A stretch of 63,959 bases of DNA, filler included, from Folioceros fuciformis (lineage: Eukaryota), in the NCBI GenBank assembly GCA_049999805.1. It is 7 parts of 7 records of this genome, joined end to end, with 100 filler letters (N's around TTAATTAATTAA, not from the genome) between each part and the next. Parts side by side here need not be neighbours in the genome. Positions count along the whole stretch, not along the records: positions 21,686 to 32,261 come from JBNGIO010003118.1; 6 more parts are not named here. One strand, written 5' to 3'. The notes beneath the pieces were generated by a model. The model was not told the origin of the DNA and ran no database searches. It was given only the letters and a program-made list of their open reading frames with translations. The number at the start of each line of letters is the position of its first letter. The stretch's first letter is position 1. Positions 1 through 63,959 of the stretch are shown here, in pieces. The position numbers and the translations under genes were made by a program.

Positions 1-399
1 GATCTGAAGGGCGTGTCGGTAGAAGAGGTGGGTTGGGTAGGGACATTGGAGAGGAGACGGATTGGGATCTAGTCGTGTGCCAAGGTGGTGGATCCTCAGT
101 GGCGTGCTGGTTGCTAGTTTCCGTAGTTACTTGCAGCTGCTTGATCTTGTAGCGATGCGGTGCCCGACTAATCCTGAAGCCTGGGGATCGGAGCGGTCGC
201 AGGGCGAATCCTATAGCAACGGCAGCCTCTTGTTGCGCACAGCAGGGGACAAGAAAGAGCGGGGCAAATTGGGGTAGGGGATGGTGCTAGGATGAGAGGG
301 AGGTGGTGACTAGCCAGTCTCCCTCTGCTCTCGCGACATGGCTGCCTCGCGACGTCTCATATCCTCCATGATTGTTGCAGCTACAGGGCGGACAGGATG

Positions 400-1380
400 A
401 TCTCACTCCTCTACATCATTATTACACCATTCCTTACACTCAAACCTCATTGCAAGATGTGAGGGTAGAAAACGTCTGGCTCCTGGATACACTTGTTTGC
501 AAAGTGCTGGTGCCCACCCATCTACAATCAATATCCTCCCAGCACCCGAAGCAAGCTCATGCTCCGTGCACCACTAGCCCTGTCATAGGGTCGAGTAGCA
601 ACAACATCCGTGTCAACTCCGTTTCCTTCGACAAGCAGGCGTTGTCCATAGTCCATAACGTCTTCTCTGCCATTTCACGACATCGGGCAGCTACCGCCTA
701 GCCGCACATGTGGTCCATACCATTTACAAAATCCTCCACCGAGTGCAAATGGGGAAGTACGTTGTCCAAATTGCTGGCTTCCGTGTTATCATCAGATGCG
801 GCATCGAAATCATTGACATCCAAGTTTGAAACATTGTTGGGAGTCTCGTCTGAGAAGCGGTCCACCTCGTTTTCAGCACGTATGAGTGCCTCCATACCGT
901 CGCTTTCCAGCGACCCGCTGTGGTCGCTGGGGTTGGTGTCATTCACACCACTGGACTCACATCTCTGCCAACCTGTGACAATTAAAACCCGTCGTCACAC
1001 CCTGCTGTTGGTTGCATGCAAACAAGTTCTGCGGACGAACCCACTTGACCACCTTGAAGCTGTCGAAGCCTAACATCCTCTATGGTTTGGCGCATGCAGT
1101 GACGGCGAGAGAGTGTGGCAGGAATGGCACGGGGCGGCCGCAAGTTCACGGCATGGACACCACATGTACATCCCTGTTCTCGGTGCTCGTGGCATCGCGA
1201 TAGTGCCACTATTAGGCAAATCCTCTAGTACACTTGTCAATCCCCAGCAAGCACGCTTAGGCCTGGCCCTCTTAGAAGAAATTGTCCCCCTCCACAACCC
1301 GCGATGGGTAAGTCTTAGCAAACCAAGATAGACAGGGAAGTAGCGACCATTTCCAGAAACGCACCCACATCGCCCATGCC
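400..1380 (-). pseudogene. Unidentified decayed reading frame(s), possibly spliced
   Basis: Consecutive minus-strand ORF fragments (982-1209, 698-946) are broken by stops and include an acidic segment. No recognisable domain. Confidence 0.25.
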
Positions 1381-1794
1381 CTGGATCGTCTAAAACCGAG
1401 ACACCCAGTTGAGCCTACGCTATCAAGCCTTTGTCCGCGGAAAAGCGTCTGTGCAACAAGCGAGAGTGATGTTGTCGGAAGGCTACAAGCACGCTACGGG
1501 TACGCACTTCATGCTCAGCTCAGAAATAGCTCCAAGCGCCAGATGTTTGACCGCAACCACTTAAATGCCATTCCGCAAATGTAGCTGTACTGTGATATGG
1601 GCGAGTGCCAGTTTTGTTGAAGAATTCCTTTTACAGGCAATCGTGAACTAGGTGGGAAGGACAGACATACGCGCTAGCAACTGGAACCTAGAGTGATATG
1701 CGCAAACGTGGTGTTTCTAGCAAGTGAGCACATGGCTCTTCTCCCTTCCTCTCAAGTGTGTTGACGCACATGTTCATTATTGTGTTGAGCAAGT

Positions 1795-3319
1795 TTGTTT
1801 CCCAGCCCGAAGGTTAACGATCCAGCGGACATCCCCTCTACCGTTCAGAACCTGCACCCACTACTTGGTCTGAGCATGGTAGACCATCTGCAAGGCCAAG
1901 TTTGCTTGGCGCCGAGGTTCTCCACTCTCAGACCCTACATTTCTTGTGGGTACTCGATGCATGTTCAAAAGCCATGCTGACTTCCCTTGTATACTACAGG
2001 AGGAGTAATGCACCCGGAATGCTCAACTTTAAGCCCGCGGCCTATTGTACAACAGCAGACAATAGTGTTCGTGGGAGCCATGTTGTCCAGCTCCCATCCA
2101 ACCCCCCTTATGCGGTCGTCGACACAGAAGTGCAGGATGTGGACGAAGCAATCGCGGCGCTAGAGCAAGCAGCAGTCCAAGATGTGGGATACTAATGATG
2201 CTCGCGATGACAGTTGGACGAACGCCCAATTGGGACAGCATATGGTCGAAGTGGCGACGGGATGCAATCCACCAGGTGACCTCTTCTTTCGCGCAATAAC
2301 TCAAATGCAGAGATCGTGGTTGACAAGAGGAAGTGAAGATGGCGTGGTGCCACCTACAGAGATCCCACATGATGGGATTCCCTTGCCCTTGGCCACATGG
2401 TCAGCAGATACGGGGCCGTTGTCCAACAACGATGCGGTTCACGCTTGGGTTTATGAGGCAACAAAGGTGATAAGGCCTCGCCAAGTCGAAGATGCTTACG
2501 GCCATTGGATGTTGCAAATTATGGAGGAGGCAGGGATCAAACACGTTGATCGAACATTTGTTTGTGCGAAGGTGAATTTCACAAGCTGTGGTCCCAAAGC
2601 TCTTGTCCTGCCATATGAGCCTCCAGCTGACACACTGCTTTGGGCTGCTTGCTTTTTTCATTGAGGAATGCATGTCCTGGAGCACGCCAAGGAGCTGGCT
2701 GTGCACATCTACAGGGTGGTCCAACAGATTCGATTGCTGCCACAAAATTCTTACATTGTGCACTTCGCAAGAAAGAATGTGGTTTGTTCCCAACGTCATG
2801 GCCAACAAGTTCAATGTCACATTGGCGGACAGGGACCTGATCTTCAAGGGCCAAGGACAACATGACCACCAGCGGGGGATACTAGCAAGCAACACTCGCT
2901 TTTGCTTGCAAGAGGCTGCTAAGTTTGAGCGATGGGGGGACTAGCGGAACAAAATATGGGTACGGCAGTTTGGCCCACTCAATGACGAGCAGAGGTTGAT
3001 GCTATGGACAGGGCCCCAAGCAGGAATGGTGGCAATATGTGTGGGCACCACCACAAAGATTGGGGAGTGCTGGATTGTGAGGCAAGCCGTTGACCTCGAT
3101 AACACATTTGCGCATCAGTTGCACATGCAATTCATTTTCAACAAGTGGGAACGATATGTGATGTACGCTGATTTCATACTGAACGAGGAGGGTAAGTTCC
3201 AGCTGATGGAGGCTTCACACCACATCGTGGAGGCATGTGGCACCATGAGAGGCAAAGACAATCATGGCCTCCTCGCTGGGATTTCCCATTGCTTCCTATT
3301 CCATTTGAGAAGCCCATAA
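1795..3319 (+). pseudogene. Unidentified decayed reading frame
   Basis: Protein-like ORF pieces (1902-2195, 2182-2664, 2588-2944, 2996-3319) are chained by frameshifts and stops. No family recognised. Confidence 0.3.
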
Positions 3320-3337
3320 CATCCAATCACTATGCAA

Positions 3338-3836
3338 GTTCGACGAGGTGACTTCATGAACCCATCCACTACATAGCTGCAACACCCAACTTCCAATTGA
3401 GAGTGACCGAATGTGTGGACATGGCACCACGAACTAACCCAACCGATTGCTCCCAGTAGCCGGCGAGCAAAGTCCTCAGCCTATGATGCACCCCTCCAAA
3501 GTCTCATGTTTCCATTTCTTGGAACACAACCAGATAACACAAAGCATGGATGGCTAGCAACTCACAGTCTCCTCTTGACCAGGGTTCGACGAGGTGACTT
3601 CATGAACCCATCCACTACATAGCAGCAACACCCAACTTCCAATTGAGAGTGACCGAATGTGTGGACATGGCACCACGAACTAACCCAGCAGATTGCCATA
3701 TGCTCCCAATAGCCGGCGAGCAAAGTCCTCAGCCTATGATGCACCCCTCCTAAGTCTCATGTTTCCATTTTCCAGGAACACAACCAGATAACACAAAGCA
3801 TGGATGGCTAGCAACTCACAGTCTCCTCTTGACCAG
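3338..3836. repeat. Direct tandem duplication, ~246-bp unit x2
   Basis: gttcgacgaggtgacttcatgaacccatcc...cttgaccag occurs at 3338-3582 and 3584-3836, nearly identical apart from a small indel. Confidence 0.92.
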
Positions 3837-3960
3837 CCCCCCCACCCCAAGATAGCCACTACTGCAAGCTCTCCTTGCGGGAGATGTTTAGCATCTGTGT
3901 TTAGCATCTGGAAAGGGATACATGCTTGTGTGTGGGACGGGGAAGGACGATTGTTGTCCT

Positions 3961-4163
3961 AGTTGGAATATAAGGTAAACTACGTGGTTTTGTATTATGT
4001 TAGCCTAACTAGATCTAGTTATAAGCATAGTTAGTTAACTGGCAAGTTAGTCAAAGGGCATACCGTTCGTAAACTGCTACTTAACGCCTACCTTTGTATC
4101 CACCTATTCAGTTGCTGATAGATCATTTTCGATGCATTTGCTTCCGCGTTAGCAATTCTAACT
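3961..4163 (+). repeat. 5' LTR of copia A (AGTT...AACT termini)
   Basis: Direct repeat of 16410-16617 (about 10% divergent by eye), followed immediately by the PBS. Confidence 0.93.
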
Positions 4164-4175
4164 TGGTATTAGAGC
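4164..4175 (+). promoter_or_regulatory. Primer-binding site (tRNA-iMet type) of copia A
   Basis: TGGTATTAGAGC, one mismatch from canonical TGGTATCAGAGC, abutting the LTR. Confidence 0.88.
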
Positions 4176-6149
4176 TACGGCTTAGATGGCCTATGTTTAT
4201 TATGCCTAGAAGATTGTTTGTCCTAGAATGTCTAGGTAAGATAGTGTCTTGGCTGTGAATATGCCATCAAAAAGAAAATTTAGAAGAAAACAAAAGAACT
4301 GAGCACATGGGGTAGGTCACCCATTTGGGTATTGATCCAAGCCCAGGGCGCTTAATATTGGAGTTTTGGTAGAAGACGAGTTATCAAACCCCTATCAACT
4401 TTCTACAATTCAAATGTGCTTTCGTGCAAATATCAACAGACAACAGCCTGTATGAATCTTCAAATGAAGAGAGAGGCATTCTGCCTCTCCCTTTCCCTTG
4501 CACTTCGTCGCGTGCGACCTCCCAACCTGATCATGGCTGGAAGATGGCGCCAGAATGTACGATTTCCCCATCTTCCTGACGCATGATTGCCTAGGCCAAC
4601 TGGCCTTGGATCAACGCCAATTCCTGCCCATCGCATTGCACCAAGATGGGTGCAATCTGTGGCAAGAGAGCTCCTCCGAATGCTTTTCTCTGGCAATCTT
4701 GTTGGGGAGGATTCCGGCCGTTTTGCTTCAAATCATGACCTGATTTTTGGAGAGGACCTCCACCTTACCAGAAGGACCCGAGCACTTGGCCGAAATCGCA
4801 CCCGTGCCTGCACCTACACACAAAGATCAAGCCCAAAAGTCGATTGTCTTCAACACGGTTTTTCAGAAGATGATCATGTCCCCGGGGCGTCTCTGAGCCT
4901 TCTGCCCCTTCCTGAGAAGCAGACAATCAACAATGCTCTCCTCTCTAACCCTGTAGGATGAGGATCTTTGAGGATTTGTTCGGATTAAGGTGAATTTGCT
5001 TCTGCCCAAGTGCACGAGCAAATTGGCAAGACATGAGCTCAATCTTGTTTGATTACTGTGTAGGAGGAAGGCATTTTTCGGGACGCACCGTCGCCAGACG
5101 ACCGTCCCGAGTGGGCAAGGCTACAGGCCCTCAGCGAGAAGCGTGTTGCCGCCATCGCGGTCGCGGTGAAGCACTACTCCTAGGGCACTCGCCTTGCATG
5201 CTGGGAGGCGCACGCACCTGCGACCCGGTATGCGACCCCCGAATCGGTGCGAGACCCCCGAAACAACATTTTTACTCGTCGTTTCGTGGAGGTGGGTTCG
5301 TTTTATCCACAAACAAGTGTGAATGCTGCCAATTTTGGCACCGGTCCTGAACCGGTTCCATTTTGAGCCTCTTCACACTTGTTGGCACCCCTTCATGGCA
5401 ATTTTCCGGCACAGCAAGAACTTACCTCTATTTTTCCTACGGCTTAGACTCGAGAAGGGCTCAACCTTGCACCCATGAAGATCGAGGCCGATCCTTTGCC
5501 TCCTCTTCATCACGGTTTGGCAATGTGGGTGCATCCTCACCGAAAATCCATTGAAGAAATTTATGCTTCGTCTAGAGACTCTCTTGGTTCATTTGATCCA
5601 CCAACACGGCCTACCAGACTTCTTGCTCTCTGGCAATTAGTGGCCAACGCCAATGAAGATCTTCTCCACCTGGCAACCCAAATTCAAGAATTTCAAGGGA
5701 GTGTCAGTTCTAAGAGCACTGAAGTCACCCAGCCTTCTCCTCCTCTCCTTTAGATCACTTGAAGTAAGGGAGGAAATAACTGTGGTGGGTGGATCCTAAA
5801 AGACGAAGGGTAATACTTTTATTAAATAATTTCTAGTGATTCTTCTTTCACTCGTACTCTCAGTGTCGAGGTTCCTTGGGTCTCTAAGGCGAGGATCAAG
5901 ACCCCATCACCACCCACACCACCTCCAGGTGGGCAAACCGGTAACCCACCACCTTTTGGTGGACCAGCAAGCAACCCACTGCCTCCACCCCAAGTTGGTA
6001 TTTCACCACTTCAACCTTACTTCAACATCGTTAATATCAATACTGACTTCAAGGAAAAAGGATAGATTTAACGATACAAAGTTTGAGGTGTGGTCGAAGC
6101 GCATGAAGGCTGCGCTCAACATTCGGGATCTTCTCCCCATTGTGGAAGG

Positions 6150-6436
6150 TGAAGGATCGCTAGAGGAGCCACATGGTGAAGGAGGAGAGGAGGAAGCAAG
6201 GAGGAGAGGAGAAAGAGAGGTCACACTCTTAGTGTCTCAATTGCAAGGGAGCTCAAGGGGGTATTTATACCCTTTAGAAGAACTCCCACGAAAGCTTCAC
6301 AAGAAGCGCATAGGAAGCTGCGCAAGAAGCTTCCTACAGATTAGCTTAAGCTAATCTAAACAAATTATACTTAACTAGACACTAATATTAGACTAAACAC
6401 ATTAGTCTAAGCACATTGGGCTTTAATAACCCTACA
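6150..6436 (-). repeat. 3' LTR of copia B
   Basis: Matches 11689-11960 (about 5% divergent plus indels) and the LTRs at 32008-32261 and 44659-44891. Confidence 0.93.
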
Positions 6437-6529
6437 ACCTCCCACTTAAAGGCCAATTTACCTTCATAGGAGAGTGGTGTACCTCATGCCCATGAGTGTC
6501 CGAGCTTGTGCAAATTGCTGCGAAGAGAG

Positions 6530-9500
6530 CCCCTTCGTAAGAATATCTGCAGGGTTCTAACTGGTGTGAACTTTGACAAGCTGTACCCTCTTATCTTCCA
6601 ACACCTCTCAAATGAAGTGATACTTCACTTCCACATGTTTGGTCTTCGCATGAGACACTGGATTCTTTGCCAATTGGATAGCACTCTGGCTATCACAATG
6701 CAACACTGGCAGCTCAACCTTGATCCCCAAATCTCCCACTAAACGAGCAAGCCACATGGCTTCCTTGCAAGCCTCAGTCGCTACAACATACTCGGCCTTT
6801 GTGGTAAATAGCGTTATTCACGATTGCAAACGAGATCGCCATGAGACTGCCCCTCCAGTGCACATGAAGACATAACCTGATGTGGACCTCCTTTTGTCCA
6901 TATCCCCTGCATAATCAGCATCCGTATATCCCACGACAGATGCATCTTCACTACCAAGACATAAGCACAAAGCTTTTGTACCATTTAAGTACCTTGTATC
7001 TCCTTTCACTGCCTCCCAATGCTTCCTGCCAGGGTTTGACATAAACCTGCTAACCACTCCCACTGCAAAAGCAATGTCAGGACATGTAGCAATCATTGCA
7101 TACATCAAATTCCCTACATCTGATGAGTATGGAACCTTCTCCATTTCAGCTTTGTCCTCTGCAAAGCTTGGGCAATCCTTGCTCAAAAGTTTCACATATG
7201 GAGGCAACGGAGTACTCATTACCTTCCCCTTCTTCATGTTGAAACGTTGAAGCACCCTGTTAATGTATTCAGTTTGAGACAAGTAAAGCAAATGCTTATG
7301 TCTGTCTTGACAAATACACATGCCAAGAATATGGCTCTCCCAAGTCTATCCTATCAAAGCGAGCATTCAAGTCTATCATGTCAAAGAGAGCACTCTGGCT
7401 ATCACAATGCAACACTGGCAGCTCAACCTTGATCCCCAAATCTCCCACTAAACGAGCAAGCCACATGGCTTCCTTGCAGGCCTCAGTTGCTACAACATAC
7501 TCGGCCTTTGTGGTAAATAGCATTATGCACGATTGCAAACGAGATCGCCATGAGACTGCCCCTCCATTGCACATGAAGACATAACCTGATGTGGACCTCC
7601 TTTTGTCCATATCCCCTGCATAATCAGCATCCGTATATCCCACTCCAAATGCATCTTCAATACCAAAACATAAGCACAAAGCTTTTGTATTATTGAAGTA
7701 TCTCATAACTCCTTTCACTGCCTCCCAATGCTTCTTGTTAGGGTTTGACATAAACCTGCTAACCACTCCCACTGCAAAAGCAATGTAAGGACGTGTAGTA
7801 ATTATTGCATACATCAAACTCCCTACAGTTGATGAGTATGAAACCTCTTCATGTCAACTTTGTCCTCCATAGAGCTTGGGCAATCCTTGCTCGAAAGTTT
7901 CACAAATGGAGCCAACGGAGTACTCAATACCTTCCCCTTCTCCACGTTGAAACGTTGAAGCACCCTATTAATGTATTTAGTTTGAGACAAGTAAAGCAAA
8001 TGCTTATGTCTGTCTCGACGAATACGCATGCCAAGTCTCTCCCAAGTCATATGACTTGGGAGAGAATATAGCTTGCCTCTCCCAAGTCTATCATGTCAAA
8101 GCGAGCATTCAACTTTGACTTCAACGCTGAAATCTCATCACTGCTAGTCCCAGCAATTAGCATATTATCCACATAGAGGGCTAGAATGAGCAAGCTTCCA
8201 TCCTTAGCTTGCTTTGTATAGAGGCAATGATCCTCTTTGCTACGTTTGTAGCCTTGAGAAAGCATAAATGAATGGAACTTGTAATACCACTCCCTGGGTG
8301 CTTGTTTCAAACCATAAAGGCTCTTCTTTAACCTGCACACCATATTCTCTTTGCCCTTCTCAATGAAACTCTGGTTGCTACATCTATACCTGTTCCTGGA
8401 GATCACCATGCAGAAATGCCGACTTCACATCCATCTGGACAAGTTCCATGTCATTCCTCGCAACTAGAGCAAGAACACATCGCAAGGTGGTCATTATGAC
8501 AACTGGTGAGAAAATCTCATCAAAGTCAATACCTTGCTGTTGCTTAAAACCCTTAGCAACCAATCGTGCCCTGTACTTGGGTTTGCCATAATGGGGTATG
8601 TCCTTCATCTTATACATCCATTTGCATGGCAATGCCTTCTTACCCCTAGGCAACCAAACCAACTCCCAAGTTTGGTTCTTATAGAGCGAATCCATCTGCG
8701 ACTGCATCGCCTTCTCCCACTTGTCCTTGTCAGTCATTGACATGGCCTCTTGGTAACAAGAGGGCACCCCACAATCCGTCAGCATGACATAATCAAGAGA
8801 TGCAACATACCTATCAGGAGGACGTGAGATCCTTCCTGACCTCCGAAGCATAGGCGCCTCGACCGGAGCTTGTTGCACTCGCTCCTCTTCTACAAGTGGA
8901 GGAACGGGTTCCTGCACATCACGACGTTCAACCTGCCTTGGACGATCAAGTCCATCTTCTTGGAAGACCACCCGTCGCACCTCCACTGTTGGAGTAGGCT
9001 TCTTGTGCATCTTGGTCTTATTGAAGAACACGTCGTTGCTGCGAACAACCCTCTTCGCCTCTGGATCCCATAGACGGTATCCTATCTCACCAGACTCACC
9101 ATAGCCAAGAAAAATACATTTCTTTGACTTGGGTGCCAACTTGTCCCGAAACTCCTTTGGGACATGGTAGTATGCCTCGCAGTCAAACACTCATAGATGC
9201 TTGTAAGACGGCTTCTTTCCAGACCACAACTCCTCTGGAACCTCTCATCCACAGCCTTATTAGGAGATCTGTTAATAAGATGCACCGCAATAGCCACTGC
9301 TTCTGCCCAAAATCCGTTAGTCAATCCATAGTTTGACAACAAAGTACTCACCTCTCCTGGATGGTCCTGTTCATCCGTTCAACCACACCATTTTGGGGAG
9401 GAGTATACGGGGCAGTCAATTCTCTCTTGGTTCCCTTGGAATCACAGAATGACTGAAAAGCCTTCGAAACGTACTCCCCCATTGTCTATCCTTAGACACT

Positions 9501-11158
9501 TCAGTCGGAGGCCAGACTGATTCTCCACAAGGGTGATGAACTTTTGAAACACTGTCATGACATCATCCTTTTTCCTCAAAGGATAAACCCACACCTTGCG
9601 TGAGAAATCATCTCTGAAAGTGACAAAATAGGATGCACCGCCTAATAATACAGCGGGCGCCTAATTATCCACAAACGTCACTGTGAACCAATTCAAGAGG
9701 TTTACTTTGTGTTTACCTCTTGCTCCATGTGGTGACTTCGTATGTTTCCCATACAAACAATGCTCACACACGGAGAAATCGGAGAAGTCAAAAGCAGGGA
9801 CGTAACCAAAACAAGATAAGATTTTCATTCCCTTTTGAGACATATGTCCTAACCGACAATGCCACAAGGAAACACTTGGCTATTCCGTTACACAAATCAC
9901 ATGATCCTTGATAGTGGTTACCTGAAGTGAGTACAAAGTGCCACACTTCGATCCACAAGCTAACACAAGAGAACCTTTAGAGATCTTCCAAGAATGATCC
10001 CCAAACCAACAATGGTAGTCAGTGTCATCCAACTGCCCTACGCTAATCATGCTTTTTGTCAACTTCGGAACATGCCTAACATCCTTTAGTACGAATGAAG
10101 ACCCATTGTCAAACTTCAGTTGCACATCACCAACGCCTGCAATCTCGCATGTGTAGTTATTCCCAAGCCGAACACATCCTTTCCTAGTAGCATCATAGGT
10201 GCTACACCACTCCCTATGCGAAGTAACATGGAAAGATGCTCCAGAGTCAATTTTCCAATTAGAGAATAAGTGACTATCCACGGCTGTCATTTGTGCAGAA
10301 TCGAAGGAAGAAGAGATAAGAACATCTCCATCGTCAACAAAATTCACCTCATCATGCTTGATACTCGGACTTGTCTTGTTGTCGTTCTGCTTCTTCTTCT
10401 TTCCTTTGTCCTTCTTGAACTTCTCGCAGTCCCTTCTGATGTGACCCTTCTTGTAATAATGGTAACACTCAACATTGTTACGACTACGAGATTTGCTACG
10501 GGAAAGACTTCGCTCCTTGTACTTCCCCTTTGAAGTGGACCTTCCTCTCACCATGAGGGCATTGGAACCTTTCGAAGGTTCTATATTCTTCCTGTTCACC
10601 TCCTCTGTTAACAGGCTACCTTCTACATTTACAATGGTGAGACCACTGGTAGGAGCGGAATTACTCAGAGCTGTACGAAAGGTGTCCCAACTCTTTGGTA
10701 ATGTGACCAACAGAAATATAGCTCTCACGGAATCTGGGAACGAGATACCTTGAGATGAGAGCTGGCTAAAAATGGTATTGAACTCATTCAGATGATCAAA
10801 CATCCTCGTCCCTTCCTTCATCTTCAAGTCCACCAGCTATTTCAACCAATATACCTGAGAAGCCGCACTTTGCTTCTCATACAGGTCACACAACTTCTGC
10901 TATAGCTCGTAACTTGTGGTCTTGTCTTTCACATTGAAGTAGACCGACTTCGACAATGTTAGCATGATGGTAGACCTAGCAAGCTCATCTAGATCCTGCC
11001 ACTCATACTGGGTCATGCTAACAGGTTTCACTCCTAGCAACTTTACGGGCTTGATCTGCTTCTTCTACACTAGAACATTATACACTTGTTCTTTCCAGAA
11101 CATGAAGTTAGTACCATTTAACTTCTCGATATTGAACATAACGTTTTGAGGACATCAT
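6530..11158 (-). pseudogene. Copia B gag-pol (Tnt1-like), with an internal RT/RH duplication
   Basis: Gag (LVTLPKSWDTF), IDSGASFH protease, WHCRLGH integrase, YRARLVAKGFKQ/LYVDN RT and DADYAGDMDKRRSTSGY RNase H, the last present twice. Many stops. Confidence 0.93.
6679..8105. repeat. Internal ~710-bp tandem duplication of the RT-end/RNase H segment
   Basis: gcactctggctatcacaatgcaacactggcagc... starts at ~6680 and ~7390. ORFs 6818-7321 and 7296-7817 encode near-identical peptides. Confidence 0.9.
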
Positions 11159-11688
11159 GATTCAAAATTGATGCAAATCAAGCAAAAGGCTAGTTAGAAA
11201 CTGTTGGAACGTAATGTAGATTTTGATAGTTACCCTCACGCCTTGTTCCAAATTAGATGTCCATAATTTAGGCCAACACGATGGACCTAAATCCTCCGAT
11301 TGAGATCTCCGATCCACCTCACGGCCGGAATCCGTCTAGCCCGCGCTCCGGCGCCTGCTCTCCGGTGCCTTGGCGGCGTCTCGGCGCCCGCAGCGCCTGG
11401 TCTGCTGGTGCCCCTGGCCCCCCCCACTGCTGGGGCCTGCCACCCCCTGCGGCCGGGGCCTATCCATCCTCTGCGTCCGGGGCCTAGCACAGGCACCTCG
11501 CGGCGCTATGGGCACTCGCACTCTTCGCTCTCCAAACTCCCGGCGCCCCACATTCCTCGGGATGCTGCACTAGTTCACTCCGATGCCCTAGTTCACTCCG
11601 ATGCCTTCCTTACGGCCGCCTTGCGCACCTTGTCCGCAACATCGACGGACATCACCATCTTGCTCCACACCCACGCTCTGATACCAAT

Positions 11689-11960
11689 TGAAGATTGCGA
11701 GAGGAGCCACATGGTGAAGGAGGAGAGGAGAAAGAGAGGTCACACTCTTAGTGTCTCAATTGCAAGGGAGCTCAAGGTTTTAGGGTATTTATACCGTCTA
11801 GAAGAGCTCCCAAGGAAGCTTTACAAGAAGCGCACAGGAAGCTGCGCAAGAAGCTTCCTACAAATTAGCTTAAGCTAATCTAAACAAATGATACTTAACT
11901 AGACACTAATCTTAGACTAAACACATTAGTCTAATCACATTGGGCTTTAATAACCCTACA
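11689..11960 (-). repeat. 5' LTR of copia B
   Basis: Adjacent to the PBS at 11675-11686 and a direct repeat of 6150-6436. Confidence 0.93.
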
Positions 11961-14900
11961 GAAGGAACCATTCCCAAGCCCACCGCTAATCCGGCTGCTA
12001 TTGATGCTTGGGTTTGTCAAGATCGATAGGCCATGCAGATGTTGATCTCTGGCCTCGATGAGGTTACCTTACATCACACAGATGGTGCGTCCACATCTGC
12101 TGAAGCTTGAAAGCAAATCACTAACATCTATCAATCCACTAGCGTGATGACACTAGTCACGGTACGCTTGGAATTCTATTCTTTGCGCATGGGCCCCAAT
12201 GATAGCATTGTTGAGCACGTTAGCAAGTTTCGATATTTGCGAGCCCAACTTGCTGCTCTTAGGACAACCATTACCGAATTTGAAGTTGTTGTTCAGTTAT
12301 TGGCTAGCCTCCCGGCTAGCTACCCTACATTTATCTCCTCACAAAACCAAACGGTGAGAAATGCACATCAAGCTGTGCAGTTGGGTATGGTACCCAACAT
12401 CATCATGTCCAAGATCGTTGGAGCTCTCCTTCAAGAGGAGTCTGCCAGGTTCAATGTCAGGGCTTCAAAACATGGAGGCGACCAGATCATGTTCGTCGCC
12501 AAAGGACGTCAACAACAGCGTATGCCTTCTAACAAATCTAATAATAGGAACAATTCCCATGGCTCCAAGAAGCCTTCTTCCTCTGCAGCCTCCTCGTCCA
12601 AGACTTCTAAGCAACAAGGCACGTGTAATTGGTGCCAAACGCCCGGTCATTGGGAACGAGAGTGTAGGAAGAAGCAAGTTGGTGAGGCCAAGCGTGCACC
12701 GCGTACAGCTAACATCGTTGCTGTCTCGCCCAAGGCCAAGAATCCTTCTTCACCTGGAATTGCTCTCACTGTTTGTCTTGTGGCATTTGAATACAGACAG
12801 TCATGGCTGATTGATTATGCTGCATCAACGCATATCTGTAATCACAAGACCATGTTCACCACCTACGAGGCGGCTACTGACACTTAGCGCTTCGTCCTCC
12901 TTCGAGATGACTCTGGTCTCTCTATTGTAGGGATTGGCTCCGTTGCTTTTACTCTGGATGACGGATCCCTCATGGTGCTTTCTCAAGTTTTACATGTTCC
13001 CCAAATGGCCAAGAATCTCATCTCTGTCCGACAACTTGTTCGAGACGGCTCCTTTTATCTTGAGTTTGGGTTTGGAGATTGCCTTCTATATCGGTCCTCT
13101 AAACCTCGTGTGATTGTTGCTAGAGGTCGTCCCCGTCATGACTTGTATGTCTTCTCAGGTCAGCTCGTGCTTACAACGGCTGCCTCCCTTGCGGTTTCCG
13201 TTCCTGACAACCAACCTTCGAGGAGATCCCACCCCGGTGACGCTCTCCTTTGGCATTGTCGGCTTGGACATCTTAATCCAGCCCGGCTTTTGGCCATGAC
13301 TCAGCAGGATCTGAATCGGGATAAGCTTCCAATTCTTTCCTCGACACCACCTCTTTGTGAAGCTTGTGTGCTTGCAAAATAGAGAAGTTCTCCTTATCCT
13401 ACTCTTCCTGCTAGTCAATCCACTACGCCTCTTGACCTAGTCCATGTAGACTTATGTGGTCCTCTCCCTGTTGCGTCTTTAGGCGGGGCTAACCATTTTA
13501 TGACTATCGTTGATGACTTCAGTCGATATACGTTTGTGTTTCCCTTATGTCTTAAGAGTGACTCGTTTAATGTGTTCTCACCTTTTGTTGCTATGGCCGA
13601 GTTAGGGACTAGCCGTCAACTTAAATGTATTCGATTCGACAATGCGGGGGAACTCAACAATCATCAATTTTGTGATTTCTGCGAGGCGCGTGGTGTCTTG
13701 AGGCAATTCACTGTACCTTACACCTCTGAGCAGAATGAAGTGGCCGAGAAGGCTGACAGCAATTTGATGTCCATGGCTCGTGCCATGCTGACCCAGTCTC
13801 AGCTGCCCAAGTCCTTTTGGGCTGAGGCCGTGTCTACTGCAGCATACATTAAGAATAGGGTCCTTACCAAGACGGTTTTCGGTACACCCTACGAGTGTTG
13901 GCATGGGACCAAGCCTCTAATTTCACATCTTCGTGTTTTTGGTTGCCCTGCCTATGCTCTTGTCCCTTCACAGCATCGTGACAAGCTTGACACTCGTGCT
14001 TGGAAGCTTGTCTTTGTGGGCTATGGTGATGATCGCAAAGCCTACAAGCTCGTGGACATGGCCACTCGGACTCCAATCTATGCGCGCATTGTCACTTTTG
14101 ATGAAGCCAAGCTAGTGCCTGCTCTTGGGACACCCTTGGAGCTTCCTCCTGACGTCTTTGATGGTGCTTCCTTTGGCTCAAGCAGGTCCGGTGCCACTAG
14201 TTGCTGGTCGTGTTCCACACATGCAGCCCGCTCCTTCGCCACATGTTCCTGCTCGAGAGGAGGACATGGAGATAGACTACGAGGGAGTAGCGAAGGACCT
14301 ACCTGTGGAACAAGGTGATGTTGAACATGTTGGTTTTGATCAAGTGGTGCCTCATGATATTCCTCATGCACTCCACACTCCTCCATCCCCTCCTAGGCCA
14401 ATGGCTGCTCCTAAGCGTAGATATCCTACTCATGTGCCTAGGCACCTTTGGAAGGAACAACCGTTTGACGTTGAGTTTAATCAAGCTGGTTTAACCTATG
14501 TAGATTCAATGGATGCTCTCTATGCCTTAAGTGTTGCTGCTGTAGAGGGAGATCCTTTAACCTTGCAGGAGGCTTACTCCAGACCTGAGGCAGCTAAATG
14601 GAAGTTGGCAGTCGATGATGAGTATAACTCATTGATAAAAAATAATATCTGGTCTCTGGAGAGCCTGCCCAAGGGTAGAACTACCGTCAAGTGCAAATGG
14701 GTTCTTAAGACTAAGTTCCAGGAAGTTGAGCCTAGAATTTGCTACAAAGCAAGACTAGTGGCTAAGGGGTATAGTCAGAAAGAGGGAGTTGATTATCAGG
14801 GCGATAAGGTTTTCTCACTTGTACTTAAAGCCACAGTAGTTAGGATGCTTCTAGCTTTATGTGCTGAATTAAACTTAGAGATTTATCAGCTAGATGTGTG

Positions 14901-16409
14901 CACGGCCTTTCTCTATGGTCATCTTCAGGAAGAGATCTACATGAATCAACCTGAGAATTATGAAGAAAAGACGTACCCACACAAGGTGTGTAAACTCAAT
15001 CGCTCCATCTATGGACCCAAGCAAAGCCCACGTCTGTGGTATGAGAGGATGGACACTTATCTTAAGAAAATAGGTTTTATCCAAAGTGAAACTGATACTA
15101 ACATCTATGTTCTACGCAAGGATAGTTCTCTTGTGCTAGTCGCTCTCTATATGGATGACTTGGTCATTCCAGGAAATAACGTAGAACTAGTCAACAAGAT
15201 CAAGGCAGACCTCAGCAGGGAATTCAAGATGAAAGACCTGGGAAAGGTTAAGCATATCCTTGGCATGCATGAACATAGAGATAGTACAGGTGTTATTTAC
15301 CTTCATCAGGGTAAATACGTAGCTGGTATGCTCAAACACTTCAACATGGAGAGTGCAAGGGCGTTAACCACTCCAGGTGCCTTTGGTGTCAAGCTCTCAT
15401 CTGCCTCATGTCCACAATCTGAAGAAGATAAGAAAGAGATGGAGAATACTTACCGTATGGCTGTTGGTACTCTTATGTTTTTTGAGTAATTAGACAAGGC
15501 TTGATATCTCCAACACTGTAAATGCAGTTGCTCAGTTTTCTGAAAACCTAGGAAAGGATCACTGGGTAGCTCTCAAGCGTATCATGAGGTACCTCAAGGG
15601 CACACCCAATTATAGTCTTTGCTATAAACCCAGCGGGAAGAAGCATCTTAAGCTCACTTATTATGTAGATGCAGACTGGGCCTTTAACGCTGATACTCAA
15701 AAAAGTATATTGGCTTATTGTTTTCTGGCCAACTCCTCTATGGTTAATTGGTCATGTAGAAAACAAGCAGCCATCCCCCTGTCTTCCACATAGTCTGAGT
15801 ATAAGGCACTCACCGAAGCCACTAAGGAGGCTGAGTGGGAAAGGAAGCTTTGTGAAGACTTGGGTATGAAGCAAGAAGGGCCGACAATCTTGCATTGTGA
15901 CAACATGTCAGCAATTGCTTTGGTTGCTTACCCTGTCTTCCATGTACGCACCAAGCATATAGAAATTCAACATCATTATATTCGGGATGCTGCTGAGAGA
16001 GGTATCGTCAAGGTTCAGTATATACCTACCGACGACAACACAACAGATGTCCTAACCAAGTCCTTGCCTAAGTTCAAACACTGTTTTCACAAAGAAGGGC
16101 TTGGTTTGGTGGATTGTAGTAGATACATGACATTAGACAAATCACTTATATGGTAGGACCTTTCACTACACAAATATTCCGTCACTTAGGTTGATGATAC
16201 GAAGCAGTTGGCATGCTTCTCTTCTGGTCACTGGAGTGGTGTTCTACTTTGTGAGATCCTGTAAACTATAGGCTCTATAAGAGTGAGGACTACCGACTCT
16301 AGGTAATAGCCGTTTTGAAGATGTTTAAAGCTTGGCGTCAACAGCAGTGATCTCCGTTTGTACTAAGGAGCTCTCTTCTAACAGCAACCAGTACGTGTCT
16401 GAGAGGGAG

Positions 16410-16617
16410 AGTTGGAATATAAGGCAGACCACCTGGTTCTATATTACGTTGGTTAGCCTAACTAGACCTAGTTATAAGTGTAGTTAGTTAACTGGCAGGT
16501 TAGTTAAAGGGCACACCCCTTCGTAAGCTGCTACTTAAGGCCTACCTTTGTATCCACCTATTCAAATGCTAATAGATCATTTTCGATGCATCTGCTTCCG
16601 CGTTAGCAATTCTAACT
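16410..16617 (+). repeat. 3' LTR of copia A
   Basis: Preceded by the purine tract gagagggag and followed by TSD GTCCT. Confidence 0.93.
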
Positions 16618-17329
16618 GTCCTATCTGCAATTGATGTGGCTAGCACAGAATTGACAGCCATGGGCATGCCCATTGTACGCAACCATAGCTAGGGTTTACT
16701 ATCCAAATACAAGCTTTCAGCTCGAGTACTTGGGACCAAGGATGCTTGAGGATGCAGATGCCCGCTATAGGCGCCGTGTTATTTACTCCCGTTACATGAA
16801 AAACATGGAAATTATCGGGTTCCCAAAAGCCATGCACAAGTTGGTGATGTGTCTAAGGCTATGTTATTGCGGGATGCTAGGTGTGACTAAGGCCTACGCT
16901 ACCATCATATATAGAAGGTCATTGTCTTCCATAGATTCGTACTTTGAAATGTTCATAATTTTTTATGGATTTTCCATTACAAACGTATTAATTTCTTAAG
17001 CACACTGCAATTATGGACTGTATGAAGGTTACCTTGTGTCCATACATCATTAATGTAGCCTGGTTCTTGTGCTAGTACATACTTGGGGTAATGTTAGAAT
17101 ATGTCCACCTCCTACCCCCATGTCACATGTTAGTTATATGCCTGCAACAAGCATGCAACACATGAGCAGCACATCAAGTTCAATGTTGGCCAGTGATGTA
17201 TCCGTGTAGCACTTCCAAAACAAGGGTGCAACACAAGCAATCCGCATTGTTATACTCATGTTGCAACGTTGCAACACACCTACAACTCAGCCATCCTTAG
17301 GCATATGCCATTCCAATGTGTGTTACACC

Positions 17330-18050
17330 TCTCCCCCCCGTAACACAAAAATGTATCTACAAACATAACATGACCAAGGCAATCCTAGTAGTGTACTAGC
17401 CGCCAAAACCTAAAAGATTCCATGGAGAACTTTGCCCCCTAGTAACAGCAGCTGCTAGTGTAAAAAGCTCCAAAAAAGCCACTTGAAGGATCCTCAGGAG
17501 AAAAATAATCTTGAAAATGGTCAAAAAATGTGATAAACAAATCCCCTGAAAAAAGTTGTGGTGCGAAAGAGAATGCATGACCAAAAACAACCCTATCCAA
17601 GCAAACAAGCTCCTCTACCATGTGGTCAAAAAGATTTTGTGGTATAGTGTCATGAGGTTCTAAGTGAAGGGCACGCAGTGCAACAATGGTATCCTTATTT
17701 GCCGATGCTGCCAACTCTAGGCGCAGTGCTCTAGAAACTCAAGCATATTCACCATCCTTACCTAACATGAGACATCGCTTAAGACTCACTTTAAATGGGT
17801 CATGGTAAACCTTGTCAACCTTCGCTGACTCCAAACAAGATTTTTCTACTTAGTACATCCTCCTCCCAAAGAGCTTGCCAATCTCCAAACCAGAAACAAC
17901 AAAGTCTAGAGACCACCTCCCTATGACATGAAGAACCACCCCTAGAATCCCGAGTGCACCATCTGGGGAGGAAAAGGAATAAAATTCAAGCATCCTCATT
18001 CAAAGCAAGGCGATCCAAGAGAAGACAATAAGCAAGGCAAATATCATCAT
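17330..18050 (-). mobile_element. Decayed non-LTR retrotransposon fragment, probably CRE/SLACS (R2-group), pre-RT region
   Basis: The minus strand reads GGSSCHREVVSRLCCFWFGDWQALWEE...KRCLMLGKDGEYA*VSRAL...ASANKDTIVALRALH...DHFQDYFSPEDPSSGF...AAAVTRG, resembling the segment preceding the RT of CRE-clade elements. Recognised by eye only. Confidence 0.5.
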
Positions 18051-18398
18051 GTAGGCGCCTAGAGAGACATAAGATGATGCGAGAACACAAAAAACGAGAA
18101 TGGAAAAGAGCCAACAAGTGATCAAATTGCCCTCGAAGCCACAACCAAGCCTTTGAGGACACCTAGGGGATTTGTTGGAAGATGATTGGCAGCTAGTTTG
18201 GAAGAAGAAACAAGTCGCACCTATGCCACCCAAGTGGTCCTGTTGAAGTCCTTATGCTTACGACCAATATGTCATTTCATTCCGCTTAACCCCGAAACAA
18301 AGTTGAGAACACACTAGGCAAAGGGTGTCCTTAAGAAGTAAAGGCTGGGTGTCATGCGCCATACGATAAAGGCATGTAGAAAGTCATGTAAAAAGATC

Positions 18399-18975
18399 AA
18401 AACCAAACAGTTGTACTCCTCGTTATAATTCGTAACCCTATGATGCCCTCCATATGCTCCACTCTATACCATTATGATTCGTTATGCCGCTTAACCCTAA
18501 ACCCATTTTGCTCCTAAAAAAAGATATAGGGATCATGCAAAAAAAAAAAAAATTGTGAAATACCCCCAAAAAGCCTTATCACATGGATCAATAGGCAATG
18601 AAGTTCCAAAAATGTACAAAACTAAATAATTGTACTCCTCTTTGTAATCTGTAACCTTATTATACCCTCCATATGCTCCACTCTATGCCATTATGCTCTG
18701 CGGTGCCGCTCAACCCTAACCCCATTTTGCTCCACAATGCTAATAAAACCCTAAACCCCTTTACTCCACCATGCTGCTAAGCCCCAAACCCATTCTGCTC
18801 CGTCATGTTGATAAACCCTAAACCCATTTTGCTTTGCCATGCTAATAAACCATAAACCCATTCTGCTCCACCATGCCCCTAAACTCATTATGTGGAGCAC
18901 CATGCCGCTCAACCATAAATCCCCACTACTTCATCATGCTAAACCCTAAATCTTAATTGCTTGCTCCACCATGTC
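18399..18975. repeat. ~220-bp-spaced duplication followed by degenerate ~33-bp repeats (aaccctaaacccattttgctcc core)
   Basis: ttgtactcct...ccctccatatgctccactctat...aaccctaa occurs at ~18399 and ~18618, then about 7 ccctaaacccatt(t/c)tgctcc units. Confidence 0.75.
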
Positions 18976-20679
18976 GCTATACCATTCTAATCCACTATAT
19001 CATTGCTACAACAGTCCCACCCCACCGCTACACCACTCATACTATTGATTTATACTGCTCCTACACTATACCATCACATTGCTCATACCCCTTCTATGGG
19101 TGCTCAATCATATTGCCCCTTGTTCACCCATCACTCCACGCCACTCTACTCTACAGCACTCCTGTGCCCACCGCTGAATATCGCTCTACTCTATGCCCAC
19201 ACCATTCGCTTGTTCCAGCTCACCGCTCCGCTACACTCCGCTCCACCACAACACTACACCCACACACCACATCGCTCCACCCAAACAACCTTGAACAAAC
19301 ACCAACCCAAACAACCTTTATTGCTTTTGATGCAAGACGCATAGGATTTTTTAGCTTTTTTAATAAATTTATATTTATACATTTTTTCATATTATATATA
19401 AAATATATAGTGAGTAATATTTATATATATAATATAACATATAAAATAAATTAGAAACATAGATATCATAATAAACTAGAAGGTTTTATGTTACGAGATA
19501 ATTGTATACACTACCTTACGGCATATTGAAATGCCAAATCCTCTATCAAAGAGCATCTTATCTCTTTAGAAGGGAAATGGGGACTTTATTCTGAAAAAGA
19601 GGGATTGGGCAAACCCATATACCTAAAAATAGAGGAAACAACTATTGGGAGGGTATCAAACCATCTATGTCTTTTAGCTATCATACAAACCTCAAGATTT
19701 GTTGTCTCTTGTTTTATTCTCTTAAGGCATTGGTCAATCACAATCCACACCTTAAAAATCTCTTTCTTAAAGCTTTATTGTATTTTAAGATACAATCTTT
19801 TAATAAATTCTAAAGTATTTTCAGAAATAAATGTCTAAAAAATAATAAGTGTGTATTATATTCAATTAATTGGTTTATGTAGTAAGTAAAATATAAATAA
19901 ATTTTTATAAAATAACTGATTCAAAGTTTATCATCTATTAGGAAGAAGAAATGGATAAAGTGAGCCGGCAACTTGCAGCAGAGAGGTACATCCAAGAACA
20001 AATTCAAATAGCAGCTGAAAAGGAGAGATTAGTAAGTTGTTGTTGTTAATAATATATTATAAGATTTTCCAAGTATAGCTCAAAATATTCTCATTGTAAA
20101 ATATTTTAAGTAAAAATATATGATGTGAAATAAAAATTAAAGCTAAAGTCTCAAAAATTGTAGAACTCTGAATCAAAGACCGAAAAATTGTCGAAATTCC
20201 AAATCAAAGACCCACATAATTAGCTCACTTTATTTAAAAGAGATAGGAAATCCCATCTATCGCTAAGTTTACCCCCAAGTCCAAGGAGGAACAATCCAAA
20301 GAAGACAAATAGTGAAATAAGACCAACACCCTTGAACACCTTTCTTGTAGCTACCTATCGCACCAATCATGATCAAACATGATGTAGGGCATACTTGCCA
20401 TTGGTACTACAAAGGTCACCACCAAAAAAGTTGCCATAGAAGAAGGGGAAAGAAGGGTCTCATTCTTGTACCTGTAATAGACATTTGCACACTCCTTGAT
20501 AAGCTTAGAAAGTCCTTGCCCATGACTCTATTAGTCTTCAGGGCAATGGGGATAAAAACATGGTTGTCTTACATTGAAAAGTACTTGTACATCTTGTCAG
20601 TCGTACATCCTTACAGTGCCCAACTTGAAGGGTTAATGATGATATGCCCGCATCTAAAGTAGGGCTAGGGTTGTGTCTA

Positions 20680-20975
20680 TTGCGGCATATTAAGAGCAAA
20701 ATCCTTACAACGCCAGTTTCTGGTTGTACACCTTACGAGTGTTGGTATTGGAGCAAACCTCTAATCTCACACCTTTGTGTTTTGGTTGCCTTGCCTGTGC
20801 TCTCATTCCCACTCAGCTTTGCGACAAGCTTGATGCTTGTGCTCGAAAGTTTGTGTTTGTTGGTTATGGCAATGATAGCAAGGCCTACAAGCTCGTGGAC
20901 TTGTTTACGCAGACTATTTATGCCCACACCGTCACCTTTGATGAAGCTAAGGTTGTGCCTTAAATCGATACGTTG
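20680..20975 (+). mobile_element. Copia integrase C-terminal fragment (related to copia A)
   Basis: TPYECWYWSKPLISHL / FGCLACALIP..DKLDACARKFVFVGYGNDSKAYKL..VTFDE, paralleling 13880-14110. Confidence 0.85.
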
Positions 20976-21106
20976 TTGACCTCTGCTCTTGCCATGCCCG
21001 ACGATGCTTCCTCTGGCTCGAGCACTCCTTGCTCGTCTGGTGACTTTTTTCTTGACCACCCTGTTTAGCCCTTTACCTTCCTTGCTTCTAGTGCTCCTAA
21101 CACCCC

Positions 21107-21585
21107 TGACAATATTGCTTAGAGAGAACAACAAACTTGAATAATGAATAATGTATATATGATTACAAAGTGTTGGTCTTAAATACTAAACCCTAAGTAA
21201 CATGTCTGACCCTAGTCTAGGTAACTCAGCGACCGTGGTTACTATAATAAACTATGGGGTTTAACACACCCCCTTAACCACAACGCTGGTTACACTAGGG
21301 ACGTAGACGAAGATGGGCGATGTAGAAAACGAGCTGAGTGTTGGACGATTAGGTGAATGATAAGCTTCATCCATCCAGCACCCGGCACCTCCACTTGCAA
21401 CTCAAGGCAAGTAGGAAGAATAGTCTACGAGGCCCAGTGCCTCCGTGTGGAAGACATGCTTGTTTGTTGGTAAGCTCTTTGTAAGCAAGTCGGCTGTATT
21501 GAGCTCCGTGGATATCTGTTCGAAAGGTGTGCAATCATGAACAGCTGTGGTAAGCAACCTGTTGAGAATATAGGTGGCAGTCACA
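21107..21585 (-). mobile_element. Internally deleted copia 3' end with PPT and short LTR
   Basis: The integrase peptide TATYILNRL..TPFE is fused directly to the RNase H end ISTELNTADLLTKSL..HTEALGL. PPT aagggggtg precedes TGTTAA at ~21266. The far LTR boundary is uncertain. Confidence 0.7.
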
Positions 21586-21685
21586 NNNNNNNNNNNNNNN
21601 NNNNNNNNNNNNNNNNNNNNNNNNNNNNNTTAATTAATTAANNNNNNNNNNNNNNNNNNNNNNNNNNNNNNNNNNNNNNNNNNNN
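21586..21685. other. Artificial contig spacer
   Basis: N44-TTAATTAATTAA-N44, identical at six places. Confidence 0.98.
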
Positions 21686-22499
21686 ATACAGGCGACGTTT
21701 GGAAGTCGATGTCAGGACCTTCTGAATCATCGGAAACAAAGCATCAAGACATGAACGAAGAAGATCAGACTTTCAACTTCAACAAACAAATGCCCGTCTT
21801 CAACCAAAGTCGTCGCCTACCTTGAGAGTTGAACTCCAATGTTTTCGTCGGCACCATGTCACATGAGGAAGAAGCCTGCCAATCCATACCAATGTCGCAC
21901 TGATTAACCGCAAAGGAGCTTCCTTGCAGGATGCATTCTACCGTCACTCACCGATTCATTGAATACAGGTTACGCTGGCATAATTAAGCTGCCTTTTCGA
22001 TATGAACGTTTGATCACCATAACAAATAGCTATTGTTTGTCGGGAACGGCGCCTATAATCGTTGTTCTGGCATAAATGCTGAGGACGTTGTTCAAACACT
22101 TCTCCTATTTCAGGCAACACAAATTCAACTTCACAGTTGACTTCAAATCTGTTTGTTGAATGCTTAAGCCATTCCTCAGTGCTTCTGCATCAGCCCAGGT
22201 GTTTTGAAGTTTTCTCATTCCCTTCCTCTCATGCGTAGTCGAAGATGGCAGCTGGCCGGCGTAGCAACAAGTAACTGAGTGCGGCCATTGATATGGAAGT
22301 ATTGGAGGCACCATCAAGGTTGAAGAAACCATGACAGGGGGGCGAAAGCTTTAGCTTGCGTTGCATTTGGCCCCATCGTTGAAAAAGAAAACCAGCGGCA
22401 ACCAGCAATCACAGTAGGCGATGTTACACCACAGCCACCAGCTCTAATATTGAGGAAAGACAATTCACGAGGGAGCGTCCGTGCCCCGAACAGCAAAGC

Positions 22500-22993
22500 T
22501 AGTGAGGTTCATATTAACCATGTGCCTGTGAATGTGACTCAGGGTGGCAGCACTGGTGGCAGTCAGAACCACAAAATTCCAAATGCATACAACTTTGTTG
22601 AGCGTTTGAAGCTAAAAAAAACTTGAAGACACGCTTGCCAAAAGGTTCAACACAGACAAAGAGTGGTTTTTAGTCATCGAAGAGGAGCCAGAAGACTACA
22701 ATTTGCCCTGGTTGCCGCTTGTGGCTCTGTGGATTAACGGTTTCCAAGGCTTGCAAGATGATGAGGCAGGGAGGCCTGGGTGGATTCTCTATGCATCCGT
22801 TGACGGCGTGGAAGACGAAACACATGTCAATTTCATCTGCACGCGGCACCCACCAAGCCATATTACCGATGACTACGATAGCTACAACCTGATTGTGGTC
22901 AATGTTGCGAAAGCTGTGCCACGATACTGTGAACCGACGTGGCTAAAAACGGCTTTGAAAGATTGTCTGAATGTGCAAGATGTTAGTATATGA
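22500..22993 (+). pseudogene. Unidentified ORF remnant upstream of the ParB-MTase gene
   Basis: ...AYNFVERLKL / LEDTLAKRFNTDKEWFLVIEEEPEDYNLPWLPLVALW...CLNVQDVSI*, with a frameshift in an A-run at ~22615. Confidence 0.35.
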
Positions 22994-23212
22994 TTAGCTG
23001 AATGATTTATTTAAGTTTATTAACCCAGCAAACCCTAAACCCTAATTACTTGCATCCTGTGGGTCGAACAAGAAGGCGAACAATTCTGTCGAACTGTCTT
23101 GCGCTTTGTTGCCGATTGCGTCCTGAAGAATCGAGCCCTTGCATCCAGGATCACCGGAGAGCGCCAACGGATTTCCACCCATGCAGATTTCGGCGGCAAC
23201 GCTGGAAGGCAG

Positions 23213-26200
23213 ATGGAGAGGCTGGTGGAGATGCCGCGCATGCAACCAGAGCTATCGAAAGACGAGCTACGTGAGGTGGAGGAGCTGAGCAGTGACCAAG
23301 AGAAGGAGATGGGTGGTTACTCCTCCACCGAAGACAGCCATATGAGGCTTTGGATGCTGCACAAGGCTCAAGAGATGAACAAGAAGAAGAAGAGGAGACA
23401 CCCGTGGAGGTGATGCCACCCAGGAAGAAATAGAAGACGGTGCGCCGGCCTACCGACGCTCTAGTGCAACGGAAGAAGAAGATAGGCAGGACCTCTCAGG
23501 CGAGGTCGCGGAAAAGAGCCACGGGTTGGTGTCATGGTAATCCTTCTGCAATTTGGTTCTGTTGAATCTAGTTTCTTGTCAAGGAAGGGTAGACATCTAG
23601 TGTAACAGCGGATGTGGTTTAGTGGCAGCATTACCCCAGAAGAGGAAGAACAGGTCGGTAGGTCCTGTCAACGAAGCTTCTGCTAGGCGAAAGCAGAGGC
23701 GGCAGGCTCAAGGGCCTACTTTTGAGGAGGAGCTGCCCCAAACAGTGGAGACAGGCGCTGAACGGATGGAGAGGGTTGCGCAAGATGAGGACTATCTCAA
23801 TGCTGTAAGAAGAAAAGTGCATGCGAAAAGGATCCACTCGATGACATTTGATCTTCATGTAGATATTCTCCACCCAGCAAGTTATATAACAGCGAAGTGC
23901 CTGGTTAGGCAGATGCAGTCAGGGTCTGTGAAGGAAGGTATTTTACCTCTCCTTTGCATGATAGATCCGAAACAGGCTTCTAAGAAAGAAGATGTTTTGC
24001 TGGAGAAGATCACAGTGCAGGGTTACCAGATGGGAGTGCTTGGAGGCAACCATTGCTTCGTAGCTATGCAGAAGCTACATCAGATGTACCCAGCAGAGGA
24101 CAAGTACGAGTGGATGGAAGGGCATGTTTATGCAGGACTGACGGATGAGGAAATGCGAGTCCTCGCAGTGGATCACAACGTTTTTGCAGACAAACGGAAG
24201 AGGATGGGCTTCATCGAGCAAGTACGATACATCCACAATGAGTTGGATATTTTTTACAGGAGCCACGGATTGGACGAGAAGCCACCAGTGAAGTGGAAGT
24301 TTAATCTCTACAGGTTGCTGGGGATGACGGATGAGGCAAGTGATCCACGGGACACTGACTAGGTGCAGAAGATAGTAGATAGGCAAACACTACCATATCG
24401 GGTAGCAAGGTGCAGTGGAGTCCTTTGGGAAAATGTTGACAGGATTTTCAAGATGTGGGAGAGAAGCGAGCTTCCTGAACAGGTAGCAGGATGGAGCACA
24501 GGCACGAAGAAGCGGGCCAAAGCGAAGAGGAAACTAGGGGAAGCTGGCATAGCTTTCAGTAGCACCCCTATGGCTGATGAGTCCATGAAAAAGGTGACAG
24601 CAATGCAGGGCACGCCGGGGAGGGCTTTTCAAGGAGTCCCAACAGGTGCAAAAGGCGAGGAGATGCTGATCGCAGTAACTCAGAAAGTCATCCAGGGAAA
24701 GCTCCAGCTGAAGGACAGGGACGCAGAGGTGGGCAAAAGGAAGACGATTCACCTCATACAGCATGCATTCCGGATAGCTCTTAAATGTGCAACCTTTGAA
24801 GAAGCTAAGCAGTTATACCCCAAGCATATTGAAGACGCGAATCTCCTTCGATTCCAGACGGCCTTTGCAAAAGTGGTAAGTTTCCTTTCAGATGCTTCAG
24901 TGTTTTCAACTAATGTTGGACACTTGGTAGGTTGGCTTGGCCAGTGGCTGGAGTGCCCCGGTAGATCGGCTCACTCCAGCCGCTATAGGGGACCAAGGGC
25001 GGAGTCTGGTTGGAGTGCGCAGGTCTATCAACGCCCTCCAGCCACCGTGCTGGTAGTATGACAGAATTTAGCTGGAGTGCGCCGGCCTACCGGCACCCTC
25101 TAGCCAGATTCTAGCCAGATTCAGGCCAGAAGCAGACACTCAGGCTGGAGTGCGCTGGTCTACCAGCGCACTCAAGCCTTACGCTGGCCTTGGTCTTTCA
25201 TTATGGCTGGAGTGCGCCGGTCGACTGGCGCACTCCAACCATCTTGACTATAGAAATTTACATATTGTGCTGACAAAAATGTTTGTTGGCAAAAACCTGC
25301 AGATATAAACGACCTGGAATCTTTGCCCAAACCGTTCCAGGATTACATGTACTCAGCGAGGAACTAGAAACGGATGGAAGAAGAGAAGCAGAAACTCGCA
25401 GACGCAAATATGGATGCTGGACTATTCGAGTTCAGAGTCCCTAACAACAACCAAAAAATGAAATATCAAGTGATGCAGCGAAACGTTCTGGAGATGAGCA
25501 AATTTCTGGTAAAGAGACCATATACCCTTTTATTCGCTGATTTGCCTCGAGGTCTCCAACGACATGACTTTGATAGACAGTTGACTAGCGAGGACCTTGA
25601 AGACATGATAAGGGGGTTTTCTGAATGCACAAGTAGTAATGTGTATCGAGTGGTCCTCATGCATGGGGTGGACCTCATCTCATAGGCGAGAGAGGCACTT
25701 AGGCCATGGTGCAAGAAAGGCACCATACAGACATTGGTTTGGGAAAAGACCAACATTCCTCCGAATGCAAGGGCAGTGAAGACTGTGGAGTACCTTACAG
25801 TTGGAAGTGCAGTCCACTCGGAAGCTCAGACCACCAAAGCAGCCTTATTTGCGAATTAGGGATTTCTTCTGCCGAGAGGGATAAGGCATGGTGCTATCGT
25901 GAAAAAACATCTTTTTCACTCGGCCGATTCGATGGTCGTCTCCCCATATCAGAAGCCATTGGGGTTAATGGGAATGCTGGTGAACATTTTTTGGCTAAAG
26001 GAGACTGGGTAGTGGATGCCTGCGCAGGATATGGATCATTCCTTCAGGCTGCAATTCAGAGGGGGAGGCATGTTGTCGTGATGGACGTCGATATACGATG
26101 CACGACATACATGATGCAGAGAGTGAATGGACTTGGATCTTTGCCAGACGCTGATGAAGAGATCAGCACAGACCCCTTCTCGCATGGGCCCACGAAGTTT

Positions 26201-26497
26201 TGGGCCAAAGAAGTCTGCGCGGACGGTAGTGTGGATCGACGGATGCAGGTGTACAGTTTGCTGGGGAAGAAAGGTGAAGTTATTACTCACTCGGACGATA
26301 GACCAGCGGAAGATCTGTCTGCGATGACCACTAGGGATGAGAATGGCACGCTTCCGTCTCAAACAGTGGACGACCCACATTTCTTGGTTCTGGAGGTGGA
26401 AGGAGACGACTTCGGCGACACAGAGGGCCAACGCCTAAAAGATGTAGAGACAGTTGTCGATTCTGAGGCCATCCAAGACGTACATGACTTGATATAG
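23213..26497 (+). pseudogene. Spliced ParB/Srx-like domain fused to beta-class N6-adenine/N4-cytosine DNA methyltransferase (N6_N4_Mtase-like)
   Basis: ParB-like VLGGNHCFVAMQKL...VYAGLTDEEMRVLAVDHN at 24036-24180. MTase motifs appear in beta order: LLFADLPRG (DLPR at 25539-25550, DPPY-equivalent), LVWEK, SPYQKPLGLMGMLV, GDWVVDACAGYGSFLQAAIQRGRHVVVMDVD. Probable introns at ~23537-23608 and 24876-25302. In-frame TAG stops and a frameshift at ~25990. The start codon is uncertain. Confidence 0.82.
24946..25240. repeat. Regularly interspaced palindromic array: 5 x 36-bp repeats with 26-nt spacers
   Basis: Repeats at 24946-24981, 25008-25043, 25070-25105, 25143-25178 and 25205-25240. Consensus GGCTGGAGTGCGCCGGT-NN-ACCGGCGCACTCCAGCC. 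Spacers are 26, 26, 37 (26 plus an 11-bp duplication ctagccagatt) and 26 nt. Confidence 0.92.
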
Positions 26498-26859
26498 AGA
26501 ATATTTGAAAGTAGTTGCATTTGTGGTACAATATGCCTTTATTTAAATTTGACTGGTAAAGGTTTTTAATTCATAGCATGCACATAGCCAGCTTCTTTTT
26601 ACTGAACCACACTGTTCAGTGCGCCAGTAGACTGGCGCACTCGAAGGACGATTCGGTTTTTGTACAAAATTTAATCGGTCTTCTACTTTATGCTTCAGTT
26701 GGATTGTGATGTTTTGGTTATTTGTGATTATATGTGGTGTCCACCACAAGTCCAAACAATATGTTTTTTAAAAGACAGCTTAAATGTGGATATGTGACGA
26801 GGATGGTGTAAATTCAAAAGTGCGCCAAACGGGCTTCATGGAATACGACCATTAGGCGC

Positions 26860-29800
26860 AGACCTTGTTATAGGGCTGAACAGTTTATTTTCCTCGTAGT
26901 CGAATCCAAGGATCTATGTGAAGCCTCGTGCCACCAGTATCGCTTTATGCCTTGCCACTGTGCCGTCTGAGTTGAGTTCCCTTTGAAAAGTCCATTTACA
27001 GGAAATGGGTTTCCTCCCCTCAGGTAAGTCTCCATGTTTTGTTGTTGATGAGGGAATCGTATTCGGATTGAATAGCAGTTGTCCACTCAGGGGAAGAGAG
27101 GGCTTCATCAATGGAGAGAGGTACACCTTGCATTTCTATGGCTGATAAGGCCTGATGGACAGCTTCGTCCAATGGATCGGTGTGAGGATGAGAGGTGGCT
27201 GTTGTCTCTGATGATATCCTATTGACGAGTGCGTCTCCAAGGGAGTATGGTGGCTCCTTCCACTCATTTCTTGGGGGTCTATTCCTGGAGGATCTTCTTA
27301 CGGCTTCTGGTGGAGCAGGCAAGGTGGGTTCAGGGTTTACCTGAGCTTGTATGACTGGCTGGTTGAATTCGGTGTCATCCGAGAAAGGAATGGAGGGAGG
27401 TAAGTTTGATTGCTGTGGTATTTGTATAGGCTATAGGCTAACCTGTGTGGGGTGAATTGGCTGCTAGATTACTGGTATGAGATGAACTGGATGTTGGATT
27501 ACCTCTTGAGATTGGTTCTCACTATTGTAGTATGCGGCCCCTTCAAGCTCAAGAGGGGGTGCAATTGCACAGTGACCAAAGATACTAGGTGCTGGAAGAG
27601 GAGCAGAAGTGAGAGAAGACCGGAAGAGGACATTGAGTAAGTGAGATTCATTAAACTGGATGCTTCGGGAATGTATTACCTCTCTAGAGCTAGGGTCAAA
27701 AAGTCGGTAGGCTTTAACCTGATTGGAGTACCCTATGAAGAGCATCTTGCGGCCTTTGTCGTCCCACTTGCGTCTAGTTTCTGCGGCAATGTGGGCAAAG
27801 GCGGGGCTGCCAAAATGCGTAAGTGGGATACTCTGGGTTTGTGGCCTGTCCATCGTTCGAAGGGTGTGATGCTGGGGAGCTCCTTCATAGGGAGCCTGTT
27901 CTTAAGGTAAATTAGAGGTTGACACGGCTTTAGCCCATTTACCTTTAGTGAGTCCAGCAAGCTTGAGCAGAGATCTTGAGATTTCGAGAAGGGAGCGATT
28001 GAGGCGCTCAGCAAATGGGTTTTGAGCAGGAGTGTAAGGTACCATGTATTGCCTCTAAATGCCCTTTGATTTGCAGAATTCCTGGAATGCTTTGCTAACA
28101 TACTCGCCTCTGTTGTCTGTGCGTAGGGTGGCAACTTGGAAGCCTGTTTGTCTTTCTAGGCTGAGGAGGAAGTCCTGGAAGCATGAGAGGGTGGTGTCCT
28201 TGCGCTTGTACACGTGACTATACTACTCCACTCGTCCATGAAGGTGATGAAGTAGCTGTGGCCACCAAAAGATTCAGTGCTCATGGGTCCGCATACGTCA
28301 GAGTGGATGGTTTCCAACAGGTGTCGTGCTCGTGTGGGGGAAGGATCTTTAAAAGGTAACTGGTTCAGCTTTGTGTATTGACATATTTTGTAGCACAGGG
28401 TCCTTGCACATGGTAGGGTTGGCGAGCATGTTTAAGTATCAAGGGTTCATGTGGCCTGCTCGGCAATGCCAAGGGACTCGTTCGGAGATGTGGGGGAACT
28501 ACTATCGGCTAGCAGGGAAGTGGATTGAATGTTGAGGAGGTATAGGTCGTTAAACGGGAGTCCATGGGGTAGGGTGACCTGGTTCAGATCCTTGCTATGA
28601 TGGACTGTGTAGTGATTTCCCTAAAAGGTGATGATGAGGTCATGCTCTGTGGCTAGTTTACGGACTGATAACAAATTTTTTGTCATGGCATGGACGTGAA
28701 GGATGCCATTGATGGTGAGAAGTTCACCATTGGATAAACAAAGCATGACCTCTCCTGAACTGTGGATAGGAAGGGCACTATCATTCCCAAGAAGGACATG
28801 CTGGTATGAGAGAACTGTGTGATAGGAGGTAAACATGTTACGATAGCTACATATGTGGGTTGTGGCCCCAGAGTCTAAGAACCAACGACTTGTGTCTGTT
28901 GTGGTAAGTGTAAGACATACTGCTAGTATGGAGTTGGCTGGTGGTGACTTAGCTGTGGTTATGAAGTGAGATTCATTGCGTGGTGCTTCCCTTTGAGGTT
29001 TGCCTGCCTGCTTCTTGCGACATTCGCCCTCGTAGTGTCCAATGATCTTACACCAATTACATGCTCCTTTACTGATGCGCCTATCAAAAGGCTTGCTTTG
29101 TGGAAACTGTTGGCTGGGAAAGCCAAGTAGTTTGTTGAAGACTGGCCTCTTCTGTTGGAGAAACCTCCTCGTCGTCCATCGCGTCTGTTACCCCTTCCGC
29201 AAGATACAAACAGGGCATGGCTGGTGCCGGCGTTATTGCGAGTGATCCTGGTTCTGCTCGACTCTTCTTCGAGTAATGCTTCAACCACATCCGAGAAAGT
29301 GTAAGCCGGTGGTGCGTTTGCTCTGACCGCTTGGATTGCTTGTCTCAAGGCCGAGTTTTGTGAACTAACAAAGTTCCTGTATGATGTAGGCATAGATTTT
29401 AGAAGGGCGACTACTACCTGAAGCTCTGTGATGATGGTGCCGCCGCTGGAGAGCTTTGCTCGCTGGGACCGGAAAACATTCACGTGATGTTCAACACTAT
29501 TGTCGTCCTTCATCTTGAGTGAGTAGAACTGTCTTGTGGCGTTAATAAGAGACATAGAGCTCTGTGCTTGGAACATATCGTTAAACGCTTTCCACACATC
29601 GTGTGAGGTCGTCTGACCTTGGGTGTGTTGTAGCATTGTCTTGTCAATCGCAGATATCAAGATGTTTCGGGCTCTCTTATCTCTCCTATCCCAAGTAGCT
29701 ATCTCGTCGGGGGTAGATGGTATTGCGGAGGTGAGAGAAGGCCGTAACAAGGTACCATATGTGATTGACATTAGAACGTGTTCCTCTAACAGAGCAGTAA

Positions 29801-30507
29801 TTCTTATGTGCCAGATATCGCGTAATCGCTTCTTGTGAAGGGATCACAGTCTCTAAATTCTACTTTGGTGGTGTTAATCACCGTGGAAGCAGGATTAGGG
29901 ACAGGATGAGCCATGGTTGCTTTGCTTGTGAGCTTTGCTGATTTCTTGGCAAGGAGTTTAGTTGTGTGAGAAGCATGCGGATCAAATTTGGGCATAGGAA
30001 GTAGGAAGATGGGATGTGTCTAATTTACATCTGTCTGTGGACAGGGATGCGACGGATTGCGAGATGAAGGGCCTCGAGCTGTGACTCGATGCAATTCAGT
30101 TGAATTCTGAGATAATCAGGTGTAATTGGTATGCTGGCTGGAAACAGGGCAGTGTATGCGCATCTATGTGAGTGGGAGATGGGCCTAGTAGCCACATTCG
30201 TTGCGCACGGCAGTGGAGCAATGGGTCGTGTGCGCTGGCGGCGGCGTCGCTTGTCGCGAGTGATCCACTCTATGCAGTTTGTGCAGGGTGTTCCCTTTGT
30301 GGCAGATGCGTGGCCGGCTGGGGCAGATGACGCGGGAATGTGCCGCCTCGGCATTCTCGTTTGCTTAGGACCTTTGGCTCTCGGGGCCCTCTATTTGTTG
30401 CATATCCATGGTGTGTAGTGTTGCAACACCAGTGTCGTGAAGCGGCTGCGAGGTCAAGGGGTGGAGAGCCCTTGGGCTCTGATACCATGAAAACGCACAA
30501 GAACAAC
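26860..30507 (-). mobile_element. Ty1/copia element C, truncated within RT
   Basis: PBS at 30476-30487 and a ~20-bp LTR stub. Gag at 28959-29870 (RRDKRARNILISAID, LLKSMPTSY). Protease WFLDSGATTH, integrase (TPFERWTGHKP) and RT start (KAILVARGFT) follow, ending at ~26860. Confidence 0.9.
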
Positions 30508-32261
30508 ATTCGCTCCGTAAGAACCAAACGTGGGAGTTGGTTTGGTTGCCTAGGGATAAGAAGGAATCACCATGCAAATGGGTGTATAAGATGAAGGTCA
30601 TACCCCATGATGGCAAAGCCAAGTACAAGGCGTCATTGGTTGCTAAGGGTTTTAAGCAATAGCAAGGTATTGACTTTGATGAGATTTTCTCACCAGTTGT
30701 CAAAATGACCACTTTGCGATGTGTTCTTACTCTGGTTGCGAGGAATGACATGGAACTTGTCCAGATGGATGTGAAGTCGGTATTTCTGCATGGTGATCTC
30801 CAGGAAGAGGTATATATGCTGCAACCAAAGGGTTTCATTGAGAAGGGCAGAGAGCATCTGGTGTGCAGGTTAAAGAAGAGCCTTGATGCTTTGAAACAGG
30901 CACCCAAAGAGTGGTATTACAAGTTCCACTCATTTTTGCTTTCTCAAGGCTACAAACATAGCAATGAGGATCATTGCCTCTGTACGAAGCAAGCTAAGGA
31001 TGGAAGCTTGCTCATTTTGGTCCTCTATGTGAATGATATGCTAATTGCTGGGAGTAGCAGTGATGAGATTTCAACGTTGAAGTCAAAGTTCAATGCTTGC
31101 TTTGACATGACAGACTTGGGAGAGGCAAGCCATATTCTTGGCATGCGTATTCGTCGAGACAAACATAAGCATTTGCTTTACTTTTCTCAAACTGAATACA
31201 TTAACAGGGTGCTTCAACGTTTCAATATGGAGAAGAAGAAGGTATTGAGTACTCCGTTGCCTTCATATGTGAAACTTTCGAGCAAGGATTGCCTAAGCTC
31301 TGCGGAGGACAAAGCTAAAATGGAGAAGGTTCCATACTCATCAGCAATAGGGAGTTTGATGTATGCAACGATTGCTACACGTCCTGACATTGTTTTTGCA
31401 GTGGGAGTGGTTAGCAGGTTTATGTCAAACCCTGGCAAGAAGCATTGGGAGGCAGTAAAGGAGTCATGAGGTATTTAAATGGTACAAAAGCTTTGTGCAT
31501 ATGTTCTGGTAGTGAGGATGCATTTGTCGTTGGATATACACATGTTGATTATGCACGGGATATGAACAAAAGGAGGTCCACATCATGTTATGTCTTCATG
31601 TGCACTAGAGGGGTAGCCTCATGGTGATCTCGTTTGCAATCGTGCATAACGCTATCTACCATAGAGGCCGAGTATGTTGCAGTGACTGAGGCTTGCAAGG
31701 AAGCCATGTGGCTTGCTCGTTTAGTGGGAGACTTGGGGATCAAGGTTGAGCAGCCAATGTTGCATTGTGAAGCTAGAGTGCTATCCAATTGGTGAAGAAT
31801 CCAGTGTTTCATGCGAAGACCAAACATGTGGAAGTGAAGTATCACTTCATTCGAGAGGTGTTGGAAGATAAGAGGGTACAGCTTGTCAAAGTTCACACCA
31901 GTCAGAACCCTGGAGCTCTCTACGGAGCAATTTGCACAAGCTCGGACACTCATGGGCATGAGGTAGACCACTCTCCTATGAAGGTAAATTGGCCTTTAAG
32001 TGGGAGTTGTAGGGTTATTAAAGCCCAATGTGCTTAGACTAATGTGTTTAGTCTAAGATTAGTGTCTAGTTAAATATCATTTGTTTAGATTAGCTAAGCT
32101 AATCTTTAGGAAGCTTCTTGTGCAGCTTCTTGTGCGCTTCTTGTGAAGCTTCCTTGGGAGCTCTTCTACAGGGTATAAATACCCTCTTGAGCTCCCTTGC
32201 AATTGAGATTGTGTGAGAGTGTGAGACCTCTCTTTCTTCTCTCCTCCTTGCTTCCTCCTCT
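30508..32261 (+). mobile_element. 5'-truncated copia B-family copy (RT-RH, PPT, 3' LTR 32008-32261)
   Basis: ORF 30705-31469 is near-identical to the copia B RT. The LTR starts tgtagggttattaaagccc as in copia B and runs into the gap. Confidence 0.92.
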
Positions 32262-32361
32262 NNNNNNNNNNNNNNNNNNNNNNNNNNNNNNNNNNNNNNN
32301 NNNNNTTAATTAATTAANNNNNNNNNNNNNNNNNNNNNNNNNNNNNNNNNNNNNNNNNNNN
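32262..32361. other. Artificial contig spacer
   Basis: N44-TTAATTAATTAA-N44. Confidence 0.98.
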
Positions 32362-32446
32362 TCTTACTTCTGCACGGGTGCTGTGTTGTTTGTGCAGCTT
32401 GAGGCGAGAAGATATCTCTTGGTCGGTGTTCCATCAACCAAAGTTC

Positions 32447-33045
32447 ATGTCAGATCTAGACGTTCAGATCGCGGGGGCTTACGGTACGTGCGAATCTTTT
32501 GGACGTTACCACGCCGTTTCTCCGCTGTGTTGTCCGGATAGGTGACTTTTCTTCGTCTCTTGCAGATCCGTTCGCTGACGCGAATGCTGAGGATTCTGGG
32601 GCAGGGTCTAAGGACTATGTGCATGTCCGCGTGCAGCAGCGGAATGGTAGAAAGAGTCTGACAACTGTGCAGGGCTTGAAGAAAGAATTCAATTACAACA
32701 AAATCCTCAAGGATTTCAAGAAGGTAGGTCAGCTCTTAGGCCCACCCCATTCCTCATTGTCACCACGGTACTTGTGCGAGCGAGTTTTCTGACGTGAATC
32801 TGTGGTGCAGGAATTCTGCTGCAATGGGACCGTTGTGCAAGACACGGAGCTGGGTCAGGTGATTCAGCTGCAAGGGGACCAACGCAAGAATGTTTCGCAG
32901 TTCCTCGTGCAGGTGAGCATTCAACTCTGTTGTCTCTGCGGTGAGCCACGGTCCTACGGCTGAGCGATTTCTGACGGGTTGTTTCTTGGTTCTGCAACAG
33001 GCTGGAGTTGTGAAAAAAGATCTCATCAAAATTCACGGGTTCTGA
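32447..33045 (+). CDS. eIF1: Eukaryotic translation initiation factor 1 (SUI1), 113 aa; exons 32447-32483, 32566-32723, 32811-32912, 33001-33045
   Basis: All introns are GT-AG. Spliced product: MSDLDVQIAGAYDPFADANAEDSGAGSKDYVHVRVQQRNGRKSLTTVQGLKKEFNYNKILKDFKKEFCCNGTVVQDTELGQVIQLQGDQRKNVSQFLVQAGVVKKDLIKIHGF*. Confidence 0.97.
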
Positions 33046-33639
33046 GGTGGGACACCGTTATATCGAAGCTTTGCCAGATGCCCGGGGCATGATGTGCGGT
33101 GTCTGAACTTTGGATGTTGCGGCAAGTGGGTCTTGGCTGTGGAATTCCATGAGCCGCTAGGGTTTGGCTTTTGTGTTGTGGTTGTAGGGTGATGTCCCCA
33201 CACGTTTATGCAGTGTTAATTTCTCCCACGACTTGGCTTGACCGTGTGAGTCGGCAAAGATGTGGGGAAAGCTGGCATCTATTAATGTACTTGAGTTTCT
33301 GGTGTGGTCATTCACTCTGTGTACATAACGACTCCTAGTGGAGTCGGAACTAGTTGTGCAAAATAAAAGCCATGTTGAGAACGCCGTTCAAATGGGCGAC
33401 CTCTTGACGTGGTCCTTGTGGTTCACCTATGACATTCACAAGGCTGGCCTCGGTCGTACCCACTCCTGTCAGGCCTGGTTGTGACACTTCGGAGAGCCCG
33501 CATAATGGTTTCAGCACGGCTTCCACCAACACACCTGTTGCGACAGCACCGACGAATTAATGACGCACTACTCGCCGCTCTTGTTATTTACGTAGTTCGA
33601 ACACGGTTATGCCTCGTCAAGTTACACGCAGCTCTAGCT

Positions 33640-33981
33640 ATGGCTTCGTCCACCTCTGTATTGATGCTCCTCCTTCTCGTCTCGCTTGTGACTGCCGTCT
33701 TCGCTACAGCTGATTCGCTGGGGGCGTCGGGGGAAGCCTTGCAAGAAAGTGATGCCAGCATCCATGTGAAGGTGAAGTGTAACGTGGATGTGGTGGCCTG
33801 TCTGCGAGGGAAGCGACAGTGCTGCCAGCAGCTGGAGAAAGCGGACGCTGCCTGCTTCTGCAGCGTTGCGCGCAAGGTTGCAGTGACTGTGAACGTGGAC
33901 GTTGCCGTGAACTTGCTCAAGACTGTTTGCCCCAAGCTGGTGGACGTTCACGTCCGTGTTATCTGCCCCGGCAGCCATTGA
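33640..33981 (+). CDS. Secreted 8-cysteine-motif protein (nsLTP/prolamin superfamily), 113 aa
   Basis: Hydrophobic signal peptide MASSTSVLMLLLLVSLVTAVFA, then the C-x6-C-x6-CC-x9-CFC...C...C pattern. Intronless. Confidence 0.85.
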   Translation: MASSTSVLMLLLLVSLVTAVFATADSLGASGEALQESDASIHVKVKCNVDVVACLRGKRQCCQQLEKADAACFCSVARKVAVTVNVDVAVNLLKTVCPKLVDVHVRVICPGSH

Positions 33982-35423
33982 GGTGGACAACGATGCTCGC
34001 TTGTAAATCTAGTCTCTTGGCAGCCTCTCGGTCTTGTTCTGTACATGCATTTCACACAGTTCTTCTTCTGCCTCCAGGTTGTCTGACGGACGATTACGTG
34101 ACGCTGTTGCACTGGGAGCTGGACGATGTCGACGTTCTGATTGGAACCGTTCTTAACGGCCTTGTCACTTCTCGTTTTCTAATTCTTTACTCTCTACCTT
34201 TGATTGGCTTGATCGTCTGGTCCAACTTTGTCTTAGCAACGTTTCGGAAGCAAATTGCAGGAAGTTCGACTTTGAATCAGTGAAGCCTGTTCTGGACTTC
34301 CGGGGAAGGCAGCACCTGCAGGTGCTTCCGTTCACGGAGTCCTACATGTTATGTTATTATTGAAATGAACGAAGATCAATATTAGTCCATCGAAATTCCT
34401 GTTTCTAGTTTGTGTATTCCGTTTCATGTATCACTTAGTTCTGCGTGATTTTGTTTCGGTGGGTTCCATGACAAGGTAACGCTCAGTCGAGCTATCAGAG
34501 AGCGTGACCTCTCGGACCGAGGGGTCACGCTCTCTGCCAGCTGCTCAGCGTCCTAGCGTATCAGTTCTACCATCGCCTAGTTGCAACGACCTAGCTAAAC
34601 TGAGGTCACTCAACTCACTGCATCCAATACGCAGTTCGCAACAGGTGCAGGAGTTCTGACGTGGGACGAACGATCTAATCGACGAGTCGGTTTTGGTGTA
34701 CTCGCATCGTTCACGCGTTCCTGGTCTTGTCCTCCACGGCAGGGTTAACGGTAAATCTCTTGCAAGTATGCTGCGATTGGAAATGAAACGCGGACAATGA
34801 CTGCATCTGGGTATACATGTGCAATTGTGAAAGGCACGCCGTGTCTGTCCACGAGATCTTCAATCCGAGAATATGGCTGAAGTTAGTAACCAGGGCCTGC
34901 CACTTTGGACAACCATCCACGCCTAGGGCTAGTCTTGTTCCGAGTATATGCTTTGTTGGAGAGACATCATTTTGTAATCCTGTATGCTTGTATGATGACC
35001 GAGGTATAGTATAGTTCCCCAAGGCCTCAGTCTTACATTCTGTGATGCTATATGCTGACTTGAGGCTTGATGTGTTGGGTTGGAGTGGCTGACCCATCTC
35101 GCCTGAAGAGTTATCAGAGGCTGACCATCATTATTCGTTGAAGTGTACTGATACAGACTTTCTGAAATAGAGAGACTGCATTGCTTGCAACTCCCATAGC
35201 CTGCTGACCTGCAGCGACTGACTTGTGGTGATCAGTATTGGCCAGGGCCCTTCATCAAGGCAGGGAAACTGTTTGCGTGGATACTCATACCTTGCCGAGC
35301 ACGAACTATGATATGTTTTGTTCGCTCTGTCGGGCATTGAGGTACTTAGGAAGATCCTAAACCCATATCTCGTGGCCCACATGAGCACACCTGAAACACA
35401 ACTTTGACGGGCATTTACCAATT

Positions 35424-38400
35424 CTAAACTTGACCCGCGGCTTGACGTTGGGGTGTTCCACTCTTTGCTTCACTAATGGGATGCCTCTCACCACACAGAA
35501 ATCTGTGAACAAAACCGTCTACATCTGTCCACGAAGTTTCACCTGGCTGCTTCCATGCCTTTATTCTGATTCTTCTAGCCTGCGTCTCTTCTGCATGCAT
35601 CCACATTTGGGCACCGGAATATATGTTCCACATCAATACATATGCTGCCGCGTCGTCCTTGTCCAGTTTCACTGCCAGGTCGAACGCGTAGCGTCCTACT
35701 CTTACATTGTTCCACTTCCGACAAGCACCCAAGATCGTGTGCCACACTGTAGCATCAGGGAGTACAGGCATTCCCCTCACCACAGCCAGTGCCTCATCCA
35801 GTTGGCCTGCACGGCCCAGGAGATCCACCATGCATGTGTAGTGCTCCACTGCGGGAGTGATACCATACTGGACACTCATAGCCTCGAAATACTCTAGCCC
35901 CTTGGTTACTAGACCCGTATGACTGCATACCATCAGTACACTGAGGAACGTTATGCCATCTGGACTTACGTCATCTTCCTTCATTCTAAGAACCAACTTA
36001 AAGACCTCTTCACTGTCTCCTTGGTGGCTGTATCCGGCAATCAGTGCATTCCAGGCGACAAGGTTCCTCTCGGGCAATGCCTCAAACACCTGCTGGGCCT
36101 CAACAATGCTCCCGGACTTGCTGTACATGTTTATCAAACTGCCAGCCACAAACAGATCACCTTGAAGCTGTTGTGATTTGATCTGTTCATGTAGCTGCCT
36201 TCCCAGATGCAAAGCTGCAGCATTTGCACATGCGTGCAGGAGACACACAAATGTCATGGAATTGGGTACAGCAGTGCCGTCTTCTTTCATGGCACTGTAA
36301 AGACAAAGGGCTTCCTGGCCCATGCCCTGCTGAGAATACCCTGCTATCATGGCATTCCATGTCACCACATCCTTTTCAAGGAGTCCGTCAAAAACTTCCC
36401 GAGCATCCTTCAGGCTACCACACTTTGCATACATCTTTACCAAACTGTTAGCAACAAACACATCAGATTCATGTCCTCGTTCTGTGATCTCCACATGAAG
36501 CTGCCTCCCCATCTCCAACGCTGGAGAGCCCACACTCGCACACGCCTGCAGGAGAGACACAAATGTCACAGAATTGGGTAAGGTCATGCCATCTTGCTGC
36601 ATGACACTGTAAAAGCACAGAGCCTCAAAGCTTTTGCCCCGCTGGGAATAGCCAGTTATCATCGAATTCCACGTCACCACATCTTTTTGTCCCAGCCCAT
36701 CGAACACTCTCTGCGCATCCTCTAGGCTGCCACATTTTACGTACATGTTTACCAAACCGTTCACTACAAATGGATCAGGTTCATGTCCTAGGTCACTGAG
36801 TTGTGCATGGAGCTCCTTCCCTTTCACCAAACCTTTGGTGCCCAGACTTGCACACGCCTGCAAGAGGCACATGAAAGTTATTGAATTGGGTGCAGCAGTG
36901 CCATCCTCTTGCATAACACTGTAGAGATGAAGGGCATCCTCACCCATGCCTTGCTGGGACAAACCTGCTATCATGGCATTCCACGTCACCACATCCTTCA
37001 CATAAAGCCCGTCAAACACTCTCTGGGCATGTTCCAAGCTGCCACACTTTGCATACATATTCACCAAGCTACTGGCCACGAAAACATCTGCATCATGTCC
37101 TCGTTCTGTAATTTGCAGATGCAGCTGTTTCCCCTTTTCTAGACCTCGGGTGCCAACACTTGCGCATGCCTGCAGGAGCCACACAAACGTCACTGAATCT
37201 GGTACAGCACTCCCTTGTCCTAGCATCGCGCTGTACAGATGAAGGGCTTCCTGGACCAAGCCCTGCTGGGCATACCCTGCTATCAAGGCATTCCAGGTCA
37301 CTACATCCTTGTGACCAAGTCCGTCAAACACTTGCTGAGCGTCTGCCAAGCTACCACACTTGACGTACATCTTCACTAAATTGTTGGCTAGAAACTCGTC
37401 AGCTTGGTGTCCATGTTGTGCGATTTGTCTATGAAGCTCCTTCCCGTTTTCCAATGCTACGGTTCCCACCCTTGCACAAGCATGCAGAAGATGCGAAAAT
37501 GTTACAGAATTAGGTGTAGCCATGCCATCTTCTTGCATGACACTGTAAAGACTAAGAGCTTCCTGGTCCATGCCCTGCTGAGAGTAGGCACCTATCATGG
37601 TATTCCAAGTGACCACATCCTTTTTAGCTTGTCCATGAAACACTTCCTGAGCTTCCTCTAGGGACCCACACTTTGCATACATGTTCACCAAACTGCTTCC
37701 TAGAAGCACGTCATCTTGAAGCCCTTGTTCATTGATTTGTGCATGAAGCTGCTTCCCCTTCTCGAATGCTGGTTTGCCCACGCTTGCACATCCCTGGAGG
37801 AGGCAGACAAATGTCACAGAGTTCGGAGCAACGATATTTTCTTCTTCCATGGCAGTGTGCAGCCGAAGGGCTTCATGCCCCATGCCCAGCTGAGAATATC
37901 CGGCTATCAGGGTGCTCCATGTTACCACATCCTTTTTCGCAAGTCCATGGAACACCCTATGAGCATCCTCCAAGCAGCCACACTTTGTATACATGTTTAC
38001 CAAACTGTTGGCAACAAACACATCAGCTTGGAGTCCTCGTTCTCTAATTTGCACATGAAGGTGTCTCCCGGTTTCCAGAGCTGGAGTCCCCACACTTGCA
38101 CACGCCTGCAGGAGGCACACAAAGGTTGCAGGCTTCGGTAAAGTCATTCCTTTTTCTTCCATGACACGATAGAGATCAAGGGCCTCCTGTCCCATGCCCT
38201 GCTGTGAATATCCTGCTATCATCGCAGACCATGTTACCACATCCTTTTCACCAAGTCGGTGAAACAATCTGTAAGCATCTTCCAAGCTGCCGCACTTTAC
38301 ATACATGTCTATTAGAGTGTTGGCTACAAACACATCACCTTCAAGCCCTCGCTCTCGAAGCTGTGCATGAAGCTGTTTCCCCCTCTCCAGAGCCGGGTTG

Positions 38401-40520
38401 CCCACACTTGCACATGCCTGCAGAAGGCACACGATGGTCACAGGATCAGCTACAGCCAGACTACCTTCTTCCATGGCACTAAAAACACGAAGGGCTTCCA
38501 AACCCAGTCCCTCATGGGAATATCCTGCAATAAGAGCATTCCATGTGGCTACATCTTTCTGACCAAGTCCGTCAAACACTCTCTGAGCATCCTCGAGACA
38601 CACACACTTCGAATACATCTTCACCAAACTGCTAGCTATAAACACATCGCCTTCAAGCCCTTGCTCTCTAATTTGTGCATGAAGCTGCTTACCCTTATCC
38701 AAAGCTGCTGTGCCTACACTTGCACATGCTTGCAGGAGGCACACAAGCGTCACAGAATTGGGAGTTACTATCCCTTCCTCTTGCATACTCTTGTACAGAG
38801 ACAGGGCCTCGTGCCCCATCCCCTGCTGGGTATACCCTGCTATCATGGAACTCCACGTGACCACATTCTTCTCACGAAGTCCATCAAACACACTCCGGGC
38901 ATCCTCTAGACTGCCGCACTTTGCAAACATGTTCACCAAACTGTTGGCTACAAACACATCAGCTTGATGCCCTTGTTCTCTAATTTGCACCAACAGCTGC
39001 TTCCCTGTCTCCAAAGCAGGTGTGCCCACACTTGCACATGCCTGCAGAAGGCACACAAAGGTCACAGAATCGGGAACAGCCATGTCATCTTCTTGCATAG
39101 CTTTGTACAGAACAAGGGCTGCCTGCCCCAAGCCCTGCTGGGCATATCCTGCTATCATCGCACTCCAGGTAACTACGTCTTTTCGAGCAAGTCCGTCGAA
39201 CACTCTCCGAGCATCCCCGAGACTACCACACTTTGCATACATATTCACCAAACTATTGGCTACAGACACCTCAGCTTGATGTCCACGTTCCCTAATCTGT
39301 TCATGGAGCTGCTTCCCCTTCCCCAAAGCTGGGGTGCCAACCCGTGCACATGCTTGCAGGAGGCAGACAAATGTCACAGAGTTGGGGACAGCAATCCCTT
39401 GTTCTTGCATCACACTGTAGAGCCGAAGGGCTTCCTTCCCCATTCCTTGCTGAGAGTATCCAGATATCATGGCTGTCCAGGTCACCACGTCCTTGTCACC
39501 AAGTCCGTCAAAAACTCTCTGAGCGTCTTCCAAGCTGCCACACTTTGCATACATGTCCACCAAGCAATTACAAACAAACAAATCAGGCTCAAGCCCACTG
39601 GCCAAGATATCAGCATGCACCTGCTGCCCAGCTCTCAGGTCCCTTCCCCTTGCACAGGCCTGAAGTGCTGCCACGAACAGATGACCATCTGGCTTCACAC
39701 TGGACCTGCGCATCCGTTGATATAGCTGCAAGGCCTGCTTGTCTTGTCCATGTCTAACATGTGCAGAGATTATGGAAGACCAGATGAAGGCATCTGGTTC
39801 AGCAACCGTGGTGAACACATCCATCGCGTCTTGCAACCTGCCGAACGAAGCATACATTCGCAGAATGTGGTTGCTCAGGAACGTGTCCGACTGATACCCC
39901 TTGTCCATCGTCAAACCATGCACCCGACGACCCAGAACAAGATTCTTCTTCAACACACATTTCTTAAATACAGTATAAAACAGAGACTTGGGAACACAGG
40001 AGTCTGTCCGCACCAGAACTTCCAGAGCCTCAACAGCCTCAGTGAGCAGGCCCTCATGACATAGCTTGCTCACAGTTTCAGCCATCACAATCCTATCGTA
40101 TCCTGCAGGCCTGAGATTGTCCCAACCGTCGGGCAAGCTAGATTTGGGCTTAGGGACCTCACGACCCATATGCACATCCCAAGCAGCAAGCTTCGACTTC
40201 ACCCAGGCTGGTTTGTAGAGGTGATGCAGCCAGAGCCCCTCATGGGATTCTCTGTGCCGGAAGTCAGGCAAACGCTTACTTTTCTTAGCATGCCTGTTAT
40301 CCCACCACAGTGTTGGGTCCCGAAAGAATTGTCCCCACAATAGCTCCTGCTGACGAACCTGGCTGGCAGGTCCGCCTCCATCCACCCATCCTGTTGGATG
40401 AGCTGCCTGTCCGGCTAAAGGCCCCCATCTTTCGGCTGGCTCGCTTGGCAAAGCTCGCTTCCTTGAAGTCAATTGAGAAGGAGCCCTTCCAAAAGTGCCT
40501 GCTGATTTCCGGACAGCCAT
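35424..40520 (-). CDS. Very long PLS-class PPR protein (~13 P-L-S triplets, E1-E2, truncated E+, no DYW) with an N-terminal OSB-type PDF motif
   Basis: Intact ~1700-aa intronless ORF. Repeated VVTWxAMIxGY / VTFVCLLQACA / NSLVNMYAKCGS, then HYTCMVDLLGRAG and WHTILGACRKW...KQPGETSW. N-terminal WGQFFRDPTLWWDNRHAKKSKRLPDFRHRESHEGLWL. The start codon is uncertain. Confidence 0.93.
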   Translation of the reverse strand: MAVRKSAGTFGRAPSQLTSRKRALPSEPAERWGPLAGQAAHPTGWVDGGGPASQVRQQELLWGQFFRDPTLWWDNRHAKKSKRLPDFRHRESHEGLWLHHLYKPAWVKSKLAAWDVHMGREVPKPKSSLPDGWDNLRPAGYDRIVMAETVSKLCHEGLLTEAVEALEVLVRTDSCVPKSLFYTVFKKCVLKKNLVLGRRVHGLTMDKGYQSDTFLSNHILRMYASFGRLQDAMDVFTTVAEPDAFIWSSIISAHVRHGQDKQALQLYQRMRRSSVKPDGHLFVAALQACARGRDLRAGQQVHADILASGLEPDLFVCNCLVDMYAKCGSLEDAQRVFDGLGDKDVVTWTAMISGYSQQGMGKEALRLYSVMQEQGIAVPNSVTFVCLLQACARVGTPALGKGKQLHEQIRERGHQAEVSVANSLVNMYAKCGSLGDARRVFDGLARKDVVTWSAMIAGYAQQGLGQAALVLYKAMQEDDMAVPDSVTFVCLLQACASVGTPALETGKQLLVQIREQGHQADVFVANSLVNMFAKCGSLEDARSVFDGLREKNVVTWSSMIAGYTQQGMGHEALSLYKSMQEEGIVTPNSVTLVCLLQACASVGTAALDKGKQLHAQIREQGLEGDVFIASSLVKMYSKCVCLEDAQRVFDGLGQKDVATWNALIAGYSHEGLGLEALRVFSAMEEGSLAVADPVTIVCLLQACASVGNPALERGKQLHAQLRERGLEGDVFVANTLIDMYVKCGSLEDAYRLFHRLGEKDVVTWSAMIAGYSQQGMGQEALDLYRVMEEKGMTLPKPATFVCLLQACASVGTPALETGRHLHVQIRERGLQADVFVANSLVNMYTKCGCLEDAHRVFHGLAKKDVVTWSTLIAGYSQLGMGHEALRLHTAMEEENIVAPNSVTFVCLLQGCASVGKPAFEKGKQLHAQINEQGLQDDVLLGSSLVNMYAKCGSLEEAQEVFHGQAKKDVVTWNTMIGAYSQQGMDQEALSLYSVMQEDGMATPNSVTFSHLLHACARVGTVALENGKELHRQIAQHGHQADEFLANNLVKMYVKCGSLADAQQVFDGLGHKDVVTWNALIAGYAQQGLVQEALHLYSAMLGQGSAVPDSVTFVWLLQACASVGTRGLEKGKQLHLQITERGHDADVFVASSLVNMYAKCGSLEHAQRVFDGLYVKDVVTWNAMIAGLSQQGMGEDALHLYSVMQEDGTAAPNSITFMCLLQACASLGTKGLVKGKELHAQLSDLGHEPDPFVVNGLVNMYVKCGSLEDAQRVFDGLGQKDVVTWNSMITGYSQRGKSFEALCFYSVMQQDGMTLPNSVTFVSLLQACASVGSPALEMGRQLHVEITERGHESDVFVANSLVKMYAKCGSLKDAREVFDGLLEKDVVTWNAMIAGYSQQGMGQEALCLYSAMKEDGTAVPNSMTFVCLLHACANAAALHLGRQLHEQIKSQQLQGDLFVAGSLINMYSKSGSIVEAQQVFEALPERNLVAWNALIAGYSHQGDSEEVFKLVLRMKEDDVSPDGITFLSVLMVCSHTGLVTKGLEYFEAMSVQYGITPAVEHYTCMVDLLGRAGQLDEALAVVRGMPVLPDATVWHTILGACRKWNNVRVGRYAFDLAVKLDKDDAAAYVLMWNIYSGAQMWMHAEETQARRIRIKAWKQPGETSWTDVDGFVHRFLCGERHPISEAKSGTPQRQAAGQV

Positions 40521-41693
40521 GGGCACGCGTTACGCTTACGATTCCGAGAGACATTGATCCGTCGCTACGCAATACAGCAGCAAATGGAAGAATCTACACC
40601 TGGAGTACCCAGGTGACTCAAATTGATTCTGAGAACGGGCATGCAGTCATGGTTCACCAGTTAATCTCGGTAACCTGATGTCAGCCTCGTAGCTGGAGGA
40701 CAGGCAACCTATGCACCTGTAGGTACGGATTGGTTGTGTCAACGGGCGGGCGAGGTTTTCGTTCAATCTCGTTGAGTTCTATTCAACCGAGTTTGCGGGC
40801 GACACATGCTAGTTTCTTTTGGATAATTTAGGACGGGTGGCCATATCCTGTTTTTTCAGGGAAGGGAATGCAAAGCAGATCACCCGCATGCATGGTGACC
40901 CGCTTTCTGCAGAGATGGAAACAAGAACAGCCGCTGGACCATTTCCCGCTCACGGTGATTAGAAAGTCGACTTCCTGCCCGCATCCAGTAAATCAGGCTC
41001 CGCTCACTACCTATGTCCTAACCAGTCGCATTGTTGCTGCACATCCACTTGTTGGCCCGGTACACATTCCAGGCTGCACTTCAGTTCAAATACAGAAACA
41101 GCAAAAAAGCAGAGAAAGCAAGCTTCCTACTGTCCCCAATTGCTCACTCCTTCCCACTTTCCGCACACGCGCACAAGCCTCAAATTGCGCACTTCATGCT
41201 GCGTTGCTGCTGGTTATCCGGATCACCCGGGTCTGGCCAAAAGGCCAAATTGGCATTCCTGCGATTGAACAAGCAACCGATCAGATTCGACAGAACATGT
41301 TGCCTCCAAGGATCACAATGAAGATCCATCATAGAATACCTAGAGGGTGCTGAAGCGCAATACAGACATGAGGCAACCCTGCAAGGGTTTAGGGTTGGGT
41401 CAGGAATGGCGTCATGCATATTGCAGGCTGAAACCTGGCCTGAGACGGAACATGATCTCCGACTTCTCCGTTTTCAGCTTTATCTGCGCCTGCTTCATAC
41501 AACGAAAACTAAGGATGCCGGAAGATCCCACCTCCTGGCCCGCAAAGGCGACGTCTCATGATCATGTGCTTGTAGCCCTTCATGGGACGACTCGAATGGA
41601 ACTATGCAGGGGACAGAGAGTGCCGTTTGAGGAAATACAGCAGAGTACGCGAATGTCGTTAACCAGACATGGCTACACTATTCGAGAGACACT

Positions 41694-44486
41694 CTACCGG
41701 CAAGGCTCGAATTTGGGGATGCTTTTAACCCCAACCAGAAAACTATGCACCAGCCCATCCAGGTCCGTCCACCAGCTCTGGCCAGGTTGCTTCCAGGCCC
41801 TGACACCTATTCTCCTTGCCTGCATATCCTGCGCCTGCCCCCACATCTCGGTACCGGTGAATATGTTCGACATGAGCACATACGCTGCATCATCCTTCAT
41901 GTCCAGCTTCAGTACTTGGTCGAAGGCATGACGTCCCACCTCCAGGTCCCTCCACTTTTGACAAGCACCTAGTAGAGAATGCCAAACTGCAGCATCGGGG
42001 AGTACAGGCATTGCCTTTACCAAAGCTAGGGCCTCGTCCAGTAGGCCTGCACGGCCCAGGAGATCCACCATGCATGTGTAGTGCTCCACAGTTGGGTCAA
42101 CGCCATAGTCACTGCTCATGCCGTCAAAGTATTCGCGACCCTTTCTCACCAGACCCGTATGACTGCATACCGTGAGTAGACTGAGAAAGGTGATGCCATC
42201 TGGTTGTATGCCATCGCCTCTCATTCTGTCAACCAAATCGAAGACCACTGCACTGTCCCCCTGCCGGCTGTATCCTGCAATCAGCGCATTCCACGTGATA
42301 ACATCTCTTTCAGGCATCGCGTCAAAGACTTTCTGTGCTTCAGCCATGCTCCCTGACTTCCCATACATGTTTATCAAACTTCGGGCTACATACTCATCAG
42401 CTTGGAGCCCTTGTTCTTCAATCCGTGCATGTAACTGCCTTCCCACATACAATGCCGCCACACTTGCGCACGCCTGCAAGAGGCATGCAAATGTGACAGA
42501 ATCGGGCACAGCAAGGCCTTCCTCTTGCATTGCACTGTAGAGCTCAAGTGCTTCCTGCCCCATTCTCTGCTGCGAATACTGGGTAATCATAGCATTCCAT
42601 GTCCCCACATCTTTTCGAACTAGTCCATCGAACAGTTTTTGCGCATCTCCTAGGCTGCCACACTTTGCATACATGTTTACCAAACTGTTGGCTATCACCC
42701 CATCAGCTTGGTGCCCTTGCTCTCTAATCCGCTTGTGAAGCTTGATCCCCGTCTCTAAAGCGGCGTTCCCAAGATTTGCGCATACCTGAAGTACACAGAG
42801 AAACGTCACGACATTGGGTAAGGCCGTGTCATCTTCTTGCATAGCACTGTAGACACGCAGGGCTTCCAAGCCCTTGCCATTCTGCGAATACCCTGCAATC
42901 ATCACATTCCACGTCACAACATCTTTATTTGCAAGTCCATCGAACACTGTCTGGGCATCCTCCAGGCTGCCACATTTTGCATACATATTCACTAAACTGT
43001 TCACCACAACCACGTCAGCTTGATGTCCTCGGTCCCTAATTTGTGCATGAAGCTCTTTGCCCGTCTCCAGAGCAGCAGTGCCCAAACTTGAACATGCCTG
43101 CAAGAGGCACACAAAAGTAACAGAATTCGCTGCAGGTGCGCCATCTTCTTCCATGACGCTGTATAGATGAAGTGCTTCCTGCCCCTTGCCCTGCTGCGAA
43201 TACCCTGCTATCATTGCATTCCATGTCACAACGTCTTTGTCCTCTAGTGCATCGAATAGTTTCTGGGCCTCTTCCAAGCTGCCACACTTGGCATACATGT
43301 TCACCAAGCTGCTGGCTACAAACAGATCATCATGGTGTCCTCTTTCTCTGATTTGCACATGAAGCTGCTTGCCCTTCTCCAAAGCTGGGGTGCCCACCGT
43401 TGCGCATGCCTGCAGAAGACATACAAAAGTAACAGAATCCGGCGGAACATTCCCTTCCACTTGCATATTATTGTAGAGAAGAAGGGCTTCGTGGCCCATG
43501 CCCTGCTGGGAGTACAATGCTATCATGGCATTCCATGTCATCACGTCTTTTTCACCAACTCCCTCAAACACACTTTGAGCATCTTCCAAGCTGCCACACT
43601 TTGCATACATCTTCACCAGACTGCTGAATACAAACGCATCAACTTGGTGTCCTTGTTCCACGAGTTGTGTATGAAGCTGCTTTCCCTTCTCCAATCCCTG
43701 GGAGCCCATGCATGCACATGCCTGGAGGAGGCAGACAAATGTCACAGAATCAGGGATTGCTATGGCATTTCCTTGCATAGCACTGTAGAGCTTTAGGGCT
43801 TCCTGGCCCATGCCCTGCTGGGAAAACCCTGCTGTGAGAGCAGTCCAAGAAACTGGATCTCTATGTCCGAGTCCGTCAAACAATCTTTGTGCATCCTCCA
43901 GGCAGACACAGTTGGCATACATCTTCAGCAAACTGCGGGCTACACTATCATCAACTTGAAGACCTTGTTCTCTGATTTGTGCATGAAGCTGCTTCCCTAT
44001 CTCTAACGCTGGAGTACCAACAGTTGCACATGCCTGAAGGAGGCACACAAACGTCACGGAATTGGGTGCAACGATGCCTTCTTCATGCATAGCGCTGTAA
44101 AGACTAAGGGCTTCCTGCCCCATGCCCTTCTGGGAATATCCAGCTATTATGGCACTCCACGTCACCACATTCTTGTCACAGAGTCCGTCAAACACAAAGC
44201 GGGCATCCTCTATGCTGCCACACTTCGTATACATGTTCACCAAGCTGTTCGCTACAAACACATCACCTTGATGTCCTTGCTCTCTAATCTGCTCATGCAG
44301 TCGCTTCCCCATCTCCAAAGCTGGGGTGCCCACGCTTGCACAAGCCTGCAGGAGACTAACAAATGTCACAGAGTTGGGGACAGCAACGCCTTCGTTGTGC
44401 ATACCATTGTAGAGATCAAGAGCTTCCTGCCCCATGCCCTGCTGGGCATATCCTGCAATCAGAGCTGTCCAGGTAACCACATCTTT
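41694..44486 (-). CDS. PLS-class PPR-E protein, tandem paralog, 5'-partial (runs into the gap)
   Basis: Open frame of at least 928 aa with 8 visible triplets, E1/E2 and KQPGQSWW...VHSFLVG. No DYW domain. Confidence 0.92.
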   Translation of the reverse strand, partial: KDVVTWTALIAGYAQQGMGQEALDLYNGMHNEGVAVPNSVTFVSLLQACASVGTPALEMGKRLHEQIREQGHQGDVFVANSLVNMYTKCGSIEDARFVFDGLCDKNVVTWSAIIAGYSQKGMGQEALSLYSAMHEEGIVAPNSVTFVCLLQACATVGTPALEIGKQLHAQIREQGLQVDDSVARSLLKMYANCVCLEDAQRLFDGLGHRDPVSWTALTAGFSQQGMGQEALKLYSAMQGNAIAIPDSVTFVCLLQACACMGSQGLEKGKQLHTQLVEQGHQVDAFVFSSLVKMYAKCGSLEDAQSVFEGVGEKDVMTWNAMIALYSQQGMGHEALLLYNNMQVEGNVPPDSVTFVCLLQACATVGTPALEKGKQLHVQIRERGHHDDLFVASSLVNMYAKCGSLEEAQKLFDALEDKDVVTWNAMIAGYSQQGKGQEALHLYSVMEEDGAPAANSVTFVCLLQACSSLGTAALETGKELHAQIRDRGHQADVVVVNSLVNMYAKCGSLEDAQTVFDGLANKDVVTWNVMIAGYSQNGKGLEALRVYSAMQEDDTALPNVVTFLCVLQVCANLGNAALETGIKLHKRIREQGHQADGVIANSLVNMYAKCGSLGDAQKLFDGLVRKDVGTWNAMITQYSQQRMGQEALELYSAMQEEGLAVPDSVTFACLLQACASVAALYVGRQLHARIEEQGLQADEYVARSLINMYGKSGSMAEAQKVFDAMPERDVITWNALIAGYSRQGDSAVVFDLVDRMRGDGIQPDGITFLSLLTVCSHTGLVRKGREYFDGMSSDYGVDPTVEHYTCMVDLLGRAGLLDEALALVKAMPVLPDAAVWHSLLGACQKWRDLEVGRHAFDQVLKLDMKDDAAYVLMSNIFTGTEMWGQAQDMQARRIGVRAWKQPGQSWWTDLDGLVHSFLVGVKSIPKFEPCR

Positions 44487-44586
44487 NNNNNNNNNNNNNN
44501 NNNNNNNNNNNNNNNNNNNNNNNNNNNNNNTTAATTAATTAANNNNNNNNNNNNNNNNNNNNNNNNNNNNNNNNNNNNNNNNNNNN
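44487..44586. other. Artificial contig spacer
   Basis: N44-TTAATTAATTAA-N44. Confidence 0.98.
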
Positions 44587-44891
44587 CAAGCTCGGACACT
44601 CATGAGCATGAGGTAGACCACTCTCCTATGAAGATAAATTGGCCTTTAAGGGGGAGGTTGTAGGGTTATTAAAGCCCAATGTGCTTAGACTAATGTGTTT
44701 AGTCTAAGATTAGTGTCTAGTTAAGTATCATTAGTTCATATTAGCTTAAGCTAATCTGTAGGAAGCTTCTTGCGCAGCTTCCTAGGGAGCTCTTCTAGAG
44801 GGTATAAATACCCCCTTGAGCTCCCTTGCATATTGAGACCTTTTGTGAGGGTGTGTCCTCTCCTTCACCATGCTCCTCTAGCCATCCTTTA
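44587..44891 (+). mobile_element. 3' end (PPT + LTR 44659-44891) of a copia B-family copy
   Basis: PPT aagggggagg followed by tgtagggttattaaagcccaatg..., matching the copia B LTR. Confidence 0.9.
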
Positions 44892-45487
44892 GGAAGATTG
44901 CTATAAGATTGCTGGAAGATTCACTGAGAAATTGTTGAGAAAGATTGCTGAGGGTTGGACGAGATTGCTAGGGAATTTCTTAGGAATCCTTGGATGTTTG
45001 TGGAGCACTATGGAAGGTTGCTGTAAGATTGCTGGAGAGTTGGGAACATTGCTGGAGAACTGAAGAGAAAACGGTTGAGAAGTTGCTGAAGAATGGAGAT
45101 TTCTGAGATGAGGATTTCTGTGAGATTTCGAAGTGTTTGTGAGTGGCTGTGGGAGCTTGTTGAAACCCATGAGGGACTGTGAAGGATTGTGAAGGATTTG
45201 CTGGAGATTTAGAAACATTGCTAGAGATTGAGACCCTTGGGGGTAGGCCTTTCAAAATAACCATGAACCAGAGCTCTTGTGTGTGATTTGCATGTGTGTG
45301 GAGTGTTGTATGAGTGTGTGGGGAGGTGTGGCTGATCCGCAAGGCTTTGTTCCCCAAGGATCAGCCCTTGCATGTGTGAGGAGCATCTAATAATCCAGAT
45401 TTGTGAGTCTGGAATCCCTGGAGTAGAAACCCGTGGGTGGAAACCTTCGGCGGCGCCTGCGCTAGAATTAATTAATTAGGGTTTGGG

Positions 45488-45665
45488 GTGGGACCCACCA
45501 TGGTTGTGGAACCACGATGGTCTTTATGAGACCCACCTTGGTAGTGGAACCATGACGGTCGTTGTGGGACCCACCTCAGTAGTGGAACCATAAGGGTTGT
45601 TGTGGGACCCACCTCGGTAGTGGAACCATGACGGTTGTTGTGGAACATACCTCGGTAGTGGAAGC
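45488..45665. repeat. 38-bp tandem repeat x ~4.7
   Basis: gtgggacccacctcggtagtggaaccatgacggttgtt units start at 45488, 45526, 45564, 45602 and 45640. Confidence 0.88.
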
Positions 45666-47069
45666 CCGACTACGGTCGTGAAGACCACTACCGCGGTTGT
45701 TGAGTAGGGACCGGGCTTGTAGAAGGGCCGTGGTTGTGGAGGCCCCTACCGGTAGTTAAGGGGTCAGTAGTTGTAAAGACCCCTACCTCAGTGGTGGAGT
45801 GAGAACTGGAGCTGTAGAGTAGGGTCTGTGGTAGCTAGGCCAGCTGAGGGGTAGGGGTAGTTAAACCTGTAGGTAGTGGAGCTGGGGTAGTTAAAGTCCG
45901 TCCTAGGTAGTAACTGACTTTTAGAAGAAACCTGTGTGATTTGACACAAATCATTCCCTTGGGATTGAATCCCATGGCTACAATGACATAGAGGGTTTGT
46001 GTGGACCTCACGGTACCCTTGGGTACAATATTTTCCCCCACAACTATGTATTGGCTTTTGTCCACCAAATACTCATGGATTGAGGGTAAATATGTACGGA
46101 ATATGTAAGTGTCGCAGCTTCCAATTGGTATGAAACCAGAGTGGGAAGGGAGTACGATCAATGGCGATTTCTAGAAAGGAGAACGGTGTATTACTTGGTA
46201 CACTGGTATGGGTTATGGGGTCCTTGCCTAGCGTGAGCAGCCCCCATGTACATCATGATCGATGGCAAATATAGCAAGTCTACATTTGTTCTTGCATTGG
46301 ATAATACGATTGAATCGTGGCGGGCGGGAAATAAGCATGCACCTGAGGTGGAAGATCGAACTCCCCCGTGCCCTCCCAGCCTTCATGTAGGCATGACCAT
46401 CTATGACATAACAGATAGTGCTCATCACCTCCCATGAATCGACAGTGAGTTATGAGTTATGACAACAGGCCAAGCCTGCCATCTACCAGCTCAAGGTGGA
46501 GGACACCGAAACAGCAGCAATGTGCGCCGCAATGAGGTTGAGTACTATAAGGGGATGAAGGGGCCCACCACACGGAGGGTTAAGGGTTTGAATTGGCACC
46601 AAGCGAGCGAAGTCATGCTACTTTTAATGCATGGATGGTGTATGATCGCCATAAATGGCTGTGATACCACTCCTTCTTAAACAACATAGGGGAAGCAGAA
46701 TTGCGTACCATGGTTGGGGATTTTGCTCTGCACGGTATAGTGCAGCCTACGCTGACTCCTCGGAGACGTAGATTGTTTTGAAAAGGGGCTGATGATGTCG
46801 ACGGGTTGCCTCCGCCCGGTAAAAGCATGGAGCAAGGCGCTGTGTGCGCGCGGAGCCCCGCCTTGGGCACTCTCGTGACAATGTCTCAGGTGAGTCAGCG
46901 ATGCCTACTGGCACACCCGTTTGCGCTGTGATTATGGCACATGCAGCAGGTACAGAATCTTTGTTGAAGCCTGGCTGCAATGCAGGTGGAGACCGCAGAT
47001 GACCGCCCTCACGTGGGATTCAAGAAATGGGAGAGGAGGCAATCCCTATCCATGGCTACCTTGAGTAGA

Positions 47070-48060
47070 GGGTTGCGTTTTGGGTAAGCTTGTTGGTGAG
47101 GCGAGCGTGATGCTGGATGAAAGGGACGCCTGTTTGTTGTGGGAACTAAGCTTACAGTGGGGCTGATGGCTTCTAATTGTGCAAAGGGTGACTTCCTCCA
47201 CGGCTCGCCTTCCTTCACGATCAGGACATAGCGATGTGGCAGACGATTGGGAAATGATGTGCCAGTGGGAGTACATTGTAGGGTGGCCAACGGTTCCAAC
47301 AAACTACTGGGAATTATCTGAGTTCCTCGCCTTCTTAGAAGACCATGAGCACCAGTGCTTGCAAATGGATGGCTTTCTGCAAAAAGTGCCCATACTCTAC
47401 GAGCTGCATAGTAGGGGGACAGACGGTGTGGAGTGGATGTGAACAAACTACTGCGACAAAGCATGCCGATTGGTGGAATGTCATGTCTTCATGCATCAAG
47501 TTTTCGACACTTGGGCGCCGGGTGACTACACGGTGTATGTAGGGAGGATGCGGCCACAATCAATCCATGACCTGAGAGTGTGGTTTGTGCAGTTGCATGC
47601 ATCTGGAGCGACATCCAAGGTTGGAAGGTGGCCAAAAAGGTATTATGCATTGCTCGATCGTGTTTGTCTAGGCAAACTGCAGTGGAACAGACGAGCAGTG
47701 ACATTGTTTGATGAGCTAAACATACAAACCAAAAAGCATGTTTTAAACTTCATATCTAGCCTTCATGAGGAGGTAGCGACCTCCCATGATATTGGGGGGT
47801 AGAGGATAGGGGCTAGCATGCAGGAACTTAGTGTCTACAATTGGCTCTTGCAGCGATGTTGTGGTGTGTCTTGCATTCTAGACCCCGCGAGGGAGCTGTA
47901 CATAAAGTGTTGTTGGAACCCTAAACTAGTGAACGATCTGTGGTATGTTTAGTCTGCGAGGCTGTCACGGCATGTGGTGACGCGTGCACGTCAATGTCCA
48001 TCGTGTAAAACGCTTCTTTATCAAAGAAATTCGAATGAGGCTTCGCTATTGCAATGGCAA
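47070..48060 (+). pseudogene. Unidentified decayed ORF upstream of the DDE transposase
   Basis: ORFs 47179-47442 and 47470-47802 are in one frame, continue through stops to RQCPSCKTLL...WQ and end at a GT donor at 48061. Confidence 0.4.
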
Positions 48061-48959
48061 GTATGGATGTATTGGCTTGCTAGTGAGTCTTAGGATGTCC
48101 TTATTGACCTAATTAGCCACCTCGTACCCGCGCAGCTATGTCACGTGTACTTGTAATTCCTCGTCGGGTACATGCAGTAATTGGCACGGTAGCTTGGTAG
48201 AGGTGTGTTGACGAACACCTGAGGCTGTTGCTGGGCCATATGGAATTTGCAACCAGTGGGTGCATATTCGAGTACCATTTTGCAGTGTATGAGGGGGGCC
48301 ATGTTGGGTGGTGGAAAGTGTAGTGGGAGTGATGGTGGACTGCATAGCAGCCTGCACGTACGATGCAGCCCACAAAAATGTGTCCCAATCGCATAAGAAG
48401 CTTGTGGCATGCACATTGCACGAATCCAATTCTCAGACATCGGTAGCAAATCATCAGAAGTGCGGCATGCCTTCAAGGTGTGACTTGGATGTAATCTGCA
48501 TTGTTCGTCGGTGTAGGTAGGGCAATTGACGCGATCACCACGTGTTATGTGGAAGACAAGACCGGGAGCACAGATGCATCTGTCTGCGACATGTGCCTAT
48601 GGAACACGCTGTTCAAACTATGGGCGCGAATGCTGCCAGAGAGAGTTCGGGTGATAGGTTGGGAGCCCGTTCGTGCACGGACGGAATGAAGTAGAGGGTG
48701 CTGACCCTGGTTGTGACAGTGCTGAGCAATGATTGAGGGCCATTTGTGCAAAGAGGAAGGGATGGGTGCCCCTAGTGTGGTCTGCACGTTGGTCATAGGT
48801 GTGCTCAGTGGCACTGGTCAGCTTGTATAGGGGGGACATTCTGTGGATTGCGATGGACATGGCCTTGGGGGCGCATGGGTTATTGCCCAACAAGGAGGAA
48901 GGCTGGCTAGGGGCCATGCATGCCCCAGTCGACACAGCAAGGGAACCAATTGCCGAGAA

Positions 48960-50600
48960 CCATGTTGGACGCTTTCGGCTGCACATGGTGGATGGGCCTA
49001 CAGATGGTGGACGGGCAGGGGGTAGAGGCAACACCGTGGCAAGGGCAAAGGCAGTTGGGGCTGTCGGTCCTGAGGAGGATGAAGTGGTCCACGAGCAGGA
49101 GGAGGGAGGCGACCGACAGCGGATGGTGAGGACGACCTTGGAATGGACTGGGCTGAGCCGGCAAGGCCTGTACGAGATGGTAGTGCAGCATTTGCAAGGA
49201 GGACAACCGCTGAAGGAGCTGGTGCCGTAGTTGGGTTGCAATATGCACATGGTTAGGATGCTGCTAAATGGACATCCCGTGTGGAGGGGGGTGTATGGCA
49301 GGTTGTCCATGGAGGAGGTGTGGACGGTTATTGTAACACACACTCCAATACGGCGGCGCGGTGTGAATGCAGGGATTCGATTTGTGTAGGCTCAGCTGGA
49401 GCTGGATGCAATTGAGATACCAAGGAGGTAGGTAGCAGAGGCGTTGCGCTTCATGGAACCAGAGACTATGGCGCAGAGGTCAACTATTCGCATACGCTGT
49501 GTGCAATACAACAACGTCACACCCATGTTCATGTGGCATATGGATTGTGCATATGCAATGGGTAGCGGGTGGAATGTTGTGGTTGTTATGTTGGTTGCAG
49601 TGCATGCGGATGTGTCCTGAGGGGTTAAGGCATGGGCTCGTGTGCTTGAATAGTAGTTGGCGTAGATGCTAACGCTGTACAGGGCATTGGGGATGTTTGC
49701 ATCTTACAACAAATTGTACCAATTCTACTTTCGCATGCACAGAGTGATCGATGGAGCCATGCATTAGATTCCGTGGCTAGTTCTGGAAGACAACAAGAGA
49801 GGCTCCACAATTTACAATGCATATGTGGATAAAGTGCGGAAATTTGGGCACCCACAGCGAATACGCTCTGACTATGCAGTAGAGCACAACCTCATAGAGG
49901 CTGACATGAACTGTGCACGACCCAGGGCCCAAGGCAACAACTTCATCCGAGGCCCTTTGGTTCACAATCACGTGAGTGCAACCCTTTCCATGTGTATGGC
50001 GTTGTGGGAACGAAGAACGGTGCTGGTTTGCAACATAGTAGCTTCCTGTTTTCATAGCCCTGTCATGAAATTGGTGTATACCCTCCTCTACAAGAGAAAA
50101 ACATTAATGCAGTCGTGATGACAGCGGATTGAGCACTTTTGGCGAGCTTTGGGGGAGAAATGGGCATTCCTGTATAAGGGGTACCGGGTGGACTTGGTAA
50201 GGAGCAACAAATTGGATATAACAAATCATTCATTCCTTGCATGCTACGTTCATGCCCACCATGAGAGGTGAGCTAGAACGATGGAGGCAAGTGTGGAATC
50301 GGCATCGAGTACGGTGTATGAGGGGCCCGAATTAGGACATCCCATGGCATGTCCCTGCAATTGCTTTCCAAGAGGAAGAGCGACTGCAGGGGTTGGTGCA
50401 GCCACCTATGTATGGTGCAGTGGATGATGATGGAGAGGAGTACGATGCCAGGGGCCCACAATACGCGTAGAATGTGGCTCCAGAGATGCCCCCGTTGAGT
50501 AGGAATTAGCTTCTGGATGGGGTGAGCTTCTGTAGTTATGTAGGCGTGGCTGCAAGCTTTTGCTATTGACCCGTAATTGACTTGTGCATGACTGTGCAAT
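48960..50600 (+). mobile_element. Decayed intron-containing rve/IS3-like DDE transposase (IS3EU-like)
   Basis: HTH-like region, then NAGIRFV*AQL..RR*VAEALRFMEP..YNNVTPMFMWHMD | YNKLYQFYFRMHRVIDGA..FGHPQRIRSDYAVEH..GPLVHNH | RIEHFWR..WNRHRVR. Catalytic-type D at 49543, D at 49870 and E at 50131. Intron 49972-50124 is GT-AG. Confidence 0.78.
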
Positions 50601-51032
50601 GGATGCCTGTTACTGCATTGTCCTTGGAGGTTGAGCTACAATAGTGGAGGAGATGGCAAATGTACATTTCCTTGTGCATGCAGTGTAGTTGAATAGGGGA
50701 AATTCATGTGACTGTGGCAAGAGATTGGAGACCTAAATCTTGTAGCTATTACATGTGGCTGGGAAAAGTGGTTGCAGCTTGCATTTCATGATGGTTCTTG
50801 GTAATTGTAGGGGGTGCTTGCAAACGCAACTTGCAGTTCCACATTCCATGTGGACATGGCCAAGCAACGAGTAGTTGGAGAGATTGCTTCGTAAACAAAG
50901 TTGCACTGGCAATTTGTGGTGTAGCATTGTGGGTGCAGTTTAAGTGTAGTGATTGTAACTATAGACGTACAGTGCATTTTGTGGCTACAGTGGGTAGAGT
51001 TGTCGTTGTTGCATGCAGGGTGTGTTGCAAGT

Positions 51033-54000
51033 TGTTAATGAAATAGTTAATTCACCTAAAGTTAGGTTGACTAAGTGTTTGTGGTTTTATGAACAGTTAT
51101 AACCACCTACACAAACTTTGCATATATCTTTGGATTTCCCATGAAACTAATAACCGCTTTTATTCTTCCTTCATGTGTAAGCTAGCACTGACGCTCTCTC
51201 ACCCTCTTGTGCCCCTCGTGATCCACAATAACATTATGGTATCAGAGCACTGGTGATCGAAGCACGAGTGCAGATGCGCTGTCTTACAAGATGCCGAAGA
51301 GAGGGCCCGTAGCATGCGCGCCACGAAGGAGGGTGTTTGTAGAAGGGGAACAAATCCCCGTGACAAGGAGAACCTTTGTGTGTCCAAGTTGTTGGGAAGA
51401 CGATCAATCTCCTATCCCAACATCCAAACACACTATTTCACCTACTTCCTTCAGGCGCAGTGTCAGCCCTGCTTCCAAAACCGGCAAAGCCCCCTTGGTA
51501 AGACCGTCAACACCAAGTGCACATCGGAGGCGTGGACAGACCAAGCAAGAGAAGGTGAGTGAAGTTCTTGCTTCGCGTGCTCGCATCCGAGAGTTGCAGG
51601 ATGTTCTGGACAGTCTTATGCTCGACATTAAATAGTTACATCTGACCTGCGAGAGCCACCTCTGCGCCAGGCGTTCCCATGTATCTTCCCTCCTAACCAC
51701 TCGTCGCCAGTCGGCGGCAGATTACTGACAACTTGTTTAGTTTTGATGTCATGCCGCCTAGGAGACAGCTGGCGGCTCCATCTGACGATGATTTTGATCT
51801 TGATGCTGGTGGCATAGTGCATCCTGACGAGGAGGAGGCACCCTACCTGACAGGCGACAAAGGCGCTTATCAACAGCCCTTTTTTCAGCCACCGCCTGTA
51901 GAGCGTACACCTTTCAATTTCAATTTTGGCCTGAGTCGAGATCAAGCTGGTGGCGCTCGGGAGGGGAGACCATGGGAAGCATTTGGCTTATACAATTCCC
52001 GGAGGCAACACCCTGGAGACGAGTTAGAAGATCAGCCTGCGCAACAGACTTGCAAAGACCCCCCCATCTCGGCTGGAACAGCTCATACGACATCTGCCAC
52101 CACAACTGCTAGCACTGTCGCTTCCTCAACAACAACCACAGCCAGCCCAACGGGGGCATCCACATCAACCATGGCGGCACTTCCTCAACCAGCCCTGAAG
52201 ATTGAATTCAGGGACAAAGATCGTTTCAATGGGAACGACTACAACACATGGTCACTAAGGTTGACACAAATATTTGAGGAAAATGAGCTATGTCCGTGAT
52301 GGATGGGAGTGTGAGATGCCCTGTTGCAACAGCAACCAATGCTTTTGACGTACTCGACTAGAAACGAAAGGGCAGGAGAGCACGTTCTATTCTCATTGCC
52401 TCACTGGACAGAAATATGATGCCTCACACTCTTGGTGCTGACACCTCTGTAGCTGTGTGGCACAATTTTTCCCAGATTTACAAGGATAAGAGCAATGCTT
52501 CCCAAGTCTTTGCACACAGGGACTTTTATGGCATGAGAATGAAGGATAGTGACTCTGTCGAGTCCTACATCAATCGTTTCAGAACTGCACGTGCAAATTT
52601 GGCATATTGTGGTACTATTCTTATGAAGAACAAGCAGGAACGTGTCTATTGGCTTCTTTACCCCCAAGCTACAGTTTGATTGGAGCTCTTTTAGCAGAGG
52701 AACGCACCAAGGGTTTCCACAAAGGAGTCAAAGGGGAATCACAGCAGCACTCCAAAGTTTTTTTTTTGGTCGAGGCAGAGGGAGTTTTCAAGGACGTGGT
52801 TGTGGTGGACAAGGGCGTGGAGGCTACCCCATAGCTAAGCAACCAAACTTGCAAAGGAAAATCTTCACTTGTCATTGGTGTAAGATTCCTGGTCACTTTG
52901 AGAAAGACTGTCGGAAAAAGCGTGCTGGGGAGCCTCGTAAGGAAGAGACTTCTCATGAGTCAAACATGACCACATCGAAGTCTCCAACCAGTTGTCTAGC
53001 AGTTTTAGCAGTTTGTCTATCTTCTGTGCAAATTCAGGCTGATATGTGGTTTTTGGACTCTGGTGCCACAAATCACATTTGCTATGATAAGAGAGCTTTT
53101 AGCAACTTTGCCTCTACTCCTAACAGTCTACAATTTGTTTTGCTAGGGGACGACAGTGGTCTGGCCATCAAAGGTTCGGGTTAGTCACCATCAAGTTGCC
53201 TAATTCTAAGGTCATACCCTTGTCAGGTGTGCTTCATGTTCCATCCATGACCAAGAACCTCATGTTGGTCATGAAGTTAGCAGAAGAGCACTCTTGTCGT
53301 ATCTGCTTTGATCACATGGGCTGCTTCATATCTCGCATACCTGGTTGGGATGACATTTTTTCAGGCACTCCCTTTAATGATCTGTACCTTTTAAATGTGA
53401 GAACTGTACAACACCAACCGACTGTCCATATTAGTCAGTCTCCTTTTTTATCTCCAACGCAACTGTGGCACTATCGCCTTGGCCATGTCAACTTCCAGAG
53501 GCTTTCAACTTTAGTTAACAACACTGTTTTTCGTGATCAGTTGTCTTTTCCCTTTGATAGGCAAGCCTTTTGTGACTCCTGCCATGTTAGCAAGGCTATT
53601 TCCCAGTCCTTCCGAGATCAGAACCTGTCACAAGCCACTTCCCTGTTACATACAGTCCATAGTGATTTATGTGGTCCAATGTCCATAGCATCTTTTGGAG
53701 GTGCCCTTTACTTTCTTACCTTCATCAATGAATGGAGTCGTTATTGTTCAGTCTATGTGCTGCATAGCAATAGTGACACCTTCACTTGTTTTCAAGACTA
53801 TGTGGCCATGGCACAGCAACAAACAGGGTGCAAGCTTAAGATATTTCGATCCAACAATGGAGAGGAGTACATCAGTCATGCCTTCTCCAATTTTTGCTTG
53901 ACGAAGGGAGTTATTCATCAATTCACGGTTCCTTATACCCCTGCTCAGAATTCCTTTGCTGAATGCAAGAATAGGACACTCCAGGAAGCCACTCTTTCTA

Positions 54001-55251
54001 GCTTATCTTTTGCTGGTTTGACTCGTGGATATTGGGCAGAGGCATTAGTGGCCGCCAACTATGTATAGAATCGGCTTCCCACTAAGTAACTTGGTCTCAT
54101 CACACATTACGAAAGGTGGACAGGCAAGAAACCCTGTATCACTCATTTGCGGATTTTAGAAGTCCTGCATATGCCTTGGTTCCCTCCCAATTGCGAAACA
54201 AACTAGATCCCAAGGCAGTTCGACGCATATTTGTGGGTTATGCAAAAGATGTGAAGGGTTACAAGCTCTTTGACCTGAGTACCATCAGCTTTCCTATTCC
54301 CGTAGTGTCATTTTTCATGAGCATGCCTTGTTACGACGTCATGATATCTTGCTTTCCCCCTCTTCTATCCTGCCACCTGCCACCATACAAGGTGTTGATG
54401 ATGAGCTCGATTTTGCCACTGACAAGGTCACTGATGTTGCTATCTTTGATTTTGATGATCTCACTGTAGGCGCTACTACTTCAGCTTCACGGGGGCAAAA
54501 CATACAGTCATCCTCCAGTAGCGGTCACATAGATGTCACCCACATTTCAGATGAGTTACCTATACCTTGTTCTCCTAGTTCTCTTGCTGATCCTGTGACT
54601 GTTGTTGAACCTATAGCAGTAGACCCTCCAGTCGATTTTATGGTAGATTTACCTCCTACTGTTGCTGAGACCGATCCTCCTACCTCTGCCGATGATCAGC
54701 CAACTTCACCAGTCTTTTGTAGGTCTTCTTGTCATTATCCCCCAAGGCATGAATGGAAAGAACCCCCTTTTGTAGTAGGCATAGCTTCCACACCTCCTAA
54801 ACCCAACTTCAACACTCATGAGCCTTTGACCTACCTAGAAGCCATTACTGGTCTAGAGGCAGAATTCTAGAAGGAGTCCATTCAGTCTGAATATGACTCA
54901 CTCATAACTAATGGCACTTGGAAGCTGGTTGACTTGTCTGAAGGTGGGAAGCCAGTTTCTTGCAAGTGGGTTTTCAAGAAGAAACTCAACACAGATGGAA
55001 GTGTGGGTCGTTACAAATCCAGACTTGTGGCAAAGGGTTACAGTTAGGTTGCTGGCCTAGACTATAATGAAACGTTTGCTCCTGTGGTTAAATCCACTTC
55101 TGTTAGGATATTGTTATCTCTGGCTGCTCATTATGGTTTGCATGTCCACCAACTTGATGTAAAAACTGCATTCCTTCATGGTACTTTAGAAGAGGAAATC
55201 TATATGCAGCAGCTCGAAGGATTTGTCATTGATGAGGAGAAAGTATGCTTG
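51033..55251 (+). mobile_element. Ty1/copia element D (5' LTR 51033-51233, PBS 51237-51248), interrupted in RT
   Basis: TGTTA...TAACA LTR and TGGTATCAGAGC PBS. Gag KIEFRDKDRFNG, CHWCKIPGHFEKDC knuckle, WFLDSGATNH, integrase ORF 53196-54068, and RT up to EEKVCL. Confidence 0.92.
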
Positions 55252-56382
55252 TGTGGACGCAAAACCCCGGGCACTGATTGCCAACGGGTTCCACCTTTAG
55301 TGGCCACACTTATCCCACGGTCGTTGAGACATTGGGTTTCGTTCCCACGAAGGAGCGATGGGGTTCCTTGCTGCTGTGGATGGAGGGTCGGACTTGATCA
55401 ACTCGATGATGGATTCGAGGGCTCCCCTCCAGCTCCGATCAGGCGTAGGACAGGCCTCGCTGTCCGGCGGTCAGCTGCACCTCTCTCAGTGCCCACAAAC
55501 TCACTCCAGTCACTACAACGACTCTAACCTCTCAGATCTGCGTCTTCCCTCACACACTTCACTCACTCTCTCACTCCAGCACCAACACCAGCAACTACCA
55601 GCAACCAGCAACGACACCACTACCTTCTACACTTCCCTACTGACTCCTCCTATCCGGCAAGAGTCACTAGACTAACTCCAAACAAAAGGACGAAGGGAAC
55701 ACACTCCTCTCTTGGGTATCTCCTCCCCACAACCTTACCAGACGCCATGAGACATGGCCGGCCTACAACACTTGACCAGGCAAGAAACAAGAGTGGACAG
55801 GTCGAGAGAAAGACACACCCTTTACAATGAAGAGCTAGGGGCAAGCCCCTTCACCCTGGTCATTACACCTTGTGATCCTACCAGACACTATACAACCGGC
55901 AACACGTTGCCCTCGATCCTACCAGACGCTGTACAGCCGGCAACACGCTACCTGCGATCCTACAAGACACTGTACAGCCGGCAACACACGGCTTGCGATC
56001 CTACCAGACGTTGCACAGCCGGCAACACACTGCAGGTCCTAAACCAAGCAGGGGCAGACCACAAGAGCTCATGGAGAGAGGACCTCCAAGAGCTCACAAA
56101 GAGATAGACTGACTCCCAAAGTGAATGACTCCCTCCTCCTACAGGCTCACCTGATCTTATAGGAGCCTCTCTCTCTCTCTCTGACTTCATCTCTCTCTAA
56201 CTTGAGAAATATTATTTTAATAGCATAGCCGGCTGTCACCAGCCACTTATTTAGACTTCTAGCACAACCTGCCACCAATGAGCTGGCCCTACCACCACAA
56301 GGATCTACCACCTCTTAGACTATCCTGAGACTTCAGAGGATGTCTGATCTTGAAAGATCTGGGGACGCCGCCTCTTCCTTGC
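55252..56382. mobile_element. Insertion interrupting the copia D RT; probable LTR of another retrotransposon
   Basis: RT homology stops abruptly at a TG-starting non-coding sequence (tgtggacgcaaaacccc) that runs to the contig end. Confidence 0.6.
55874..56035. repeat. 41-bp tandem repeat x4
   Basis: gatcctaccagacrctgtacagccggcaacac... starts at 55874, 55915, 55956 and 55997. Confidence 0.9.
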
Positions 56383-56482
56383 NNNNNNNNNNNNNNNNNN
56401 NNNNNNNNNNNNNNNNNNNNNNNNNNTTAATTAATTAANNNNNNNNNNNNNNNNNNNNNNNNNNNNNNNNNNNNNNNNNNNN
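56383..56482. other. Artificial contig spacer
   Basis: N44-TTAATTAATTAA-N44. Confidence 0.98.
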
Positions 56483-59400
56483 AAAGCAAGCTGGTATTCC
56501 TCGCAAGGAGGGTTCAACCAGTGCTGAAACTCATGTGGTTGTGAAGAAACAACCAACCCCTTCAGCCCTCATAGTAGGTACAATTGTGTTTGCAACAAGT
56601 TCATTCTTGTATCCTGCCAGCCTGTCAGCAAACACAAAAGCAAGGCCAGTGTCAGATTGGTATCTTGACACAGGGGCTACAGCCCACATCTGCTTTGATA
56701 AAGGGTCATTCCAAACGTACAAAACATATAAGGATCAGTATGTGTACCTAGGTGATGATAGATCCCTAGTGTCTCCTAGTCGTGGAACCATAGACTTGTC
56801 AGTTCCATCAGGGCACTTGTTAACACTGTATGATGTTTACTATGTCCCTGACATGACTCGGAATTTGATTTCAGTCAGAAAACTCAATGCTGACAATCAC
56901 TGTCACATTTTATTTACACATACAGAATGTCAAGTATTGGATGCTTTCAATCATAATAAAGTACTTGCCTATGGGTCTTCAGACAGAGATTTGTTTCTTC
57001 TTCACACAGACAGTATTGTACCAACTTCAAATTTAACACATGATGCCAGTGCTGTATCTACATAACAAATAGAAAAGGTTAAGTTGTGGCATAAGAGATT
57101 AGGTCACCCACATTCAGCAAAACTTCAGAAACTTGCTGTAAGTGATTTTTACCAGGATGGTCCTATTGGGCAATTGGCATCTCTTCCCTTGTGTGAGTCT
57201 TGTGTTATTTCTAAAAGGCATCAAGCAGCCTTTAGAAATAAAGCTCCACATAGAGCCTCTGAGGTTCTAGAACTAGTACACACTGATCTGTGTGGACCTC
57301 TATCTCAAGAATCCATAGGAGGTGGCAGATACTTCCTAACCTTCACTGATGATAAGACTAGGTTTGTCACCACCTACATATTGAAACAGAAAAGTGAGTG
57401 TTTCAGTCACTTCAGAAACTACATCAAGTATGCTGAAAGATGGAGTGGAAAACAACTCAAAACATTACGATCAGACAACGGGGGAGAGTTTACCTCCCAT
57501 GAATTCCAGGCATACTGTACAGCTGAGGGAATTGGTCGCCAGCTGACAGTGGTTTACACACCTCGGCAAAATGGTGTTGCTGAGCGTCTTAACCTTACTC
57601 TGCAAGAAATGACATCTTCCTTATTACATCAAGCGCAGCTTCCATTGCCATACTGGGCAGAAGCTATAATTACTGCAACTTACCTTAAAAACAGGTTGCC
57701 AACTACTTCTGTCGTAGGCCAGACACCTTTTGAACACTTCACAAGGCGTAAGCCTTCTATTCTTTACTTGCGCACATTTGGATGTGTAGCATACGCTTTT
57801 ATACCTAAAGAGAAAAGGAAAAAGCTGTCAGACAAGGCCAGAAAGCTACTTATGCTAGGCTACACAGAAGGAATTAAAGCTTATAAACTCTATGATGTAC
57901 CTAAGAACAAAGTCATTTATGCAAGAAGTGTTACCTTTAATGAAGACCTTAATTGGGTATCAGTGGGAGCTGTTCAGAATGAGGACGTTGATCCCACTGT
58001 TGATGATGCTTCCTTTGATCAATCTGATCACAGTACTCAACTTGTTCCAATGGAGGACATTGCTCCTGCACATGGGGAAGATCCAGCAGCTGGTTTTGAG
58101 CTCCTTGATGTTGAGGACATATCAGCTGTAGAACCTGCACGTTTCGATACTGAACATCCTACTGAGCAGCTGGATTTACAGGAGCAATATCCTCCTGAAC
58201 CCGTTGTACAAGACAATGTTAATCCAGTTGATCCTGTTGAGCAAGCTGATCATGAGCATGTACCTGACCTTCAGCAAGATCATCCAGTCTTATCTGCAGA
58301 ACCAGTCCGGCGGTATCCAACTCGTCATAGGCAGCCTCCAGACTTTTACCAAGCTCCAGACTTCAGGAATCCTTCTTCTTATGTGGCAGTTTATGCTGAT
58401 AATTTTTCACTTGATCCCATTGAACCTCAGTCCTATGAGGAGGCACTTAGTTGACCTGATCATAAAGAGTGGGAGAAGGCTATTCAATCAGAATATAACT
58501 CACTGATGGAAAATGGAACATGGGAGCTTACAGACTTACCTCCAGGCAGAAAGATGGTGACTTGTAAGTGGGTCTTCAAGTTGAAAGTAAAAGCAGATGG
58601 TACCTTTGATAGGTACAAAGCCCGTTTGGTAGCAAGGGGCTTTACCCAAATTCCTGGATTGGATTATCTTGAAACTTTTTCTCTAGTGGTCAAGCTTTCA
58701 ACTCTCAGAATTATCCTGGCCATATCAACACACTTTGATTATGAGCTGTAGATGTATGATGTGAAAACAGCTTTTTCTGTATGGAAAGTTAGACGTTGAA
58801 ATCTACATGCAGTAGCCACCAGGGTATGTGGTTAAAGGAAAGGAGCATCAAGCATGCAGACTAGTCAAATGCTTATACGGCTTGAAAGAGTCAGCCATGA
58901 AGTGGAATGCAGCCCTAGAAACATAATTGCTAGAGCTAGGTTTCACAAAGAGCCAAGCAGATAGTAGTTTATACATTTACCTCAAAGGGAATGTCATATG
59001 TTACTTGGCAGTCTACGTGGATGACCTGATTTTGTCAAGCAATAGTCAGGTCTTCATTACACGTATAACAGATGTGTTAGCAACCAAATTCAGAATGAAT
59101 TGCCTAGGACCTTTACAGAGCTGTCTAGGAATTCATGTACAGAGAAACAGGCAAACTCAAGTCATGACATTGACGCAACCTCGTTACCTCTTAGACTGTG
59201 CTGAGCAGTTGGGTCTTAAGGATGCAAAACCTGTTTCTACACCCATGCCGTTTGGTCAGAAACTCAGCAAGCTGATGTCACCTTCAACTCAAGAAGACAA
59301 GGAGCAAATGAAAGGAATACCTTACAGGCAGGGAGTAGGCAAGCTGATATATGCAAGTAATACCACAAAACTGGAAGTTGCATATACTACCAGCGTGCTT

Positions 59401-60278
59401 TCTCAGTTTTTGGAAAATCCCGGAAAAGAACATTGGACAAACTTGAAACGAGCCTTCCGTTACCTGAAAGGCACAGCAAAGATAGGCATAGCCTATAAGC
59501 ATCAAGAAAGAAAGCCACTTGACCTTGAAGTGTTTACGGATTCAGACTATGCAGGAGACATCGATAGTAGGAAATCAGTTTCAGGCTATGTTATTTCAGT
59601 TGCTGGAGGGCCTGTGTGCTGGTCTAGCAAGAAGCAACCAACAGTTGCTCTTTCTTCAACAGAGGCTGAATACAGGGTCCTGACAGCAGCAGCCAAAGAA
59701 ATAGTGTGGTGTAAGCTCTTGTTCAAGGAACTAGGTATACAGATACCAACTTGCACAACTATCCATATTGACAATCAGGGTTCAATGGCATTAGCAAGAA
59801 ATCCAGTATTCCATGCACGTGCAAAGCATGTGGAGGTGGAATACCACTACATAAGAGGACTTTTGACTGAAGAGAAAGTGGAGCTGCAGTATGTTCCGAC
59901 ACAGGATAACCCAGCAGATATACTTACCAAAGCTTTGAGCAAAGAAGCTCATTATAAGCACATGCAGCGTTTAGGGATGGGAGAGGCAGAAGCTCTCCTG
60001 TCCAACCTAAAATAACACAGAGTTCCTCTAAAGGCCCGAAGAGTTAGAGCTATCTGAAATCTTCTCTATCTCAACTCCTGACTGCAAGGTTTCGTAGATG
60101 GACTCATCTTCAGAATCAGAACTTGAGCAGTTGACGGGCGATAGACGGTCTTGATTAGACTTCACAGCTTTCCCTTTACTTTCCAGCCCTCTTTCTTCTT
60201 TTAACTTCTTAGTAGACTCTGCACAACAAGTGGGAGATATCAGAAAATATCAAGAACAACAAGAAATAGCAGCAGCAG
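56483..60278 (+). mobile_element. Ty1/copia element E: pol (PR-IN-RT-RH) with stops, PPT and start of the 3' LTR
   Basis: WYLDTGATAH, WHKRLGH, LRSDNGGEF, YKARLVARGF, VYVDD, DSDYAGD and ADILTKAL motifs. PPT aagtgggaga at ~60228-60237. Confidence 0.94.
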
Positions 60279-60378
60279 NNNNNNNNNNNNNNNNNNNNNN
60301 NNNNNNNNNNNNNNNNNNNNNNTTAATTAATTAANNNNNNNNNNNNNNNNNNNNNNNNNNNNNNNNNNNNNNNNNNNN
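60279..60378. other. Artificial contig spacer
   Basis: N44-TTAATTAATTAA-N44. Confidence 0.98.
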
Positions 60379-62364
60379 AAGGAGGATTGCACGATCTTCC
60401 TCACCCAGACCACAACGTTCTCTCCGCGACGGCTAGCTGGACCATCTCTTCCACACGTTGCTAGAACAAGGATGGCAACCACCGGAAGAGCGACACCTTG
60501 GCAACATCGAATTGACGTCAAGTCACTTTAGATCTTTCTCTAGTCGGAAACAGAGAAGATCAAGTGCTCGAAGGAGGAGAAATGGAACCGAAGATCTCCT
60601 CGTCTCTCAATCCAGCTTGAGTTCGGCACGTCGTGCAAGCTCTCCACGAGTACGTGAAGGACGATGCACGACCACGCGGAAAGGACCTGCACAAGAACCA
60701 ACACCGAATTTAGATGCATGGGGAGAAAGCGATGAAGATCTGCTGATAATTTCTCCTTCTGTACGACAATCCAAGCCAAATCGGAGACGCCAGGCAACAT
60801 CCTCATGTCCGGGTGCCTCACCCTGCGGCTGTCCCTCTCAAATTGCTGGAGAAATTGCAACAAAACAAGCAGGATTGGAACCTGGCTTTCTGGTGGATAT
60901 TTAGCCAAATACTGCACAATTTCCTTCAAATGCTGCAGGTGTGAGAATGCCCCTCCAGGGCGCCCAGGCTCATGCAGGTACTGTTGGCAATCGTGCTCAA
61001 AACTCTGAGATTTGGACCGGCGCGGCGTCAGGAGGAGTAGACGCGCCTCAGCGCGGTGGAGGTGCACCCGCGCGAGAAGGAGGTGCGCCCGCGCGCGCGG
61101 GGGGGGCAACTGGGGTAACCGCCCCCGGCCGCAAACCGGTTCAGCACGAACCGATATCCAACTTAAGTTGGATACCAGGCTAGGCGGTGGACCCGTTCGC
61201 GGGAACAGTGCACCCGTTCAACGAACGGGTGCGACCCCCGGCCTAATTTTGGCCCCCTTTAGTTGTGTTCAGAATTTTGCTGCTAATAATTTTCCTGCTG
61301 GCGCTTTAAACACAAAATCTCCTGGCGATTCTTCTGCACTTCCTCCTCAACCTCGGCGGTTACTTGCTATGCGATGTGTGCAACCAAAGCACGTTTTTCA
61401 ACCTGATACTTCGAACTTGGCGCTGACATTGGTGGCAGTCAAAGAGGAACCCAAATCACCAATCCACAACTTTGAGGCCCTGGAAGCTGCTTATACTGAG
61501 TATAAGTACAACGAGGTTCTCTCTCAAACTTCTACAGTGAAGCAGCGCTCACAACACTATCAAAAGCTTTGGGAGTCCATAACCAATTTGGTGCATGACG
61601 TGGAAACTGTACGCAAACTTGAGTCCAACTTCAATAGTGACTCAGTTCCAGACAATTCTCAATTGCTGTAGTGATTTGACAGTGGTCCATAGGTGGCTAG
61701 TGCGACATTTGTGAATACTATGTTCATCGCTACTATCTTCTACTTTGGTGTTATCCTAAGCCCTGTGTTATAACACTGTGCTTGCCTAACTCACTGTTGA
61801 AGATAAAATCACAAGGATGACAGGATCTGGTTCCGGATCTAGTACATCACTTGCCACTCCACCTACGGCCCCTGTAATTAATGTTATGAATGTTTCTATG
61901 GATTTTAAAGAAAAGGACCGATTTAATGGCACAAAGTATGAGGTTTGGTCACGACGAATGAAAACTGCTTTGAATACTCGTGACCTGCTGTCCATTGTGG
62001 ACGGAACTTCACCCAAGCCTTCGGCACCTCAATCGGCTGTCGATGCTTGGCTGAAACTTGATCGTCAAGCCATGCACATGTTAATTTCCGGCCTTGACGA
62101 GACTACTCTACACCATACTGATGGTGCAACTACAGCAGCAGAAGCGTGGAAGCAGATAAATGACATTTATCAGTCCACCAATGTGATGACTTTGGTCACG
62201 GTGCGTCGTATGCAATCTGGTGATAGTATTGCTCAACATGTGAGTCGATTTCGGTACCTCCGGGCACAATTGGCTGCACTAGGCACTACTTTATCTGAGT
62301 TTGATGCTGCTGTACAATTGTTGGCTAGCCTTCCGGCTAGCTATCAATCCTTTGTCTCTTCTCA
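60379..62364 (+). mobile_element. Copia element F: long 5' leader and gag (61817 onward), close relative of copia A
   Basis: KEKDRFNGTKYEVWSRRMKTALNTRDLLSIVDG...FRYLRAQLAAL...QLLASLPASY is nearly collinear with the copia A gag. Confidence 0.88.
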
Positions 62365-62464
62365 NNNNNNNNNNNNNNNNNNNNNNNNNNNNNNNNNNNN
62401 NNNNNNNNTTAATTAATTAANNNNNNNNNNNNNNNNNNNNNNNNNNNNNNNNNNNNNNNNNNNN
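62365..62464. other. Artificial contig spacer
   Basis: N44-TTAATTAATTAA-N44. Confidence 0.98.
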
Positions 62465-62466
62465 GA

Positions 62467-63819
62467 GTGTGGAGCAACATCATTCGGTGTGGCCAACAGC
62501 TACAAAACATCAATTGGGGAGAGGCCCATGCAATGATTGCAGCCCTACTACAGGAGGACATAAGTCAGGATGCAAACCAGGCACGACTAGAATCCAAAGT
62601 GCAGGAATTGGAAAAGGAGCGAGGACAATATCTCCTCAAGGATGGTGAGCAAAGGCAAGGAGTGGAGAAGTTGACCCAGGAGGTGACTACGTTGTAGACT
62701 TCCCAACAAGGTTTATCACATGAGATCATTGCATGTCGAAGGGACCTCGCCCAATCTGAGGAAACTAGGAAGGTGGTGGAGGAATAGCTACGGGAACAAG
62801 TCTACCTTGCAAAGGATTTACAAGGCAAGCTAGATGAGTTGGAGGAATAGAATGCTAAAGCGAACCAGGAACTCTAGCAACGCCTTGAAGCAGGGCAACG
62901 AGAGCAAGTGGAGAGGGAACAATTGACCATCCAATTAGAAGACCTTCGGTAGGAGAAAGCACAACAAGTTGAGCACCAGACCAAGATTCACAGGATGCTG
63001 GTGGTTCGAGCTCGTAGGTTTCGTGTTGACTATGCCTACTTGATGGGGTGCATGACCAAGCTTCATGCAACTCATCAAGAAAACCTTGGCCTACAGATGA
63101 AGGTAAGGGCGATGGAGGCTGAATGGGATATCTACAAGAGTAGATGCGAGGGTGGGGATTGGGTTGTTGACATGGATACCATAGATCTAGCTCAACAGAA
63201 TCGCAACCTCCACCTACACCAAGGACTACTCGCTCATCATAAGGAACTAGCAGCACTGGCAAGACGAAGGTATCTTGGGCCACATAATGACAACCGTGAG
63301 GCCCTGGAGTTAGTGCCCCTACCAACAGACTTTCAAGAGGACAGCAGTATGGACCTGGAGAGCTTGCAATGGGAACCTGAGGAGCTGCTATGGGCTAGGA
63401 AGAGCATGCAACAAGGGGTACCTACTTCCGTAGGGAACCTACCTACGAGAGGAGGGGTAGGGAACCTACCTACGAGAGGAGGGGAAGGAATGGTAGGGAC
63501 CCTACCTACGGAGGGAGCAACAGGTACCCTACATATGGAGGGAATATTCCCACCCTGCGTAGGGAAGGAGCTTCAAGATGAGGAACAAGGGGATCCCTCC
63601 CCTACCAAACTTGTGGGTGGTGGTGAAGGGATAGCCCAAGAGATCCACACAGAGGAAGGTACGGTGGAAGCTCGTGGATCCAAAAGAAGACGAATCCCAA
63701 TAATGGAGGGGGGCCCAGTAGCTCAGCCTTCGACTCTGCCTCCCTTCAGGAGCCATCCTAGCCATACCTTTTTGAAAAGGGGGTCAACGAATCTTCTATG
63801 GCGGCACCGACAGTCCTAA
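62467..63819 (+). pseudogene. Decayed coiled-coil/acidic ORF, probably TE-associated
   Basis: One frame (62467-62697 continuing to 62995-63819) is broken only by TAG stops and has E/Q/L/K-rich heptad-like segments. No catalytic motif. Confidence 0.4.
63430..63546. repeat. 27-bp in-frame repeats (VGNLPTRGG)
   Basis: gtagggaacctacctacgagaggaggg occurs twice exactly, plus two degenerate copies. Confidence 0.85.
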
Positions 63820-63959
63820 TCTTCATCGGCGCGCATTGCCTTAGCAGCTATTGGTAGGTCTTAGCCTCTTGGTAGGTGTGCATAGTTAAAGCTGGCCGTG
63901 GCTAGTGGTAGATAGGAAGCCGTCTGCCATCCTATATAAGTAGAACGAAGAACTTGAGC

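Follow-up and report, generated by a model that had tools for sequence, protein, structure and literature searches.

The DNA analysed here, referred to as the window, is a stretch of 63,959 nt from Folioceros fuciformis. It is plant nuclear DNA, with copia elements, a PPR gene and introns of the GT-AG type. Pfam searches of 80 of its 98 ORFs of at least 110 aa return copia domains, a PPR protein and SUI1; no Cas family, Nop domain or ParA-type ATPase is found among these 80 ORFs. One part of the window, from record JBNGIO010003118.1, is a contig of 10.6 kb (21686-32261) that contains a gene for a ParB-like methylase, and the putative intron of this gene holds an array of palindromes. A ParA partner could lie elsewhere, since the contig of the gene is only of this length. 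No transposase is found on the contig among the scanned ORFs (80/98), and neither element ends nor a transposon superfamily were found. The gene has the following parts:

23601-24875, + strand: exon region for the ParB-like N-domain and a helical region (54 remote homologues), with an in-frame TAG at 24360-24362
24876-25367, + strand: putative intron holding the array, GT..AG, phase 0 (GTAAGT at 24876; homologue alignments)
25368-26497, + strand: exon region for an N6/N4-type methylase (tblastn and blastp matches; PF01555 in homologues)

An intronic location for the array had been proposed in an earlier note on this DNA, and is supported both by the GTAAGT and by the homologues, whose similarity breaks off at ...KV by 24876 and picks up again after 25437. 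One relative (P0003) likewise reads 'VVS' at the putative intron point. The earlier note missed the pseudogenised state of the host gene and the many-copy, transposon-type family to which it belongs. The methylase exon region is interrupted by stop codons in frame (25683-25685 and 25857-25859), its frame changes near 26000, and its motif IV reads DLPRG in the window copy, compared with DAPYG or DFPYG in relatives. The host gene belongs, as a pseudogene, to a transposon-type family with many copies, in which a ParB N-domain is joined to an N6/N4 DNA methylase. Because the window copy is dead, any function belongs to intact members of the family. The family has many diverged copies in the genome: contig pieces aligned at 80% or above number 275, 248 and 166 in three sequencing runs (X1, X2 and X3) of one sample, and are mostly less than 95% alike. 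From a further run, X4, presumed to be RNA, no contig aligned.

The N-domain has a ParB/Srx fold. Residues 81-200 of the model align with residues 37-132 of ParB (7bnk_B; Z 9.4, rmsd 2.6 over 88 aligned residues), the first 14 rows of the structure comparison are ParB, Noc, PadC or KorB, and Foldseek gives the N-domain a probability of 1.00 (E 1e-3). After this domain comes the helical region, which resembles the DNA-binding domains of SopB, ParB and KorB over nearly the full length, but weakly (Z 4.6, 3.8 and 3.8); at Z below 5, chance matches between helical models are common. Among phages, some ParB-like proteins that partner DNA-modifying enzymes are described, in the part of the source drawn on here, as having no obvious DNA-binding domain (PMC13229309). 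The remote homologues come from an exhaustive search; two longer word-index searches for homologues found none. The closest sequence relatives are from Chara braunii and a fern, with 35-44% identity over about 100 residues. For this protein Pfam finds no ParB family in the window's own ORFs, the sole match being a weak one to FtsJ at the SAM motif. In the relatives PF01555 is C-terminal and reaches the Pfam cut-off in 4 of the 16 scanned, and the downstream exons of the window align to the methylase parts of relatives that bear it. A PDB sequence search with the protein gave nothing useful, and a search for viral and phage relatives found none. Protein Atlas lists eukaryotic clusters and one ParB_N cluster (score 0.91), which are leads only.

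The array spans 24946-25240 and comprises five palindromes (R1 to R5), each of 36 bp, and four spacers (S1 to S4), none with an assigned strand:

24946-24981: palindrome R1, centre AG; arms complementary at 14 of 17 positions; 3 of 34 off consensus
24982-25007: spacer S1, 26 nt; in fixed register, 14 of its 26 positions agree with reverse-complemented S4
25008-25043: palindrome R2, centre CT; arms 12 of 17; 6 of 34 off consensus
25044-25069: spacer S2, 26 nt; a diverged version lies, by eye, between two palindromes elsewhere in the genome (joint 25237>25143)
25070-25105: palindrome R3, centre CT, array midpoint and tip of the long fold; arms 12 of 17; 5 of 34 off consensus
25106-25142: spacer S3, 37 nt, made of 26 nt and an extra 11-nt tandem copy at 25110-25120 (TRF)
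25143-25178: palindrome R4, centre CT; arms 16 of 17
25179-25204: spacer S4, 26 nt; diverged versions occur, by eye, in other copies (joints 25237>25205 and 25234>25141)
25205-25240: palindrome R5, centre CG, nearest to consensus; arms 15 of 17; 2 of 34 off consensus

The palindromes start 62, 62, 73 and 62 bp apart, in agreement with the coordinates and the 62-bp period given in the earlier note. Its other measurements hold as well: the spacers are 26, 26, 37 (26+11) and 26 nt long, the surplus of S3 being a local tandem duplication (TRF 25099-25130, period 11, 2.9 copies), and the centre is AG in the first repeat and CT in the next three. Its description of the palindromes as near-perfect suits R1, R4 and R5 but fits R2 and R3 less well, given their arm pairing. 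Compared with a perfect-palindrome consensus, each palindrome has 2-6 changes in 34 positions. Of the 19 changes in all, 12 are C>T or G>A, the pattern that a dead methylated copy would show after recent decay; at position 24957 in R1 the consensus G is present in other genomic copies. In R4 the two arms read CTGG and CCAG where CCGG stood before, so that pairing is preserved. The array is a row of 36-bp palindromes with a 24-bp inner core, at a fixed phasing of 62 bp or about six helical turns. In bacterial REP/BIME sequences, imperfect palindromes of about 35 bp are clustered, with short linkers between them, and are dispersed genome-wide. The array resembles them in its clustered imperfect palindromes and short linkers, and differs from them in that they are prokaryotic and dispersed.

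The spacers are about 42% identical in best orientation and fixed register (111 matches, against 77.4 ± 7.6 when shuffled; P ~0.0002). They are distant relatives of one another, not unrelated acquisitions, and their identity in fixed register indicates that one 62-bp unit was duplicated long ago. Since then the spacers have drifted near saturation without change of length, and the palindromes have stayed constant. The earlier claim that repeats and spacer length are conserved while spacer sequence is not is thereby upheld. So is the claim that S4 and the reverse complement of S1 share CCTTGGTC at the same offset. On a larger scale, R1-S1-R2 and R4-S4-R5 are 74% complementary, and mirror spacer pairs match at 25 of 52 positions. 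Simple inverted duplication was considered as the source of this mirror symmetry and rejected, because R2 and R4 both centre on CT; a better fit is that single spacers were inverted between the inverted arms on either side.

The kinship of the spacers runs against the label 'CRISPR-like' that the array had been given. A CRISPR-like or TIGR-like adaptive guide array would carry spacers acquired from invaders, and what the array shares with CRISPR is geometry only: a repeat length of 36 bp, within the roughly 23-55 bp of CRISPR repeats, and spacers of one length. Here, however, each repeat is a complete 17+17 palindrome, the spacers descend from one sequence, have diverged and by eye recur in other copies as if inherited, and the array sits in the putative intron of a eukaryotic transposon-type gene, in nuclear DNA. 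No cas or Nop gene is found in the scanned ORFs (80/98). TIGR arrays are described, in the part of the source drawn on here, as having 8-12-nt repeats and 9-nt spacers (PMC12045711). In TIGR-Tas arrays the repeats alternate with dual spacers next to a gene with a Nop domain; TIGR-Tas was rejected, as the architecture differs and no Nop domain is found (80/98 ORFs). Searches of viral, metagenome and prokaryote collections return no such array. Among viral contigs, two half-sites 58-66 bp apart occur at 3 loci, all unrelated phage repeats, and a single palindrome at none. Metagenomes have a single palindrome at 12 loci, all of them lone hairpins that fall into about three conserved contexts of bacterial type and form no arrays. 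Prokaryote genomes have two half-sites at 77 loci, the best of which reaches 22/34 to the 36-mer with at most 11/17 arm pairs, and none is a counterpart. We consider a guide array so improbable as to be negligible, and the label was dropped.

Other copies of the family are informative about how the array changes. Eleven of their joints have listed letters; seven of these compute to 26 nt between palindromes and two to 46 nt, and the remaining two are a single intron-to-R4 joint that was detected in two runs. These copies join palindromes differently, with joints that skip or go back whole units, and by eye diverged versions of the spacers recur among them. The comparison is limited by the breaking of contigs at repeats; for the same reason, the low depth over 25011-25104 in the contig profile proves nothing, because contigs break at the repeated palindromes. 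The variable joints would be expected if the array were a functionless foldback minisatellite, in which a palindrome-bearing 62-bp unit was amplified by slippage or unequal exchange in the intron of a transposon gene, and hairpin-templated repair or short-tract gene conversion homogenised the palindromes. The recent 11-nt slippage duplication in S3, the pseudogene state of the host copy, and the one spacer that seems to be inverted, as recombination between flanking inverted arms would yield, also agree with such an origin. It accounts less well for the spacers, which at about 42% identity show no net change of length in four of four cases, bar the one recent duplication; diverged neutral sequence should presumably have gathered indels. 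Tracts of 36 bp are also short for efficient gene conversion. We regard the minisatellite as a somewhat unlikely explanation, in part because of two further copies of the motif, which slippage within an array leaves unexplained:

23439-23466, no strand assigned: decayed palindrome core standing alone in the gene's 5' ORF region, with a 16-nt exact match to R3 (core score 18/22; family D2)
26618-26641, no strand assigned: solo 24-bp perfect inner-core palindrome, 92% alike over 25 nt to R5 in both orientations (core score 20/22)

These solo copies lie 1.4-1.5 kb from the array, one at either end of the coding region, the second about 120 bp beyond the stop codon at 26495-26497. Together with the array they make up all seven core-like sites in the 64 kb, and all seven fall within 3.2 kb of the ParB-methylase gene; no palindrome core is found in the remaining 60 kb of the window. 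Scored along the whole window, the 36-mer consensus reaches at least 24/34 only at the five array repeats. A 12-mer half-site, with up to 2 mismatches, has 16 matches in the window, 9 of them inside the array, compared with 4.57 ± 2.10 expected, a count not attained in any of 100 shuffles. Six of the 7 palindrome copies have CT or AG at their centre, namely four of the five array repeats and both solo copies.

An explanation at the level of RNA was also considered. The intron could fold as a single long hairpin or as several short ones in a row, and this structure would either be diced to small RNAs acting on the family or bring the splice sites together. The array lies on the sense strand of the putative intron, and the folding energy of 24930-25260 is -183.2 kcal/mol, compared with -125.9 ± 5.5 for shuffled sequences (z -10.4; 0/100 shuffles as low); with pairs limited to local hairpins the energy is still -148.0 kcal/mol. 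Low energy is, however, unavoidable for any set of similar palindromes, which must fold in this way, and so provides no independent evidence. In the stems, G-U compatible mismatches number 5 and 5 on the two strands, with no bias on either, and on the sense strand G-U and A-C mismatches are equal (5 vs 5); the equal counts on both strands suit constraint on DNA better than constraint on RNA. Rfam has no family at threshold, only hairpin look-alikes below it. One of these, the plant miRNA precursor model MIR1027, matches in structure at 43.8 bits, far under its gathering score of 150, and its alignment reflects stem geometry only. The solo copies, one in the exon region and one beyond the stop codon, also speak against an RNA element, which we judge improbable. 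The suggestion in the earlier note that the array is processed into small guides is not supported either, given the residual homology of the spacers, the balanced G-U counts, the Rfam result and a scan of 80/98 ORFs that found no cas-like or Nop-like gene.

A motif confined to one locus of the window, with its spacing kept, suggests that the palindromes are sites on DNA. The reading ranked first, and held tentatively, is that the array is a phased row of dyad-symmetric candidate sites to which a dimeric element protein would bind; the element's own ParB-like methylase is the most plausible one. The earlier note had offered phased sites for such a dimer among its possibilities; confinement of the motif, the kept spacing, the ParB fold and an algal preprint discussed below all point this way. 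The array would act in cis, as a DNA element belonging to a repeated gene family of transposon type, and a dimeric element protein may dock on it at one palindrome per 62 bp, about six helical turns. The ParB-like module could nucleate on the palindromes of the intronic array and on the two solo sites flanking the coding region. Nucleation would concentrate the fused methylase on the element's own DNA, with the consequence that the element would mark itself. We infer all four of these steps: binding, the identity of the binder, spreading along DNA and methylation. Neither the superfamily nor the ends of the transposon were found, and the binder could therefore also be a transposase or a host factor.

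Centromeres of plasmids provide a bacterial precedent for this arrangement. In systems such as sopC/SopB of F, tandem, helically phased inverted-repeat sites for a ParB-family dimer lie by a parB-type gene. The sopC unit is 43 bp long and conserved throughout, with a 16-bp site, as in parS; the 36-bp palindrome here is more than twice as long. The present array resembles sopC in its tandem, helically phased inverted-repeat sites linked to a parB-type gene, and the locus resembles ParB-parS systems generally in having a ParB N-terminal (CTPase-fold) domain and tandem dyad-symmetric sites in the gene. It differs in that only the 36-bp palindrome is conserved within the 62-bp unit, whereas in sopC the whole unit is, and in that the host is eukaryotic and no ParA-type ATPase partner is found (80/98 window ORFs).

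A closer parallel comes from red algae. Plavaka elements carry a ParB-domain accessory gene, PAG3 (ParB-like with a 2OG-oxygenase), with adjacent tandem inverted-repeat arrays, which are proposed to be self-binding sites, according to the part of the preprint drawn on here (10.1101/2025.02.11.637652). As far as that account goes, the two systems are alike in that a ParB-like N-terminal domain is joined to a DNA-modifying domain and a tandem inverted-repeat array is linked to the gene, and in the proposed logic of a protein that binds and modifies its own element. They differ in the enzyme, an oxygenase in Plavaka and an N6/N4 methylase in Folioceros fuciformis; in the place of the array, which is beside the gene in Plavaka and within its putative intron here; and in the host, red algae as opposed to a land-plant-type genome. 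The idea that ParB-domain transposon proteins bind their own element rests on one sentence of the preprint, in the part of it drawn on (10.1101/2025.02.11.637652). The present locus offers a concrete candidate site with evolutionary signs of constraint, which makes the self-binding idea directly testable.

The palindromes can also be read as two 17-bp inverted termini abutted around a 2-bp junction. They would then be subterminal repeats bound by a transposase, or a nested foldback element or MITE, and would serve the mobility of the same DNA transposon or of another one that had inserted into the intron. Foldback elements have arms built of tandem subrepeats, and both the solo copies near the two ends of the gene and the CT or AG centre of 6/7 copies are in keeping with such termini. 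However, neither a target-site duplication nor distinct element ends are seen around 24946-25240, and the scan of 80/98 ORFs that covered the 10.6-kb contig yields no transposase. Moreover, comparable red-algal arrays track the ParB-domain gene across different transposon families, as far as the available account of them goes. We consider this explanation quite improbable.

For the preferred reading, in which the array serves the element's own ParB-like methylase, a fuller version can be formulated. A land-plant transposon family might possess a complete epigenetic module, bacterial or phage in origin and addressed to the element itself, in which a ParB-type clamp-methylase would load on its own intronic centromere-like array and solo sites, spread, and write a non-5mC mark, perhaps against host silencing. 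The full module is, in our estimate, an unlikely assembly of parts. If true, eukaryotes would have a ParB/parS-like system whose site sequence is defined; self-directed marking, if true, would mean that eukaryotic mobile DNA has taken over a bacterial-type site-specific loading system to mark its own chromatin. A search of the literature found no report of a comparable ParB-methylase or array in the streptophyte lineage. The two-domain architecture itself has precedents among eukaryotes. The Ectocarpus element Sola1-1_Ec32 has an accessory gene that joins a ParB-like domain to an N4C/N6A methylase (PMC12477816), and ParB-fused methylases occur in chlorophytes and chytrids (PMC4738411), in each case according to the part of the source drawn on. 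The portions of these two sources drawn on here mention no cis array for such genes (PMC12477816; PMC4738411). The same portions describe the two-domain genes as thought to derive from phage ParB-methylases and to be carried by eukaryotic mobile elements (PMC12477816; PMC4738411).

The array in a putative intron of the ParB-methylase gene, located by direct reading of 24700-25500 together with repeat finders, consists of five palindromes (R1 to R5), whose 36-bp consensus joins a 17-nt arm to its reverse complement across two central bases.

Palindromes of the array
24946-24981, R1, arms paired at 14/17 positions, centre AG
25008-25043, R2, arms paired at 12/17 positions, centre CT
25070-25105, R3, arms paired at 12/17 positions, centre CT
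25143-25178, R4, arms paired at 16/17 positions, centre CT
25205-25240, R5, arms paired at 15/17 positions, centre CG

Their starts are 62, 62, 73 and 62 bp apart, and the spacers between them (S1 to S4) measure 26, 26, 37 and 26 nt, the 11-nt surplus of S3 being a tandem duplication. The 62-bp period, the spacer lengths (26, 26, 26+11 by local duplication, and 26 nt, as the repeat finders also give) and the centres of repeats 1 to 4 are as the earlier note had claimed. The array is well above chance expectation: with up to two mismatches, a 12-mer half-site has 16 matches in the window (4.57 +/- 2.10 expected), a count equalled in 0/100 shuffles, and nine of the 16 fall inside the array. Scanning the window for scores of at least 24/34 against the consensus recovered R1-R5 only.

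The array is genuine, departs from chance and has been maintained in evolution. Mean pairwise identity of the palindromes is 0.79, and each deviates from the perfect consensus at 2-6 of 34 positions; C>T or G>A makes up 12 of the 19 changes, so nearly all of this divergence looks like recent decay of a dead copy. In gapped alignment S1-S4 appear unrelated. In fixed register, over all spacer pairs and both orientations, they give 111 summed matches, versus 77.4 +/- 7.6 in shuffles and 78.4 +/- 7.6 for random 26-mers of the flanking gene (P about 0.0002-0.0003); they are 38-54% alike in the best orientation, with S4 running opposite to S1 and S2. The simplest history would start from an ancient duplication of one 62-bp unit, after which the spacers would have drifted near saturation, one of them being flipped via recombination between flanking inverted arms, while the palindromes remained identical and spacing was held at 26 nt. 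The earlier note had suspected such a unit from S1 and S4, and had held that palindromes and spacer length were kept as spacer sequence drifted; both suppositions agree with these values. As far as the window shows, the motif looks like neither an abundant, unlinked MITE or satellite nor a uniformly diverged tandem unit, the two outcomes set beforehand as counting against the proposal. The uniformity of the palindromes could also have been kept by conversion in a functionless foldback minisatellite, an explanation that we regard as unlikely, if not far-fetched.

The host gene is encoded on the + strand in three ORF pieces, none of which was recognized by Pfam.

Host-gene ORF pieces
23601-24359, + strand
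24363-24875, + strand
25368 onward, + strand

An exhaustive search with 23601-24362 returned 54 remote relatives at E <=1e-3, ten of them at <=1e-10; the ten that were looked up comprise three Chara braunii, three Adiantum nelumboides (fern), one JGI and three Logan records. PF01555 (N6/N4 DNA methylase) reaches the Pfam cut-off in 4 of the 16 relatives scanned, where it lies C-terminal to the shared domain. The predicted fold of the host domain resembles the N-terminal domains of ParB, Noc and KorB, the best structural match being 7bnk_B (Z 9.4, rmsd 2.6, 88 residues, model 81-200 on ParB 37-132). A second, longer model takes in the following exon, the in-frame stop being entered as X; its helical part matches the DNA-binding domains of SopB, ParB and KorB only weakly (Z 4.6, 3.8 and 3.8), and fits a candidate ParB-type reader domain. 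A putative 492-nt intron (24876-25367) is well supported because GTAAGT, a putative 5' splice site, begins at 24876, the relatives' alignment stops at ...KV and picks up again after 25437, one relative has 'VVS' there, as expected of a read-through GTAAGT, and AG at 25366-25367 brings the reading frame back. Judged by its sequence, this copy of the gene is dead, a pseudogene: it has in-frame stops at 24360-24362, 25683-25685 and 25857-25859, a frame change near 26000 and a second near 23400 (from ORF layout only), and methylase motif IV reads DLPRG versus DAPYG or DFPYG in relatives.

The array is a component of a transposon-type family of ParB-methylase genes. One sample was sequenced in three DNA runs (X1, X2 and X3), whose contigs, aligned to 24400-25800 at >=80% identity, gave 275, 248 and 166 pieces. 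Most of these numerous pieces are <95% alike, with transitions predominating, and the host gene therefore belongs to a diverged repeat family. Depth is low inside the array, which carries no weight because contigs break at repeats. Eleven joints in other copies have listed intervening letters: two are one intron-to-R4 joint recovered in two runs, and the palindrome-to-palindrome joints compute, by arithmetic from the listed positions, to 26 nt in seven cases and 46 nt in two. By eye, diverged versions of S2, S3 or S4 can be recognized among the joint spacers. All aligned copies have the consensus base at position 24957, which is mutated in R1 of the window copy. Joints 25250>24931 (X1) and 25255>24929 (X2) run from an R5-like palindrome through about 46 nt into the sequence preceding R1, which suggests that whole arrays are tandemly duplicated in some other genomic copies. 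X3 has stretches in which successive positions read C>T or G>A, absent from X1 and X2, a pattern expected of a bisulfite-type library; in the only X3 contig that crosses a palindrome-spacer joint, CG cytosines are retained, a hint that family copies may carry CG methylation.

Searching the window against itself and scanning it with the consensus turned up two further copies of the inner core.

Solo core copies
23439-23466, decayed copy within the 5' ORF region
26618-26641, perfect 24-bp palindrome shortly beyond the stop codon

All seven core-like sites in the 64 kb thus lie within 3.2 kb of one gene. The array region folds at -183.2 kcal/mol (z -10.4) as one long hairpin and, when pairing is restricted to local hairpins, at -148.0 kcal/mol, and might be taken for an intronic hairpin RNA, but the low energy adds little because any similar palindromes necessarily fold so. 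G-U-compatible stem mismatches number five on each strand, so neither strand is favoured; the top Rfam match, MIR1027, is structural only (43.8 bits versus a threshold of 150), and the solo copies lie outside the intron. A DNA-level role is therefore favoured, and we consider the RNA decidedly unlikely.

Tentatively, and in preference to the other readings, we take the palindromes to be predicted, phased sites on DNA where a protein of the element would bind; the ParB-like methylase is its probable identity. In a preprint, Plavaka transposons of the red alga Bostrychia are reported to carry accessory genes, and the authors propose that an accessory protein binds and modifies its own element (10.1101/2025.02.11.637652); a Sola1 element of Ectocarpus carries a ParB-like plus N4C/N6A methylase accessory gene (PMC12477816); and chlorophyte and chytrid ParB-fused methylases are traced to phage loci (Iyer et al., 2016; PMC4738411). 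The array would be a new form of this recently noticed and still putative kind of system. Iyer et al. 2011 is reference 50 of the Ectocarpus transposon survey. We found no literature report of a comparable array in land plants or within an intron.

Of the 98 ORFs that span >=110 aa, 80 were compared with Pfam (the remaining 18 are overlapping or antisense), and no cas, Nop, ParA or transposase family came up. That the palindromes are sites for a transposase, or part of a nested foldback element, is improbable, somewhat more so than the RNA reading. The CRISPR-like label of the earlier note has to be dropped, with next to no probability left to it: the defining features are missing, there being no cas in the ORFs scanned and the spacers being kin in fixed register. 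A TIGR-Tas array, whose defining features likewise fail (no Nop family in the same ORFs), was rejected.

Viral, metagenome and prokaryote collections yielded no counterpart of the palindrome. Seven marine-type metagenome contigs (L004-L006, L010-L013, at ~2001) share one conserved hairpin locus, which holds no array; its 24-bp core matches the degenerate pattern of the solo palindrome at 26618, varies at two loop bases only, and is probably a convergent GC-rich hairpin. Two viral sequences (L001 and L002, ~560-745) carry a perfect, non-palindromic 66-bp phage tandem repeat whose first 15 nt also open the plant half-site, a resemblance judged to be a chance match.

The window is plant-type nuclear DNA. 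Its six identical N blocks, each 44 N + TTAATTAATTAA + 44 N, look like artificial six-frame-stop linkers; the window is therefore made of joined contigs, and adjacency across blocks is not real.

N blocks
21586-21685
32262-32361
44487-44586
56383-56482
60279-60378
62365-62464

The host gene's own contig is 21686-32261. Pfam matches comprise a SUI1 fragment, a PPR protein and several copia-type retroelement fragments, one of which shares the ParB-methylase gene's contig and lies immediately downstream of it.

Copia-type LTR fragments (gag, integrase, RVT_2)
8050-10836, - strand
12111-15486, + strand
27023-29843, - strand
30663-31466, + strand
52627-55524, + strand
57066-60012, + strand

The PPR protein, an unbroken 1701-aa ORF (35427-40529, - strand) with PPR repeats (PPR_2 E 1e-196) and an E motif at its C-terminus, belongs to the plant organellar RNA-editing-type factors and is unusually long. 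Just 5' of the host gene's first ORF piece, 23030-23045 holds 2.3 copies of the plant-telomere-type heptamer AAACCCT.

Follow-up and report, generated by a model that had tools for sequence, protein, structure and literature searches.

Few plant protein families have been catalogued as intensively as the PPR editing factors. In PLS proteins, the PPR array reads single-stranded RNA base by base, and engineered PPR arrays can also bind ssDNA. PPR-SMR proteins and PRORP, the latter with an NYN nuclease, represent cases in which a P-class PPR array is combined with an appended nucleic-acid domain.

The PDF motif, on the other side, is handled as a hallmark of the OSB family in the literature consulted (PMC6963530, PMC4166229, PMC6451138), and the supplements of PMC13393729 list 182 OSB genes, among which PDF-bearing proteins outside the OSB family may occur. 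In the consulted portions of these papers, AtOSB1 and OSB2 are reported to favour ssDNA over dsDNA or RNA (PMC4166229), ssDNA binding is credited to the PDF motif itself, which is said to be sufficient in OSB1 (PMC6963530, PMC6451138), and a tetrameric state is reported for AtOSB2 (PMC6963530). An earlier note on the DNA studied here described a PDF motif fused to a PPR protein and stated that this motif binds ssDNA, in agreement with what is written on the Arabidopsis OSBs (PMC6963530, PMC4166229, PMC6451138). The same note knew of no functional characterisation of the PDF-PPR architecture; likewise, the literature searched yielded neither a description of it nor any link between PDF and PPR or DYW proteins.

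The window analysed is a 63,959-nt stretch of Folioceros fuciformis DNA, and all coordinates refer to this whole stretch (Table 1). On its minus strand, the ORF scan identified a single unbroken ORF (35424..40529, 1701 codons from stop to stop), with the first ATG at 40520 and an in-frame stop three codons 5' of it. The PDF peptide, placed by the earlier note in frame with a PPR array, was located within 40180-40355 on this strand, with no stop between motif and array. Residues 1-57 contain 8 K/R, 3 D/E, 8 S/T and 9 A, a presequence-like composition that suggests an organellar location of the PDF-PPR protein and marks the segment as a putative organellar transit peptide. These 57 residues are all that precede the PDF motif and are too few for an OB fold; in addition, a Pfam scan of the full 1698 aa gave no SSB/OB (PF00436) match at E<=1.

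Table 1. Features of the PDF-PPR gene and its neighbour in the F. fuciformis window.
Feature	Coordinates	Strand	Basis or remark
Whole PDF-PPR CDS	35424..40520	-	1698 codons plus stop at 35424-35426; no intron required
Presequence-like N-terminus, residues 1-57	40350..40520	-	Composition; no Pfam family
PDF motif, residues 58-111	40188..40349	-	phmmer, PDF profile, conserved columns, AlphaFold
End of PDF C-terminal helix and flexible linker, residues 112-141	40098..40187	-	Low pLDDT in AlphaFold
PLS-class PPR array, residues 142-1602	35715..40097	-	Pfam PPR_2 in 17 stretches, PPR in 23 stretches
E (E1) motif, residues 1603-1661	35538..35714	-	Pfam PF20431 E_motif
Short tail with E2-like start, then end, residues 1662-1698	35427..35537	-	No PF14432 or PF20430 match
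Tandem paralogous PLS-E PPR gene	41697..44486	-	Pfam PPR_2 402 bits, E_motif 39.6 bits

The remainder of the protein is dominated by PPR repeats, with Pfam PPR families reaching at most 637 bits over the whole protein (PPR_2 637 bits, PPR 528 bits). The array comprises 13 P-L-S triplets spaced at 101, 104 (ten times) and 102 residues. It is followed by an E motif that scored 32.9 bits with PF20431 (cut-off 27.3) and matched positions 1-59 of the 63 in that profile. The ORF stops 37 residues past this motif, leaving a short tail that resembles the start of the E2 consensus and is presumptively a truncated E2. Pfam detected no DYW deaminase (PF14432) in the 1698-aa ORF, and no DYW-like ORF or exon was found downstream in 32300-35424 on either strand, about 3 kb past the stop. 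On these sequence grounds, the protein is a PLS-class PPR protein of the E subgroup and not of the DYW type. The label "RNA-editing-type" given earlier thus holds for the class, through the PLS triplets and the E motif, but not for a deaminase, which is missing from both the ORF and the 3 kb downstream. Taken jointly with the mechanism proposed below, the locus is probably a nuclear gene, intact and free of introns, whose product is a PLS-class PPR protein directed to an organelle.

A phmmer search with residues 45-125 against 1,835,955,588 proteins returned 578 matches at E<=1e-3, of which 146 reached E<=1e-10 and 16 reached E<=1e-30, a similarity well outside the range of chance. Among the 150 matches listed of these 578, 45 (OSB-type) carried a Pfam SSB domain upstream of the PDF copies, and 7 carried PPR repeats. 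A PDF profile built from the phmmer matches scored the window motif at 76-77 bits (E about 1e-23) and detected no second PDF copy in the 851 six-frame ORFs of the window. In an alignment of 131 PDF copies, 19 columns are at least 70% conserved; the window motif agrees with the consensus in 17 of them, and the two departures are K->R substitutions in PDFKHK. The window motif holds each of the residues that mark OSB PDFs: W, P, WWD.R, K, PDF.H, LW, P.WV and L. Judged by sequence, the window motif and the PDF module of OSBs are true homologues, and the OSB-type assignment of the earlier note withstood the check by profile and alignment. Because PDF has no Pfam model, it is overlooked in routine annotation. 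Word-indexed searches with the N-terminus (750 candidates, none of which scored) and with residues 45-130 (2 candidates) had brought up no homologue, which the exhaustive phmmer search showed to be a limit of the index and not a true absence.

The fold in the AlphaFold model of the PDF module (pLDDT 90.4) spans residues 51-117 (40170-40370) and consists of a helix (51-67), three strands (72-74, 87-89 and 95-96) and a second helix (105-117). In a model of residues 45-330, pLDDT falls below 50 in two short stretches, 125-133 and 135-138 in protein numbering (81-89 and 91-94 in the model), and the PPR helix pairs begin at about residue 142. Two AlphaFold runs agree: both give the small fold with confidence and, after it, a linker of low confidence. 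We are confident in the predicted picture of PDF as a small helix-strands-helix module that folds independently on a flexible linker. A PDB sequence search gave 0 matches at E<=1, Foldseek retrieved nothing from PDB at E<=1e-3, the highest Z that VIA-align reached over 48,161 chains was 4.2, for helical proteins without relation to PDF, and an ESM Atlas search with residues 45-130 gave no usable match. These searches of sequence and model therefore found no solved structural relative of the PDF module, which does not in itself prove a new fold.

Compared with the OSB family, the window protein shares a PDF module of about 50-60 residues with the full set of its OSB-conserved residues, the same predicted helix-strands-helix fold and a presequence-like N-terminus. 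It differs from OSBs in having no SSB/OB-like domain, in carrying a single N-terminal PDF where OSBs have 1-5 C-terminal copies, and in continuing after PDF with about 1550 residues of PPR repeats. The window PDF has a net charge of +5 and 9 aromatic residues over 60 columns; on average, PPR-borne PDFs are more basic (+1.8) than OSB-borne ones (+0.5). At the columns conserved among OSB PDFs, conservation is just as high in the PPR-borne copies, which gives no obvious sign of an altered binding surface. In a tree of 60 columns, where support is weak and only 10 of 128 inner branches were starred, PPR-borne PDFs group apart from OSB-borne PDFs, with 5 label changes compared with 37 in shuffles, and a single clade of PPR-borne PDFs was not rejected (AU p 0.911).

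The earlier note had treated the architecture as a single curiosity, whereas it proved to be a multi-gene subfamily in which many members carry DYW. PDF+PPR proteins were recovered in bryophytes, lycophytes and ferns. A second search yielded 49 further proteins, all of which combine an N-terminal PDF with PPR repeats, with profile matches starting within residues 2-104. These came from Sphagnum (27), Diphasiastrum (7) and Calypogeia (4), together with 11 others without a named source. The architecture is also present in Selaginella, Adiantum and Pteridium. In Pteridium records with transcriptome-style ids, a single ORF encodes PDF together with the first PPR helices, and by BLASTP the order PDF, linker, PPR is collinear between the window protein, the relative P0011 and a Pteridium record. 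Altogether, at least 56 further proteins, spread over several lineages of plants, have the same N-terminal layout. The window protein shares the pattern of the subfamily, with PDF in the first ~170 residues, then a linker and then the PLS array. No seed-plant member appeared among the matches listed. The PDF-PPR fusion is a real, old, multi-gene subfamily in non-seed land plants (bryophytes, lycophytes and ferns), and the PDF motif, judged by its sequence matches, is a mobile module with a distribution wider than OSBs. A complete DYW domain with HxE/CxDCH signatures is present in 25 of the 49 proteins, which suggests that the subfamily's original role was RNA editing, and is missing in most of the lycophyte and fern members seen.

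Like the PLS E/DYW factors of organellar C-to-U RNA editing in plants, for instance PPR56 of Physcomitrium, the window protein has P-L-S triplets in regular order and, towards its C-terminus, an E motif, and its relatives with an N-terminal PDF include proteins with complete DYW domains. It stands apart from these factors by an array of exceptional length and regularity (13 triplets), a truncated E2 and the lack of a deaminase in cis; the window protein also has an N-terminal PDF, and none is mentioned for PPR56 in the consulted part of its description. PPR-SMR proteins and PRORP offer a parallel in which the array gives specificity and a small appended domain adds a second nucleic-acid activity. 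In the window protein, however, the domain is a different one, it is placed at the N-terminus with ssDNA as its presumed ligand, and the array is of the PLS class and not of their P class.

The explanation that we regard on balance as likely combines the PDF-PPR architecture with an ssDNA tether near nascent transcripts. The PPR array would read single-stranded RNA over a long stretch, one base at a time, and the PDF, basic and rich in aromatic residues, may add a sequence-independent hold on single-stranded nucleic acid. Its likeliest partner would be ssDNA of the organellar nucleoid (a transcription bubble, an R-loop or a replication/recombination intermediate), since the sole PDF biochemistry, that of Arabidopsis OSB1/OSB2, shows an ssDNA preference. 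Such a hold could keep the RNA-binding factor where nascent transcripts emerge. Without a DYW domain, the window member would need a deaminase in trans for editing; alternatively, it may do no more than bind RNA. The nucleoid tether, suggested already in the earlier note, is plausible. Several points count against it: PDF stands at the N-terminus here but follows an OB-like domain in OSBs, which gives it a different context; translation from M118, the next methionine and one past the motif, may yield a shorter product; and the higher mean charge of PPR-borne PDFs could mean a shifted ligand, for example RNA. Considered for the subfamily as a whole, we offer tentatively the broader and doubtful proposal that PDF-PPR proteins could be ancient land-plant editing or processing factors anchored to nucleoid ssDNA by an OSB-type module, with site recognition on the nascent transcript, a coupling apparently not kept in seed plants.

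The shifted ligand is the core of the alternative that survives best, although we consider it rather unlikely. Here, PDF would bind RNA and not DNA, either clamping the transcript 5' of the PPR footprint or keeping it unfolded, and would thereby raise the affinity or on-rate of a very long array. PPR-RNA binding is described as parallel in the consulted part of PMC10482289, with the N-terminal end of the array facing the 5' side of the target, and PDF is tethered by its flexible linker at exactly this end. The more basic character of PPR-borne PDFs fits such a role, and their separate clustering would allow a specialised function. However, the preference reported for OSB1/OSB2 includes ssDNA over RNA (PMC4166229, in the part consulted), and the residues conserved in OSBs are as well conserved in the PPR-borne motifs.

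It is improbable that the whole protein acts as a sequence-specific ssDNA binder in organelle genome maintenance, with PDF adding OSB-like affinity. The missing DYW domain, here and in most lycophyte and fern members seen, would suit this role, as would the derivation of PDF from recombination-surveillance proteins and the ssDNA binding of engineered PPR arrays; the complete cytidine-deaminase domains in 25 of the 49 relatives and the E motif kept in the window protein argue against it. The chance that PDF is instead a protein-protein contact or oligomerisation element, recruiting for example OSB-type proteins or a trans-acting deaminase, seems slight. A small module predicted to fold independently on a linker could serve in this way, and AtOSB2 is reported as a tetramer (PMC6963530, in the part consulted), but ssDNA binding is credited there to PDF itself, with sufficiency in OSB1 (PMC6963530, PMC6451138), and no partner was indicated by any analysis run. 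Finally, it is scarcely credible that PDF lies outside the mature product, through recent pseudogene or chimera formation in a region rich in transposons or through translation from M118: the window does abound in copia-type retroelement ORFs and the adjacent PPR copy appears 5'-truncated, but the 5.1-kb ORF has no stop, the conserved PDF residues are intact apart from the two K->R changes, and the shared layout of the other PDF-PPR proteins includes some with transcriptome-style ids.

Returning to the nucleoid tether, the conservation of the fusion in full DYW-type factors of Sphagnum, a leafy liverwort and a lycophyte would provide a concrete, testable handle on the long-standing question of whether RNA editing and processing in organelles are tied to transcription and to the nucleoid. 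If true, anchoring would represent a built-in coupling of transcription and editing. PDF is also a natural accessory domain to try on engineered PPR editors.

Around the locus, the 5' end of the paralogous gene runs into 100 Ns (44487-44586) that serve as filler between parts of the window; no PPR- or PDF-like sequence was found beyond them, nor any PDF upstream of this neighbouring gene. The two PLS-E genes side by side form a local PPR cluster. Contigs of four read sets on 39300-41100 were short fragments and gave no usable transcript evidence; the one set presumed to be RNA also spans the region upstream of the ATG, with a diverged contig of 898 bases.

The fusion of a PDF motif to a PPR array is supported by a single stop-free frame on the minus strand, which runs from 40529 to 35424 (1701 codons from stop to stop) and bears out the earlier note's claim that the motif is in frame with the array. 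The encoded protein of 1698 residues (P0001) begins at the first ATG, with an in-frame stop three codons ahead of it, and its frame is common to the motif and all downstream coding sequence; the next methionine, M118, lies directly past the PDF motif. The array is covered by the Pfam families PPR_2 (637 bits, 17 stretches) and PPR (528 bits, 23 stretches). A total of 13 P-L-S triplets could be assigned, 10 of them with a length of exactly 104 residues, and the protein ends 37 residues past the E motif. The Pfam scan detected no DYW deaminase, E+ motif or SSB domain in P0001, and no DYW-like ORF was present within 3 kb downstream of the gene. Furthermore, with the cut-off relaxed to E ≤ 1, residues 1–133 still lacked any Pfam match. 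Neither a pattern search nor a profile search of 851 six-frame ORFs found a second PDF-like stretch in the window, whose GC content is 0.476.

Features of the PDF-PPR locus and its surroundings (window positions, or residues of P0001)
Feature	Position	Strand	Remarks
PDF-PPR CDS (P0001)	35424-40520	-	single ORF, first ATG 40520
PDF motif	40188-40349 (residues 58-111)	-	same frame as PPR array
PPR array	residues ~145-1600	-	Pfam PPR_2, PPR
E motif	residues 1603-1661	-	Pfam, 32.9 bits (cut-off 27.3)
Tandem PLS-E PPR gene	41697-44486	-	1.2 kb upstream of PDF-PPR gene
Copia-type LTR retroelement ORFs	8387-10836	-	
Copia-type LTR retroelement ORFs	12111-15486, 30663-31466, 53124-60012	+	
Antisense ORFs, up to 271 codons	37700-39760	+	opposite PPR array

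By homology, the motif is the PDF motif of OSB proteins, as had been proposed from the window alone; both the co-occurrence of PF00436 in its homologues and the shared consensus residues uphold this assignment. When residues 45–125 were used as a phmmer query on a set of 1.84 billion representative proteins, 578 matched at E ≤ 1e-3; of these, 146 reached E ≤ 1e-10 and 16 reached E ≤ 1e-30. Many of the matches are multi-copy, with a maximum of 13 PDF stretches per protein. The best 150 of the 578 matches were scanned with Pfam, 78 at E ≤ 1e-3 and 72 at E ≤ 1e-4. The SSB family PF00436 was present in 45 of the 150 (24/78 and 21/72, respectively), upstream of the PDF copies in every SSB-bearing match whose positions were inspected, which corresponds to the OSB architecture described in the available text of the cited papers (PMC6963530, PMC4166229, PMC6451138, PMC13393729). 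PPR repeats occurred in 7 of the 150 and a kinesin motor in one, while for 97 the scan was uninformative. A profile was derived from 332 copies, and the alignment of 351 copies to it gave the consensus W..lf.nP..WwDnR..K.npk.PDFKhk.tg.aLWl.s.P.WV..kL, whose residues are present in the window copy. Of the 19 columns with at least 70% conservation among 131 de-replicated copies, this copy agrees at 17, and both misses are K-to-R changes. The PDF module has no Pfam-A model (the N-terminal 133 residues, P0002, matched 0 families at E ≤ 1), so the PDF-PPR architecture is invisible to routine domain annotation.

Judging from the sequence matches, the fusion is not unique to the window. All 7 PPR-bearing proteins among the 150 listed matches have between one and three N-terminal PDF copies: P0011 (1371 aa) with three, P0036 of Adiantum capillus-veneris with two, P0073, P0082 and P0089 of Diphasiastrum complanatum, P0124 of Selaginella (a RefSeq entry that bears a PPR protein name), and P0102 of Sphagnum compactum, which contains a complete DYW domain as well as E and E+. 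P0011 aligns collinearly with P0001 over more than 1000 residues. Some of the short matches without a family represent N-terminal pieces of such proteins, including two Pteridium aquilinum records with transcriptome-style identifiers, one from Adiantum nelumboides, others from Sphagnum and one from Calypogeia fissa; one fragment cluster has members named "pentatricopeptide repeat protein", and Pteridium P0116 aligns collinearly with P0001 over the PDF and linker and on into the initial PPR helices.

A second search, using residues 84–170 of P0102 (PDF and junction) and covering proteins of 310–987 aa, yielded 49 proteins, P0102 among them. All 49 contained PPR families in precomputed Pfam annotation and matched the PDF profile, with the first copy beginning within residues 2–104. 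PF14432 (DYW) was annotated in 25, and the same 25 displayed HxE/CxDCH-type signatures. The named sources were Sphagnum (27 proteins, seven species), Diphasiastrum (7) and Calypogeia fissa (4), the other 11 being unnamed. Among the matches listed, distinct locus tags put the minimum number of loci at 7 for Sphagnum fallax and 10 for Diphasiastrum. No seed-plant, hornwort or Physcomitrium PDF-PPR protein was found among the best 150 of the 578 matches or in the 310–987-aa search. Short, fragmentary contigs from sequencing runs of the source organism and two related organisms (X1, X3, X10, X16) match the PDF-coding region 40205–40336 at 90–99% identity, which may point to additional paralogues or orthologues with a PDF in those organisms.

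A tree was computed from 131 de-replicated PDF copies (44 PPR-borne and 87 from SSB-bearing proteins) over 60 columns, leaving out copies that did not span profile positions 25–75, came from proteins with neither label, or duplicated a retained copy with the same label at 93% identity or more. The PPR label changed 5 times on this tree; over 500 shuffles it changed 37 times on average and never so few. Since relatives share labels, this count shows clustering of PPR-borne PDFs and is not proof. In the AU test, holding all 44 PPR-borne PDFs together was not rejected (p-AU 0.911), and the constrained tree was 51.7 log-likelihood units better than a short free search. Resolution was poor, with 10 of 128 inner branches starred. 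Taken together, the label clustering and the AU outcome are compatible with, and do not prove, a single old PDF-PPR fusion that later expanded along with the PPR family.

AlphaFold2 modelled residues 45–125 (42-row alignment) with a mean pLDDT of 90.4 as a helix (51–67), three strands (72–74, 87–89, 95–96) and a second helix (105–117). A run on residues 45–330 (23-row alignment) yielded the same fold, followed by a low-confidence segment (residues 125–133 and 135–138, pLDDT < 50) and, starting near residue 142, PPR helix pairs. Both models and this segment suggest that the PDF module is a small domain of its own, flexibly tethered. With 11 K/R and 6 D/E in residues 58–111 it is basic, and it is rich in aromatic residues (9 W/F/Y in 60 columns). 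No solved relative emerged from searches that gave 0 PDB sequence matches at E ≤ 1, no Foldseek match of the model to the PDB at E ≤ 1e-3, and a best VIA-align score of Z = 4.2 against 48,161 chains.

According to the available text of PMC10482289, each motif of a PLS array binds one base of single-stranded RNA, and the C-terminus of the array adjoins the edited site. In PDF-PPR proteins, the PDF would grip single-stranded nucleic acid independently of sequence, at the distal end of the array, which faces 5'. For Arabidopsis OSB1, the PDF motif is reported in the available text of two papers to suffice for ssDNA binding, and OSB1 and OSB2 prefer ssDNA over dsDNA or RNA (PMC6963530, PMC4166229). 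Carrying this biochemistry over directly would give the nucleoid- or transcription-bubble-tethered factor suggested in the earlier note, which is the single most likely detailed reading and a tentative one. Nearly as likely is that the PDF holds the RNA itself, upstream of the PPR footprint. Considering the ssDNA and RNA readings jointly, the PDF is probably an accessory single-strand binder. As P0001 contains no deaminase, it would have to recruit one in trans if it takes part in editing; otherwise it would act only as an RNA (or ssDNA) binder.

The window finding is more than a one-off and points to a conserved PDF-PPR subfamily, apparently undescribed, that joins two well-known modules and has bona fide DYW-type proteins among its members. 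No PDF motif on PPR or DYW proteins was found in the literature, in which subscription-journal surveys were thinly covered and a prior mention is possible. The one paper that speaks of both the PDF motif and PPR brings up the latter only in connection with RNA polymerases, and neither "PPR" nor "pentatricopeptide" occurs in the available text of a survey from 2026 that covers 182 OSB genes (PMC13393729).

Other PDF-bearing proteins were observed in the searches. P0003 of Kingdonia uniflora (1160 aa, 13 PDF copies) and P0054 of Coptis chinensis (1526 aa, three copies ahead of a kinesin motor domain) represent extreme PDF architectures, and the latter may be a merged gene model. In P0004, from the dinoflagellate Effrenium voratum, the only domains are 9 PDF-like stretches.

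In the vicinity of the PDF-PPR gene, the tandem PPR gene shares its truncated-E2-style end. It may be a 5'-truncated copy; its 5' end enters the Ns at 44487–44586, beyond which nothing PPR- or PDF-like was detected. Copia-type ORFs (gag, integrase and RVT_2 reverse transcriptase; six Pfam-confirmed) lie on both sides of the PPR pair. The antisense ORFs are most likely a by-product of repetitive PPR-triplet codon usage and not genes. Masked stretches at six places in the window (e.g., 21586–21685 and 44487–44586) always consist of 44 N, 12 bases and 44 N, a pattern that looks like window preparation rather than biology.
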